Origin: Rhodosorus marinus CCMP1338
Taxonomy: Eukaryota; Plantae; Rhodophyta
Assembly: GCA_029953675.1 (NCBI GenBank)
Contig: JAMWBK010000008.1
Coordinates: 186,001-250,000 of the forward strand
Length of the DNA: 64,000 nt
Direction: 5' to 3'
The position numbers and the translations under genes are program-made. The notes beneath the pieces are model-generated. The model saw nothing but the letters and a program-made list of their open reading frames with translations. It searched no databases and was not told where the DNA came from. Below, one piece after another: positions 1-64,000 of this stretch. How positions within the stretch are numbered: the first letter of the stretch is position 1; each line of letters opens with the position of its first letter.

Positions 1-1826
1 CCCATTCTTTTAAAAACGCTGCTCTTCGCAAGTTTCTAACCATGCATTGACGGAATGACCTTCATCTAAGGCTCTTCTTGTTAGCAGTGTTGATCCGACA
101 TTTATTTCAAACCCAAGTTTAAAGAAAGACAACCTAAGTGTACAAGCTTATTGGAATAAAGCCAGCTTATTGTAATCCTTTTGGCAAATATCTGATGAAA
201 CTTCGCGTTCCAACATCGCCCGGAGAAAGAGGGTTCGACACGAACAATTCCGCTTTCGTGAAACTCCTTCCCGCTAACCGTTCTATGCGATTCGATCGTG
301 AAGTTCACACCAATACGCAATAGAATCAATCCACTTAAGAACTCACCCTTCTCAAGAATTTCAACTTTTGCTTTTACAACAACTCTCGCTTCTTCTCCCT
401 CTTACCATTCTATCCTTGTCTATCACTACTCGGATTTTTGATATTACTATATTATACCAAGTCCATATGTCGCTAATCGACGGTCGCTATGATTCATCAT
501 CAAGCATATAGAAAAACCATTAAATCAAGAGTGACAGTCTGTCACGCCCAGAAATGCTCACTATTCAACTCCAGAACCAAAATTCCTACAAGCAGATGTG
601 CTATAAATGTTAGCAGATTATGACTGATCCGCACGCATCGAATGCTCCACATCGGATGCTCCGCATCGAATGCTCCCCTGAAACTCTACGTAAACACCTA
701 CTGTAGTATGCCGAGGGGATAGGCATTTTCTTTCTTCGTTTGAGGGCCTTTGTTTTCTTTATTTTGTTCAGAATATTGCTTTATTCTCTGAAGTGCTGTC
801 ATTCTTTTTGCCCACCGCGGGCCAATGGGGGTTGTTGTTCACCGAATCCGGATCACGCAAAACGATCTCCACAGACCAACACCATTCCCTTAGAGCACTC
901 ATTCTACCTGTGAGTCTCCCCTTGGCCCAATGCGATGCGTCAAAATCCTTTGTTTTCGGGTACTTTATCCTGACCAAAACCTGTTGAGGAGAAATGGTCC
1001 GCGATCGAACACTTCGTGCGACGCCAGTCTTCCCTAGCCCCATATCCAAGATCTCAAAATCTTCTCTTTCGTAGTCAATATTCTGGCAAAATGGAGTGGC
1101 AAATGTTCCCAACGAACACGTTCCTCCCCCCCCAAACATATGTTCGTATCAAAACAATATCTGCTTGGCCAAAAGGAGTCATGCCCATGGCCAATGTTCC
1201 CAAACGAGTAGTGAGACTGCATGAGTCTGTGGCCCGCCAAAAACGGCCTTGTTCGGTCGAGACAATTTCCGGGCGAAGTCATCAGTGCTTCCCGTCCGCA
1301 CGCAGGGTTAAACAATCTCAAAACCTTGGCTTCGAGGGTAAATATTCTGGCCAAAGAAAGTCCGGGCCAATGTTCTGATGAGGACTATCGGCCTTGGAGA
1401 TGTGGTTGCTGAATTAGAGTATTAGCGACTGCGCGGAGCCTCGTCGAGCCTCGTCCGCGCAGTAAGGCCCGGGGGGGGAGTGGAGGGGCGAGTTGGAGAG
1501 GTGTGGACGGGTGTGCGGAGACGAGTGAGGATAGCGGTGGAGTTTGCGGACTATTTGTTTGATTTCTTTCCGCAGGCTTTCCGAAAGCTCTTTAGAAGAG
1601 ATCTTATTAGTCGGTACTGAACCCGCTAACTTGTCTTGCGCAAGCGGTTGGGTTTCTTGGGGGACATATTGGCTGTTATGGCATGGCCGTGAGGTTGGGT
1701 GGTTGGTTTTTTAGGACTGGAGAAGGATTGGAGCTGTGAGGAGTCAGATTAGGAAGGATCGGCGTGCCCACGGTTGGGTTCGCGGGTTCTGGGGGTATGG
1801 CAAGCAAACAAGAGGGAAAAACCCGT

Positions 1827-2687
1827 ATGGACGCCTACGCGTTTGCAGTAGTGCTGGTTGCGCTAGTTTTGCAGCGGACGGGGGTCGGCGCAACGCTTAC
1901 GAAAGTTGACTTCGAAGATGCTCCTGTCATGGATATTATTGATGGTCTTCCGACCGACTTCGCTTTTCTGCCTCCTGGTCAGACTGACCGCATTCTGGTG
2001 ACAGGTTATACGGGAGCGGTCCAAGTTGTCGTGAGAGGAGCGGTGCAGGAGAAATTAATCCTGGACGATAGGGTTTCCCAGGCGGAGCTGGACAGTTGGA
2101 CGGGCTACCCCAGATTGTGGGATCGAGGCCTGGCGCCAGAGTATCGATCGGTTCCTGTAGATTCCGACTTTCAAAATCATCCCTATGTGTACCTCGCGTA
2201 CTTTCACTACATTGAAAGAGTGCGAAGAACTCCTCCCCAAGGGTTTGTGGTTCGGTACAGGGTGAGCAATGACCTCTCAGAGGCGATCCGTAGCTCGAAG
2301 AGATTCATTCTCGGAGGATACGTGAATGGAAATTGTACGCAAATTAGCACAGCGGAGGATACCATTTGCGTTACTGCTCCTAATCATACGATGGGGGGGA
2401 TACTCGTGAACCCCCAGGGAAGAGTTTGGATATCCGTAGGGGATTCCGCCTTTGGGGACAATTTTGACCGGCCGAACGCCATGAGGGCTCAGGACGTTGA
2501 CACTCTATACGGGAAGGTCCTCAGGGTAAATAGGTCTGGGAAAGGCCTGCCATCTAACCCCTACTACGACGGCAGCCCGGATTCAAACCGATCAAAGGTG
2601 ATGGCTTTGGGTCTGCGCAACCCATGGAACATTCATTGGGATGCTGAGCTTGATACTCCATGGGTCAGTGATGTTGGAGAAGTAACC
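1827..2687 (+). pseudogene. 3'-truncated secreted PQQ-dependent glucose/sorbosone dehydrogenase-like (GSDH beta-propeller) gene
   Basis: ATG at 1827 followed by a hydrophobic signal peptide. Motifs HTMGGILVNPQGRVWISVGD, LYGKVLRV, SNPYYDG and ALGLRNPW match the paralog at 58184..62272. Sequence switches to a retroelement 3' end at 2688, before the expected EEV..G.NFGWP motif. Confidence 0.8.
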
Positions 2688-5578
2688 GTAAGCTTTACTG
2701 GGCAGCTGCCTACTGCAGCGCAACACTACGTCTAATCCTATCTAGGGAGAAACTTACTGGAACCCCGCTACCGGGGTCTCATGCTACGTTCAAAAGAAAA
2801 AACAGGCATCAGCGGATTCTCCAACTGGTCGACGCGCAAAAGCGCCTAGTGCTATCTCTGCGTTACCTCGCCAAAGTTGCCGGTTCATCTGCGATCTCAC
2901 GTCTCTCAGCTCCTCACTCCTGTGCAGTAGGTGTTTGCAGCTGTCGCGGAGGAACTCTTGTGCCATTTGCCCCGTACGCCCAAACGTCTCTATCGCTATC
3001 GGGATGAACTTGTCATCCGGTTTCTCGATCACCATCGCTTCCTTGTAGTGAGCGATTTTCCACTTCTCCGCAGCTCGCGCCGCGTATCCGCTATCATCTT
3101 GGCTCCGCCGCAAATATTTTCCCTGTAATGGTGACACCACAGTCACATCCAGCGCATACCTTTGTTTGGTCCTCGGATGCCTAGCAACGATATCAGGTCG
3201 CAGTCCGTAGTTCCCGAAGTACCCCTCAGGTTCTTGCTCTACGTCCATGAAGTTCCATCGCCTCAGCCACCGTGCCAACTCTCTGCAGATTTCGTCGTGC
3301 CTACGTTGCCAGTTGATGTTGGGCAGTGATGAAACCGTTGTACCCCAGTCCTTCCATGTTTACTCCGGCAACTAGTGCACTTCTCGGTGGTCCGCAATCC
3401 CGGAATTGGCAGACCCAGCAGTTGTCGAACGTTTACCTGCATCTCAACCGCGCTCAATTTTTTCGGTGTCAGCGTTGGTATTTCACGCAGCCAGACTCCC
3501 GACCCGGATCCCGCGGCGGACCGTATTCGAGCTCGGTTTTCAGGGGAGATTCGTGGGTTGGTGACCAACCTTTGGAATGCACAATGGTGTGCCTCTCGAG
3601 AGAGGGTTTGTTGTATTGAACCATTATTCCAAGCTGCAGTCTCGCCCAGTGCGCTTCGAAGAGAAGTTTCTCGCGGTTGTTGCAGGGTAGTCAGTGCCAA
3701 GATCCGCGGCGGGGTTTCTGGTCCGAGCCTCCGTTGTATTGCTCGCGACGATGCACAGATCTGGTCCGCCAGCTGTGAAGTCGACCATCGTTGCTCCGTC
3801 GGCTCGTATGTGTCTGGTGAGCATTCTGCCGAAACCTCCCGCTCTAGTTCAGTCAGGTATGGCCATTCCATCTTCATTGTTCCGGAAGGTGTTTCTCCAT
3901 GACGAGTAAAACGCGATGGGTTGGACGCGCTTTCGAGTAGCGAAACCCAACCCCCCCCCAGCGGCAGGGCAGAGCGATTTGGTCCAAGATCAGCTCTGCG
4001 CACTCGTCGTCCTCTACAGCTGTCGTAGCGAGGCCTCCGAATAGAATTTCCAGATGATATCTGGTCATCACATCGGCCTCGCGTGCCAGAGTTCTTCCAA
4101 ACTCGTATGCGAGGCATCGCAGAACATAGTCTAGCCGCGTTTCCGCACAGAACCTGAAGAGGGCAATTTGCGTCGTAAGCTCCGTTTGTGGGAGCTTGGC
4201 AATTTCCTCAAAGAGCTTCTCATGCTTATTTTGCAGCCCCCGGCACTCCTGTTCGATATATTCTCGGCTGCCTATCGGTATCGAGTGGATGGTGACTCCG
4301 TCTCTGGTCACTTGGACTCCAGGGATCTCATGATTGACCACTCGCGTGGAAGTCAGTGTTCGCCCGTACAAAGTATATGCGGACAAGCTGCTCGATGGCC
4401 CGCTTCAGCCTGTGGGCAGCGATATCCCCGGGAGCGATGGTCTGACGTTCGAGGTAACCCAGAAGGTTGTCTGGGTCCAGCGCCTGGCCAGTGTAAAGGC
4501 TTACTTGTCTATCGGCGTGTCGTTGTGTGAAGGATCCGAATATCCCAGTCCGGAAAACTCCTCGGGAGATGGCACTTTGGAGAATCGGAATTGCGTCTGG
4601 ATGGCACAACAGGCAGGCATGGGAGGCAATAAAGTCCACATGCACCACATAAGAGCTGGGCATACCCAGTGCTCTGCAAAGAACCGTTGCAAAGTCCGCA
4701 GGGGCCACCTCATCCAGCCTTGGGGGTCGGACATTCCGTAGCGTCGCGAGGACTGGAGCAACATCGGGTCGTCCGACCGTAGCGTGCAGTTGCCGCAGGG
4801 CAGCCTGCTGGGTTTGGGGTCCGGGGCGTCCAAAAGTTCTGGAACGAGCATCTCCTCCTCTCCCTGGTTCTTTCTGAGCTGCAGACTCGGCGAAGGTTGG
4901 CCTTGTAGGGCCCTCCCCGATGGCTGGGAATGCCTCCGCATAGTGTCCTAGATCCCGGACACCTGTCCCTCCCTGGGGCGCAGGGAGCCGGGTTCCTAAA
5001 TCATGGACGTCATAACTTCCTGGCAGTCGACCGTTACGGTAACCGGTGTCGGGGGCGAGGTGGTTGCCTACGGCCTGTCGCGGGAGATCATGCGGAGATG
5101 GTGCAGAATTCGTAGTAGCGGCTCCACCTTCCCACATAACCGGTTTCCGGGACAACTCCGTAAGGCGTCACCGGACCAGCTCTTGCGAGCTGTTGACCCG
5201 CGAGAACAGTTGAAAAACTGCTTTGTAGAAGTCTGTAATTTCGGACGCAGCGATGCCCAGGTCCTGATAGCATCTGTCGAAGCTACGCAGTTGATGCAAG
5301 AATGTGGCTGCCGGGTCGGTTGCGGCTGCAGACTCGGTCCGCGTTCTTGCTTGAACATCGCCTGCTTGTGGTTCCATCGGTGCCTCCTGCACGTCGGCAT
5401 CAGACTGGTGCTGGTGCCTTTGCAAAACTTCCCGGGTGCCCGAGGGGTCCGGGCCCTGAATGACAAGAGGTTCGGGGTATGGCCCGCGTACCTCCCTCAC
5501 AATCATCTTCAGACTCTCTTACGAACTTTTCGTTTTGTCTTCCTTACGAACTTTTCCTTTTACCCCAGACTCTAACGT
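2688..5578 (-). mobile_element. Family A non-LTR retrotransposon (CRE-like), internally deleted copy A1
   Basis: RLE motifs RPD..LDVTVVSP..AEKWK..Y..FIPIAIETFG (2790..3278). RT C-terminal region (3263..4386) and ORF1 pieces (4328..5506). RT core is absent relative to A2. Confidence 0.85.
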
Positions 5579-5593
5579 CAGACTAACGTAACC

Positions 5594-6358
5594 GTAAGCT
5601 TTACTGGGCAGCTGCCTACTGCAGCGCAACACTACGTCTAATCCTATCTAGGGAAAAACTTACTGGAACCCCGCTACCGGGGTCTCATGCTACGTTCAAA
5701 AGAAAAAACAGGCACCAGCGGGTTCTCCAGCTGGTCCACGCGCAAAGCGCCTAATGCTATCTCTGCATTACCTCGCCATAGTTGCCGGTTTATCTGCGAT
5801 ATCACGTCTCTCAGCTCCTCACTCCTGTGCAGTAGGTGTTTGCAGCTGTCGCGGAGGAACTCTTGTGCCATTTGCCCCGTACGCCCAAACGTCTCTATCG
5901 CTATCGGGATGATTCTTGTCATCCGGTTTCTCAATCACCATCTATTCCTTGTAGTGAGCGATTTTCCACTTCTCCGCAGCTCTCGCCGCGTATCCGCTAT
6001 CATCTTGGCTCCGCCGCAAATATTTTCCCTGTAATGGTGACACCACCGTCACATCCAGCGCATACCTTTGTTTGGTCCTCGGATGCCTAGCAACGATATC
6101 AGGTCTCAGTCCGTAGTTCTCGAAGTACCCCTCAGGTTCTTGCTCTACGTCCATGAAGTTCCATCGCCTCAGCCACCGTGTCAGCTCTCTGCAGATTTCG
6201 TCGTGCCTACGTTGCCACAGTCCAGTTGATGTTGGGCAGTGATGAAACCGTTGTACCCCAGTCCTTCCGTGTTTACTCCGGCAACTAGTGCACTTCTCGG
6301 TGGTCCGCAATCCCGGAATTGGCAGTCCCAGCAGTTGTCGAACGTTTACCTGCATCTC
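5594..6358 (-). mobile_element. Family A 5'-truncated copy with 15-bp TSD CAGACTAACGTAACC
   Basis: Near-identical to 2688..3450. The TSD is seen at 5579-5593 and 6364-6378. Confidence 0.9.
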
Positions 6359-6959
6359 AACCCCAGACTAACGTAACCCCTCCTCGACGACTAGCGGACG
6401 CAGGAAGGTAACTGGCCGCTTCGGGAGACGGTATGGAGAGGTCAATGTACTCACTCCGACGCGCATTAAGGTCGGACACCACTAGCTCCGCCACCCGCTG
6501 CACGGCAGCGCGCGCGTTAGGCTCATCAGATGATAACATCTGCAACCCGCAGTGGCTTCTCACCTTCGATTTCCAGGCCATCGTATCGAACCATTGGCCG
6601 CAATTCGGTTTAGTGTCTACTTTTTCTTTTTATCGTATTAACCGTATTTAAATAATTAATATTTTATTTACACTTGCCAGTTAAACGATAGGTGATGTCC
6701 CCAGGAACTACTGCTTTCCTGCTTTCCTTCATTTTTCTATGAAAACATTATCTCTTTTTTTTCCCTTCGTCCGTGGGGATATTTCATCTTAAAAATTGAC
6801 AGCAGCTGGGCTATGAAATCTATCATTTAAACTATATTCGTATGCAAGAGGGGGATCTTGAATATTCAGGAACATATCATTAAAACGATACAAAGACTGA
6901 ATATTTCGTTAGAAATGGTTTTACTCGATAGTCCGAACCATCATTCCCTGCGGTCTCGT

Positions 6960-7424
6960 CTGCTGCTCCTCCTGTGGGGGCTGCTCGCGTTTGTTGCAGG
7001 GTAGTCAGCCTCAAGGTCCGGGGCCGGCTTTCAGGGCGAAGCCTCCGTTGTATTTCTAGCGCTGATGCGCAGATCTGGTCCGCGAGCTGTGTAGTTGACC
7101 ATTGTAGCTCTGTCGACGGGTATGTTGGTGACGTGCGTTCTGCCGAGACCTCCCGCTCCAGCGCGGCCAGTCGCCTTGATTGCTGCGGAAATTGTTTCTA
7201 CATGCCGAGTGGAACGCGATAGGTTGCACGCGCGTTCGGGTAGCAAATGCCAGCCCCCTCCAGCGGCAAGGCAGTGCAATCTGGTCCGAAATCATTTGTA
7301 CGTACTCGTCGTCCTCGGTGGCCGTAGTAGCGAAGCCTCCGAATAGGATTTCCGGATGATATCTGATCGTCGTACCCATCTCCCGTACCACAGTTCTTCC
7401 GAACTGGTAGGCTAAGCATCGTAG
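6960..7424 (-). mobile_element. Degenerate family A RT C-terminal fragment
   Basis: Translates to EILFGGFATTATEDDE..QIALPCRWRGL, homologous to A1 3680-4130. Followed by CCCCAGACT at 7425-7433. Confidence 0.75.
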
Positions 7425-7745
7425 CCCCAGACTTCACTCAAAAAGGGATTCATTCATTCAAGCTAAAGCATAGTGGATCAATGTATAGTAAGTGGGAGGA
7501 GTTGTTGTCGAGGATTGGGGTTTTGTTTCTTTTTCGGTCGCGAGCGTGTTCGTTTACGGGAAGCGCTTCCTCTGGTACGCCTTCCCCTCGATTTTCCGCG
7601 GGGCTTCGTTTGCATTTGCAACCACTTCTGTCTTCCGGGTGGGTGTGTTGCGGGGCCTTTCCTATTTGGGTTGGGTTTGGTCGATTATTCTCTCGGTGCG
7701 GTTTCATATTGGTGGTGCAACGTTTCCTTTGCGGATTCCCTCAGG

Positions 7746-9164
7746 ATGGTAGGGATATCTCCGCGCTCGACGGAGCCTCCTCCCAAGGAGGCACTGCCAG
7801 GTGGGGGACTCCGTGTTCGCCTCAGCTGCGGCACGTTTTCTTCCGAGTTTTCCGAGGTTGACTTGGAAGGCGCTTCTGGCACCCAGGCGCGTGCACTTAT
7901 CTCCGCTGTCACCAGCCTGATCACGGCTGCGAGTGATCGTGGAGTGCTCCCTCAGCTCACCAAGAAGCTAGGTGGGCTGGAATCGGGATTGCTGGCCAGG
8001 TCAAATTCAAATTCGGACGAGAATTTGAATTGCCCCAGAGTGGCAGGATTGGGTGAAGGCAGTCAACATCAGGTCAATCAACATGAACCTGTCCCGGGAC
8101 ATGCGAGGGCTGTTGCTTCTGCGCGGGAGAGTACGACGTTGGGGAGCGGCAGGCCGGGCCAAAACGCGCTTCAGCGCTCGGGGACTCGAGGCAATGGTGG
8201 TGGTGACTGTGCGGCAACCGGTGTGGAGGAGACTTCAGCTGTGGACTTCCCTCTCTTGGACCAGCCCTCAGGTGGTCACCAGCTCCCGGCTACTTCGGGG
8301 GCACGTGGTGGCCGCAAGGGGGGTGCTTCGTACGCGTCAGTCTTGCGGAAGGGCACCACTGCCACACGTACGGCGGCTATGCTCCGTTTCATACCATCTC
8401 GCGAGCCTCAGGATGGACCTGTGGAGACCACTCTCCAATTTCTGTGGGTGCGAAATGTCCGGCCCCAGACTACACGAGGACAGGTTCTGTCTATGCGAGA
8501 CTTCCGGGACACTTTTGCGGAATCGTTAGGGTGCAGCCGGGGTGATTTCTTCTTCGCAAACTATGAGGGCCGCGATGTGCTGTTTTTGGTCTCCGCAACC
8601 GCCGCCAAGTACCTGGAGGCCTTGCTGGCGAAGCCTACCGAGCAGTGGCCTGAGAGCGCCCGGTGGCTGCGCTGCAACCCGCAGGTGGTTTTGCACTTGG
8701 ATTTTGACCGTTTCTCGGGCAATTTCCTGTCTCCGGGAGAAACGGCAGGGCTCTCTGAGCATGAGAGCAGCGTGAAGGCGGCAGCGATCCATTGGCTACG
8801 GATTCAGCGCCTTGAGAGGATCTTGTTGGAGCGGTTCCGGTCGGGCCCTCGTCACCTGCGCATGGCGGTTTCCAGTTTCTTCGATCTGGAGAGGCGACTT
8901 GTGCTGACTTCGCGCTACAAGACAGAGCTGCAGCGGGTGGGTATTTTGGAGGGCTCTGCTTCCAGCACTACTGCCAGCGAGAGTGGTGAGGAAAGGGAGC
9001 AGACTGAGGGCATGGCGGTGGAGGACGCCCAGGTTACTTTGCTGAAGCCCGCGGGATCCGTTCCGCGAGCCTCGCGGAGTGGGCGGCTCACGACTTTGGT
9101 GCGGATAGGAGGTAAGAGAGCGAGGACCGACTCCCCCGGGTCTAAGGGGGAGAAGCACGATTAG
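7746..9164 (+). CDS. Family B ORF1 protein (low-complexity N-terminus, conserved RNVRP domain)
   Basis: First in-frame ATG at 7746. Conserved in copies at 34909..36378 and 46792..48276. Confidence 0.75.
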   Translation: MVGISPRSTEPPPKEALPGGGLRVRLSCGTFSSEFSEVDLEGASGTQARALISAVTSLITAASDRGVLPQLTKKLGGLESGLLARSNSNSDENLNCPRVAGLGEGSQHQVNQHEPVPGHARAVASARESTTLGSGRPGQNALQRSGTRGNGGGDCAATGVEETSAVDFPLLDQPSGGHQLPATSGARGGRKGGASYASVLRKGTTATRTAAMLRFIPSREPQDGPVETTLQFLWVRNVRPQTTRGQVLSMRDFRDTFAESLGCSRGDFFFANYEGRDVLFLVSATAAKYLEALLAKPTEQWPESARWLRCNPQVVLHLDFDRFSGNFLSPGETAGLSEHESSVKAAAIHWLRIQRLERILLERFRSGPRHLRMAVSSFFDLERRLVLTSRYKTELQRVGILEGSASSTTASESGEEREQTEGMAVEDAQVTLLKPAGSVPRASRSGRLTTLVRIGGKRARTDSPGSKGEKHD

Positions 9165-9195
9165 CGCTCCAGGCACGGCTGCGAGGTCGCCGCCT

Positions 9196-12100
9196 ATGGA
9201 TCTACAGTCTTATGTCCTGAAGGAGGGCGGAGACTGGGGCATTTTTTGGCGTACGCGTTTTCGGAGTTGGCTCCGGCGGTGGATTTCTTTGGAAGGAGGC
9301 TGGCTTCCCCTCCGTGGGGGCATTCCCCCAGTCGTCCTTCCTCGTGGAGACCTTCTAGTAGCTGGAACCATTCTCGATTTCATCTTCACGAGCCTGGCTC
9401 GCAACATTCGGGACACAGTCATTTGGGTTTTCCTGCGGGTCATGCCGCGCCTGATTCTGGCCCCCATTCACACATCGGAGGAGCGCAGATGGCGAGTACG
9501 AGACCGACTGGCCCTGTTCTTGAAGGGAGACTTCGAAGCACTACAGCGCAGCTATTTGGCGTCGTCAGCACCATCCGCCCGTCGGACTCGGCATGGCACA
9601 GTGTCGCCCGTGCCGGCTCGAGTACAGAAATTGGTAGCAGTGGGCGATTTAAGTCGAGCGGCGCGGGTTTTGGAGGGCCAGGCGCCTGTCCTCCCCTACG
9701 ATGATAGTCTCTTCCAGACGGTGTCGTCTTTGTTCCCTGAGTCCGACGTGGATTTGTCCCCTGAATTCGAGGTATTCTTGGACCGTCCGGAGTTGGCCAG
9801 GTTTCGCATCGATCTGACCCTCAGTGAGTCTGACCTGGAGGATTTGCTTCGTACCTCGCGTCGGGGACGCTGTCCCGGACCCTCCGGACTAAGAACAGAG
9901 CTATTGCAGGCCCTGAGCCAGCCTGGCAAGAGCGCGCTTCTGAGGATCCTTAACAAGTTGTTCCAGGGCGTATCGGGTGCGTCTGCGCCATGGGAACATC
10001 TCCGGCAGGCACAGCTTTGCTTGCTCACGAAACCTGACCACCAGCCGGCCCACCCGCGTCTCCGGCCGATCGGGATGGTGGAGAGCCTACGGAAGTTAGC
10101 CGGGAGGTGGCTATGCCAGCGCCTTCGCCAGCGCGTCACAGCTTTTATGGCGCCCTTGCAAGTAGGGGTGGGATTCTCTGGGGGTTGTGAACTGATCACC
10201 CATGGGATCGAGCTAGAACGCGCCAGTAGGCCGGAGTGGGGAGTCTTGGTGGTTGATTTCCGGAACGCATTCAACAGCGTGTCGCGGACGCATGCGCTAG
10301 AGGTGCTCCGACGTGTGTTTCCGGAGGCGTGGCCGTTTCTATCGGGTATTTACGGAGGCGAGAGCCTCCCCTACTTGACGCCGGAGGGCACTGTTTTTCA
10401 AGCACATACTGGCGTCCAACAAGGCGACCCTTGCGGACCTCTTCTTCATGCCTGTGCCCTACAGCTCGTACTTTTACGTCTTTCGACTGAGGTCTCGGAT
10501 CTTCGAATCTGCGCGTACCACGATGACGTAACATTGCTGGGCACCCCTGACACCCTGGCTAGGGGACTGACCGCGACCGAAGCGATTGCACGTCGCCTCG
10601 GTTTGACTGTGGAAACAGAAAAATGTCGCTTTCTCCCCCCGAGGGACGTGTCGCTGAACTCTCTGCCACCCACTCTGCGACTAATCAGCGAACGTGAAGG
10701 GTTCGAACACCACGGCGTCGGATTGGGGACTGACAACTTTGTCCAAGCATCCTGCGAGCGAGTTTTGGCACGGCACAAGCAACTCACCGACGCCATTGAG
10801 CACCTACCCGACAGCATGCTGCAATCGGCCTGCTTGCTTTCCCGCTTTTGTGCCGGTCCCAGACTCAACTACTGGTTGCGCAGCCTGCCTCCAGCTTGGG
10901 GCTCGTGGATCGCGGCTAAAGCCGACGAGATGACCCTGCAACACTGGGGAACGCTCTTGGATGAGCCCCTCGATCTTGAAGCTGCTCCCGACAGGGACTT
11001 TATCCGTGCACAGATCGCTCTACCGTTGCGATTAGGGGGATTCGGCGTCGCAGACCGTGGGCTGGTATGCTCGCCAGCGGCGGTTGCCTCCTGGGCTACC
11101 GCGCTGCGAACGTTGGTGACCTTCCAGATGCGAAGTGCCTACCTCTTGGCTCGAGCTTTGACCAACGAGGATCCAGTGAGCCTGCCGCCCTCGCTTTTGA
11201 CAATTTATGATGGTCTTCAACACGCGTTCAGGAGGTGCAACGCCGTGCCGGACGCAAATCGGTCCCGCTTTCGTTCCTGGAGGGAGCTGTTATGGGGACG
11301 AGCTGAAGCGATTGAGGATTCTCCCCTCGACCGAGTTCTTGCCGATGACGGAGAGGCTAGCCCCGGGTCCCCTGTTGCATACTACCCGGGTTTGAGCCGA
11401 TTGTGGAGCCCCCGCACTGATGTGATTCAACATAGCCTCACCTGGGGCCAACACAGTGCCGCTCACACAGTCATGCTCAATTCTCCTCTCACGCCGCCTA
11501 CCACTGCCGCTCGTCTCCGCGCCATGGGAGGCCACCTCTCGCACTTGTGGTTAACCACTCTACCGTCGTCATTGAGTCATCGTCTCGATGCTTTCCAGTT
11601 CCGTTCTGCCGCACGGATCTATCTCGGTTTGCCACAGGCTCCGTGGCACTCTAATCGGCCGTCTTTCTGTCAGGGATGTGAGAGCCGGATTGACGCTTGT
11701 GGCTACCACTTCCTGGGTTCCTGCGGACTGTTGCGAGGTCTCCGTACGAGGCGTCACACTCGCCTCAAGTACATCCTCAGCGAACTTTTGACTCGGATAG
11801 GGCATACGGTTGAGGTTGAGTCGGAACTGCCCAGATCAATCTCGGACTCTGCACCGCCCCGTTGTATAGCCGATCTCCTCGTCTCCGACGCTGCTGCCAG
11901 ACGCTCAACATATGTGGACCTTGCGATTACCTGCCCCGTGGCCAGCGCCCACCTCACCGCAGCCGCCCGCCGCCGGGGGGCCGCGGCTTCAGCCCTTCGA
12001 AGAGTTAAGGAACGACGGTATGCTGAGAGCATGGCCAGTCTGCCTTGCGCTGAGGGTCGCTCTCACCGGTTCCAGCCATTCATTGTGGAAAGCTTTGGTC

Positions 12101-12273
12101 ACGTGGATAAGTCGGGTTTAGAGTGGTTGCGGAAATGTTTTGCTGAGCATCCTACTGAATATTTGGCGCTCTTGAGGCGTTTAAGTGTCTCCCTTTGGCG
12201 ATATTCCAGGGACATGCTTTCCGAGGCGCGCCATCGGCGCCTGGGGTTGCATACTTCCCTCCCTAGTTATTAG
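9196..12273 (+). CDS. Family B ORF2: reverse transcriptase + CCHC + restriction-like endonuclease, 1025 aa
   Basis: RT motifs RPIGMVESLRKL, VVDFRNAFNSVSR, GVQQGDPCGP, AYHDD. CQGC..HFLGSC knuckle. RLE motifs RRH, IADLLV..VDLAITCP, KERRY, FQPFIVESFG. Confidence 0.95.
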   Translation: MDLQSYVLKEGGDWGIFWRTRFRSWLRRWISLEGGWLPLRGGIPPVVLPRGDLLVAGTILDFIFTSLARNIRDTVIWVFLRVMPRLILAPIHTSEERRWRVRDRLALFLKGDFEALQRSYLASSAPSARRTRHGTVSPVPARVQKLVAVGDLSRAARVLEGQAPVLPYDDSLFQTVSSLFPESDVDLSPEFEVFLDRPELARFRIDLTLSESDLEDLLRTSRRGRCPGPSGLRTELLQALSQPGKSALLRILNKLFQGVSGASAPWEHLRQAQLCLLTKPDHQPAHPRLRPIGMVESLRKLAGRWLCQRLRQRVTAFMAPLQVGVGFSGGCELITHGIELERASRPEWGVLVVDFRNAFNSVSRTHALEVLRRVFPEAWPFLSGIYGGESLPYLTPEGTVFQAHTGVQQGDPCGPLLHACALQLVLLRLSTEVSDLRICAYHDDVTLLGTPDTLARGLTATEAIARRLGLTVETEKCRFLPPRDVSLNSLPPTLRLISEREGFEHHGVGLGTDNFVQASCERVLARHKQLTDAIEHLPDSMLQSACLLSRFCAGPRLNYWLRSLPPAWGSWIAAKADEMTLQHWGTLLDEPLDLEAAPDRDFIRAQIALPLRLGGFGVADRGLVCSPAAVASWATALRTLVTFQMRSAYLLARALTNEDPVSLPPSLLTIYDGLQHAFRRCNAVPDANRSRFRSWRELLWGRAEAIEDSPLDRVLADDGEASPGSPVAYYPGLSRLWSPRTDVIQHSLTWGQHSAAHTVMLNSPLTPPTTAARLRAMGGHLSHLWLTTLPSSLSHRLDAFQFRSAARIYLGLPQAPWHSNRPSFCQGCESRIDACGYHFLGSCGLLRGLRTRRHTRLKYILSELLTRIGHTVEVESELPRSISDSAPPRCIADLLVSDAAARRSTYVDLAITCPVASAHLTAAARRRGAAASALRRVKERRYAESMASLPCAEGRSHRFQPFIVESFGHVDKSGLEWLRKCFAEHPTEYLALLRRLSVSLWRYSRDMLSEARHRRLGLHTSLPSY

Positions 12274-12388
12274 TTCATCTTCACGCCTTGCGTAGCGCTT
12301 CAGGCTATGCTAGTAAAGTCCAGCTAAAGCATCGTTTATTTACTTTGTTAGATACACGAAATGTTTACTTGATCTTTCAACGCCAAGT

Positions 12389-12994
12389 TTAGTTCTTGGC
12401 AATGCACGGCATAGACATGGAACATACTGTATTTTCCCCACTCGATACGGGACAATCTTTGTAGGGCTGGATAAGACTTGTTCCAACGCCGTTGTCTATA
12501 GAAACTCCCGTGACCAAGCAAATATCATTAGCAAATGAAGAAAGGACAATATTACTGGGTCCAACAGTCAGGGAACCGGATGGTAGATTGAAGCAGCAGT
12601 CGTATGGAATACACTGGTAAGGGAGAAATAAAGAGTCAGATGGGTCGCTCTCCACAATTTGCCACTTATCAGAATCGTCCTTGGGGACCGCATGACAAGG
12701 CCACAGTCCAAAGCTGGCAGACACCACAGGTTGATGCATATCGATGAAGGAGAACGTCAAGCCAGTAGAATTTGTGGTAATCTCCATCCACCCGATTAGT
12801 TTATCCAGACTATTAACTTTCAGGTACAAACTCAAGTATGCGTTGCTGGTTAAAGCCATCTTCGAATTCGACAGCGATTGACTCGACTGGCAATTCAGCG
12901 GACTGAAAATCTTGCATTTCTGGCTCTGGCCATCGCCACCAACGACCAGTAGAATTAATGCGCAACATAGTAGCGCCAGACGAAATGACGACAT
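12389..12994 (-). CDS. Secreted Cys-rich protein of unknown function, 201 aa
   Basis: Signal peptide (RLALLCCALILLVVGG), conserved Cys pattern, clear paralog at 15630..16235. Confidence 0.8.
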   Translation of the reverse strand: MSSFRLALLCCALILLVVGGDGQSQKCKIFSPLNCQSSQSLSNSKMALTSNAYLSLYLKVNSLDKLIGWMEITTNSTGLTFSFIDMHQPVVSASFGLWPCHAVPKDDSDKWQIVESDPSDSLFLPYQCIPYDCCFNLPSGSLTVGPSNIVLSSFANDICLVTGVSIDNGVGTSLIQPYKDCPVSSGENTVCSMSMPCIAKN

Positions 12995-13510
12995 CGGGAC
13001 TCAAGTTCAATCTCAGCTTCTCTGGATCAGAATTAGATATCTTCTCGCGCGTCAAAATGGGTTATAATGCACGGGTTCGGCTCATGTTCGAAACCCACCC
13101 GGTTCTTTCCTCTTCCAATCCGTTTATATAAACGCCACGAGGTTCAGTGCTGCTTGAACGGAGTCCAAGTATCCGTCTAAGTATCCCTTTGAGGCTTATA
13201 GATTTAGGAAATAAATTGGTCTCGACTATTCGTTCTGGCCATAAAATGTCCGTTAAAATTTCTTTGGCAGATTCCGAGCATTCCTAAAAGCAACGACTAT
13301 CAGGCACTGTTGAACGCAACAGTGCTTGATAGCGCGACACAAGAAATTGTACCCACGCGAGTATCAATACGGGAAAAAATTATCATCTGGCAACTGAATC
13401 CTGATACCAAAAATAGAAGATCGGGCGAGCGTCCGGCACAAGAGGAATAAAAAATCAATTTTTCCGTATAGTGATATTCCATATAGTGATAATTGAACAT
13501 TTGGTGCCCT

Positions 13511-13638
13511 ATGGAGACATTCTAGCAGCATGCTCGCCGAGGTTCGCCATCGGCAGATGGGTTTGCACGCTTCCCTCCCTAGTTCTTACTTCCTTTTCAA
13601 ACGCCTTGCGTATCGCTTCAGCCTATCTAGTCAAGTCC
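13511..13638 (+). mobile_element. Old B-like 3'-end remnant
   Basis: Matches the ORF2 end and 3' UTR of B (..CCCTAGTT..CGCCTTGCGTATCGCTTCAGCCTATCTAGTCAAGTCC). Confidence 0.7.
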
Positions 13639-13978
13639 TAAAAAAAAATGATCGAGCGCCTGCCTGTTGTCATCGAGCAACCCCAAACGCGTGAGCATCT
13701 TCACCAAATAGAAAGTGAAAAAAAATAAAAATATATATATATATATGAACTGTAGGAATGTGCTTGTATTGGCATTCGCTTGTTGACAGATGACAAGCCT
13801 ACTGTGAGGTGCGTGGGGTTTGGTGTGGGGGGTCCCGCCGGGAGGTCCTGATGGGTCAGACTCAACAGTGTGCATATTTTATGAGAAAGCTATTTGCTTC
13901 TTAAGACCCTTACCGAATTTGTCAAGAGTTCGAGACTCTCTCTGGTCACACTTCTCAAGGTGCTTATGCTTCGGCACC

Positions 13979-14070
13979 AGCACATCGCAGGGTTTTGTTA
14001 TTTATAGCACATCGCAGTGTTTTGTTATTTATAGCACATCGCCAGCGTTTTGCTGTTTATAGCAAATCGC
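13979..14070. repeat. 27-bp minisatellite, about 3.3 units
   Basis: AGCACATCGCAG(G/T)GTTTTGTTATTTAT repeated in tandem. Confidence 0.9.
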
Positions 14071-14213
14071 TTGGTTGTAGAACGGGGTTCTGCAAGGTTT
14101 GGGTCAGTTTATTCAGAGCGAGGTCTTCGGACGATTTCCAAATTTGTTCAAGAATACACATCCCAAATTCAAAATGAGGATTTTTTTCGGAGGTGCAAAC
14201 ACATTAATAAGCA

Positions 14214-14599
14214 GCGCCGTCCCAGCGCTGATTATGGTAGACCTAATGAGGTGTTGAAAACAAAAAAGCGGAGCGGACAATAGATTGATTGATTGAATGA
14301 TTTATTATTAGCCGGGAACAATAGGGGCTCTCAAATAGTTACACTGGCAGAGAATAACCCCACTCATATCAAACGCCGTCCTCTCCGCTGTACTCTTGCA
14401 GTCCCGGCGCCGTCCCAGCGCTGATGATGGTAGACCTAATGAGGTGTTGAAAACAAAAAAGCGGAGCGGAGAATCGATTGATTGATTGAATGATTTATTA
14501 TTAGCCGGGAACAATAGGGGCTCTCAAAAAGTTACAATGGCCGAGAATAATCCCACTCATATCAAACGCCGTCCTCTCTTCTGTGCTCTTGCAGTACCG
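14214..14599. repeat. Tandem duplication of a 193-bp unit
   Basis: Units start at 14214 and 14407 (GCGCCGTCCCAGCGCTGA..) and differ by scattered substitutions. Confidence 0.9.
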
Positions 14600-15629
14600 G
14601 CCATGTTCACAGAACCAAAAATTTGGAGTAGGAAAAAAAATTATAAAATTTCCGCTAAACTCTTTCTCCAAATTAGAACATTCTGAAAAGCCATAAAATT
14701 GTGTCGGTCAGCCTTAGCGCTGGTGCTTACGCTAGTGAGCTGCATTCACCCTTCAAAACTTCTCGCAATAGCGTAATAGCTGCGCTTTGATGTTGAACCA
14801 TTCAATCAGATGTTCGAGGCGCCAAGACCTTCATGAGTCCCTAGATATGTTTTTTCCCTATCGGGGGATGTGGGTTTTTCATTCTCCGATTAAGACAATC
14901 TCATTCAACTTCAGTTTCCATATGGGCCTATAGCTTCTTAAGACCACCCCCAGGACCCTTTACCAAATGTTCAATCACTAAATGGAACAATAAATTTTAT
15001 AAAAAAAATATAATTTTTTATATTCCTCCTATGCCCGAACACATGCACCATCTTCTATTTTTGGTATCGGCATTCAGTTGCGAGATAATAAGCCTACCCT
15101 GAGGTATGTAGGGGGGAGAGCAGTGGTCAAGGAGGTCGATTTATTGACGTGTCAGGCGTAACCGCAAGATTTGCTGGGCAGCTGCACCTAGCTTTGCAGA
15201 GGGTCGAGCTTGAACCCCGAGGCTGATAGTCCACAATTTCTGGGGACGGCTTGTGACGAGTCGATTGAAACTCTCAAGCAGAAGTACAAATCTATAGAAT
15301 CGGAATCACACGTTCATGTTCCCGGCAAAATTTAGGGACTGCGAGGCTCATGATTTGGATAGGTGAGTCTGAATGCACAGTTGCGGGTTTCTCGAACGAA
15401 CGAATGGTTCGTTTGCGGGTTTCTGGGGTAACTGTGCTATGACTAGGATATGCGAATCTTAACGCACTGCAAGAGCGCATGATTACGACTATATAAAGAG
15501 TGGAAGAACGTGGTTCTCTGCATTGGCCACGGCGCAGTGTAGGCAAGTTGCATATTTGTGAATATTGCAAGAAATAGAGGTGAATAGAGCCAGTGAGTTT
15601 TTTGGGGGAGAAATTTGCAAGTCGACAAG

Positions 15630-16235
15630 ATGCAGACGAGATGGTTTCGTTTGATGTTCGCGAGTTGTGCGGTACTGCTTTCGCTGGTCGTTGGGGGACG
15701 TGGGGCGAATTGCAAGTATTCGTCCCCCTTAAATTGTTACACGAGCCAAGAAAACAGCAATTCGAAAGCGAGCATGGAATCGCTTAGCTACATGCTTACA
15801 AAGCAAGGAAGTAGCAATTTGCTCGGGTGGATGGGTATTACCCCAACTGCAAAAGGGCTGACGATCGATTTCTCGAGCATGTCAGGGGCGGTTTCTGTGG
15901 TGAAGGTTGGACTTTGGCCTTGCCACGCGATACCCGAGGAGAGCGGAATGTTCTACCAGATTTTTCGGACACCAGACACTAGTGATCCTTCCTCTGCTCA
16001 AGTCTCCCTCGACTGGGAGTGCGCACCTTTCGACTGCTGCTTTAACATGGCAGATGGTCAGATCACTATCGGACCCACTAATATGGTCTTGGCATCATGG
16101 TCCGCGAATGCATGTCTCGTTTCACAAGTCAAGATCGACATCAACGGCAAAGCCGAAAGGGTTGTCCCTTCGAACTGTGATTTAGTTAATGGCTATGCTG
16201 TATGTAAGGTCGCTTTTAAATGCGCTGCCAACTGA
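15630..16235 (+). CDS. Secreted Cys-rich protein, paralog of 12389..12994
   Basis: ATG at 15630, signal peptide. Shared motifs SPLNC, GWM.IT, GLWPCHA.P, P.DCCFN, T.GP.N.VL. Confidence 0.8.
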   Translation: MQTRWFRLMFASCAVLLSLVVGGRGANCKYSSPLNCYTSQENSNSKASMESLSYMLTKQGSSNLLGWMGITPTAKGLTIDFSSMSGAVSVVKVGLWPCHAIPEESGMFYQIFRTPDTSDPSSAQVSLDWECAPFDCCFNMADGQITIGPTNMVLASWSANACLVSQVKIDINGKAERVVPSNCDLVNGYAVCKVAFKCAAN

Positions 16236-16704
16236 AATCTCTTCACTTCGCCGTCTTCGAGATTGACTCGACGCTGAGATGAGATGACGTTGCCTATAGC
16301 CCCTGCTGTACTATTTACAACCAAAGTGGTCAAACGATATGACCTGAAAATAAACGAACTACTTTTAGACGTGTTGCGAAATCCGGACTTTTCTACCGCA
16401 GGACCTCGGGTAATTCGATGGGATGCAGGTTGGTACTGGGGTTGAACGAATCTTCCGCGGGAGCAAGGAGGATACGTGGCAAAAGCATTCAAAACAATGG
16501 AAAATCACAAGTCATAAAGAAACAGAGAGCATGGAATACGCAATCGTGGCCTCTCTTGGCAATGCCTACTGCAGTCAAGCACTGGCTCTATTCCTAATAG
16601 GAAAGGTCAGGTTAATCCCTCCGCGGGACCTCATGCCGGGTAGTCCCTGGCCAAACTGCTACATGTTCAACGGGGCTAGCACGTCCCTCGTTCGCCTTCT
16701 TAAA

Positions 16705-18155
16705 AACCAGTAAATACCGGCTTTACTCGCTTTACTGGCTTTGCTGGCTTGATTGGTTTTATTAGTTGGTTTTTACTACGCAAAGCGTGAAAAGGAACTA
16801 AGAACCAGGTAAGGAACCGTGCAAACCCAGGCGCCGATGGCGCGCCTCGGCAGGCATGCTGTTCGAATATCGCCACAGAGAGACACTTAAACGCCGCCAA
16901 AGTTCCAAATATTCAACAGGTGCTCGGGAAAACATTTCCGCAGCCACTCCAAACCCGACTTCTCCACGTGACCAAAGCTTTCCACAATGAAAGGCTGGAA
17001 CCGGGTGGGAGCGACCCTCCGCGCGAGGCAGACTGGCCATGCTCTCAGCATACCGTCGTTCCTTCACTCGGCGAAGGGCCGAAAAAGCAGCTGCTCCCCG
17101 GCGGCGGGCGGCAGCCGCGAGATGGGGGCTTGCCACCGGGCATGTAATCGCGAGGTCTACATATGCTGAGCGTCTGCAGGCAGCATCCGAGACAAGGAGA
17201 TCTGTGATACAGCGGGACGGTGCCGTGTCCGAGATCGATCTAGACAGTTCCGATTCTACCTCAACTGTATGCCCAACCCGAGTCAAACATTCGCTGAGAA
17301 TGTACTTGAAGCGAGTGTGACGACTCGTACGAAGACCTCTCAGCAGCCCACATGAACCTAAGAAGTGGTAACCACAAGCATCGATCCGACTCTCATATCC
17401 CTGACAGAAAGATGGCCGATTAAAGTGCCACGGAGCTTGTGACAAACCCAGATAGATCAACGAATTGTTTAATCGGAGACTGAGAGAAAAAACCCCGAGG
17501 GGAAAACAGACAAAGCGCCGCGTAGGTCGCGCCTCTCCAATAGCAACGCAGCGTTCATACGCCACAATAAGAAACTCAAGCGAGCAAACAAAGATTGATC
17601 CGTGCAGCAGAGCGGAACTGAAAGGCATCGAGACGGTGACCCAGTGATGAAGGCAACGTGGTTAGCCACAAGTGGGAAAGGTTGCGTCCCATGCCTTGGA
17701 GGCGAGCGGCGGTGGTAGACGGTGTGAGGGGATAGTTGAGCAAGATTGCGTGAGCGGCACTGTGTTGGCCCCAGGTGAGGCTATGTTGAATCACGTCAGT
17801 GCGCGAGCTCCACAATCGGCTCAGACCCGGGTAGTCGGCAACCGGTGACCCGGGCGTAGCTTCCCCCTCGTCGGCGAGTACTCTGTCGATGGGAGAGTCC
17901 TCGATCGCCTCAGTTCGTCCCCGCAAGAGCTCCTTCCAGGAGGGAAATCGGAATCGGCTCTCGTCCGGTATGGCGTTGCACTTACTGAACGCCTGTTGCA
18001 AGGCATCATAGATACTCAAAAGCGGTGGCGGAAGGGTCACGGTGTGTTCCCTAGTCGGTGCTCTAGCCCAAAGGCAAGCACTTCGAATCCGAAAACTCAC
18101 CAAGTTGCGAAGCGCGATAGCCCACGGGCGAACGCCGCTGGAGCGGTTCCGTCTA
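16705..18155 (-). mobile_element. Diverged B subfamily (B2) 3' fragment with a nested family C 3' end at 17459-17591
   Basis: RLE peptide RIDACGYHFLGSC..YVDLAITCP. Degenerate (AGTAAAGCC)n tail at 16705-16760. The C 3' UTR interrupts it. Confidence 0.8.
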
Positions 18156-18156
18156 A

Positions 18157-20089
18157 CGTCACCTGCGCATGGCGGTGTCCAGCTTCTTCGATACGGAGAG
18201 GCGACTTGTGCTGACTTCGCGCTACAAGACAGAGCTGCAGCGGTTGGGGATTTTGGAGGGCTCTGCTTCCAGCACCACTTCCAGCGAGAGTGAGGCAGGG
18301 GAGCAGACCGAGGGCATGGCGGTGGAGGACGCCCAGGTTACTTTGCTGAAGCCCGCGGGATCCGTTCCGCGAGCCTCGCGGAGTGGGCGGCTCACGACTT
18401 TGGTGCGGATAGGAGGTAAGAGAGCGAGGACCGACTCCCCCGGGTCTAAGGGGGAGAAGCACGATTAGCGCTCCAGGCACGGCTGCGAGGTCGCCGCCTA
18501 TGGATCTACAGTCTTAGTCCTGAATCTACAGTCTTATGTCCTGAAGGAGGGCGGAGACTGGGGCATTTTTTGGCGTACGCGTTCTCGGAGTTGGCTCCGG
18601 CGGTGGATTTCTTTGGAAGGAGGCTCGCTTCCCCTCCGTGGGGGCATTCCCCCAGTCGTCCTCCCTCGTGGAGACCTTCTAGTAGCTGGAACCATTCTCG
18701 ATTTCATCTTCACGAGCCTGGCTCGTAACATTCGGGACACGGTCATTTGGGTTTTTCTGGGGGTTATGCCGCGCCTGATTCTGGCCCCCATTCACACATC
18801 GGAGCGCAGATGGCTAGTACGAGACCGAATGACCCTGTTCTTGAAGGGAGACTTCGAAGAACTAAAGCGCAGCTATTTGGCGTCGTCAGCACCATCCGCC
18901 CGTCGGACTCGGCATGGCACAGTGTCGCCCGTGCCGGCTCGAGTACAGAAATTGGTAGCAGTGGGCGATTTAAGTCGAGCGGCGCGGGTTTTGGAGGGCC
19001 AGGCGCCTGTCCTCCCCTACGATGATAGTCTCGCCCAGACGGTGTCGTCTTTGTTCCCGAGTCCGACGTGGACTTGTCCCCTGAATTCGAGGTATTCTTG
19101 GACCGTCCGGAGTTGGCCAGGTTTCGCATCGATCTGACCCTCAGTGAGTCTGACCTGGAGGATTTGCTTCGTACCTCGCGTCGGGGACGCTGTCCCGGAC
19201 CCTCCGGACTAAGAAAAAAGCTATTGCAGGCCCTGAGCCAGCCTGGCCAGATCGCGCTTCTGAGGATCCTTAACAAGTTGTTCCAGGGCGTATCGGGTGC
19301 GTCTGCGCCATGGGAACATCTCCGGCAGGCACAGCTTTGCTTGCTCACGAAACCTGACCACCAGCCGGCCCACCCTCGTCTCCGGCCGATCGGGACGGTG
19401 GAGAGCCTACGGAAGTTAGCCGGGAGGTGGCTATGCCAGGGATGTGAGAGCCGGATTGACGCTTGTGGCTACCACTTCCTGGGTTCCTGCGGACTGTTGC
19501 GAGGTCTCCGTACGAGGCGTCACACTCGCCTCCAGTACATCCTCAGCGAATTTTTGACTCGGATAGGGCATACGGTTGAGGTTGAGTCGGAACTGCCCAG
19601 ATCAATCTCGGACTCTGCACCGCCCCGTTGTATAGCCGATCTCCTCGTCTCCGACGCTGCTGCCAGACGCTCAACATATGTGGACCTTGCGATTACCTGC
19701 CCCGTGGCCAGCGCCCACCTCACCGCAGCCGCCCGCCGCCGGGGGGCCGCGGCTTCAGCCCTTCGAAGAGTTGAGGAACGACAGTATGCTGAGAGCATGG
19801 CCAGTCTGCCTTGCGCTGAGGGTCGCTCTCACCGGTTCCAGCCATTCATTGTGGAAAGCTTTGGTCACGTGGATAAGTCGGGTTTAGAGTGGTTGCGGAA
19901 ATGTTTTTCTGAGCATCCTACTGAATATTTGGCGCTCTTGAGGCGTTTAAGTGTCTCCCTTTGGCGATATTCCAGCGACATGCTTTCCGAGGCGCGCCAT
20001 CGGCGCCTGGGGTTGCATGCTTCCCTCCCTAGTTATTAGTTCATCTTCACGCCTTGCGTAGCGCTTCAGGCTATGCTAGTAAAGTCCAG
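18157..20089 (+). mobile_element. Family B copy, 5'-truncated, with in-frame RT deletion
   Basis: Near-identical to B1 from the ORF1 end onward. LCQ joins GCESRID at 19439. Also has a frameshift and a short duplication at the ORF2 start. Confidence 0.9.
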
Positions 20090-20139
20090 TCCATCTTATA
20101 TCGCTCAGTTCTAGGCTCCGGGGCAGCAAAAAAAAAAAT

Positions 20140-23100
20140 GCTTGCAGCTGTCCCGCAGAAACTCCTGTGCCATCGGTCCAGTCCGCCCAAATGTTTCTAT
20201 TGCAATTGGGATGAACTTGTCATCCGGGTGTTCTATCGTCATCGCCTCCTTGTAGTGCGCTTTCTTCCACCTCTCTGCAAATCTTGCTGCATATCCACTC
20301 TCCCCTTCACTACCTCAGATATTCCCTTGCAAAGGAGACACAACCGTCACGTCAAGCGCATACCGTTGCAATGTCCTCGGATGCGTAGCAATGATGTCTG
20401 GCCGTAGCCCGTAGTTTTCAAACTACTTCTCTAGCTCCTGCTCGATGTCCAGAAAGTTCCACATGATCAGCCACCTTGCGATCTCCGTGCATATCTCGTC
20501 ATGCCTACGTTGCCTCAGGCCAGTCGACGTGGGGCAATGATGAAAGCGTTGTACTCCATTTGCTCCGTGTTTACCACGGCATCGAGTACATTTTTCCGTA
20601 GTCCGCAGCCCTGGAATCGGTAGCCCCAGTAGTTGTCGGATTGCCACCTGCATTTCGGTCGAGCTCAGATTTTTTCGGCCCCAACGTAGGCAGTTCGCGC
20701 AGCCAGACTCCCGATCCAGAGCCCGCCGCGGACCTGATTCGAGCGCGATGTTCGCCAGAGATGCGCGGATTGTTAACCAGGCGTTGGATTGCTGAATGGT
20801 TTGCCTCCAGAGAGAGATTTTGTTGTGTAGAACCATTATTCCAATCGCCACAGTCTTCTGGGGCGTCTCCTGGGGGGTTTTCCGTCGTCTTCTGCAGGGT
20901 GGCTAGTCTTCTGATCCGGGGCGGAGTTTCGGGGCGCAGCCTGCGTTGTATCGCTCGAGCGGATGATTTTATCTGGTCTGCAACGTGTTCTGCGGACCAT
21001 TGTAGTCGTGTCGCGGTTTTCGTAGCCGGATTTCTGTCTGTACAAACCTGCCTCTGCAGCTCAGCGAAGTAAGGCCAGTCGCCTGTCTTGCTTCGAAAGG
21101 TATTTGTCCAAGCCGAGTAGTAAGCGATAGGCTGGATACGCCGTCGAGTAGCGAACCCCAATCCACCCCACCGGCAAGTCACCGCAATCTGTTTCCAGAT
21201 GTGTCCCAGGTGCTCCTCGTCCTCCATGGCAGAGGTAGCAAGGCCTCCGAGCAAGCGTTTCAGCGCAGTACCCGAACAATGCTACCTGTGCGTTAAGTTC
21301 ATGTTGCGGTGGCTGTGTTATTTCCTTGATGAGCCTTTCGTGCTTATTTTGAAGCGCACGGCACTCGTGCTCGATATATTCCCGGTTTCCTATCGGGATC
21401 GAATGGATAGTGGCGCCTTCTCGGGTGACATGTATGCCAGGTATCTCGCGATTGATGACTCGCGCCGTCGTCAAGGCTCGGCCGAAGAGCGTGCATTTGT
21501 TGAGTTGTAGGCGGGCCCCAAGAGCTGGGAGCATAGTTCGGCTCCAGGCTAGTGCTTGCTTCAGTTCCTGCAGGGGTCCCACGATCGTAATATCGTCATG
21601 GATAGCGACAATCGTTAGATCGGAGAACTTTGTTCGCAGAGCTTTTAGGAACGGTGCGAGGGCTAGTGCATGTAGCACCGGCCCAAGAGGGTCTCCCTGT
21701 TGTACTCCCGTAGCTGCTTGGAGCGTCAGTCGTGAGTGCTCCGTTTGGTTCTCTCCAGGTGCAGAGCGCCAGCCGCAAAGCGTCGGCGAGTCCACTGCGT
21801 CGCTTCCATAGCCAAGTCTGTAAACCCCCGCAAGCTCCGGAAAGTGCTGGTCCACGAGTTTCTTGGCGAGGCGTCGATCAATCGTGTTGAATGCATTCTC
21901 GAGGTCAAGCCTAAGTGCCACCGCGTCTGGTTCACATGACAGATGGGCGTGAATCGCGCGAAGTGAGCGTTCGCATCCGCTACTGACTCCGATCCCTAGT
22001 TTTAATGGCACCAGGAGCGTGCGGTCCCTGTCGATCACCGCGCGAAGGGTCCATTGAGTCGCCACTTTTCGCAGAACTTCAGGGACGCCGATGGGCCGAA
22101 CGCCTGGGTTTTCCTGGGGAGCCGATTCCTTCGGTGGCTTCGCGAATGGTAGTAATCTGCTGCTACGCAGGGCACGCGTCAGCGGAGAGGGAAACTTCTC
22201 CGGAGCTGTCGCTAGTTGTCGCAGTACGCGGATCAAAGCCACTTGCGTCTGTTGATTGGCGCCGTGGAGATGTTCCGCGCGCATTCCACTGGGGCCTGGG
22301 CTCTTGCCCTGCGGAAGACGTGCCACAATCGACAGGAGGCCCTCATCAGCGGCTTTTGTGGCATCCCATCGGCTCTTAAGGGTCGTGTTGTAAGTGTTGT
22401 GCAGTGATTCCAGGGCCTCCGCCACCTCATCTGGTAAGTCACCTGCCGCAGGTTCTGGGAAGAGTCCTTGGAGTTGGCGCCAGGTAGTCTCAGTGAAGGG
22501 AGCCATTTCCGTTGCCTGTAGTCGACGAGCAGCGTCCGAGAGGCGACCGAGATGTGCCAGTTTCAGGGCTTGTTTCTGGCGTCCTAAAGCTTGGCGGCGA
22601 GTCGCTTCGGTTCCCGGTGGGGCAGTGTTTTGCTGCAGTAGGGACGCCCTGTCTTGAAGCGGTCCACACCGTATCGAATTCTCCTTCGAGCACATGTGTG
22701 ACCTGAATACCGATGTCAAGTGCACAACGTCCTAGCACCAGGCCTGGAAGTCCGACAAGAAGTTTCTCCTAGGCTAGCGTTGGCGGGTGCAGCTGTGTTC
22801 ATGGAAATCTCAAGAGCTGCACGAAGAAGGCGGCTCCAGGTATTGACGTGGGCACGGGGCACAAGGCGCCGTGTGGGCACCGGGCAGTGTGTTAGGCGTG
22901 TCCAATGACTGCCTCCTGTCGTAACTTGGTCAACGAAGTCGGTCCACCGTTTGAGCCAGGCTTGAAGATCCGAGAAGAACAGAGGCTCGTCGCGTCTTCG
23001 TTTGATTCCCCTTTGTCTGCTGGGCATTATTGCGTACGTGTTTCCTGGCTGTCCTGTGTGTGCATCGCGTGATGGGTGGCAGTGTGGTCGGCCTGGGGTG

Positions 23101-24658
23101 CAGTGTTGCCCTGTGGAGCCACTACGGCTGCCGGAGTCATCTCGGTATCCTAGACTGTGCCATCAGTGGATACTCGCGACCGCTTGTGTTGAGGAGGCTC
23201 GGGCAGGTTGCCAGGGGAGCTCTGCATGAGGGTTCTCCTCGGGTGCGTCCTCTTCAGGTACTTGAGAAGTCGCTAGGGGATTACCCGGAGCGTCCACTGT
23301 CCCGCGGGCAGCCCGTGCGTCCCCTGTAAGGGACGAGGCTTCAGGGTCTGCGTTCGTGGCGGCTGCAGGTGCTGGGGGTTCCGCGCTCTCCCCTTGTACC
23401 GTTGGAGTACGTTGTCTGGCTTGTAGGGCTCCGAGTCTGTTCCAGGTACTCGTGTATCGCTGCGAGAGTGTTGAACGAGAGTTGCCTTCTGCGAAGCCTC
23501 CCGCGGATCCGGATAGTCTGTTCAATGGCCCTTTTCAGGGTATGGGCCCCGATGTTCGATGGGGCAATATTGCCGTTCATTATAGCCCAACAGGTTGTCT
23601 GTATCCAATGCCTGGTCCGTGTAGAGAGGCACTTGCCGATCGGGGTGTCTCTGGGTGAACGATCCGAAAATCCCCGTGATGAAAAACGCCCCGAGAGATG
23701 GCGCTTTCTAGAATCGGAATCGCGTCCGGATGGCATAGTAAGCACGCGTGGGAAGCGATGAAGTCCGCGTGCGCCACATAAGAGCTCGGAATCCCCGAGG
23801 CTCTGCAAAGAACCGTGGTGAAATCCGATGGGGCTACCTCGTCCAGCCGTGGCGGTCTTACGTTCCTCAGGGTCGCCAGTACCGGTTTGGCCTCAGGTCC
23901 CCAGGAGGACCCTCCCACTGTGACGTGCAGCTGTCGCAGCGCGCCTGCTGGGTCTGTGGGCCTGGGCGTCCTGCTGGTCGCAGTTGAGCCTCCGATTATC
24001 GAGCTAGAGTATTTTAGACACTGCGCTGGGCGTACGTTGACCGTGTGCTGCTGGTCCCGATGGCAGGGAAGGCCGTGGCATAGTCCACTAGGCTAGGACA
24101 CCTGTCCCCTCCGGAAGTTGATTGTTGATCGGTTCTGGCGCATATTGATTGACTTTCGTCGTCCGCGGGTGCTGCTCCGCGGGTTGAGGTGAGGTCGTAG
24201 TGGCTGGTCCACCTTGCCACATGTGCGGTTTTTGGGCTAGCTCGTTGAGACGTGCTGTCACTCCTTGCAGTTCTTTCGAACAATTTATCCGCGAATAAAG
24301 GTTGAAGACTGCCTGGTAAAAGTCGACGATGTCAGTCTCGCCAATTCCCAGGGCTTGCTAGCACCGGTCGTAGCTGTGCAGCTGGTGGAGAAAGGCGGCA
24401 GCTGGGTCGGCTGCAGCCTGCCCCTCTGCTCTGTGTTCTGCATTCATCTCTGCGTCCTGTTCTGCTCCTGTATGCTGGTGCTGCTGCTGGGTGTGCTGCT
24501 GGTTCTGCTGGTGCAGTTGCAGCAGCTCTTTCTCCCGTGCGCGTGTAACCGAGGGCGGGTTTGCCGGGAGCAAAAGAGGCTCCGGGTACGGCCCGCGTAC
24601 TTCCTTCTCTATCATTGACGAATTTAGTTCCAAACCGCTATATTTTCCGATTTACCCC
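20140..24658 (-). mobile_element. Family A near-full-length degenerate copy A2 (ORF1 + RT + RLE)
   Basis: RT motifs RPIGVPEVLRK, LDLENAFNTIDR, GVQQGDPLGP, AIHDD (21061..22725). RLE at 20140-20850. Q-rich ORF1 start with an in-frame stop. Several frame breaks. Confidence 0.88.
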
Positions 24659-24742
24659 AAGAATAACCGTAAACTTCCTCCAACCCCAGATTAACGTAAC
24701 CCAGTAGCCTTTATTCGGCAGCTACCTCAGACTAACGTAACC

Positions 24743-25081
24743 GCCGCCGGGGGGGCAGCCGCTTCGGCGCTGCGTCGAGTGAAGGAACGGTGGTATGCTG
24801 AGAGTATGGCCAGTCGCCTTGCGCTGAGGGTCGCTCCCACGGGTTCCAGGCTTTGGTCACGTGGAGAAGTCGGGTTTGGAGTGGTTGCGGAAAGGTTTCA
24901 CTGTGCATCCTACCCAATACTTGGAACTCTTATGCTGTTTAAGTGTTTCCCTGTGGCGATATTCTAGCAGCATGCTTGCCGAGGCGCGCCATCGGCGTCT
25001 GGGTTTGCCTGCTTCCCTACCTAGTTATTCGTTCCTTTTCACGCCTTGCGTAGCGCTTTAGGCTATGCTAATAAAACCACC
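24743..25081 (+). mobile_element. B2 3' fragment inserted in the 16-mer, apparent TSD AACGTAAC
   Basis: KERWYAESMAS..EARHRRLG plus B-type 3' UTR. AACGTAAC at 24734-24741 and 25082-25089. Confidence 0.75.
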
Positions 25082-25118
25082 AACGTAACACCAGGTCAAG
25101 CACCAGACTAGCATATCT

Positions 25119-28100
25119 CTAAAGCCAGGGCTTTCCGTCTACGGTGTCGTTGCCCTTCCCAGCGTATATGGTTCCGTCGTGGCCGCCTCCAGTTATGATC
25201 ACGTCGTCTCCGTCCCCCCCCAGAAGGCGATCATTCCCGTTACCGGTCACTAGCTTGTCATCTCCAGGGTCTCCACCAACGGTATTGTTGCCCTCAAGGT
25301 CCCTCAAATAGTCATCTCCAGCTCCTCCGTAAAGAAAATCGTCACCATAACCGCCGTCCATAAGGTCGTCGTCGTCGCCTGGGTCGAACCTCCCACTCTC
25401 AGAATTGCCATACATTCGGTCATTCCCGCTGTCACCGTACATGGCGTCATTTCCAAGGTTTCCTTTCATGATATCGTTTCCCAGGCTTCCATGCATATGG
25501 TCGTCACCGTTGCCGCCGTGCATTTGGTCATCCTCATAGCCGCCTTCCAGAGTATCATCTCCGTCACCTCCGAAGATCTTGTCATTACCTGCACCTCCCT
25601 TGATGACGTCTGCCTTCTTCCCTCCTGTAATATGGTCATCCCCTTCATCGCCGCGCACCCTGTTCTTCCCACTAACGACGCTGATTCTGTCATTTCCATC
25701 GCCTCCGTAGATAGAATCGTTACCAAAGCCACCGATCAGGCGATCGTCTCCAGAGCCTCCCCTGATGGAGTTCTTCACGCCACCGCCCGCGATGATCTTA
25801 TCGGAACCGGCGTCACCAGAAATCCAATCGTTTCCAAACCCTCCTTCGATGTTGTCATCACCATATCCGCCGAACGCCGTATCTGACCCGTCCCCGAGAT
25901 AAATTTTATCATCTCCCCCGTCGCCGCGGACTAGGTCGCTACCCGATCCACCCCAGATCTTGTCCGCTCTGTCGCCTCCATGGATCGTATCATCACCTGC
26001 CAGGCCGTAGATCCAGTCCACGAACTCGGTACCCCTAATCACATCGTCCTTTGCAGTACCCCGGATGACGTTGACACAGTTCAGCTTAACCTCCATGGTC
26101 CGGACGATCAAATACCGACCATCCTCAGGGTCTCCCGTGACGGGCATCGCAAAATGACCGGTCGACACTCCAGCTTCACCGAAGAACGATCTCGCGGTCC
26201 AAGAATATCCAACAACTTCGTGGAAGATGCACAGCTTACTGTCACAGCAGTTCCTTCCAGCGACGATATCCTCGAGATTCAGAATGACAGTCCTCGCCGT
26301 CGCTTCCCGATCCACGTTGACTTCCTTTGTGTACAGCTCCCGACTATTTGGGATCCCACAGTTTTCGAAAACTCCAATTCGAATGCTCCTCCAGCTTTCG
26401 TTGTTTCCCATTTCGTAGTTGAGCTTCAAGGAAACTTTACCGCGCGATTTGTGAGTTGACGTACACATCCTCCCTCGTTGCCTACCTCCAGGATAGTAAG
26501 TGCCATCGCTGATCTTGTAACATGTTCTCCGGAAATTTATTGCTCGTTGGTTGGGCAGAAGTTCCTTTCGGCAATTAGAGAAGTTCTTGATTTTTGAGCC
26601 TCCAGTGGGGGCGCCACCTACAAAACGACTCATCTCTACTCCGTCTACAACGTCTCGGCCTTCATTCGGTTCCAAATTTCCATCTTGGCCGTGTCCCGTC
26701 GTGATGACATCGTTGCCCGGACCTCCCCCAAAACGGTCTATCCCGTCTCCGGCAACTATCCTGTCGTGTCCATCGCCACCTCCAAGGGTGTTGTTGCCTT
26801 CAAGGTCCTTTAGGTAGTCATTGCCCCCGTATCCAACCACGAGATCGTCCCCATAGCCGCCATCCATATGGTCGTCGTCGTCTTCGCTATTTTGGCTCGC
26901 GCCATCAGCCAGGCCAAACATTCGGTCATTCCCATCATTTCCGTACATTGTATCACTTCCCGTGCCACCATTCATGGTATCATCTCCGCGTCCGCCATGC
27001 ATAAGGTCGTCCCCGTGGCCACCGTGCATCTTGTCATCACCATCGGAGCCTACAAGAGTATCATCTCCATCATTTCCGTCCATCGTATCCCTACCGCTGC
27101 CCCCGATAATGAAGTCCGTCCTCTTCCCGCCGTCAATAATGTCATGCCCGTCCTCGCCGTACAACTTGTTATCTCCATTGGAGACTTTTATTCTGTCATT
27201 TCCGCTGCCTCCTTTGATAACGTCGTCGGACGTGCCACCGATCAGTACATCATCGCCAGCATCTCCGAAGATCCAGTTCCTCTGACCGCCTCCGGCTTTG
27301 ATCTTATCGGAACCTGGTCCACCAAGCATCTGATCGTTTCCTCCGCCTCCTCTGATGTTGTCATCGCCTTCTCCGCCATTTGCGAAATCGGAACCGTCAT
27401 CGAGATAAATTTTATCATGTCCCGCCTCGCCGCGAACATTGTCGTCGCCCGATCCACCCCAGATCTTGTCCGCTCTGTCACCGCCATAGATCACGTCATC
27501 ACCTCCCAAGCCGTAGATCCAGTCGACGAACTTGGTTCCCTTAATGACATCGTCCTTGTTCGTTCCCTTGATGACATTGACGCAGTTCAGCTTGACGTCC
27601 ATCGAGCGATATAGTGTGCTTCCTGAATAGCCTGGTCTCGGGACATCAATGTAACCCGTCTGCGCTCCAGCATCATCAAAGAACGATGTTGCTTCTTCCC
27701 CACCCTTGCCATGAACTTCGTGGTAGACACACAGCTTACTGTCACAGCAATTTGTCTGGGCCGGTATGTCCCTCAGGCACCAGACCACGCTTTTTGTTTT
27801 CTTGTTGGGACCCATTTTGATATATCTCGTGAACAGATTTTTCTTATTCGGGACCTGACAGTCTCCGAACACTCCAACTCGAATCGTCCGCCACTCCCCC
27901 ACCTTTTTGAACCGGTACTCCAGATTCAAGCACAATTCATCCTCCACCTTGATCGTTGAGCTACACATTGTTCCTACTGGCGACCCTACTGGGAAAAAAC
28001 CACTGCCAACGTGGATTTCATAACACCTCTTGCCAAAGCTTGTGTGGTGCTGGGAGGGCAGAAGTAGCTTCTTACAAGTCGAACTCCTTGCCCTGCTACT

Positions 28101-28184
28101 CTCAAAAGTTCTCACCCGTACGCCAACCACACAAGCCACAAGCGCCAGATGGAACACGACGAGCATCATCCCTTTTTCGGCCAT
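25119..28184 (-). CDS. Secreted RTX (hemolysin-type Ca-binding GGxGxD repeat) protein, 1021 aa, duplicated module
   Basis: N-terminal signal peptide. Dozens of GGxG(N/D)Dx(L/I/M) nonapeptides in two arrays, each preceded by a Cys-containing domain. Intronless ORF. Confidence 0.9.
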   Translation of the reverse strand: MAEKGMMLVVFHLALVACVVGVRVRTFESSRARSSTCKKLLLPSQHHTSFGKRCYEIHVGSGFFPVGSPVGTMCSSTIKVEDELCLNLEYRFKKVGEWRTIRVGVFGDCQVPNKKNLFTRYIKMGPNKKTKSVVWCLRDIPAQTNCCDSKLCVYHEVHGKGGEEATSFFDDAGAQTGYIDVPRPGYSGSTLYRSMDVKLNCVNVIKGTNKDDVIKGTKFVDWIYGLGGDDVIYGGDRADKIWGGSGDDNVRGEAGHDKIYLDDGSDFANGGEGDDNIRGGGGNDQMLGGPGSDKIKAGGGQRNWIFGDAGDDVLIGGTSDDVIKGGSGNDRIKVSNGDNKLYGEDGHDIIDGGKRTDFIIGGSGRDTMDGNDGDDTLVGSDGDDKMHGGHGDDLMHGGRGDDTMNGGTGSDTMYGNDGNDRMFGLADGASQNSEDDDDHMDGGYGDDLVVGYGGNDYLKDLEGNNTLGGGDGHDRIVAGDGIDRFGGGPGNDVITTGHGQDGNLEPNEGRDVVDGVEMSRFVGGAPTGGSKIKNFSNCRKELLPNQRAINFRRTCYKISDGTYYPGGRQRGRMCTSTHKSRGKVSLKLNYEMGNNESWRSIRIGVFENCGIPNSRELYTKEVNVDREATARTVILNLEDIVAGRNCCDSKLCIFHEVVGYSWTARSFFGEAGVSTGHFAMPVTGDPEDGRYLIVRTMEVKLNCVNVIRGTAKDDVIRGTEFVDWIYGLAGDDTIHGGDRADKIWGGSGSDLVRGDGGDDKIYLGDGSDTAFGGYGDDNIEGGFGNDWISGDAGSDKIIAGGGVKNSIRGGSGDDRLIGGFGNDSIYGGDGNDRISVVSGKNRVRGDEGDDHITGGKKADVIKGGAGNDKIFGGDGDDTLEGGYEDDQMHGGNGDDHMHGSLGNDIMKGNLGNDAMYGDSGNDRMYGNSESGRFDPGDDDDLMDGGYGDDFLYGGAGDDYLRDLEGNNTVGGDPGDDKLVTGNGNDRLLGGDGDDVIITGGGHDGTIYAGKGNDTVDGKPWL

Positions 28185-28586
28185 CGTGAATCGTCAATTC
28201 ACCCAGTTTCCCCGGAATCTCCTACCCACCTCCCTCCCCCGTCCTTCCGCCGGCGCCTCAGGATACGTGACAGAAGCCGACTCTCTGTAGACAGACGTCC
28301 ACCCTCTCGGTCTCAGCGACCTCCCAACCCCTTCAGCGCATCCCCCAATCCCACTTCCATTTCATCCCTCCTTCTAATGCATTCGTTGGATACTTCACCT
28401 TCAGATATCGGAACCGCGACACACCTTGCACCGCACGGAATCTTTTGCTTCCCCAAACCCCCCGCCCGGTTTTTTTATAGCCCCTTCTCCATTTCCACTT
28501 AAAAAACTTCGATTCATTCCATCCCAACCCCCTCTTCCTCCATCTCCCGAAAAAGGTAAAAACAATTCGTTCTTATACAAAGCATC

Positions 28587-28935
28587 AATTGTGTATATAG
28601 ACCGAGTAGTACTTTTCTCATTGAATGAATTGTTTATGTATGCAGAATAATATATCGGCGAAAAGGGAGCGGGTATTTTCGCTACACTGACTTTTCACTA
28701 CACTGTACCACCCCCCACCCCCCAGTACGCCTGAATGTGAATGAAGAAGGTTAGAAAAACCAATGTTTTGCTGAGCATCCTGTTGAATATTTGGAACTTT
28801 TGCGTCGTTTAAGCGTCTCTCTGTGGCGCTACTCGAGCAGCATGCTTGCTCAGGCGCGCCATAGGCGCCCAAGGCATGAATTGTGTATATAAACCGAGTA
28901 GTACTTTTCTCATTGAATGAATTGTTTATGTATGC
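28587..28935. repeat. 57-bp direct repeat pair flanking a segment with a B2 remnant
   Basis: 28587-28643 and 28879-28935 differ by one base. B2-like sequence lies at about 28780-28875. Confidence 0.85.
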
Positions 28936-29060
28936 CATTCGCGGTAAGGTTGCTATAGAGTTTTGCTCTACTCATTCATTCAACAAATTCATTCATTAAA
29001 CAAATTCACCCATTCAAGAGGAGCATGCTGTGACAAAGGAAATTCGCACTATTGGTGAAT

Positions 29061-30005
29061 CGCACGGATGACTTGCAAAACACCCTTTCTTGGGACTTGC
29101 ACTACGATGCCTACCGCCAACTTCTCGCGCAGATGGTCTCATCTTCCCCAGATCGCGTCCGCCTGCGGAGTCTTGGATGGTGTATCAGCTCACTGGGGCG
29201 CATGGCTGTCCCCGCTTTTCCGCCACTCACACTCACAGATTTCGAAGTGCGCACTTCTCTGCGTTTATACCTCGGCTTGCATCAGCCGCCCTAGCCTTCC
29301 GAGATGGGTTCACCGTCCCCTCTATGCTCTCAGAACGAATATACCGCGGATTTTGGCGCCCGTGTGCTCGCCAGCTGCCGCGCTGTGAACGGCCCCCAAA
29401 CCCGACGACATTACGCGGATCTTGAACCTGTTATACCGCGTTCTTTGACCTATCGCACGGCAAGCCGGTCTTGAAATAGAACATGAGTGGCCCCTGCCTG
29501 TCACAGACTACCAGAATGATGAAAGCCGGGTGGCTGACCTCGTGGTCATCTGTGACGATAGCCGCCGTACGACGTTCGTTGATCTTGTTGCTCCTAATCC
29601 TCAGGCTAGTCGATCTTTGCCGGCTGCGGAAGAGCGCCGTGGATTTGCCGCTGCCAATATGAGATGTCGCGGAGAGTTGAAATATGCGGGGGCCCTGTCT
29701 TCCCCAGGTAATGGTGCTTCGGCTCTAGCTCATCGCCTGGTACCTCTGTGGTCATTGAGTGCTTTGGGTCTCCGATTAAACCATTCGTTCGGGTTTATCG
29801 AGGGGATTCCTTTGGTTCTCGTTGGCTTCGGGAATTGTTCCTCGAACGCCCTGACAGTCTGTCCTCGTTGTTTACCCGTTTAAGTTTCTTGCCGTGGCGT
29901 ATGAACGCCGCTTTGATGTTGGAGGCGCGCGATCTTCGCCGCGCTTAGTCTTTTTTTTCCCCTACGCGTTTTTTTCTTTCAGCCTCCGATTAAACCAATT
30001 CGTTC
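29061..30005 (+). mobile_element. Family C 5'-truncated copy (RLE region), 10-bp TSD ATTGGTGAAT
   Basis: TSD at 29051-29060 and 30006-30015. VADLVVICDD..TFVDL motif. 3' end CCGATTAAACCAATTCGTTC. Confidence 0.85.
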
Positions 30006-30374
30006 ATTGGTGAATTTATGGCAATTTGATGACAAAATATTACGAACCAAAAAGGTTGATACCCGAGTACACTTAGTCGACAATTATGAACCAAAAAAAA
30101 AAAAAACGCGAGTACACTTCGCTGTGAATATTCACGGAACCGCAAAAACTAGAATAACACAATAAAATACATATAAATCGTACTAGGTTTTTAACCGAAA
30201 GACTTTATTCTTCAACAATTGGATACCCTTAACATGGATTGTAGATAATAAATATCCTCACATCCAATTGTTCGAACGAATGGTCCAATTGTTAATGTTA
30301 TACTCATATGAAAAATGGTTTAAATTTATTTTTAATCATTCTTATGTTTATTTTCGGGTAACGAGTGCGGTGAC

Positions 30375-31715
30375 TTGTTAGATCAGGGGTACCAAGCGAT
30401 GTGCTAGTGCCGAAGCACGAACACCAGGGGAAGACAAAGCCCCCGCGTATTTGATCTCTTTGCGTCGTCGCATACTGGCGGCGGCAGATCCACGGCGCTC
30501 CCCCGCAGCCGGGAGATAACGAATAGCTTGAGGATTAGGAACAGCAAGATCAACGTATGTGGTACGGCGGCTGTCGTCACAGGTGATCACCAGGTCGGCT
30601 ACACGGCGTTCATCATTTTGAAAGTCCGCGACGGGTAAAGGTTTTTCACGTTCGATTTCCAGACCGGCTTGCCGGACTATAGGCCGAAGTTCCCGGTATA
30701 ACAGGTTCAAGATCCGTGCATGGCGGCGGGTTCGAGCACCTTTCACCGCCGGGCAACTAGCGAGCAGGTGGGCGCCAAAATCTGCGTTATCTTCAGTCTG
30801 AGAGCAGAGAGGGCACGACGAACCCATCTCGTACGGCCAGGGGGGCTGATGTAAGCCGAGGTATAAGCGCAGTGAAGTACGCACTTCGAAATCCGACAGT
30901 GTGAGTGGCAGAAAGGCTGGTACGGTCATGAGCCACTGAGAGCTAATAACCCCTCCAAGACTACGTAGGCGGGCGTGAGCGCGAGAAGATGAGACCATCT
31001 GCGCGAGGAGTCGGCCATATGCAGCACGGTGCAAGTCCCAAGAGAGGATATTTTGCAGCGCATCCGTGCGTGCTTGAGCTCGGCTCCCAGCGCGCTGGGA
31101 ATCATCAGGAGGATCAACTGGAACTTCTTCTTCTGCGGCAACCACTGGGTCAATCTCCACTAGAACAGGTTCAGGCGCAGGACGAATCCCCGGGGCGGAG
31201 CCTCGAGAGCGGTCAAATACAGCTCGCCAGTCAGGAAGACGGGGTTGAACGGTTTCGGGGAGACTAGTACAGGAATTCAGGGCGGCTTGGAGCTCCAGAA
31301 ACAAGTCTTGGGCGCTTTCCGGTACGCAGGGAAGCAAGACACCCCGCGAGAGCCTCGCCATCAAATTGCGGAGCTTCGAGATACCCAAACTGCTCAAAGT
31401 GGGAAGCGCGGTTCCCCAGGCCACTACTGCGGCTGCGGGTTGGACCACAACACGGTTGCAGAGGCTCAGTCCCCCCAATCGCAATGGGAGGCCTACCTGG
31501 GCGCGCACAACATCACAGGTGGGTCGCGACAGAGCGCTCAGCTCCTCATCGAGAAAATACCCAAGGTCACGGAAACTTTCAGCATCCGCACGAGTGGCCA
31601 ACCACCGGCCCCAATGAGTTGGGAGTGAGCGGAGCCAATAGGTTAACCGCTGACTGCAACAATACCGAAACAACAACAACGAGCACTGGAGGAAGCCCGG
31701 AGGTAGAATCGGTGT
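30375..31715 (-). mobile_element. Family C internal fragment (RT C-terminus + RLE)
   Basis: RLTYWLRSLP..AQVGLPLRLGG, CPLC..HLLASC, VADLV..YVDLAVPNP. Homologous to but distinct from B ORF2. Confidence 0.85.
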
Positions 31716-31726
31716 TTATCTCTCTT

Positions 31727-34700
31727 TATTGGCTTTATTGGACTTTGCTGGACTTTACTGGACTTTACTAGCATAGCCTGAAGCGCTACGCAAGGCGTGA
31801 AGATGAACTAATAACTAGGGAGGGAAGCATGCAACCCCAGGCGCCGATGGCGCGCCTCGGAAAGCATGTCGCTGGAATATCGCCAAAGGGAGACACTTAA
31901 ACGCCTCAAGAGCGCCAAATATTCAGTAGGATGCTCAGCAAAACATTTCCGCAACCACTCTAAACCCGACTTATCCACGTGACCAAAGCTTTCCACAATG
32001 AATGGCTGGAACCGGTGAGAGCGACCCTCAGCGCAAGGCAGACTGGCCATGCTCTCAGCATACCGTCGTTCCTTAACTCTTCGAAGGGCTGAAGCCGCGG
32101 CCCCCCGGCGGCGGGCGGCTGCGATGAGGTGGGCGCTGGCCACGGGGCAGGTAATCGCAAGGTCCACATATGTTGAGCGTCTGGCAGCAGCGTCGGAGAC
32201 GAGGAGATCGGCTATACAACGGGGCGGTGCAGAGTCCGATATTGATCTGGGCAGTTCCGACTCAACCTCAACCGTATGCCCTATCCGAGTCAAAAATTCG
32301 CTGAGGATGTACTGGAGGCGAGTGTGACGCCTCGTACGGAGACCTCTCAACAGTCCGCAGCAACCCAGGAAGTGGTAGCCACAAGCGTCAATCCGGCTCT
32401 CACATCCCTGACAGAAAGACGGCCGATTAGAGTGCCACGGAGCCTGTGGCAAACCGAGATAGATCCGTGCGGCAGAACGGAACTGGAAAGCATCGAGACG
32501 ATGACTCAATGACGACGGCAGAGTGGTTAACCACAAGTGCGAGAGGTGGCCTCCCATGCCGCGGAGACGAGCGGCAGTGGTAGGCGGCGTGAGAGGAGAA
32601 TTGAGCATGACTGTGTGAGCGGCACTGTGTTGGCCCCAGGTGAGGCTATGTTGAATCACATCAGTGCGGGAGCTCCACAATCGGCTCAAACCCGGGTAGT
32701 CTGCAACAGGGGGCCCGGGGCTAGCCTCTCCGTCATCGGCAAGAACTCGGTCGAGGGGACAATCCTCAATCGCTTCAGCTCGTCCCCATAACAGCTCCCT
32801 CCAGGAACGAAAGCGGGACCGATTTGCGTCCGGCACGGCGTTGCACCTCCTGAACGCGTGTTGAAGACCATCATAAATTGTCAAAAGCGGGGGCGGCAGG
32901 CTCACTGGATCCTCGTTGGTCAAAGCTCGAGCCAAGAGGCAGGCACTTCGCATCTGGAAGGTCACCAACGTTCGCAGCGCGGTAGCCCAGGAGGCAACCG
33001 CCGCTGGCGAGCATACCAGCCCACGGTCTGCGACGCCGAATCCCCTAATCGCAACGGTAGAGCGATCTGTGCACGAATAAAGTCCCTGTCGGGAGCAGCT
33101 TCAAGATCGAGGGGCTCATCCAAGAGCGTTCCCCAGTGTTGCAGGGTCATTTCGTCGGCTTTAGCCGCGATCCACGAGCCCCAAGCTGGAGGCAGGCTGC
33201 GCAACCAGTAGTTGAGTCTGGGACCGGCACAAAAGCGGGAAAGCAAGCAGGCCGATTGCAGCATGCTGTGGGGTAGGTGCTCAATGGCGTCGGTGAGTTG
33301 CTTGTGCCGTGCCAAAACTCGCTCGCAGGATGCTTGGACAAAGTTGTCAGTCCCCAATCCGACGCCGTGGTGTTCGAACCCTTCACGTTCGCTGATTAGT
33401 CGCAGAGTGGGTGGCAGAGAGTTCAGCGAAACGTCCCTCGGGGGGAGAAAGCGACATTTTTCTGTTTCCACAGTCAAACCGACGCGACGTGCAATCGCTT
33501 CGATCGCGGTCAGTCCCCTAGCCAGGGTGTCAGGGGTGCCCAGCAATGTTACGTCATCGTGGTACGCGCAGATTCGAAGATCCGAGACCTCAGTCGAAAG
33601 ACGTAAAAGTACGAGCTGTAGGGCACAGGCATGAAGAAGAGGTCCGCAAGGGTCGCCTTGTTGGACGCCAGTATGTGCTTGAAAAACAGTGCCCTCCGTT
33701 GTCAAGTAGGGGAGGCTCTCGCCTCCGTAAATACCCGATAGAAACGGCCACGCCTCCGGAAACACACGTCGGAGCACCTCTAGCGCATGCGTCCGCGACA
33801 CGCTGTTGAATGCGTTCAGGAAATCAACCACCAAGACTCCCCACTCCGGCCTACTGGCGCGTTCTAGCTCGATCCCATGGGTGATCAGTTCGCAACCCCC
33901 AGAAAATCCCACCCCTACTTGCAAGGGCGCCATAAAAGCTGTGACGCGCTGGCGAAGGCGCTGGCATAGCCACCTCCCGGCTAACTTCCGTAGGCTCTCC
34001 ACCATCCCGATCGGCCGGAGACGCGGGTGGGCCGGCTGGTGGTCAGGTTTCGTGAGCAAGCAAAGCTGTGCCTGCCGGAGATGTTCCCATGGCGCGGACG
34101 CACCCGATTCGCCCTGGAACAACTTGTTAAGGATCCTCAGAAGCGCGCTCTGGCCAGGCTGGCTCAGGGCCTGCAATAGCTCTGTTCTTAGTCCGGAGGG
34201 TCCGGGACAGCGTCCCCGACGCGAGGTACGAAGCAAATCCTCCAGGTCAGACTCACTGAGCGTCAGATCGATGCGAAACCTGGCCAACTCCGGACGGTCC
34301 AAGAATACCTCGAATTCAGGGGACAAATCCACGTCGGACTCAGGGAACAAAGACGACACCGTCTGGGCGAGACTATCATCGTAGGGGAGGACAGGCGCCT
34401 GGCCCTCAAAACCCGCGCCGCTCGACTTAAATCGCCCACTGCTACCAATTTCTGTAGTCGAGCTGGCACGGGCGACACTGTGCCATGCCGAGTCCGACGG
34501 GCGGATGGTGCTGACGACGCCAAATAGCTGCGCTGTAGTACTTCGAAGTCTCCCTTCAAGAACAGGGCCAGTCGGTCTCGTACTCGCCATCTGCGCTCCG
34601 ATGTGTGAATGGGGGCCAGAATCAGGCGCGGCATGACCCCCAGAAAAACCCAAATGACTGTGTCCCGAATGTTGCGAGCCAGGCTCGTGAAGATGAAATC

Positions 34701-36546
34701 GAGAATGGTTCCAGCTACTAGAAGGTCTCCACGAGGAAGGACGACTGGGGGAATGCCCCCACGGAGGGGAAGCGAGCCTCCTTCCAAAGAAATCCACCGC
34801 CGGAGCCAACTCCGAAAACGCGTACGCCAAATGCCCCAGTCTCCGCCCTCCTTCAGGACATAAGACTGTAGATCCATAGGCTGCGACCTCGCAGCCGTGC
34901 CTGGAGCGCTAATCGTGCTTCTCCCCCTTAGACCCGGGGGAGTCGGTCCTCGCTCTCTTACCTCCTATCCGCACCAAAGTCGTGAGCCTCCCACTCCGCG
35001 AGGCTCGCGGAACGGATCCCGCGGGCTTCAGCAAAGTAACCTGGGCGTCCTCCACCGCTATGCCCTCAGTCTGCTCCCCTGCCTCACCACTCTCGCTGGA
35101 AGTAGTGCTGGAAGCAGAGCCCTCCAAAATCCCCACCCGCTGCAGCTCTGTCTTGTAGCGCGAAGTCAGCACAAGTCGCCTCTCCAGATCGAAGAAACTG
35201 GAAACCGCCATGCGCAGGTGACGAGGGCCCGACCGGAACCGCTCCAACAAGATCCTCTCAAGGCGCTGAATCCGTAGCCAATGGATCGCTGCCGCCTTCA
35301 CGCTGCTCTCATGCTCAGAGAGCCCTGCCGTTTCTCCCGGAGACAGGAAATTGCCCGAGAAACGGTCAAAATCGAAGTGCAAAACCACCTGCGGGTTGCA
35401 GCGCAGCCACCGGGCGCTCTCAGGCCACTGCTCGGTAGGCTTCGCCCGCAAGGCCTCCAGGTACTTGGCGGCGGTGGCGGAGACCAAAAACAGCACATCG
35501 CGGCCCTCATAGTTTGCGAAGAAGAAATCACCCCGGCTGCACCCTAACGATTCCGCAAAAGTGTCCCGGAAGTCTCGCATAGACGGAACCTGTCCTCGTG
35601 TAGTCTGGGGCCGGACATTTCGCACCCACAGAAATTGGAGAGTGGTCTCCACAGGTCCATCCTGAGGCTTGCGAGATGGTATGAAACGGAGCATAGCGGC
35701 CGTACGTGTGGCAGTGGTGCCCTTCCGCAAGACTGATGCGTACGAAGCGCCCCCCTTGCGGCCACCACGTGCCCCCGAAGTAGCTGGGAGCTGGTGACGA
35801 CCTGAGGGCTGGTCCAAGAGAGGGAAGTCCACAGCTGCAGTTTCCGCACAGTCACCACCACCATTGCCTCGAGTCCCCGAGCGCTGAAGCGCGTTTTGTC
35901 CCGGCCTGCCGCTCCCCAACGTCGTACTGTCCCGCGCAGAAGCAACAGCCCTCGCCTGTCCCGGGACAGGTTCATGTTGATTGACCGGATGTTGACTGCC
36001 TTCAGCCAACGCTGCCACTCTGGCGCAATTCAAATTCTCGTCCGAATTTGAATTTGACCTGGCCAGCAATCCCGATTCCAGCCCACCTAGCTTCTGGGTG
36101 AGCTGAGGGAGCACTCCACGATCACTCGCAGCCGTGATCAGGCTGGTGACAGCGAAGATAAGTGAACGCGCCTGGGTGCCAGAAGCGCCTTCCAAGTCAA
36201 CCTCGGAAGAAAACGTGCCGCAGCTGAGGCGAACACGGAGTCCCCCACCTGGCAGTGCCTCCTTGGGAGGAGGCTCCGTCGAGTGCGGAGATATCCCTAC
36301 CATCCTGAGGGAATCCGCCAAGGAAACGTTGCACCACCAATATGAAACCGCACCGAGAGAATAATCGACCAAACCCAACCCAAATAGGAAAGGCCCCGCA
36401 ACTCACCCACCCGGAAGACAGAAGTAGTTGCAAATGCAAACGACGCCCCGCGGAAAATCGAGGGGAAGGCGTACCAGAGGAAGCGCTTCCCGTAAACGAA
36501 CACGCTCGCGACCGAAAAAGAAACAAAACCCCAATCCTCGACAACT
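31727..36546 (-). mobile_element. Family B full-length copy B2x (ORF2 frameshifted)
   Basis: ORF1 34909..36378 is open. ORF2 is split over 34877/34830/32968 frames by single-base losses in G runs. Tandem 10-bp tail at the 3' end. Confidence 0.92.
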
Positions 36547-36597
36547 AGCATCATACTTGTAACTGCTTATGCTAGTAAAGTCCAATGCTAGTAAAGG

Positions 36598-37747
36598 CTA
36601 GCATTGGACTTTACTAGCATAGCCTGAAGCGCTACGCAAGGCGTGAAGATGAACTAATAACTAGGGAGGGAAGCATGCAACCCCAGGCGCCGATGGCGCG
36701 CCTCGGAAAGCATGTCGCTGGAATATCGCCAAAGGGAGACACTTAAACGCCTCAAGAGCGCCAAATATTCAGTAGGATGCTCAGCAAAACATTTCCGCAA
36801 CCACTCTAAACCCGACTTATCCACGTGACCAAAGCTTTCCACAATGAATGGCTGGAACCGGTGAGAGCGACCCTCAGCGCAAGGCAGACTGGCCATGCTC
36901 TCAGCATACCGTCGTTCCTTAACTCTTCGAAGGGCTGAAGCCGCGGCCCCCCGGCGGCGGGCGGCTGCGATGAGGTGGGCGCTGGCCACGGGGCAGGTAA
37001 TCGCAAGGTCCACATATGTTGAGCGTCTGGCAGCAGCGTCGGAGACGAGGAGATCGGCTATACAACGGGGCGGTGCAGAGTCCGATATTGATCTGGGCAG
37101 TTCCGACTCAACCTCAACCGTATGCCCTATCCGAGTCAAAAATTCGCTGAGGATGTACTGGAGGCGAGTGTGACGCCTCGTACGGAGACCTCTCAACAGT
37201 CCGCAGCAACCCAGGAAGTGGTAGCCACAAGCGTCAATCCGGCTCTCACATCCCTGACAGAAAGACGGCCGATTAGAGTGCCACGGAGCCTGTGGCAAAC
37301 CGAGATAGATCCGTGCGGCAGAACGGAACTGGAAAGCATCGAGACGATGACTCAATGACGACGGTAGAGTGGTTAACCACAAGTGCGAGAGGTGGCCTCC
37401 CATGCCGCGGAGACGAGCGGCAGTGGTAGGCGGCGTGAGAGGAGAATTGAGCATGACTGTGTGAGCGGCACTGTGTTGGCCCCAGGTGAGGCTATGTTGA
37501 ATCACATCAGTGCGGGAGCTCCACAATCGGCTCAAACCCGGGTAGTCTGCAACAGGTGACCCGGGGCTAGCCTCTCCGTCATCGGCAAGAACTCGGTCGA
37601 GGGGACAATCCTCAATCGCTTCAGCTCGTCCCCATAACAGCTCCCTCCAGGAACGAAAGCGGGACCGATTTGCGTCCGGCACGGCGTTGCACCTCCTGAA
37701 CGCGTGTTGAAGATCATCATAAATTGTCAAAAGCGGGGGCGGCAGGA
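36598..37747 (-). mobile_element. Family B 5'-truncated copy B3, head-to-tail with B2x
   Basis: Near-identical to 31760-32900. The 5' end joins a short B2-like piece at 37748-37806. Confidence 0.9.
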
Positions 37748-37909
37748 TGCTCAGTGAAACATTTCCGCAACCACTCCAAACCCGACTACTCCACGTGACC
37801 AAAGCTTATCTTACTTATCGTGGTTAGTATCCTCGATTCCAGCTCGTATTCCCGTGGTGTTTATTTTCAGGTTTGTTATCCACTAGTTATTACCGGTGTG
37901 GTAATTCTC

Positions 37910-38000
37910 TCCTTGAACGCTGCTTTGATGTTGGAGGCCTATCTTCGCCGCGCCCCCCCTCGGGGGTTCTTCTTCCAGTTTCCGATTAAACAAACTCATT
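37910..38000 (+). mobile_element. Family C 3'-end remnant
   Basis: LNAALMLEA..LRRA coding end, then CCCCCCCTCGGGGG..TCCGATTAAAC. Confidence 0.7.
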
Positions 38001-38164
38001 CACTTTCTCAAGCTCCAAACAAGCTGAGTTATATTTTAAAACGAAATTCTTTAGTCTGCCTAGTTTGACAGTGTTCGATATTTCCAAAGGGAGCCCAGGG
38101 GGCCTACTGCCGACCAGCTACGGAAGGATGGGGAAGGGGATGAGGGTTGGACCCAATGTTGGGA

Positions 38165-39718
38165 CTATGCCATCTTCGTATGGGCGAATACATTGTCTGG
38201 ATCAAGGTTATTCTTCAAAAGCATAATCCGCTCTCGGGTTGCTGAACGATAACCGGCCGGGCCTCCTTTCCCTTCCTCATCCCAAAGGCTGAAGTTGGGG
38301 TAGTAAACAAGCTGTGTAGTGGGCCCAAACTCGTTTTTGAAGTATTTTCTTGTCCATTTCTGAGCGGTAAGCATGTTATCGCTGGGGCCGTCGCCCTCAG
38401 CGGGTTCCATGCAGCCTGCGATGATCAGCATTTTGCCCTCTCGTAGAGCTGTGCAAGACGTGTTCTCCGTGGGCACCTTCAGCACTGCCTCCCCTGTGAA
38501 AACGAATGCACTTGTGACCTCTCTCGGCCTCTTCAACATCATGAGCCTTACATGATCGTCCACAGCCTTGTCATTGCCAATAAACCCGTCTTCCATTGCA
38601 GGGCGTACAGACATGTAGTACCTATGACCCGGTGGGAAGAGCATCGTGTGATTGTCCTGGATCTCAACCAAGTCCTCTGGACGGCAGGTGGACATCGTCG
38701 GTTCCAAGAAATCTGTGAAATACTTCTTCGTGAGCTCCTCGCCAATCTGAGGATCACCAAATACCGTTTGCTGGACCACGAACGCTGGAGCTCCTTCGAA
38801 AGGCGGTGGCGTTGCGAACGCGAGCGTAGGGTTGTAGCTAGGTGCGACCTCTCCATTTTCTTTCGCTTTTATGTACATCTTCATGATATGGGCGATTTTA
38901 TCAACGTTTTCAGGAGTCATCACCCACATCATAATACCACCGTATCCATGAACTTTCTTTCCGTCCACGATAAAGGACTCTAACGGATGGAGCTGAAGCT
39001 TCATACGCATTACGACGCCGAGGTTCCATCCTGCACCACGCGCTAACCACATCTGTTCAGCGTTCGTTTCCTCGGAAATGTGTCGTAGCTGACCGTCGGC
39101 GGATACAAACTCTACTTCCAGGAGGTTATCGACGCTAAGTCCATGTTGTGCGCTGAGAAGCCCCCATCCTCCCCCCAGCGTGAATCCACCGAGACCAGTG
39201 TCATAGTACTGCCCATTGACCGCCGCGAGATCGTGTTCCTGGGTTGCTCGATCAACGTCAACTGCTAAACAACCCCCATCGACCCACGCGGTACGGTTTT
39301 GAGCGTCAACTTCCACCTTTCTCATTAGCCGCAAATCGATGACAACCTGCCCCGACATCGAGGACTGGTCAAACATGTGGCGCCCTCCTGCAACGGATAC
39401 GGTGAGGTTCCGGTTGCGCGCAAATTTCACCGTCTTCTGCGCATCGCTAGAAGTAACTGGCTGCACGATAGCCAATGGCTTCTTCGGTGGGTCGTAGCAA
39501 TTGAAGCAGTGGGTTGCTTCTTCATACCCCTCACCCCCTTTCTCTAACACCTTACCTTGAACCAACCCCTTTAACTCCGCCAAGTCCGACGGCTTTTCAA
39601 CCTTGTGCTCAACCACCTTCGCCTCCTGCATGTCAACCTTTTCCTCCTCTCCATTGTTCTCTCCATCGTTCTCTCCGCCCTTCCCAACTCCGCAAAAAAG
39701 CCTCTTTAGAAACCGCAT
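38165..39718 (-). CDS. FAD-binding oxidoreductase, VAO/PCMH family (berberine-bridge-enzyme-like)
   Basis: PLAIVQP..VAGGRH, DLRLM, GLGGFTLGGG.G.L...HGL..DNLLEVE.V.ADG, and C-terminal Y.N..Y...L..LK..LDP.NVF. ATG at 39718. Confidence 0.9.
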   Translation of the reverse strand: MRFLKRLFCGVGKGGENDGENNGEEEKVDMQEAKVVEHKVEKPSDLAELKGLVQGKVLEKGGEGYEEATHCFNCYDPPKKPLAIVQPVTSSDAQKTVKFARNRNLTVSVAGGRHMFDQSSMSGQVVIDLRLMRKVEVDAQNRTAWVDGGCLAVDVDRATQEHDLAAVNGQYYDTGLGGFTLGGGWGLLSAQHGLSVDNLLEVEFVSADGQLRHISEETNAEQMWLARGAGWNLGVVMRMKLQLHPLESFIVDGKKVHGYGGIMMWVMTPENVDKIAHIMKMYIKAKENGEVAPSYNPTLAFATPPPFEGAPAFVVQQTVFGDPQIGEELTKKYFTDFLEPTMSTCRPEDLVEIQDNHTMLFPPGHRYYMSVRPAMEDGFIGNDKAVDDHVRLMMLKRPREVTSAFVFTGEAVLKVPTENTSCTALREGKMLIIAGCMEPAEGDGPSDNMLTAQKWTRKYFKNEFGPTTQLVYYPNFSLWDEEGKGGPAGYRSATRERIMLLKNNLDPDNVFAHTKMA

Positions 39719-39919
39719 ATTGTTGCCAGATTTCGATTTCGCAAAAAAGCCAAGGTTCTGCCCCCGCTCCACTACGCTGTCCCAAAGTGATACCCAACTA
39801 ATCAAAGCCCATTACTAGCTTCTTTCTATGTATTCCACAACCTCCCGAGACCCCTTTATCTCCACCGTCAGGCTGGGGGGAAAGTGTACGGCTAGGTTAG
39901 CTTGGGTAAAAAGTATGCA

Positions 39920-40380
39920 GTTACGTTAATCTAGAGTCTGAAGTTAGTCTGGAGTCTGGTCTGGGGCAATAAGTCTGTGGTTGTTTTGAGGGTGATAACG
40001 AATGTTGGAGAACCCTGCCGAATCTTGAGCGATGAGAGTGCCCCGTGGGGAGACAATTTCTGTCGCGCTGATCTTCTTGAGGAGGGGGAGCTCGAAGAAA
40101 GCTCCGTGCAGTATGTACCCCCCTGAGGTACCAATGGTGATACTCCAGCGGATACAATGGATACTGCGTCAACGCTTGCAGAAGAGGACTTTCTACAGGA
40201 CTTCATGCAGATGTTCTCGAAGTACCACCCCCTTTACGAAGATGTTGGGATGGCAGTCGCAGAGCTGCAGCGTTTTTTCGTTACTGTCGACCGGTTGTAC
40301 ACTAGGACTTGCACAACGGCCGATCTGAAGGGGATTTGCGGAAAAGGAGGTCACGTGCACCGTGGACAGAACGCACAAGA
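39920..40380 (+). mobile_element. 5' fragment of a diverged family A element (ORF1 start)
   Basis: FMQMFSKYHPLYEDVGMAVAELQRFFVTVDRLYTR aligns with A1 FLHQLRSFDRCYQDLGIAASEITDFYKAVFQLFSR. Preceded by degenerate GTTACGTTA/AGTCTGG units. Confidence 0.65.
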
Positions 40381-40461
40381 TACCCTATCAACTTGGGAGT
40401 CAATCCACGGATCAGTCAACAGAGCAGTTTCGGCTGGGACACCGTGAGATACAGGTCACGA

Positions 40462-40512
40462 TGGGACAATCCAACTGGGACAATCGCAACTGGGACAATC
40501 GCAACTGGGACA
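40462..40512. repeat. 15-bp tandem repeat TGGGACAATCGCAAC, about 3.5 units
   Basis: Directly visible. Confidence 0.9.
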
Positions 40513-40641
40513 CGTTGGTCTGGGGCTACGTTGGGAGTAGAGGTATGATGTTAGTCTGGGGTTACGTTAGCCTGGGTTCCTTCTTAATGGGCTCCAATAG
40601 GGAGCTCTTCAGGAAAGTGTACACGGTTATGTTAGTCTGGG
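40512..40641 (+). repeat. Degenerate copies of the 16-mer GGGGTTACGTTAGTCT
   Basis: ACGTTGGTCTGGGGCTACGTT (40512), GTTAGTCTGGGGTTACGTTAGCCTGGGTT (40550), GGTTATGTTAGTCTGGG (40625). Confidence 0.8.
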
Positions 40642-41024
40642 CCCCTTTCACCCGGCTGGTCACTAGCTTGAGGATTAGGAACAGCAAGATCAACGTATGT
40701 GGTACGGCGGCTGTCGTCACAGGTGATCACCAGGTCGGCTACACGGCGTTCATCATTTTGAAAGTCCGCGACGGGTAAAGGTTTTTCACGTTCAATTTCC
40801 CCGTCGAGGTTTTTTTCAGTCTGCGATTAAACACATTCATTTCGTATTAGCTACTTTTCTCCGTTTCTTACGGAACTCTCTAAAATTCCGTATGTGATGA
40901 TTTTATGTTGTTTTTTTTGTTAATGGTTGCCTAATTGTTTGCCCCTCGGTTCTCTTTTTCTTCAGCCTCCTGTACTAATTCATTTCAGTCATTGTTTGAG
41001 CCTTTTCTCATGGGACTTCAGCTG

Positions 41025-41345
41025 TGTTGACAAATTAGGAGTTTATGTGCGTGTTTCATTTTATATTGTTATGTCACTCAGAGTCTCCCTCACTAGGATG
41101 ACAAACCGATCTTGGCTTATTTAGGCATCAGACTTGGTTAACCATCATGCTTCGAAGTCACTTCATGGTATACGCGCGTGTGTCTTGATTCAACAGGTGA
41201 GCTTCCATCCTAAAGTCTGCACGCCCATTTTGTCGATCATCAACACGTTCCAGGGCCACGTGCTAGGATGGCATTTGTATCAGCAACTCTGACAAAGTCT
41301 TCGTCGGTGAAGGGAGTCGACTTCGATTGGACACGTTTGCTAACA
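41025..41345 (-). repeat. 3' LTR (321 bp), with PPT GAGGAGGAG adjacent at about 41346-41356
   Basis: Matches 50423-50741 with roughly 11 substitutions and 2 single-base indels counted by eye. Confidence 0.95.
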
Positions 41346-42951
41346 CTCCTCCTCGAAGTGACGCCCTTTGTTTAAAATTCTCAGCTTGGCTCTGTGTGTC
41401 TTGAACTTCGTCGTTTCTAGCGCCTTGGTGAGTATATCCGCGACTTGCTCCTGGGTTGGGACTCGTAGCTTCCTAGGTCGTGTTGCTGTCGTGCAAATTG
41501 GTACAGTGTTGTTTGAGATGACCTTGGTAGGTAATGCCGGCACATCGATCTCTGCAAGTAAGTTCTTCACCCACTGTACTTTCTGGAGTCCGTGCGTCAG
41601 GGCGATGTATTCTGCTTCGCTTGTTAAAAGTCGCGATGATTTTCTGCTTCTTGCTAATATACGAGATCGAGTTTCCGGATAGGTATGCGATAGCGCCGGA
41701 TACGGATTTCGGTCCTTTGGTGATGCCCATGACGCGTCTACGTACAGTGTGATCTCCTCCTGTTCTTCACAAGGAGAGAAAACTAGTGATGCGCTGAGTG
41801 TGCCACGTAAGTACCTTAATATTCGCTTACCGGCTGACCAGTCGTCATTATTGAAGCTTTGCGCCTTTGGGGCTTTGTCTTCCCCTGGTGTTCGTGCTTC
41901 GGCACTAGCACATCGCTTGGTACCCCTGATCATTGAGTGCTTTGGGTTCATGGACTCTGTTGGTTCTCGCTGGCTTCGGGAGTTGTTCCGCGAACGCCCT
42001 GACCGTCTTCAATCGTTGTTTACCCGCTTAAGTTTCCTGCTGTGGCGCATGAATGCCGCTTTGATGTTGGAGGCGCGAGTTCTTCGCCGCACTTAGTCTT
42101 TTTTTCCCCTCGGGGTTTTTTCTTTCAGCCTCCGATTAAACCATTCGTTCCATTCGTTCGTTTGTGGCTAGCAGTCTAACCGCGTTCGTTGTGTCTGGTC
42201 TGTTTTCTTGTGGAGATGTACAGTAGGGCCCCGATAAGTTCACGGAAGGGTACTCTTCTTGCCTTCCGGACTTATCCGTTGGTATGTAATCCTTCGTCAT
42301 CGGCGTTGGCACCGGCTTGCTCTCGTGCATTCTGAATTCCAGGAGTATCTTCTCGATGTGCTTCTTCTGCCCCAAGGAGATGGTTGATGCGCTTGGGTCT
42401 CTCTCGATTTCTATGCCGAGGTATTCTCTAGCTGCGCCGAGGTCTTTCAGATCGTACATGGTGTGTAGCTGCTTCTTAACTTTTGCCACCCGCTGTCTGC
42501 TTCCGATGATTAGGAAGTCGCAGACGTATACGAGTTGGTAGACGCCTTTCTTTACGAACACACACGGGTCTGCAGTTGCTGCCTTGAAGCTATGACCTTG
42601 TAGGTCTTTCCTTAGCTTCTCTTACCATATTTTTCCTGATTGCTTTAAACCATAGAGACCCCTGTTTAGCTTGCAGACCTTACCATTGTCTTGTGTGCCG
42701 GGGGGTCTCTCCATGTATATCTCCTCATCGAGTTCACCATTGAGGTAGGCCGTCGATACGTCCATTTGCTGCACATCGTAGTTACGTTGTGCTGCCAAAG
42801 ATAGCAGCACTCTGATGCTGTCGAAACTGACCGTCGGTGAGTAGACTTCTGTAAAATCTTGCTGCTGGAAACCTCTTGCAACCAGCCGAGCTTTGAATTT
42901 CAGCGGCTCCCCGCTCTCGTTCCGTTTCAGTTTGAATTTGTTGCTTAACAA
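41340..42951 (-). pseudogene. Copia RT/RNase H, disrupted
   Basis: KFKARLVARGFQQ, QMDVSTAYLNG, LYGLKQSGKIW, YVCD (instead of YVDD), KRILRYLRG, YVDASWA, SEAEYIAL, ADILTKAL. Contains stops, frameshifts and a C insertion. Confidence 0.9.
41870..42160 (+). mobile_element. Family C 3' fragment nested in copia pol
   Basis: Ends in (CCATTCGTT)x2. Removing it restores LAT-KAQSFNNDDWSAGKRILRYL. Confidence 0.85.
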
Positions 42952-43648
42952 TTGCTTTTCCTTTGGTCTGTCAACCAGTGACCAGGTCTGGTACTTGCTC
43001 AGATTTTCGAGCTCGTCCGCGACTGCTTCCTCCCAATACTTCGCATGGGGTCTGGTGAGAGCTTCCTCGATGGTTTAAGGTTCCTTGATTATCGTTAAGC
43101 TGCTCAACTTGGGTTTCGCTATCGCGCCGGACCTTATTTATCGCAGTAAATTTGTGACTTCTTTGACTTCTTTCGCTATTACTCGTTATTTTCTAACCGT
43201 TTTTCGGTGTTGTTGTCAGGTTTCACGTCTTCATTGTCAGGTCCGTGGTGGGTTTTGTGAACTGGTGTTTCTAGTTCGTCTTCGAGGCTCGATGGCTCCT
43301 GATTCCGACTGATGTAGTCTTTCGCTTTGACGTAGTCGATGGCTGCTTGAACCTCTGGTGTAAGTGCGGCTTGGGGTTCTTCAGAGGAAAGCTTTGCTCC
43401 TGCACTACGATGTCTTTCGTCCATCGTTTGCGACCATCTACGAGTTGGATCAGATACTTGCCGCTTCGTTCACAGCGGAGTAAAATCCCACGCATCGTTG
43501 GTACGTAGAGCTTGTCGCTTCGTATGGTACCATCTTCTTTTGGTGCGTGCGCGATCGCTAGGCAGCCGAACGGGTACATGTTTCTCAAGTCGTCTTGCTT
43601 GCCGGTGAGTATTTTCCAGGGGCTTTCGTTGTTGCTTCGTCTTGGTCT

Positions 43649-46600
43649 GGACTTTGCTAGCATAGCCTGATGCGCTACGTAAGGCGTGAATATGAACTAA
43701 TAACTAGGGAGGGAAGCATGCAACCCCAGGCGCCGATGGCGCGCCTCGGAAAGCATGTCGCTGGAATATCGCCAAAGGGAGACACTTAAACGCCTCAAGA
43801 GCGCCAAATATTCAGTAGGATGCTCAGCAAAACATTTCCGCAACCACTCTAAACCCGACTTATCCACGTGACCAAAGCTTTCCACAATGAATGGCTGGAA
43901 CCGGTGAGAGCGACCCTCAGCGCAAGGCAGACTGGCCATGCTCTCAGCATACCGTCGTTCCTTAACTCTTCGAAGGGCTGAAGCCGCGGCCCCCCGGCGG
44001 CGGGCGGCTGCGATGAGGTGGGCGCTGGCCACGGGGCAGGTAATCGCAAGGTCCACATATGTTGAGCGTCTGGCAGCAGCGTCGGAGACGAGGAGATCGG
44101 CTATACAAAGGGGCGGTGCAGAGTCCGAGATTGATCTGGGCAGTTCCGACTCAACCTCAACCGTATGCCCTATCCGAGTCAAAAATTCGCTGAGGATGTA
44201 CTGGAGGCGAGTGTGACGCCTCGTACGGAGACCTCTCAACAGTCCGCAGCAACCCAGGAAGTGGTAGCCACAAGCGTCAATCCGGCTCTTACATCCCTGA
44301 CAGAAAGACGGCCGATTAGAGTGCCACGGAGCCTGTGGCAAACCGAGATAGATCCGTGCGGCAGAACGGAACTGGAAAGCATCGAGACGATGACTCAATG
44401 ACGACGGTAGAGTGGTTAACCACAAGTGCGAGAGGTGGCCTCCCATGCCGCGGAGACGAGCGGCAGTGGTAGGCGGCGTGAGAGGAGAATTGAGCATGAC
44501 TGTGTGAGCGGCACTGTGTTGGCCCCAGGTGAGGCTATGTTGAATCACATCAGTGCGGGAGCTCCACAATCGGCTCAAACCCGGGTAGTCTGCAACAGGT
44601 GACCCGGGGCTAGCCTCTCCGTCATCGGCAAGAACTCGGTCGAGGGGAGAATCCTCAATCGCTTCAGCTCGTCCCCATAACAGCTCCCTCCAGGAACGAA
44701 AGCGGGACCTATTTGCGTCCGGCACGGCGTTGCACCTCCTGAACGCGTGTTGAAGACCATCATAAATTGTCAAAGCGGGGGCGGCAGGGTCACTGGATCC
44801 TCGTTGGTCAAAGCTCGAGCCAAGAGGCAGGCACTTCGCATCTGTAAGGTCACCAACGTTCGCAGCGCGGTAGCCCAGGAGGCAACCGCCGCTGGCGAGC
44901 ATACCATCCCACGGTCTGCGACGCCGAATCCCCCTAATCGCAACGGTAGAGCGATCTGTGCACGAATCAAGTCCCTGTCGGGAGCAGCTTCAAGATCGAG
45001 GGGCTCATCCAAGAGCGTTCCCCAGTGTTGCAGAGTCATCTCGTCGGCTTTAGCCGCGATCCACGAGCCCCAAGCTGGAGGCAGGCTGCGCAACCAGTAG
45101 TTGAGTATGGGACCGGCACAAAAGCGGGAAAGCAAGAAGGCCGACTGCAGCATGCTGTCGGGTAGGTGCTCAATGGCGTCGGTGAGTTGCTTGTGCCGTG
45201 CCAAAACTCGCTCGCAGGATGCTTGGACAAAGTTGTCAGTCCCCAAGCCGACGCCGTGGTGTTCGAACCCTTCACGTTCGCTGATTAGTCGCAGAGTGGG
45301 TGGCAGAGAGGCCAGCGACACGTCCCTCGGGGGGAGAAAGCGACATTTTTCTGTTTCCACAGTCAAACCGACGCGACGTGCAATCGCTTCGATCTCGGTC
45401 AGCCCCCTAGCCAGGGTCTCAGGGGTGCCCAGCAATGTTACGTCATCGTGGTACGCGCAGATTCGAAGATCCGAGACCTCAGTCGAAAGACGTAAAAGTA
45501 CGAGCTGTAGGGCACAGGCATGAAGAAGAGGTCCGCAAGGGTCGCCTTGTTAGACGCCAGTATGTGCTTGAAAAACAGTGCCCTCCGTTGTCAAGTAGGG
45601 GAGGCTCTCGCCTCCGTAAATACCCGATAGAAACGGCCACGCCTCCGGAAACACCCGTCGGAGCACCTCTAGCGCATACGTCCGCGACACGCTGTTGAAT
45701 GCGTTCAGGAAATCAACCACCAAGACTCCCCACTCCGGCCTACTGGCGCGTTCTAGCTCGATCCCATGGGTGATCAGTTCGCAACCCCCAGAAAATCCCA
45801 CCCCTACTTGCAAGGGCGCCATAAAAGCTGTGACGCGCTGGCGAAGGCGCTGGCATAGCCACCTCCCGGCTAACTTCCGTGGCTCTCCACCATCCCGATC
45901 GGCCGGAGACGCGGGTGGGCCGGCTGGTGGTCAGGTTTCGTGAGCAAGCAAAGCTGTGCCTGCCGGAGATGTTCCCATGGCGCAGACGCACCCGATACGC
46001 CCTGGAACAACTTGTTAAAGATCCTCAGAAGCGCGCCAGGCTGGCTCAGGGCCTGCAATAGCTCTGTTCTTAGTCCGGAGGGTCCGGGACAGCGTCCCCG
46101 ACGCGAGGTACGAAGCAAATCCTCCAGGTCAGACTCACTGAGCGTCAGATCGATGCGAAACCTGGCCAACTCCGGACGGTCCAAGAATACCTCGAATTCA
46201 GGGGACAAATCCACGTCGGACTCAGGGAACAAAGACGACACCGTCTGGGCGAGACTATCATCGTAGGGGAGGACAGGCGCCTGGCCCTCCAAAACCCGCG
46301 CCGCTCGACTTAAATCGCCCACTGCTACCAATTTCTGTAGTCGAGCTGGCACGGGCGACACTGTGCCATGCCGAGTCCGACGGGCGGATGGTGCTGACGA
46401 CGCCAAATAGCTGCACTGTAGTACTTCGAAGTCTCCCTTCAAGAACAGGGCCAGTCGGTCTCGTACTCGCCATCTGCGCTCCGATGTGTGAATGGGGGCC
46501 AGAATCAGGCGCGGCATGACCCCCAGAAAAACCCAAATGACTGTGTCCCGAATGTTACGAGCCAGGCTCGTGAAGATGAAATCGAGAATGGTTCCAGCTA

Positions 46601-48740
46601 CTAGAAGGTCTCCACGAGGGAGGACGACTGGGGGAATGCCCCCACGGAGGGGAAGCGAGCCTCCTTCCAAAGAAATCCACCGCCGGAGCCAACTCCGAAA
46701 ACGCGTACGCCAAATGCCCCAGTCTCCGCCCTCCTCCAGGACATAAGACTGTAGATCCATAGGCTGCGACCTCGCAGCCGTGCCTGGAGCGCTAATCGTG
46801 CTTCTCCCCCTTAGACCCGGGGGAGTCGGTCCTCGCTCTCTTACCTCCTATCCGCACCAAAGTCGTGAGCCTCCCACTCCGCGAGGCTCGCGGAACGGAT
46901 CCCGCGGGCTTCAGCAAAGTAACCTGGGCGTCCTCCACCGCTATGCCCTCAGTCTGCTCCCCTGCCTCACCACTCTCGCTGGAAGTGGTGCTGGAAGCAG
47001 AGCCCTCCAAAATCCCCAACCGCTGCAGCTCTGTCTTGTAGCGCGAAGTCAGCACAAGTCGCCTCTCCAGATCGAAGAAGCTGGACACCGCCATGCGCAG
47101 GTGACGAGGGCCCGACCGGAACCGCTCCAACAAGATCCTCTCAAGGCGCTGAATCCGTAGCCAATGGATCGCTGCCGCCTTCACGCTGCTCTCATGCTCA
47201 GAGAGCCCTGCCGTTTCTCCCGGAGACAGGAAATTGCCCGAGGAACGGTCAAAATCGAAGTGCAAAACCACCTGCGGGTTGCAGCGCAGCCATTGGGCGC
47301 TCTCAGGCCACTGCTCGGTAGGCTTCGCCAGCAAGGCCTCCAGGTACCTGGCGGCGGTTGCGGAGACCAAAAACAGCACATCGCGGCCCTCATAGTTTGC
47401 GAAGAAGAAATCACCCCGGCTGCACCCTAACGATTCCGCAAAAGTGTCCCGGAAGTCTCGCATAGACGGAACCTGTCCTCGTGTAGTCTGGGGCCGGACA
47501 TTTCGCACCCACAGAAATTGGAGAGTGGTCTCCACAGGTCCATCCTGAGGCTCGCGAGATGGTAGGAAACGGAGCATAGCCGCCGTACGTGTGGCGGTGG
47601 TGCCCTTTCGCAAGACTGAGGCGTACGAAGCGCCCCCCTTGCGGCCACCACGTGCCCCCGCAGTAACCGGGAGCTGGTGACCACCTGAGGGCTGGTCCAA
47701 GAGAGGGAAGTCCACAGCTGCAGTCTCCTCCACACCGGTTGCCGCACAATCACCACCACCATTGCCTCGAGTCCCCGAGCGCTGAGGCGCGTTTTGGCCC
47801 GGCCTGCCGCTCCCCAACGTCGTACTGTCCCGCGCAGAAGCAACCGCCCACGCCTGTCCCGGGACAGGTTCATGTTGATTGACCTTATGTTGACTGCCTT
47901 CAGCCAACGCTGCCACTCTGGCGCAATTCAAATTCTCGTCCGAATTTGAATTTGACCTGGCCAGCAATCCCGATTCCAGCCCACCTAGCTTCTGGGTGAG
48001 CTGAGGGAGCACTCCACGATCACTCGCAGCCGTGATCAGGCTGGTGACAGCGGAGATAAGTGCACGCGCCTGGGTGCCAGAAGCGCCTTCCAAGTCAACC
48101 TCGGAAGAAAAGGTGCCACAGCTGAGGCGAACACGGAGTCCCCCACCTGGAAGTGCCTCCTTGGGAGGAGGCTCCGTCGAGCGCGGAGATATCCCTACCA
48201 TCCTGAGGGAATGCGCAAAGGAAACGTTGCACCACCAATATGAAACCGCACCGAGAGAATAATCGACCAAACCCAACCCAAATTGTGGAAAGCTTTGGTC
48301 ACGTGGATAAGTCGGGTTTAGAGTGGTTGCGGAAATGTTTTGCTGAGCATCCTACTGAATATTTGGCGCTCTTGAGGCGTTTAAGTGTCTCCCTTTGGCG
48401 ATATTCCAGCGACATGCTTTCCGAGGCGCGCCATCGGCGCCTGGGTTGCATGCTTCCCTCCCTACTTATTAGTTCATCTTCACGCCTTGCGTAGCGCTTC
48501 AGGCTATGCTAGTAAAGTCCAATAGGAAAGGCCCCGCAACACACCCACCCGGAAGACAGAAGTAGTTGCAAATGCAAACGACGCACCGCGAAAAATCGAG
48601 GGGAAGGCGTACCAGAGGAAGCGCTTCCCGTAAAAGAACACGCTCGCGACCGAAAAAGAAACAAAACCCCAATCCTCACAACTTTACCTCAATGCTGATC
48701 AGCTCATATACTCAGAAACTCGGGCGCCTTTCTTTTTTTA
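43649..48740 (-). mobile_element. Family B full-length copy B4 nested in copia integrase, 8-bp TSD CTTGGTCT
   Basis: TSD at 43641-43648 and 48741-48748. Removal restores ILNARPRRSNNESPW. ORF2 has frameshifts and a stop in GVQQGD. Confidence 0.94.
48284..48520 (+). mobile_element. Family B 3' fragment inserted antisense into the 5' UTR of B4
   Basis: Interrupts ACCCAAAT/AGGAAAGG, which is contiguous at about 36380-36395 in B2x. Confidence 0.88.
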
Positions 48741-48798
48741 CTTGGTCTTGCGTTCAGTATCCTCTCGATAATTTGTAGGGTCTCCGTCCAGGAGCTTT

Positions 48799-50212
48799 TC
48801 ATATGCCTGACTGGTACAAGAGTACCCGCATGAGCATTAGGATGCTCCGATTGACTCGCTCCGAGATCCCGTTCGTTTCCGCGCTGTATGGGGGCGTCGT
48901 GTCCAGCGTGATCCCTAGCTTCTTGAGTTTTTCTTGCATGCCAATGTATTCGCCTCCTCCTTCGGAATGGACCGTAATTACTTTTTGACCCGACAAACGC
49001 TCGAAATATGGCATATATTCATCGAATGCCTCAGAGACGTCGTTTTTTCTTTGTATCGGGTATATTTTTGGAAGTCTCGATACTTCGTCTGTAAAGGTAA
49101 CCCAGTATTCTGCTCCTTTCGATTTGGGCAGCTTTCCGCAGACGTCCGTGTGAATCGTCTCTCCAGGGCGGCTGGCGTGTGCCAGTGTTCCTGCCCTGGA
49201 TCCTCGTCTTAGTTTTGTTACCGTACATGTTTCACAGTCCGGGGTTGACGATGCCCGTTGGATTTGTTTCACTTTCTGCCAGCCCGTGTGACCTAGCCTT
49301 CGGTGTAGTTTGCTTAGGTCACGCACTGAGTTTAGTTGTAGACTTTTCGTTGTCCACGACGCCAGTACATACGTGCTGTTTATCAGCTTTGCGCTTGCAA
49401 CCACTGCGCCTCCTTTTTCGTAGAATTTACAAACTTTCTTATCGAAATTGACGCTGTATCCTTTCTTCACAATCGTAGGCACAGATAGGTAGTTTCCCTC
49501 GATGCCAGGTAGGTATAAAACGTCCTCGATCGTTATTAGTTGTTGCCTATCGCCAACTGTCGTTGCGATGACCACTGTTCCCATTTCATTTCCGCTGATC
49601 GTTCGTTGGTCTGGGAGAGTTACTGTATTGATCTTGGATTCCTTGATTGTCGCGAACAAACTTCGTTGAGCCGAACATGTGGGCCGTTGCTCCGGAGTCG
49701 ATGACTATATCGTTTGGATTTGCACTGAGGCCTAGTGCAAATAGGGTTTCTTTGTCCGGTTCCTTGCCGCGGCGTTGGGAATTCTTGCTCCGGCACTCCT
49801 TTTGGAAATGTCCATACCGGTTGCACTTGCGGCATTTGATATGTGCCTTGCATTGTGCTGTTTTGTGGTTGTGCCTTCCACATTTTTCGCACTTTCGACT
49901 TGTGTTTTTGGACTGCATCCGCATGATCGCGTGCTCGTTGGGTTTTGATGTTTGCGTTGGCCTTCGGACACCTTCCAGGCGGGCTCTCATGGTTTCCCAG
50001 TCGAGTTGGTCCTTGGAAATGTTCTTCAGGCCTTCGATGGTTGCATCGAAGACGCTTTCATCCTTCAGGATCAGGCATACGTGACCCAAACGCTGTATGG
50101 CTTTGTACTCTGTTGTATCGAGTTTGAATACTTTAGAGTAGTATTCTTCGAGCCATGTGAGTAGCCCTAGCGTCGTCTCATCCGGTTTTAGTCTCCTTGT
50201 GAGCAATTCCAC
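48799..50212 (-). pseudogene. Copia gag (two CCHC knuckles), protease and integrase, frameshifted
   Basis: CEKCGRHNHKTAQC, CRKCNRYGHFQKEC, IVIDSGATAHM, HRRLGH, IHTDVCG, NGISERVNR. Confidence 0.9.
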
Positions 50213-50411
50213 TTGCCTCGAGATGGCGGCGTCGTGTAGTCCAGCCAGCTTGAGTGGTTCGATAATGCTGGATTTCCAGTAGTTCTAGTCGTCAGGGCCC
50301 TCCAACTTTGGGCATCTAAGGAAGCATCCCACGGCGTCCATCCTGCTGCACCAAATCAAACCTCCTTCCTGCTTGTCCTTCTCTTTTCTTTTTTTTTTCA
50401 AACGTAAGACT

Positions 50412-50422
50412 GGCTCATAACC
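50412..50422 (-). other. Primer binding site GGTTATGAGCC (initiator tRNA-Met anticodon-arm, half-tRNA type)
   Basis: Immediately inside the 5' LTR. Complementary to GGCUCAUAACC of tRNAiMet. Confidence 0.85.
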
Positions 50423-50741
50423 TGTTGACAAATTAGGTGTTCATGTGCGTGTTTCATTTTATATTGTTATGTCTCTCAGTGTCTCCCTCACTAGGATGAC
50501 AAACCGATCTTGGCTTATATAGGCATCAGACTTGGTTAACCCTCATGCTTCGAAGTCACTTCATGGTATACGCGCGTGTGTCTTGATTCAACAGGTTAGC
50601 TTCCATCCTAAAGTCTGCACGCCCATTTTGTCGGTCATCAACACGTTCCAAGGCCACGTGCTAGGATGGCATTGTATCAGCAACTCTGACAAACTCTTCG
50701 TCGGTGAAGGGAGTCGCTTCGATTGTACACGTTTGCTAACA
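50423..50741 (-). repeat. 5' LTR (319 bp)
   Basis: TGTTGACAAATT..GTTTGCTAACA. Confidence 0.95.
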
Positions 50742-50927
50742 AGCTGAACTATCTCAGCTTGGTTTTGCACTTTGTTTCACAGTTGCTACAAAACTTCAGT
50801 AAATCCTAAGCTCGAGCGCATAGTCGTTGATAAATGCAATAGTCCTGCTAACGTCACTGAGTTTGCTCGCAAACGCTCGGATTTGTTGACAAATGGTCCC
50901 TTTGTATTTATCTTGTTGCTTTCATCT

Positions 50928-51349
50928 GGACTTTACTAGCATAGCCTCAAGCGCTACGCAAGGCGTGAAGATGAACTAATAACTAGGGAGGGAAGCATGC
51001 AACCCCAGGCGCCGATGGCGCGCCTCGGAAAGCATGTCGCTGGAATATCGCCAAAAGGAGACACTTAAACGCCTCAAGAGCGCCAAATATTCAGTAGGAT
51101 GCTCAGCAAAACATTTCCGCAACCACTCTAAACTCGACTTATCCACGTGACCAAAGCTTTCCACAATGAATGGCTGGAACCGGTGAGAGCGACCCTCAGC
51201 GCAAAGGCAGACTGGCCATGCTCTCAGCATACCGTCGTTCCTTAACTCTTCGAAGGGCTGAAGCCGCGGCCCCCCGGCGGCGGGCGGCTGCGGTGAGGTG
51301 GGCGCTGGCCACGGGGCAGGTAATCGCAAGGTCCACATATGTTGAGCGT
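50928..51349 (-). mobile_element. Family B 5'-truncated 3' fragment
   Basis: Near-identical to the B 3' end including the tail. Confidence 0.9.
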
Positions 51350-52189
51350 AAAGAAGCGTACACCGTAACAGTTTAGCCAGATGACATGGCTTCTAACTAC
51401 GAACTTGAACGAGAATGTGTCTAACACGTTCATTCGCTTGTTTAGCTGGGCTTTACTAGCATAGCCTGACTTGGAGGCTACTAGGTGGCTGGTCGGCTCT
51501 CCCAGGCCAGAAAAGGATTCATGATCTGGTTTGATGATTACTTACATAATTCTCAAAAGAAAGCTATCCGAATGGAGGTCGTCTTGGTCAGAAGACGCGT
51601 GGTGATTCGCACTAGTGCCGGTTTATGCTGCTAATGCGTCGTGGCAGACGAACTCAAGGAGGTTGAAGTTGGTCTCGGCCCTGAGTGACGGTGACCGAAA
51701 AGATCGCTTGTCAGAGCTGCGTGGAATAGTGACACAGCGGGATCCACAACGAGGCCTTGACTAACGTCTGGGTCCTTGGCTCGGGGGTTTGACCGCTTGT
51801 GCCACTTGTGATTGAATGCCAGCGGTTTAGGAATCACACGCCTTGCGAACCTGGTTGCTCGCCTTAGTTTCGTGCTGTGGTCAAGTAAAGCGCTTTTGTT
51901 CCTCGACGCTAGTTCTCTGGGCATGTTTGGATAGCCGAGTTTGATCCTTCAGAAAGTTCGGCTCCGATTAAACGATCTGGTTATTTGCTTGTAATAATAG
52001 ATCCGATCTATGCAAGCATCGACTGTATCGGAGAGATTCCTGGGTAACTACTGAATTCTCATGTTGTCATAGCCCTGGTAATCTTACGAAATGAACTCCT
52101 ACCTGTGAAAGACATGGTAGTTTCCAGCGATGCATATAAAAAGGATGTCGTATGGCAATGTGAATATTAGGCACGGCCACTCTCCATCT

Positions 52190-53620
52190 CTCCATGGTTA
52201 GCGCGCAGGGTCTGCATCCAAGCGAGTAGAAGGCAATGGGCTGGATGCGTAGCCGAGTGGCGAAGCCCAGTCCCCCCCATCGACAGGGTAGGCCGATTTG
52301 TTCGTGGATAGGTTGCAGGTAGTCAGGGTCTTCAATAGCTGCTGTGGTAAGGCCTCCAAATAGGGTTTCCAGATGATACCGGGTCAGGGCATCTGCCTCG
52401 CGCGCCAGGGTCTTTCCAACAGGACAGCAAGACATCTTAGATGGTAGTCCAGCCGGGTTTCCGCACTAAACCTAAACAGGGCGACTTTCGTGGTCAGTTC
52501 CTATGCCGGTAATTGTGCTTATCTCCTTAAATGGACTTAAATAGCTTCTCATGCTTGTGTTGTAGCTTGCGGCACTCGCCGTGGATATAAACGCGTGCTC
52601 CTAGCGGTATCGAGTGGATTGTGACGCCTTTTCGCATTGCGGTCACTCCAGGAATGTCACGGTCCAGCAGACGAGGCGTGGTCAGAGTTGTGCCCTAGAG
52701 AGTGCACTGCTTAGCTGCAGTCTGGCTGAACGGGGGGGGAGCATAGTTTGAGCCCAGCCGCGTGTATCCGTCAGCGGCTATAGAGGTCCCACGAGTGTGA
52801 TGTCGTCGTGGATGGCTACTGTGGTTAGATCAAGGACTTTGTGGTGTAATGCTTCCAGAAAAGGGGCCAGGGATAGCGCGTGTAAAATCGGTCCAAGGGG
52901 GTCAACTTGTTGTAAACCCGTTGTGGTCTGCAGCGTCAGGCGATTGGTAGCGGTTTGGTCTGGTCCGTGAGTAACGCGCCAGCCAAAAGGAGTAGGGTAG
53001 TCCGAGCTGTCAGTTGCGTAGCCAAGCCGCTTCCAGCTCTGGAAAATGGTGGTCCAGTAGTTGCTTTGCAGTCCGGCGGTCGATGTTGAACGCATTCTCA
53101 AGGTCGAGTCGTAAGACGACTCCATCAGGTTCAGGACTTCGGGTACGCTACGGGGACCCCAATAGGGCGAACACCTGGCTTCGTTTCCGGGACATTGTTG
53201 GTCGTGCTGCTGCGCAGTGCCCAGCTTAGAGGATGTGCAAAATTTCTCTGGTGCAGTACTGCTAGTTGCCGGAGGACGCGGATCAGAGCCACTCGGATGT
53301 CCTCAGTGGCCCCTGCAGATGTTCTGCGCGGAGTCCGCTTTGCCCAGGGCAAGTGCCTTGGGAAGACGGGCTACGACCGCGAGGATGCCTTCATCTGCGG
53401 TATGTCTGCCATTCCTCCTTCGCCAAAGGGTGTCAGTGTCCTTAGAGGAGAGCTTGCATGGCGTCCTCAATAGCATCCGGGAGAGTTCGCTCCTCAGGCT
53501 TCGGGAACCTGCCCACGAGTTGTCGCCAGGTGGCCTGAGTAGGGTTGTGCAAGAAGTGAAGTGCCCACCCCGGGCCGGGGAAAAATAGGTGGGCAATATT
53601 TCGCATTTGCCACTCTCGGT
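52190..53620 (-). mobile_element. Degenerate family A subfamily RT fragment (A3)
   Basis: RPIGVP, LRLDLENAFN, GLQQVDPLGP, VAIHDDITLVGP, IGLPCRWGGLGF. Frameshifted. Confidence 0.8.
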
Positions 53621-53828
53621 GGGATATAAAAATTTGAGCGAACCGGGAGGTGGAATTACCGAGGCCGGTTCGTCGGCGTAGCGGCCTGGAGGTGTTTTTC
53701 TCGCAGCCCACTAGGGTCTGGGCCCGCTTTGGCCGGGAGACGATCACGGCAAAGAGCGATTCATCGTTCGCAGCTGTTGGGTCCCATTATCGGGGCGGGT
53801 CTGTGTTTGCGTCTCCTCGGCTGCAACC

Positions 53829-54150
53829 GTAACGTTTACTAGGTAGCTGCCTACTGCAGCGCAACACGGGGTCTAGAACTAGCTAAGGGAACCCCGGACT
53901 AAAATATCGTACGATGACCTCTCAATAGTCATTGGCAGAAGGAAGGACGCTTGGAGTGCCAAGGAGCCTGTGGCAAACCCAGGTAGGTCCGTGCCGCAGT
54001 CTGGAACTGGAAGGCGCCCAGACGTTGAACCCCAGACTAACGTGGCCCGGTGACGAGGTTTTAGAGTGGTTAACCACAGGTGGGATAGAAAACCTCCCAT
54101 GCCGCGTAGACGAGCCGCGGTTGTGGGCGGTGTGAGCGGAGCGTTGAGAG
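53829..54150 (-). mobile_element. Family A 3'-end remnant followed by a B-like fragment containing one 16-mer unit
   Basis: GCAACC then GTAACGTTTACTAGGTAGCTGCCTACTGCAGCGCAACAC. B-like HLWLTTL..ARTYLG region with AACCCCAGACTAACGT at 54028-54043. Confidence 0.7.
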
Positions 54151-54263
54151 AGATTGCGCAGCTGCTCTGTGTCTTAAAATCAATTTATGTGAGAGTCGGT
54201 ATGGTCTGCAAATAACTTAATCCATTTAGTTTTCCCTAGGTTTTTGAAAGTGCTGCAGCTCCC

Positions 54264-55655
54264 TCAGGGCAGGTCCAAGTAGCTGCAGGGTAGGTTGAAC
54301 GGTGGAAATGCGGTCGCAGACTCAATAAGTCCTACCATGGATCCGTAGGCGCCAGCAACACAGATCACAACTGACAGAACGATCAAGAGCGCGCAAAATA
54401 GCTTCATGTAGATGCTTATTCGCTTGTTAAAAATAACCCAGTATGCGATGCTTGGGAACAGAAATGTCAGGATCGTGCTGCTGAAAGCTCCAGTCAGTCC
54501 CACCAAGTCACCGATGAACGGGATTAGAAGCGCTAGCAACAGTTCAAGTGTCACGATCGACGCCCTTAGCAGTACGCGAGTAACACCCGCTGGCATACCG
54601 TATGATCTAGGCTTTCTCCACCCGAGGAGTGGGATCTTCAGGACTGTCTGGACAGCCATCATCGAAATAATGTTTCCGATCACGAGCGCTCCGAAGAAGG
54701 CGAGCAGCATGAAAACGTTCCCGACGGTGACCGATACGTTCCAGGTAAAATTGTCGAAAATGTTGATTTGTGCCTCAGTGCCGAACATGCCGTAACCCAG
54801 GAACCCGACTACAACCATCGTAACCCCGAGCGTGGCGTACATCCAGTAAATCGACACCTTGAACTTTTCTGGTTCTTTCATCTCCCTTCGGGCCTCTGGG
54901 AATAGGGCATGGCCTCCGAAGGCGAAGCAGATTCCCGCCATTCCGTTGAAAACCGTGGTAACGTTGCCGATGTTGTAGCTGACCTCCTCAAGTTTTCCCG
55001 TGACGGCTATGTTCACGATTATCAGAACGAAGAGCACCGCCATGGAAGACATACTGAGTACGTTAACTCCAAAACTCTCATGGAATGTAGGTATCTGGGA
55101 CAGAAAAACGGTAAATCCGTAGGAGATGACAATCCACCAGGTGTAGCATGGCTGAGGGAAGATAGCCTGGAAAAACTGGGCACAGAAACCCAGATTCGCC
55201 ACTGAAATGAGAAACTGTCCAATGGCTTGGGAAGTCCATATTATCCAGAAACCAGCTCGTCGCCCGTGCTTGCTCCCCTTGAAGAGCTTCGCGCCGACAT
55301 ACCCGCCCAAGTCCGGATAACTCAGAATCTGTGGCTTATCTTCAGAAATTTTGTCCAGCATCAGACCGGTGACTAGGCTATGACTCCAACCCCAAACCAG
55401 GACTACGACAGCCAGCGCCCATCCCATGCCGGAGAAAAATCCGGGAACCATGAGGAAGTTGAGCGTCACCGCGATAAGCATCAAGTATGTCTTAAAAGGA
55501 CCAGACCGCCTCAATTTTTCCTCCTGCTCGTGCAGAAACGTATTCGCTCCTTCGGCGGCTTCTGCGTTAGCATCCTTAACCGCATTTTCCTCCGCATCAT
55601 AGTCCGCATCAATATGCGGCTCCAGGTGCTCCGGATCCAAGAAGTCCAGGCCCAT
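54264..55655 (-). CDS. Amino acid permease, AAAP/Aa_trans family, 463 aa
   Basis: About 11 hydrophobic segments. Motifs SYPDLG, FAFGGH.LFPE..EMKEP.KF, GY..FG, LLIPF.GDL.GL.GA. Confidence 0.9.
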   Translation of the reverse strand: MGLDFLDPEHLEPHIDADYDAEENAVKDANAEAAEGANTFLHEQEEKLRRSGPFKTYLMLIAVTLNFLMVPGFFSGMGWALAVVVLVWGWSHSLVTGLMLDKISEDKPQILSYPDLGGYVGAKLFKGSKHGRRAGFWIIWTSQAIGQFLISVANLGFCAQFFQAIFPQPCYTWWIVISYGFTVFLSQIPTFHESFGVNVLSMSSMAVLFVLIIVNIAVTGKLEEVSYNIGNVTTVFNGMAGICFAFGGHALFPEARREMKEPEKFKVSIYWMYATLGVTMVVVGFLGYGMFGTEAQINIFDNFTWNVSVTVGNVFMLLAFFGALVIGNIISMMAVQTVLKIPLLGWRKPRSYGMPAGVTRVLLRASIVTLELLLALLIPFIGDLVGLTGAFSSTILTFLFPSIAYWVIFNKRISIYMKLFCALLIVLSVVICVAGAYGSMVGLIESATAFPPFNLPCSYLDLP

Positions 55656-56859
55656 TTTTCCCTATAACCAGGAGACGATAACTTCGCGCCTTCTTACAAA
55701 TTTCGATGTCAAGTTCTCTCCTCGCAGTTCAGCTTTGCAGCTCTTGTTGCGAAACTCTGCAAGCACACCAGCCGAGGGGGGACAAGCTCAGACTCGATCC
55801 ATATATATCTAATGATCTTGCTGTTTAGTTACGTTCTCCAACCCTGCTAATGTCGAATGAATAGATGATATCCACCGAGGCGCAATTGTGCGCAGTTTTC
55901 TGCTTTTTTAGACTTTTTTGCTTCTTGTATTCCACCCCTCCAACTGGCAGTGCAGACCCGCTTTTGGTCCAATGATGTCAGCGTTGCGCAGCGTCCGGCA
56001 AACAGGTGTAATACGGTTTTATACTTATATTGTCCACACTGCTTACCCTCCACGTGGGAATTCGGCCAAAAACGGTTTCCAAAATAGTAGCGTCGTCTTT
56101 CCGTCCATAAAAACGTCCAATAAAAACGTCCAATAGTGTCCGATAAATATTGGACTGTCCGATAGAAGCTTGTCAAACCTGAAATAACGTAATAATCAAA
56201 AGGCTTGACTTCCAACTCGCGTCCGATACAAGTTTATCGGATCTGAATAAAACCTAAAAGCACACAGCTCGCCCGATGACCCGCCGAGAACGACCGATTG
56301 GTGTCCGATATTCTTCAATCAACGACAATGTTGATTGAAATTCAATCTTCTTCTTTTGGGACGTTGACAAAGACATCTTGGCTGACAGTGTACTGAACAG
56401 TCATTCCCCTTGCTAATTGAGCATTCTGAAAGCCCATTAGATGCATGACAGTCTGTGGATCTCAGAAGCAATCCTCATTCAACAAATAGGAGTTCCAGCT
56501 TGACATAAACGGGAAAGAAATCATTATGATTCAATATGTGCACTGAGGTTGTTTGATTGAATAGCCTGGGTCCGCTTTACCGAACCGATTATTGGTCCGG
56601 ATTCGGACCTGCAATCAGACGCCTTTGAAATATTTCAAGCCGACACATGTTCTTCAATAGAGTCAAGTAACCCAGACTATTATCTATCCAGCAAAATTTA
56701 TCAGACCGGTTTAGGACATCATGCAAATAACAAAAATGGCAAGTAGAAACAATAAACAAAAATGGAGAATGCCGTGGTGTCCAATAATAGAAAAACATTA
56801 CCTACATCGGAAAAAGCATACTTTCTAAGTTTTTCTGGTAGAGCGCTTTTCTTCACTTC

Positions 56860-57110
56860 GGGGTGGGTTTTTTCTGTCGGAGATTAAGCAAATTCTTTTC
56901 TCTGTATTGCAATATACATCTCCAAAATGAATACTAAACGGCCCTATCAGAACCGAAAGATACCGAACGGCTCGAAAAGGTACGCTTTCCACAATGAAGG
57001 GCTGGAATCTGTGAGAACGGCAGCCGGCCCGGGGCAGAATGGCCGTGCTCTCGCTATACCGTCGTTCCTTCAGTAGGCGAAGTACAGAAGCTGCTGCCCC
57101 CCAGCGGAGA
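56860..57110. mobile_element. Old C 3'-end and B-like RLE remnants
   Basis: LKERRYSESTA..RSHRFQPFIVES on the minus strand. GGGTTTTTTCTGTCGGAGATTAAGC resembles the C tail. Confidence 0.6.
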
Positions 57111-58183
57111 TTAGAGTCGTCGTATGAAATCAACCTAATGATTTGCCCTTCTAGACTCAAGCAAAAAACCCTTCATGATATTAACTGAGTTCACGTGGAC
57201 ATTCATTGCAAAAGGGGGTGTGGGCATATTCGAATCTTATTTTGTACTCTCGTGAATTTTACACTTTTTGGTAAGAAATATAGTGTGGGTCTAGCTTCGA
57301 AATGGTGAAGTGGACCTTAGGTTTGCTCCCTAAAACCTAGTAGGTGGTTTTCTTTATTGTCCCCTGTCTTGCGAGCCCACTATTTGGGCTTATGTAGTCG
57401 CATATGCGCTCAATCAACCAATCTACTTTCTATTTTGGATACGGGTAGCGTCGACGCGGTCGTATACCTTATGGAGTCTACGACACTCTCTATCGATCGT
57501 ATACTATTGCCCCATCGGCTATACTATGACTTCCACGTTATGCCAAGTGTGCCTGTTAAAGCGTACTCTCCAACATTTTTTACATAATGAACACCCCCTA
57601 TATCTAAGGCCAATTGAATCTGGAATACTCCTTTTATCCATCGACGTGGACCATAATATTCCCAAAGCCTGCTCAGAAGCGACCCGAAAGGACATGTCCT
57701 CTCCGTAGATCTATAAATGTTTAGCTTTTGTCCTTTCACTATGAAAATAGCCCGCAATTGACTAAGCAATCCGACCGATGCAGATTTGAAACAATCCGTC
57801 CATACTGTCTTCAGATTTTTTTCAAAAGCGGGAGTGCCGCACCTTTCGCATTCAGAGGAGCATTCCATAGAATCCTTAGGTAGCACATCGGCTACAGGGC
57901 TACACTTTGATCTGGTCAGTTAGTAGTTGGCTTTTGATATTATTTGGGCTGGGGTCGTCGGAATTTACTTTGAGATTGGCAATATATTCTGAGGCCGGTT
58001 TTGGTGTTTGTGTTTTTCCGATCAGTATGTTTTTGCGATCGTAAGCCTTGATGATAAGTACTAATAAATATTTACTATATAACGAGTTCTGCAACGGCAG
58101 TAATAACCTAGACTCGCTATTGCGAAAAAGACGAGCCTAGTCCAATCCTCAACTAACAAAAAACATGTGAACAACACAAATGA

Positions 58184-61100
58184 CTATGCCGTGATGAGAT
58201 CAATCTCGTCTCGATCTACACGATCAACAGCTTTCGCGCCATTCGGCCGTAGATCAGCTCGTACCTGGTACGAGAAGTCAGTGCGCAGCCCGCTGTAATC
58301 GAAGGTGAACACATGTGCCCCTTGGCCTGCTTCAACAACCTTCCTGACGGAATCCACGTACTGCTTAGTACTCAAGTTGCGCAGTATGACTCTCACATCT
58401 CGCGAGGTCGTTGCTGACCACCACACCAGCACGTTGAGCGGTCCTTCAGTGGGCAAAGTTGAGGATGTCGAAAGAACTCTAACTGATTCAAATGTGCCAA
58501 CAGTGACCTCCTCAATAGTGGAAGCAAGGACGGCATTAGAGCCCGAGCCCCCGGACCACAACTCTAAGACCAGTTCGAAAAGTTCCCCTGCTGGTTCAAG
58601 TCCATCGTAGTCGAGTGGACCGACGACAACCGCTCCCTCGGCTTCAGAAAGGTCCGCGCGGGCTTCTGCGATCAGGCCACCAGTCAGCTGGTGAACTAAC
58701 TTGAAAGCTATCTGCGCCCCAGTCTCGCCACCGAAGTACTGCGCGGTTGTGAATATCGGTCCGGACTCTGCAATGAACTCTGGCGGGTCCTCAAATGCAA
58801 CAACTGCCGCAACTGCACCACGCGCATAAAACAAATCCTTATCCAGGCGCGAGGAATAAGCTCCATCAGCGAGTCTGAGGTCCACACGAAGTTGATATTC
58901 TCGTCCCTCGAAACGATCAGCCCGACCCACAAAAGAGAAAGTCCCTCGGGTCGCCGCTGCATGCACGGCAAAGCGCCTCGTCTCAAGCACCACCTTCGCA
59001 AAATTGTCGTAAAGCCGCATCACAATGTCTCTGTCTTGCGTAGCCTCGTACTCTACACCAACGTCAATGGAGCCAGAGAGAGGTATTATAGCCGACTTCG
59101 ACATGATTTCAACGCGATCAACTCCAGTTTCTTCCACATCCGCTTCGAAAATTGCTACCAAGGTCTCGTCGCTATTTGATGCAACAAAATTCTGAACCCG
59201 AGACCCACCGTTTGTCCACCGCTGAAAACTATACCCGCTATTACCAATCTGCACGTATTCAGGAGCGAATAACTGTACCTCGGAGCCGATCACTACGGCT
59301 AGAGTCGCCGGGGTTGTCATTCTGTGTCCGGAGAGGACGACATCAACACCCTGCGGTGCACTGTCAAGAGTGTAGCTAACCTTCCTTGTCTCTACAGCCC
59401 TTGTCAACTCTAGAGATTCTCCAGAATGCGAAACCAAGAGGTAGATTTCATAGTAGAATCGACCATCGTGAGTTGGTGCAATAAATGATCCGGAACTCAC
59501 ACCGACAACCTCGAAAGCAGCGTGAGAATGACACTGCAGAGGTACGTCGTACGTGCAATGCAAAATGTTCACTTGCCAGTTGAAAGCGCCATCGTCAATG
59601 ATGCCACCACTGTCGATCAAGTGAGCACTTCCACGGAAATAAACACGCTCTCCGACTGCTGCTTCGGTTCCAAGTTCAGGAACGAGAATCTCCGCCGCAA
59701 TATTCGCTGGATTCTCCATAGTCTTGAAGCTGAACGTATGGTCTGCTGATAGCGGGTTTCCACTAACGTCGGTGTTTATCCCCGGCGTTCCCCCCACAAC
59801 GGTAACAAGATAGAGCCCAGAGTATGCCAGCGGTGCCTCGAATCTGATTTCCCGCGTGCTAGCAAAGTAACTCACAAAGCTAAGCTCCAATGAATCCTCA
59901 AAGGGCACCAGAATTTCATCGACGAGAATGGCGGGCTCAACTTTCACTGAGCTTGCAGAAATCGAAAGTGGATCCATGCCCTCATTAAACCTTACTTTGA
60001 CACGAGCACTGGGGTCAAATTCTCCTTCGCTACCGTCATCTGGAATCACCTTAATAACAACTGGGGGCACATCGTCCGCTTCTCCCAGCGTTGAGAAGGC
60101 GAAGGTCAGGTCACTTGGTAGAACGTTGCGGTCAAGATCTAGAACGCCTTCCCCGCCTCCCTTGATGTGAACCACAAACGTCTGCCCAAGAGGCAAGTCT
60201 TCATCAGGAATTATCTCAAAACTTCTGGATCCGAAGTCAAAGACAACTGTGCTCGCAACCAGTACACCAGATGCGGATGCGGTCAAGTAGACAGAATTCT
60301 CATTAACTGTATCCGGCTCCATGCTCTTACTGAACGTCCCAACTACTTTAAGATCCTCCGAGCTCACCGCAGAGTCTGCCGCTGGATCCAACTCAGCAAT
60401 TTGCACTGGCGAGAGGTTGGCCTCGTAAGTGACCCTAAAGAGTTTCCCTTGCCTGCGTACGTCATTGTAGTAAAGAGCAGCACTATCAGGTCCCGCTCGC
60501 ACCTGAACAGCGGACGCTCCCACGTTCCACCATTCATTCAGATGCTCAACGACATTGTCGTTCTCGTCCAACCGCATAAAACCCAAAATCTTCCGGGCCT
60601 GGTCTGAATAAGTTAAGACATCTCGATAGCGCGGAGGAAACGACGCAATCTGCACTCGTTCGCCCGTAATAGCAGCGCTGTTGCCACCGTTAACATGGTA
60701 CCAGTACGCCGCAGGCTCCGTGTGAACTTTCGATGTTCCAAAGCCCGCGCACTCATCGCTATCATCCCAGTACCCCGTCGGAAGGGTTCCCTCGAAACAA
60801 GGCCATCCAAAGTTTGAGCCCTTGCGCCCAATACTGACCTCCTCCATGCTCTCCCATTGTGTATCCGCCATATAGAATCTATCGTTGCTGTACAGGCTGG
60901 GATGGACGTGCAGTGGATTGCGAGCACCCGTTGCAAACACCTTCGATTGCCGATGGGTGGGGTCTCCATCGTAGTAGGGGTTCGAATCCAACCCATAACC
61001 AAGGGTTGAGTCTTCCGTCGACACCTTCAGCACCTTTCCGTTCAAGGTTGACAGCTGCTGAGAACGTAAAACCTCATCGACGATCCACGCGATAGTCCCG

Positions 61101-62272
61101 TCGCCAGTTGCAATGTACAGATTCCCTTCAAAATCGAAGCCAAGGCCGCCCCCGACGTGCGACTTGTTGTCCACAGCGATACAGTCTGCCTCAGGGTCCG
61201 TGAGCTCTGCACCTCCGCATCCGAAGCCGGATTCTGATCCCACGATTGTTTCCCTGCTATCAACGAGCTCTTGAGTACCTCCGCTTCCAATTTCGACACG
61301 CATTGCTCTGCTTGTACGTGGCAGCTGGTAATCCTCCGGCGCCAAAGAATGATCATATACAATAAAAAAATACACATACGGGTTGACCTCGTAGTCCTGT
61401 CGGATTGCTATAGACATTAAGCCATGGTCGTGGTAGTCATTGGCGATTGCGCGTAAGTCCATGAAAAGAGTTGATACCGAACGTCCATCTTCATCAAGCC
61501 GAACAACTCTCCCATCATTTTGCGCGATTATTGTATGACCAGTGGGGAGAAACAGAAAGTCTACTGGCCTGTAGATGTAGCTACGGGAAACCTCTTCGAC
61601 CATGAAACCCGTCGGGAGATTGTCTATGACGCTGAACGAAAGTCGGCTGCTGGTATTTCTGATTCTTGTCCTTTTCAGCCCCTCGCTTGCCGACACGGAA
61701 TACTCCTCCTTGATAGTAGTCCATTCGTCACTGTCGTCAAAAGACGACACATGGACATAGCATCCATCAGCTCTTGTTCTCAGATTCGCTCTTACTTCCT
61801 CGCGGACGGAGGCGTCCAACTGCGCAAGCTTCCGCTCAGACAGCAACGAGCTACGAACAGCACTACGAGGAAAATCATAGCCGGCTAAGCCCGACTGGAT
61901 CATTGCAGACGCAATGATCTCGAGTTCTGGAGATATCAACGCAACTTCCTCTCCTTCGCTAGCATCGTTGTCTCCCGTCAATTGCACAGTCGCAACGAAG
62001 GGCGTGAATCTTTTCAACAATTGCGATAACTTCAAACGAGCCGCATGGCCGCATGGATGATTCCGCTCCACAGTCCGCCACCCACTAAGTCGAATCAAGT
62101 CCCTCTGAGTTTCATTTCCGGCCCTGAAGCAGCTTGTAACTCGCATTCCATCGTAAGCACAGAAGCTATCGTCAAGGGTTACTAGCTTGTGAGCAGGCGT
62201 TGCTACGACGTACTGCATGAGGTATGTAACACACAAGATACACAAAAGTCCCTGGCCTACGAAATTGGCCAT
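58184..62272 (-). CDS. Secreted multidomain PQQ/GSDH-type dehydrogenase with Ig-like (Big_5/PKD-like) and C-terminal beta repeats, 1362 aa
   Basis: Signal peptide. GSDH motifs DHGLMSIA, HVGGGLGF..GNLYIATGDG, NGKVL, GARNP, NFGWPCFEG. Two P.V....P..G......V.V.F...MDP units. Intronless. Confidence 0.88.
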   Translation of the reverse strand: MANFVGQGLLCILCVTYLMQYVVATPAHKLVTLDDSFCAYDGMRVTSCFRAGNETQRDLIRLSGWRTVERNHPCGHAARLKLSQLLKRFTPFVATVQLTGDNDASEGEEVALISPELEIIASAMIQSGLAGYDFPRSAVRSSLLSERKLAQLDASVREEVRANLRTRADGCYVHVSSFDDSDEWTTIKEEYSVSASEGLKRTRIRNTSSRLSFSVIDNLPTGFMVEEVSRSYIYRPVDFLFLPTGHTIIAQNDGRVVRLDEDGRSVSTLFMDLRAIANDYHDHGLMSIAIRQDYEVNPYVYFFIVYDHSLAPEDYQLPRTSRAMRVEIGSGGTQELVDSRETIVGSESGFGCGGAELTDPEADCIAVDNKSHVGGGLGFDFEGNLYIATGDGTIAWIVDEVLRSQQLSTLNGKVLKVSTEDSTLGYGLDSNPYYDGDPTHRQSKVFATGARNPLHVHPSLYSNDRFYMADTQWESMEEVSIGRKGSNFGWPCFEGTLPTGYWDDSDECAGFGTSKVHTEPAAYWYHVNGGNSAAITGERVQIASFPPRYRDVLTYSDQARKILGFMRLDENDNVVEHLNEWWNVGASAVQVRAGPDSAALYYNDVRRQGKLFRVTYEANLSPVQIAELDPAADSAVSSEDLKVVGTFSKSMEPDTVNENSVYLTASASGVLVASTVVFDFGSRSFEIIPDEDLPLGQTFVVHIKGGGEGVLDLDRNVLPSDLTFAFSTLGEADDVPPVVIKVIPDDGSEGEFDPSARVKVRFNEGMDPLSISASSVKVEPAILVDEILVPFEDSLELSFVSYFASTREIRFEAPLAYSGLYLVTVVGGTPGINTDVSGNPLSADHTFSFKTMENPANIAAEILVPELGTEAAVGERVYFRGSAHLIDSGGIIDDGAFNWQVNILHCTYDVPLQCHSHAAFEVVGVSSGSFIAPTHDGRFYYEIYLLVSHSGESLELTRAVETRKVSYTLDSAPQGVDVVLSGHRMTTPATLAVVIGSEVQLFAPEYVQIGNSGYSFQRWTNGGSRVQNFVASNSDETLVAIFEADVEETGVDRVEIMSKSAIIPLSGSIDVGVEYEATQDRDIVMRLYDNFAKVVLETRRFAVHAAATRGTFSFVGRADRFEGREYQLRVDLRLADGAYSSRLDKDLFYARGAVAAVVAFEDPPEFIAESGPIFTTAQYFGGETGAQIAFKLVHQLTGGLIAEARADLSEAEGAVVVGPLDYDGLEPAGELFELVLELWSGGSGSNAVLASTIEEVTVGTFESVRVLSTSSTLPTEGPLNVLVWWSATTSRDVRVILRNLSTKQYVDSVRKVVEAGQGAHVFTFDYSGLRTDFSYQVRADLRPNGAKAVDRVDRDEIDLITA

Positions 62273-64000
62273 TGTAGTAACCCTAAATCAACCAAAATAA
62301 GCCCTCTGTCAATCCTCAGGTCTCAGCACGCCAACAACCATCCTCCTCCGTCGCCAGTCGAGGTAAAAAAGGTTGAACGGGAAATTCCACGTCTGTTGCA
62401 GTCCTCATCCTTCTTCGGGTACATTCCTCCATTCTTATCCAACCCTGTATTTGCAAAAAGTGGATCGTGCTGAAAAGGCAGCTCGCCGACAACCTGCAAA
62501 CCGGTCGGAATCTTTGCTTTCCAGGCGACGGCTGCCAAAATGGCACCCCAAAAAAAATCTTTCAGGAAAAATGGAAGCAAATCGTCAGTGCTTAAAAATC
62601 GACCAGCAAGGACTTCCCGCACTCAAAAATCCTGCTCAATGGCGAAACTAACCAGTCAAAAAAAGCTCACTTAACCGAAATCTGATATTTTATTGCGAAA
62701 CGAGAAATGGCGGGCAGGCAAAAGTCGAAGATTTTGTGCAATGCGGGGCTTGTCAGGAAATCTATCAATGTGTCCATTGATGATTGACTCAATTGACTGT
62801 TCAAGGTTGGGTGCACGAGTACAAGTCCACTCATCACCAAACTTAATGGACAGCTTGTCCTCTAGAAGCCTCACGTGGTTTTGTACGCGGATCTCCACGC
62901 AGATCTGAACACTTCCCATGCTGAACTAGGCCCCCAACTGGATCTTGCTTAGGAGCGATGAGGCTAGGCAACACCAGGCACTCTACATAAACTCCAAAGT
63001 CGCTGGTTTGCACTGGGGAAGTTGGAAATAAAGCGAGAAAAGTTATCGGTTTGGGCCACATGAGTAAGCAGATCAACATTCAAAAAATGTATCTATTGCG
63101 TTTTTTTCCCCTTGTGTCTATTTTTGATAACTTACCTTGGGCCAAAAAACTTTTTAAAAACAGAAAGTGCCTGCTTACTCCACAGCCCAGGCCCATATAG
63201 TACAAGTACTATTTGTACAACTGGGGTCTGGTCCCCCCTTGTCGTTCTCGTTTCTTTTTCTATCCGATCAGGTGACAACCTACATCCAGGAGTTACGTAC
63301 TTGCCCCACACCCAGGCTACGCTGATAAATTTCTGAATTCAGCATTTATTTTGCGAGGGTTTTGCCAGGATATTGCCGCGATTTTTCGGGCAGGTCGCAC
63401 TTTGCATTTTTTTGCCAATTGGCGGGGTTAGTCCGGGACCCCTTTTTTAGGGGTTTTTTGTGGTCCTGTTGGTTAATTTGTTTGATAAGAAAAGCTCCCT
63501 TTTTTGCCCCATCCGTAAGTTTTTATAAAAACAAACGCGAGGGATGAAAAACCAATGGAATGTGGAAAACCAACACATTAACGAGTTTCTATCGAGTTTT
63601 AAAACAATTGGTGAACCGTCAACAACAACCGACCCCACTTCGAGGATTCGAATGGTTCCTATTGTAGTTTTCTTTTTTTACATAACACACCGGTCCGAAA
63701 ATCGGGAAAAAAAGGGTGTTAGAATAAACACGCTCCTCGTCCCAAATATTACCCGGGCCCAGGGGGTAGCAGAAATCCACTTTCTGTGGCCAGACCACTC
63801 CAAACGGCAGAAAAAATCCACATGTCTGCACATATATTGATTGAATACAGCAAGCGTCATAATATTGACTGAACATCAATCCACGCGGTTCTTCGGTTCT
63901 TCGGTTTTTGGGGTTGAAACAATTTGCTCCGCACGCAGAGAAGGATATCGATCATCCTGTGTTTCCCTCAGTTAAATTTTCAGTGGAATTAGGAACTCCT

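Follow-up and report, generated by a model that had tools for sequence, protein, structure and literature searches.

A predicted secreted protein with two units of a cysteine-rich domain and an RTX array, encoded in the nucleus of the red alga Rhodosorus marinus

The RTX beta-roll is a fold tied to type I secretion: the protein leaves the cell C-terminus first and its folding outside the cell is driven by Ca2+. Bacterial RTX domains, which occur in serralysin-type proteases, family I.3 lipases, AlgE epimerase R-modules and S-layer or adhesin proteins, share GGxGxDxUx nonapeptides and a parallel beta-roll, while RTX pore-forming toxins (the hemolysin, leukotoxin and adenylate-cyclase toxin class) have in addition a hydrophobic pore-forming domain, an acylation segment or an enzymatic domain. 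In RTX substrates of type I systems the last repeat is followed by a C-terminal secretion signal of ~60 residues, which stays uncleaved (Linhartova et al. 2010, PMC3034196). A rigid beta-solenoid stabilised by Ca2+, there an extracellular module with structural and ligand-presenting roles, is also found in region IV of the ice-binding adhesin of Marinomonas primoryensis (PDB 3p4g), and giant RTX adhesins, with their spacer and terminal binding domain, provide the closest functional analogy to the protein described here.

Rhodosorus marinus is a unicellular marine red alga. We analysed a 64,000-nucleotide stretch (the window) of strain CCMP1338 on contig JAMWBK010000008.1, a nuclear long-read (ONT/HiFi) contig of 2.117 Mb in assembly GCA_029953675.1. 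A gene situated ~200 kb inside this contig, here called the Cys-RTX gene, has an ATG start and an open frame of 3066 nt with zero internal stops, and the GenBank assembly calls it as one gene. So far it has been an unnamed hypothetical protein; the present analysis supplies its domain map (Table 1), which reads as a hydrophobic N-terminus followed by two successive units of Cys-rich domain plus RTX array. The product matched Pfam PF00353 (HemolysinCabind) at E=1.5e-100, with a score of 328.8 bits (Pfam gathering cut-off 23) and 21 matched stretches. This confirmed the claim of the initial annotation, made from the letters alone, that a eukaryote codes for an RTX-repeat protein; the gene is nuclear.

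Table 1. Features of the Cys-RTX gene and its immediate flanks (window coordinates)
Feature	Position	Strand	Remarks
Cys-RTX protein CDS, complete, single exon	25119..28184	-	1021 aa + stop; stop codon 25119-25121; from the ORF listing
Predicted ER signal peptide, aa 1-21	28122..28184	-	MAEKG / MMLVVFHLALVACVV / G; likely cleavage between VVG and VR
Cys-rich beta-sandwich domain (predicted), copy 1, aa ~34-203	27576..28085	-	CCDSKLC motif at 27729-27749
RTX block 1, aa 204-514	26643..27575	-	~33 nonapeptide repeats; predicted Ca2+-binding beta-roll
Linker between units 1 and 2, aa 515-536	26577..26642	-	unaligned between halves; low repeat motif score
Cys-rich beta-sandwich domain (predicted), copy 2, aa 537-705	26070..26576	-	CCDSKLC motif at 26229-26249
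RTX block 2, aa 706-1021	25122..26069	-	reaches ~13 residues from C-terminus; 61.5% identical to block 1
LINE-like retroelement 3' end, old, 5'-truncated	24850..25082	+	tail-to-tail with gene; ends ~36 nt beyond stop codon
Upstream retroelement debris	28560..29883		D6-like fragment ~28770-28870 within ~60-nt direct repeat; degenerate ORF fragments 29052-29883

The repeat arrays were regular. Both RTX blocks hold ~33 in-register nonapeptides (with only three 1-residue register slips in block 1), 40 exact GxxGxD cores were counted in the protein, and the consensus GGxGxDxUx keeps a strict 9-residue period together with the Asp/Gly ligand positions. The AF2 model of the RTX part (pLDDT 92-97) placed one strand per 9 residues in a predicted parallel beta-roll; sequence and fold matches of the array in the PDB were solely solved RTX or Ca-dependent beta-helix structures, the Foldseek probability against solved RTX domains being 1.00. 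Judging from the model, the arrays presumably form a Ca2+-dependent beta-roll.

In contrast to bacterial RTX proteins, the window protein is encoded in a eukaryotic nucleus, and a predicted N-terminal ER-type signal replaces the C-terminal one. After the last repeat core only ~13 residues remain (...GKGNDTVDGKPWL, then stop), so there is no space for a type I secretion signal of ~60 aa, and none is present; the GKP ending is common to the window protein and a relative from the MMETSP transcriptome (GKDTLNGKPLNT, then stop). At the other end, the 12-aa mean of Kyte-Doolittle hydropathy peaks at 2.86 over aa 9-20, and equivalent hydrophobic N-termini were found in the relatives P0121, P0125 and L004 (ORF 760-888). 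The classical N-terminal signal noted at the outset was thus supported as a prediction, one that uses only hydrophobicity and the (-3,-1) heuristic; alternatively, the 17-residue hydrophobic stretch could serve as a signal anchor. Bacterial RTX proteins differ also in their ABC exporter and membrane-fusion protein genes, which are not nearby here: none was found among the Pfam-scanned ORFs of the red-algal window (10 of >=250 aa and 10 more of ~200-320 aa), which matched only retroelement proteins, FAD_binding_4, Aa_trans, GSDH/Big_5, or nothing. Moreover, an RTX array lying C-terminal to a disulfide-rich domain would be an unlikely cargo for type I secretion, and translocation of the window protein would run N-to-C whereas bacterial RTX proteins leave C-terminus first.

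The non-RTX part of each unit is a Cys-rich domain, whose two copies are 43% identical and whose AF2 model (pLDDT 76, pTM 0.75) is all-beta, a predicted beta-sandwich. Neither Pfam nor a profile search of PDB sequences returned any match at E<=10, and Foldseek searches found nothing significant in the PDB (best E=0.016, TM ~0.3) or in BFVD (best E=0.004). Matches to CBM56, CBM21, C2, PDE-delta, NEAT and ester-bond adhesin folds were non-significant and were rejected as generic beta-sandwiches. Eight Cys columns are invariant across all five full copies of the domain, and two extra pairs of Cys, in columns 64/117 and 157/181 of the alignment, appear or vanish jointly, the pattern expected of disulfides. 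The best-conserved motif is CCDSKLC (aa 146-152 and 646-652). HMMER, run exhaustively over 1.84 billion representative proteins, recovered only three true relatives (profile search E-values for family members 1e-24 and 2e-09), none of the proteins scanned being a prokaryotic bearer of the domain; a fourth match (P0124) proved a false positive, an RCC1-like repeat protein. The domain occurred there only in the window protein, P0121 and P0123/P0125 and in one degraded copy. Word-index searches with two alignments of the Cys domain (A1 and A2) gave no matches; they were uninformative because they also missed P0121, which is present in that collection, and the HMMER scan was relied on instead. On this sequence distribution, the Cys domain clearly appears to be an invention of the algal lineage rather than a bacterial one.

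The architecture had been read initially as a tandem duplication of Cys domain plus RTX array, and comparison of the halves bore this out: they show 55% amino-acid identity (aa 35-515 against 537-1018, E=8e-156), their aligned codons agree at 66% of nucleotides, and the two copies of the 300-nt repeat D15 (25728-26027 and 27234-27533) are 76% identical in DNA. The two-unit layout would have arisen by an internal tandem duplication of ~1.5 kb. Of the DNA repeat that had been quoted near 26190 and 27730, the second copy lies where it was placed (27729-27749, with one mismatch), while the first, an exact 21-mer at 26229-26249, lies ~40 nt off; 0 occurrences were expected by chance, and read in the sense of the gene the two copies code for the CCDSKLC motifs. 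Between the halves dN/dS was 0.385 overall (0.34 for the Cys domain and 0.39 for RTX), which indicates purifying selection on both parts, the estimate being weakened by a dS of ~0.9-1.4, near saturation.

Relatives of the protein were few. The paralogue P0121 (KAJ8903302.1, "hypothetical protein NDN08_004411", UniRef name "Calcium-binding protein"), on contig 7 (2.2 Mb), has a predicted signal peptide and two Cys-plus-RTX units in a layout identical to that of the window protein. A one-unit member (P0123/P0125) with its own hydrophobic N-terminus and a UTR of ~350-400 nt at each end comes from an MMETSP culture transcriptome, and at least one family member is therefore expressed. Family features, shared by the two copies in the window protein, the two in P0121 and the one in P0123/P0125, are: i) a ~170-aa domain with the 8 invariant Cys; ii) the motif NCC(D/E)xxLC; iii) the junction (N/D)C(V/I)N(V/L/I)IxGT; iv) RTX repeats; and v) an N-terminal hydrophobic signal. 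The relatives' Cys domains are 23-30% identical to the window copies, and the RTX arrays of these relatives, at 125-346 aa, are shorter. The Cys-to-RTX junction, in its longer form NC[VI]N[VLI]IxGTxxDD...FVDxIYG, is kept in all copies, and the fusion is thus older than the divergence of the family. On the other hand, Cys domains are closer within each two-unit protein (43% in the window protein and 37% in P0121) than across proteins, so the duplications were independent or have been homogenised. Two further sequences, L003 and L004, come from data sets SRR32518362 and 3300017118; L004, a related copy, is degraded: it carries a frameshift, a stop codon that comes too early, and TAG in place of a Gln codon. 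A JGI metagenome search with A1 gave 86 pattern matches, none of them confirmed, and A2 had no usable conserved stretch. A scan with a 39-nt degenerate pattern of the Cys-RTX junction gave a lone match (L005), a chance hit to an unrelated bacterial ORF, and its negative outcome carries little weight because it missed the known positive L003. From the sequences collected, the Cys-RTX proteins so far appear to form a small family restricted to one narrow algal lineage.

The horizontal acquisition proposed at the outset is plausible at most for one half of the unit: only the RTX half looks bacterial, whereas the Cys domain is confined to the algal lineage. The RTX blocks themselves are phylogenetically uninformative. 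A whole-protein homology search gave 7259 matches (best 43-44% identity over ~30% of the query), which were silent on the non-RTX part because RTX repeats swamp the matches; the best 120 of these were prokaryotic or metagenomic save one suspicious ostracod entry. A donor search of 185,579 prokaryotic species genomes yielded 9 loci at 29-48% identity in cyanobacteria, Actinomycetota, Pseudomonadota and Myxococcota, a scatter over phyla that singles out no donor. BLAST of the individual blocks did not find algal monophyly of the RTX part: the blocks of the window protein scored 247-253 bits against a cyanobacterial array and 153-198 bits against algal paralogues (for the first block, W_RTX1, 247 bits at 42% identity versus 153-173 bits at 34-41% to its own paralogues). 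By similarity, the RTX blocks of the family stand no nearer to one another than to bacterial arrays. Bacterial origin of the RTX module is plausible from taxonomic distribution and background knowledge, rather than from a tree.

That the arrays were never acquired from bacteria, being instead an old eukaryotic or red-algal module lost elsewhere or a de novo Gly/Asp repeat converged on the beta-roll consensus, seems to us fairly unlikely. Such an origin would fit the lack of phylogenetic resolution in RTX similarity (spread over at least four bacterial phyla), the ready expansion and homogenisation of repeat arrays, the algal invention of the N-terminal half of each unit, and an entirely host-like composition: GC is 0.527 and GC3 0.568 in the Cys-RTX gene versus 0.51-0.52 and 0.53-0.63 in neighbouring host genes, and Gly/Asp codon use is the same. 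It sits poorly with an HMM E-value of 1e-100, 42-44% identity over ~300 aa to bacterial arrays, the prokaryotic or metagenomic nature of the best matches, and the confinement of the family to one narrow lineage; literature searches turned up no paper on RTX proteins of Rhodosorus, of red algae or of eukaryotes more widely, nor one describing a eukaryotic RTX family. The host-like composition also bears on bacterial contamination or chimeric assembly, which the initial annotation had itself named as the outcome that would overturn its reading and which could be suspected since algal cultures are seldom axenic and the RTX part looks bacterial. The depth of the gene within a 2.1-Mb ONT/HiFi contig, the eukaryotic retroelements on both sides within 40-900 nt, the paralogue on a second Mb-scale contig and the homologue in the culture transcriptome make this very unlikely, with a probability next to nil, and the eukaryote-type predicted signal and a Cys-rich domain missing from all prokaryotic proteins searched point the same way.

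The single-exon structure and the retroelement flanks were as first described: RVT_1 ORFs lie at 9196-12273, 21061-22725 and 32962-34830, and a copia-like gag/integrase at 48799-50212. Intronlessness is weak evidence, because the neighbouring host genes (Aa_trans and FAD_binding_4) are likewise single ORFs; a retrogene origin was rejected, a poly(A) tract being absent after the stop codon. Between the flanking LINE copies and those beside host genes elsewhere in the window, identity is 97-99%; for the downstream LINE 3' end (repeat family D6), compared with the 3' ends at 12092-12317 and 19858-20083, it is 87%. Upstream, inverted repeats I19 and I23 match 30384-31070, and the ORF at 30378-31679 has a C-terminus similar to the ORFs at 29052-29883.

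With a LINE tail so close to the stop codon and debris in the upstream 1 kb, regulation of the window copy could be compromised. On one rival reading it is decaying or has been silenced in a retroelement-rich region, and only other members of the family are functional. Its place in a 4-kb island between LINE fragments, one of them (with a ~60-nt flanking duplication) lying ~600 nt upstream, and the visible degradation of the related L004 would agree with decay. We nevertheless give decay little credence: the 3066-nt frame is intact, all 8 invariant Cys are present in both domains, the repeats are regular, dN/dS between the halves is low (0.39), and the downstream LINE copy is old (87% versus 97-99% among active copies), the ORF having stayed intact ever since. 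A secreted weapon against bacteria or grazers, i.e. an offensive or defensive RTX-type cytolysin or a protease or lipase, has a slimmer chance still. NCBIfam matches did include RTX hemolysin, EhxA-type, serralysin and esterase models, and the best PDB sequence and fold matches were RTX domains of a bacterial toxin, the pore-forming toxins ranking at the top because theirs are the longest solved RTX arrays. However, the NCBIfam matches (94-264 bits versus curated cut-offs of 500-2000) were confined to the repeat region: NF033943, the RTX family hemolysin model, scored 263.7 bits against a cut-off of 1000, with its best stretch at profile positions 660-797 of 930, and models with catalytic domains stayed below cut-off on repeats only (NF035945, 93.6 vs 500; NF053766, 111 vs 940; NF050046, 99 vs 670). 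The window protein shares the repeat block alone with the pore-forming toxins, has no hydrophobic pore-forming segment, acylation region, enzymatic, metzincin or lipase domain, and has an orphan beta-sandwich as its sole non-RTX part.

On balance we favour the reading that the Cys-RTX gene is a genuine nuclear gene of a lineage-restricted secreted family, encoding two Cys-plus-RTX units behind a signal peptide, and that the product is an ER-routed, disulfide-bonded and Ca2+-rigidified extracellular protein with RTX taken from bacteria; for its function we infer a role in matrix or adhesion. The protein would enter the ER co-translationally, N-terminus first, and the beta-sandwich would form 4-5 disulfides in the oxidising lumen. 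From the sandwich a long predicted strand (aa 194-206, ...VKLNCVNVIK) would run directly into the first RTX turns, and the array would fold on lumenal Ca2+ and stay rigid in seawater, where Ca2+ is ~10 mM. The mature protein may be a soluble, rod-like part of the cell surface or mucilage, a scaffold or adhesin with the beta-rolls as rigid spacers and the beta-sandwich as the likely ligand-binding, possibly glycan-binding, end; such binding is a guess, because the fold search gave no informative structural neighbour. The RTX module would most probably have been acquired from bacteria long ago and its type I signal swapped for an ER signal; its fusion with the algal domain would predate the diversification of the family. 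The match to 3p4g (Foldseek E=5e-4) concerns a bacterial, type I exported adhesin with another repeat type and size and without a Cys-rich beta-sandwich, so by analogy the resemblance is one of apparent architecture, not of family membership.

A bolder version, possible though doubtful in our view, holds that a lineage of red algae took up a bacterial RTX beta-roll and adapted it to the eukaryotic secretory pathway, that the beta-roll lost both its type I signal and its C-terminal folding cap, that a new disulfide-rich beta-sandwich on its N-terminal side became the folding nucleus for N-to-C folding in the Ca2+-rich ER, in place of C-to-N folding at the exit of a type I duct, and that the product serves as a duplicated cell-surface building block, possibly together with linked bacterial-looking GSDH/Big_5 proteins.

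The Cys-rich domain is previously undescribed, and domain borrowing of the Cys-RTX kind is unusual though not unprecedented. The impact is limited by the very small size of the family, and function and transfer are proposals drawn from sequence and models. If the favoured reading is true, the RTX fold forms no less well when the chain enters a Ca2+-rich lumen through Sec61 with its N-terminus leading, and the family would offer a natural system for the directionality and capping needs of beta-roll folding. It would also be a concrete, well-anchored case in which an extracellular protein of a red alga has recruited a module of prokaryotic type.

The open reading frame at 25119-28184 on the reverse strand comprises 1021 codons from an ATG start with no interruption, and its only Pfam family is HemolysinCabind (PF00353, the RTX nonapeptide repeat), matched over 21 stretches at E=1.5e-100. 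By direct inspection the encoded protein carries 40 exact GxxGxD cores, and its RTX block 1 runs through ~33 nonapeptides in succession with three register slips of a single residue each. The initial annotation had described an RTX repeat protein in a eukaryote; both the PF00353 match and the position of the gene on an R. marinus nuclear contig bear this out, and the observation holds, its description being correct apart from one coordinate.

Domains of the RTX protein, and genes and retroelements around it (nucleotide positions are those of the window unless the contig 7 locus is named)
Feature	Position	Strand	Remarks
Hydrophobic N-terminus	aa 1-21		RTX protein
Cys-rich domain 1	~aa 34-203		RTX protein
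RTX block 1	aa 204-514		RTX protein
Short linker	between RTX block 1 and Cys-rich domain 2		RTX protein
Cys-rich domain 2	aa 537-705		RTX protein
RTX block 2	aa 706-1021		RTX protein
GSDH fragment	1764-2735	+	323 aa
LINE-like element copy	7473-12323	+	
LINE-like element copy	31758-36545	-	
LINE-like element copy	~43647-48106	-	
Truncated LINE-like copies	36605-37746, 50927-51226, 19434-20090, 24850-25082		
FAD_binding_4 oxidase/oxidoreductase	38165-39805	-	host gene, single ORF
Copia-like LTR retrotransposon fragment	48799-50212	-	gag zinc knuckle (zf-CCHC), then Pol_BBD, integrase core (rve)
Aa_trans amino-acid transporter	54264-55655	-	host gene, single ORF
GSDH/Big_5 gene	58184-62272	-	host gene, 1362 aa, ~30 kb from the RTX gene
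GSDH+Big_5+NPCBM gene	contig 7 locus, 14885-18172	-	1095 aa, 2.8 kb from the paralogue KAJ8903302.1

The exact protein is encoded at ~211 kb of JAMWBK010000008.1 (2,117,290 bp), a contig of the ONT/HiFi pseudo-chromosomal nuclear assembly GCA_029953675.1 of R. marinus CCMP1338, a unicellular marine red alga (31 Mb, 13 large contigs, 15% repeats; PMC10250338). The FAD_binding_4 and Aa_trans genes mark the region as nuclear DNA of the alga. The RTX gene has a GC of 0.527 and a GC3 of 0.568 (0.51-0.52 and 0.53-0.63 respectively in neighbouring host genes), and its Gly/Asp codon choice is the same as theirs. Moreover a large part of the 64-kb window is occupied by copies of one LINE-like element (~4.85 kb; ORF1 of 563 aa, ORF2 of 1025 aa with RVT_1), which are 97-99% identical, end at a common 3' end and are in many cases 5'-truncated; the family is a young and apparently active non-LTR retroelement. 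The 3' end of an older LINE copy, 87% identical to the young ones, lies tail-to-tail with the RTX gene ~36 nt past its stop codon and further LINE debris is found 0.6-1.7 kb upstream, so that the eukaryotic retroelements initially reported as flanks are indeed in place. Host-like composition, flanking LINE remains and a Mb-scale nuclear contig together make contamination or a chimeric join very unlikely on sequence grounds, and this is almost certainly a real nuclear gene.

Within 28580-28940, upstream of the RTX gene by ~400-750 nt as counted from its start codon, a ~60 nt direct repeat (…catacataaacaattcattcaatgagaaaagtactactcgg…) surrounds a ~240-nt insert resembling a LINE 3' end; it could represent a target-site duplication of unusual length, or else part of the promoter region may have been duplicated locally. 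The ORF is not followed by a poly(A) tract, and the gene thus does not look like a retrocopy.

The internal duplication of a Cys domain plus RTX array proposed in the initial annotation is upheld both in the protein and in the DNA. The two halves are 55% identical across 484 residues (E=8e-156), with 43% identity between the Cys domains and 61.5% between the RTX blocks, and a 300-nt DNA repeat of 76% identity recurs at a spacing of 1506 nt. The repeated 21-mer quoted in support occurs exactly at 26229-26249 and with one mismatch at 27729-27749, where none is expected by chance; thus the position near 27730 holds, but that near 26190 was ~40 nt off. On the coding strand it reads CCDSKLC, a motif more conserved than any other in the Cys domain. 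The dN/dS between the halves is 0.385 (Nei-Gojobori; 0.34 for the Cys domains and 0.39 for the RTX blocks), which suggests purifying selection on both since duplication, with the caveat that dS (0.9-1.4) is near saturation.

Searches with the whole protein returned thousands of bacterial RTX proteins, matched via their repeats at no more than 43-44% identity over ~30% of the query. An exhaustive HMMER scan of 1.84 billion representative proteins with a Cys-domain profile gave four matches, of which three were real (the fourth was an RCC1-like false positive); the library searched yielded no relative of the domain from a prokaryote or from another sequenced eukaryote. The three are: i) KAJ8903302.1, an R. 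marinus "hypothetical protein" on contig 7, with signal, Cys, RTX, Cys and RTX in 692 aa; ii) a one-unit protein of 525/540 aa from an MMETSP culture transcriptome, found also in IMG sample 3300017118, whose 2361-nt transcript contig has UTRs of ~350-400 nt and whose product has a hydrophobic N-terminus (MYNAWRVFVVFGGLWMLC…) and the same C-terminal ending as the window protein (…GKDTLNGKPLNT*); iii) an 89-aa fragment on a 1.2-kb Logan contig (SRR32518362, 1183 nt). The last belongs to what reads, at 760-1171 of that contig, as a degraded copy: an intact signal peptide and SNCEKINLPN are followed by a TAG in place of a conserved Gln, then by a frameshift and a stop that comes too early; its Cys domain is 53% identical to copy 1 of the window protein, and family members are thus also being lost. 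The Cys domain had no match in Pfam even at E<=10 and no relative among PDB sequences. Word-index searches with Cys-domain alignments and scans of JGI metagenome contigs likewise yielded no further member; the former missed KAJ8903302.1 and the latter a known positive IMG contig, and both are therefore discounted.

Cys domains are more alike within the two-unit proteins (43% for the window protein and 37% for KAJ8903302.1) than between proteins (23-28%), and therefore either the internal duplications were independent or homogenisation between units is under way. All family copies keep the Cys-to-RTX junction, and thus the fusion predates diversification of the family. Both R. marinus paralogues also lie near large single-exon genes joining GSDH (a glucose/sorbosone dehydrogenase-like beta-propeller) with Big_5 (a bacterial Ig-like domain), so that at both loci two extracellular gene families of bacterial appearance are found linked; their GSDH parts are only 24% identical, and the shared linkage is thus not a recent segmental duplication.

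The AlphaFold2 model of the Cys domain, built from a six-sequence alignment, is all-beta (pLDDT 76, pTM 0.75). Foldseek found no significant neighbour for it (best E=0.016 and TM ~0.3 in PDB, best E=0.004 in BFVD), the insignificant PDB matches being generic sandwiches such as CBM56, CBM21, C2, PDE-delta and NEAT. All five complete copies share eight invariant Cys columns, and two further column pairs (64/117 and 157/181) are gained or lost jointly, a pattern as would be expected for disulfides and one which argues for an oxidising folding compartment. In the model of unit 1 (499 residues; pLDDT 79, pTM 0.71), a long strand at aa 194-206 (…VKLNCVNVIK) leads from the sandwich to the first RTX turns, and the RTX block has a strand every nine residues at pLDDT 92-97. 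Its significant fold matches are limited to solved RTX beta-rolls and a Ca2+-dependent beta-helical antifreeze region, and its PDB sequence matches to RTX repeat domains; the RTX part is very probably a Ca2+ beta-roll, as predicted from these models.

Could the gene simply be a bacterial one residing in a eukaryote, as its proposed horizontal acquisition would imply? The best 120 whole-protein matches are prokaryotic or metagenomic, save one suspicious ostracod record, and the literature searched contained no description of a eukaryotic RTX family; InterPro has scattered eukaryotic PF00353 entries of uncertain quality. RTX block 1 aligns better with a Pseudanabaenaceae array (247 bits, 42% identity) than with the algal paralogues (153-173 bits, 34-41%), and matches of similar quality come from cyanobacteria, Actinomycetota, Pseudomonadota and Myxococcota; since it is chiefly the repeat consensus that makes these sequences alike, neither a donor nor a clade can be named. 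The intronless state, also cited for transfer, holds as a single uninterrupted ORF in a genome averaging ~3 introns per gene, but neighbouring host genes are likewise single ORFs and it therefore argues weakly. The abundance of RTX arrays in bacteria makes horizontal transfer plausible, and a bacterial origin of the RTX module, though not demonstrated, appears the somewhat better reading of the sequences. The initial interpretation is thus upheld in part: the protein is a mosaic, in which an alga-specific Cys domain is joined to a repeat module of bacterial type, and more than just a bacterial gene lodged in a eukaryotic genome.

NCBIfam models of RTX-hemolysin, enterohemolysin, serralysin, ZapA and polyurethane-esterase scored 94-264 bits against cut-offs of 500-2000, via repeats only, and no pore-forming, acylation, protease or lipase part was found in the protein, which is thus neither a toxin nor a known RTX enzyme. 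Substrates of type I secretion bear a C-terminal signal of ~60 residues that is not cleaved off, and ABC/MFP genes are linked to theirs (PMC3034196). The window protein, in a eukaryotic host, has ~13 residues after its last repeat, and a Pfam scan of 20 window ORFs gave no match to ABC/MFP secretion genes. The N-terminal signal peptide claimed initially agrees with the hydrophobic N-terminus and stands as a prediction; the protein is probably secreted.

The signal peptide would direct co-translational entry into the ER, where the beta-sandwich would acquire 4-5 disulfides by oxidation; the RTX array would then enter a Ca2+-rich lumen N-to-C and may fold on the sandwich-proximal strand as a nucleus. 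Bacterial RTX proteins, in contrast, leave the cell with the C-terminus leading, and their folding starts at a C-terminal cap. Once in seawater, the beta-rolls with bound Ca2+ would form rigid rods, serving to present the beta-sandwich domains or to keep them apart in the cell coat or mucilage. The nearest functional analogies are the giant bacterial RTX adhesins and RTX S-layer proteins; a scaffold or adhesin is our best guess, and a structural or adhesive role is offered only tentatively. Taken as a whole, the picture of a secreted Ca2+ beta-roll mosaic with bacterial-type RTX repeats, acting as scaffold or adhesin, is slightly favoured. RTX beta-rolls themselves are known; what would be new is an RTX beta-roll protein that has been re-routed to the secretory pathway of a eukaryote and joined to a Cys-rich domain not described before, with relevance mainly to the directionality of beta-roll folding and to the biology of the red-algal cell surface.
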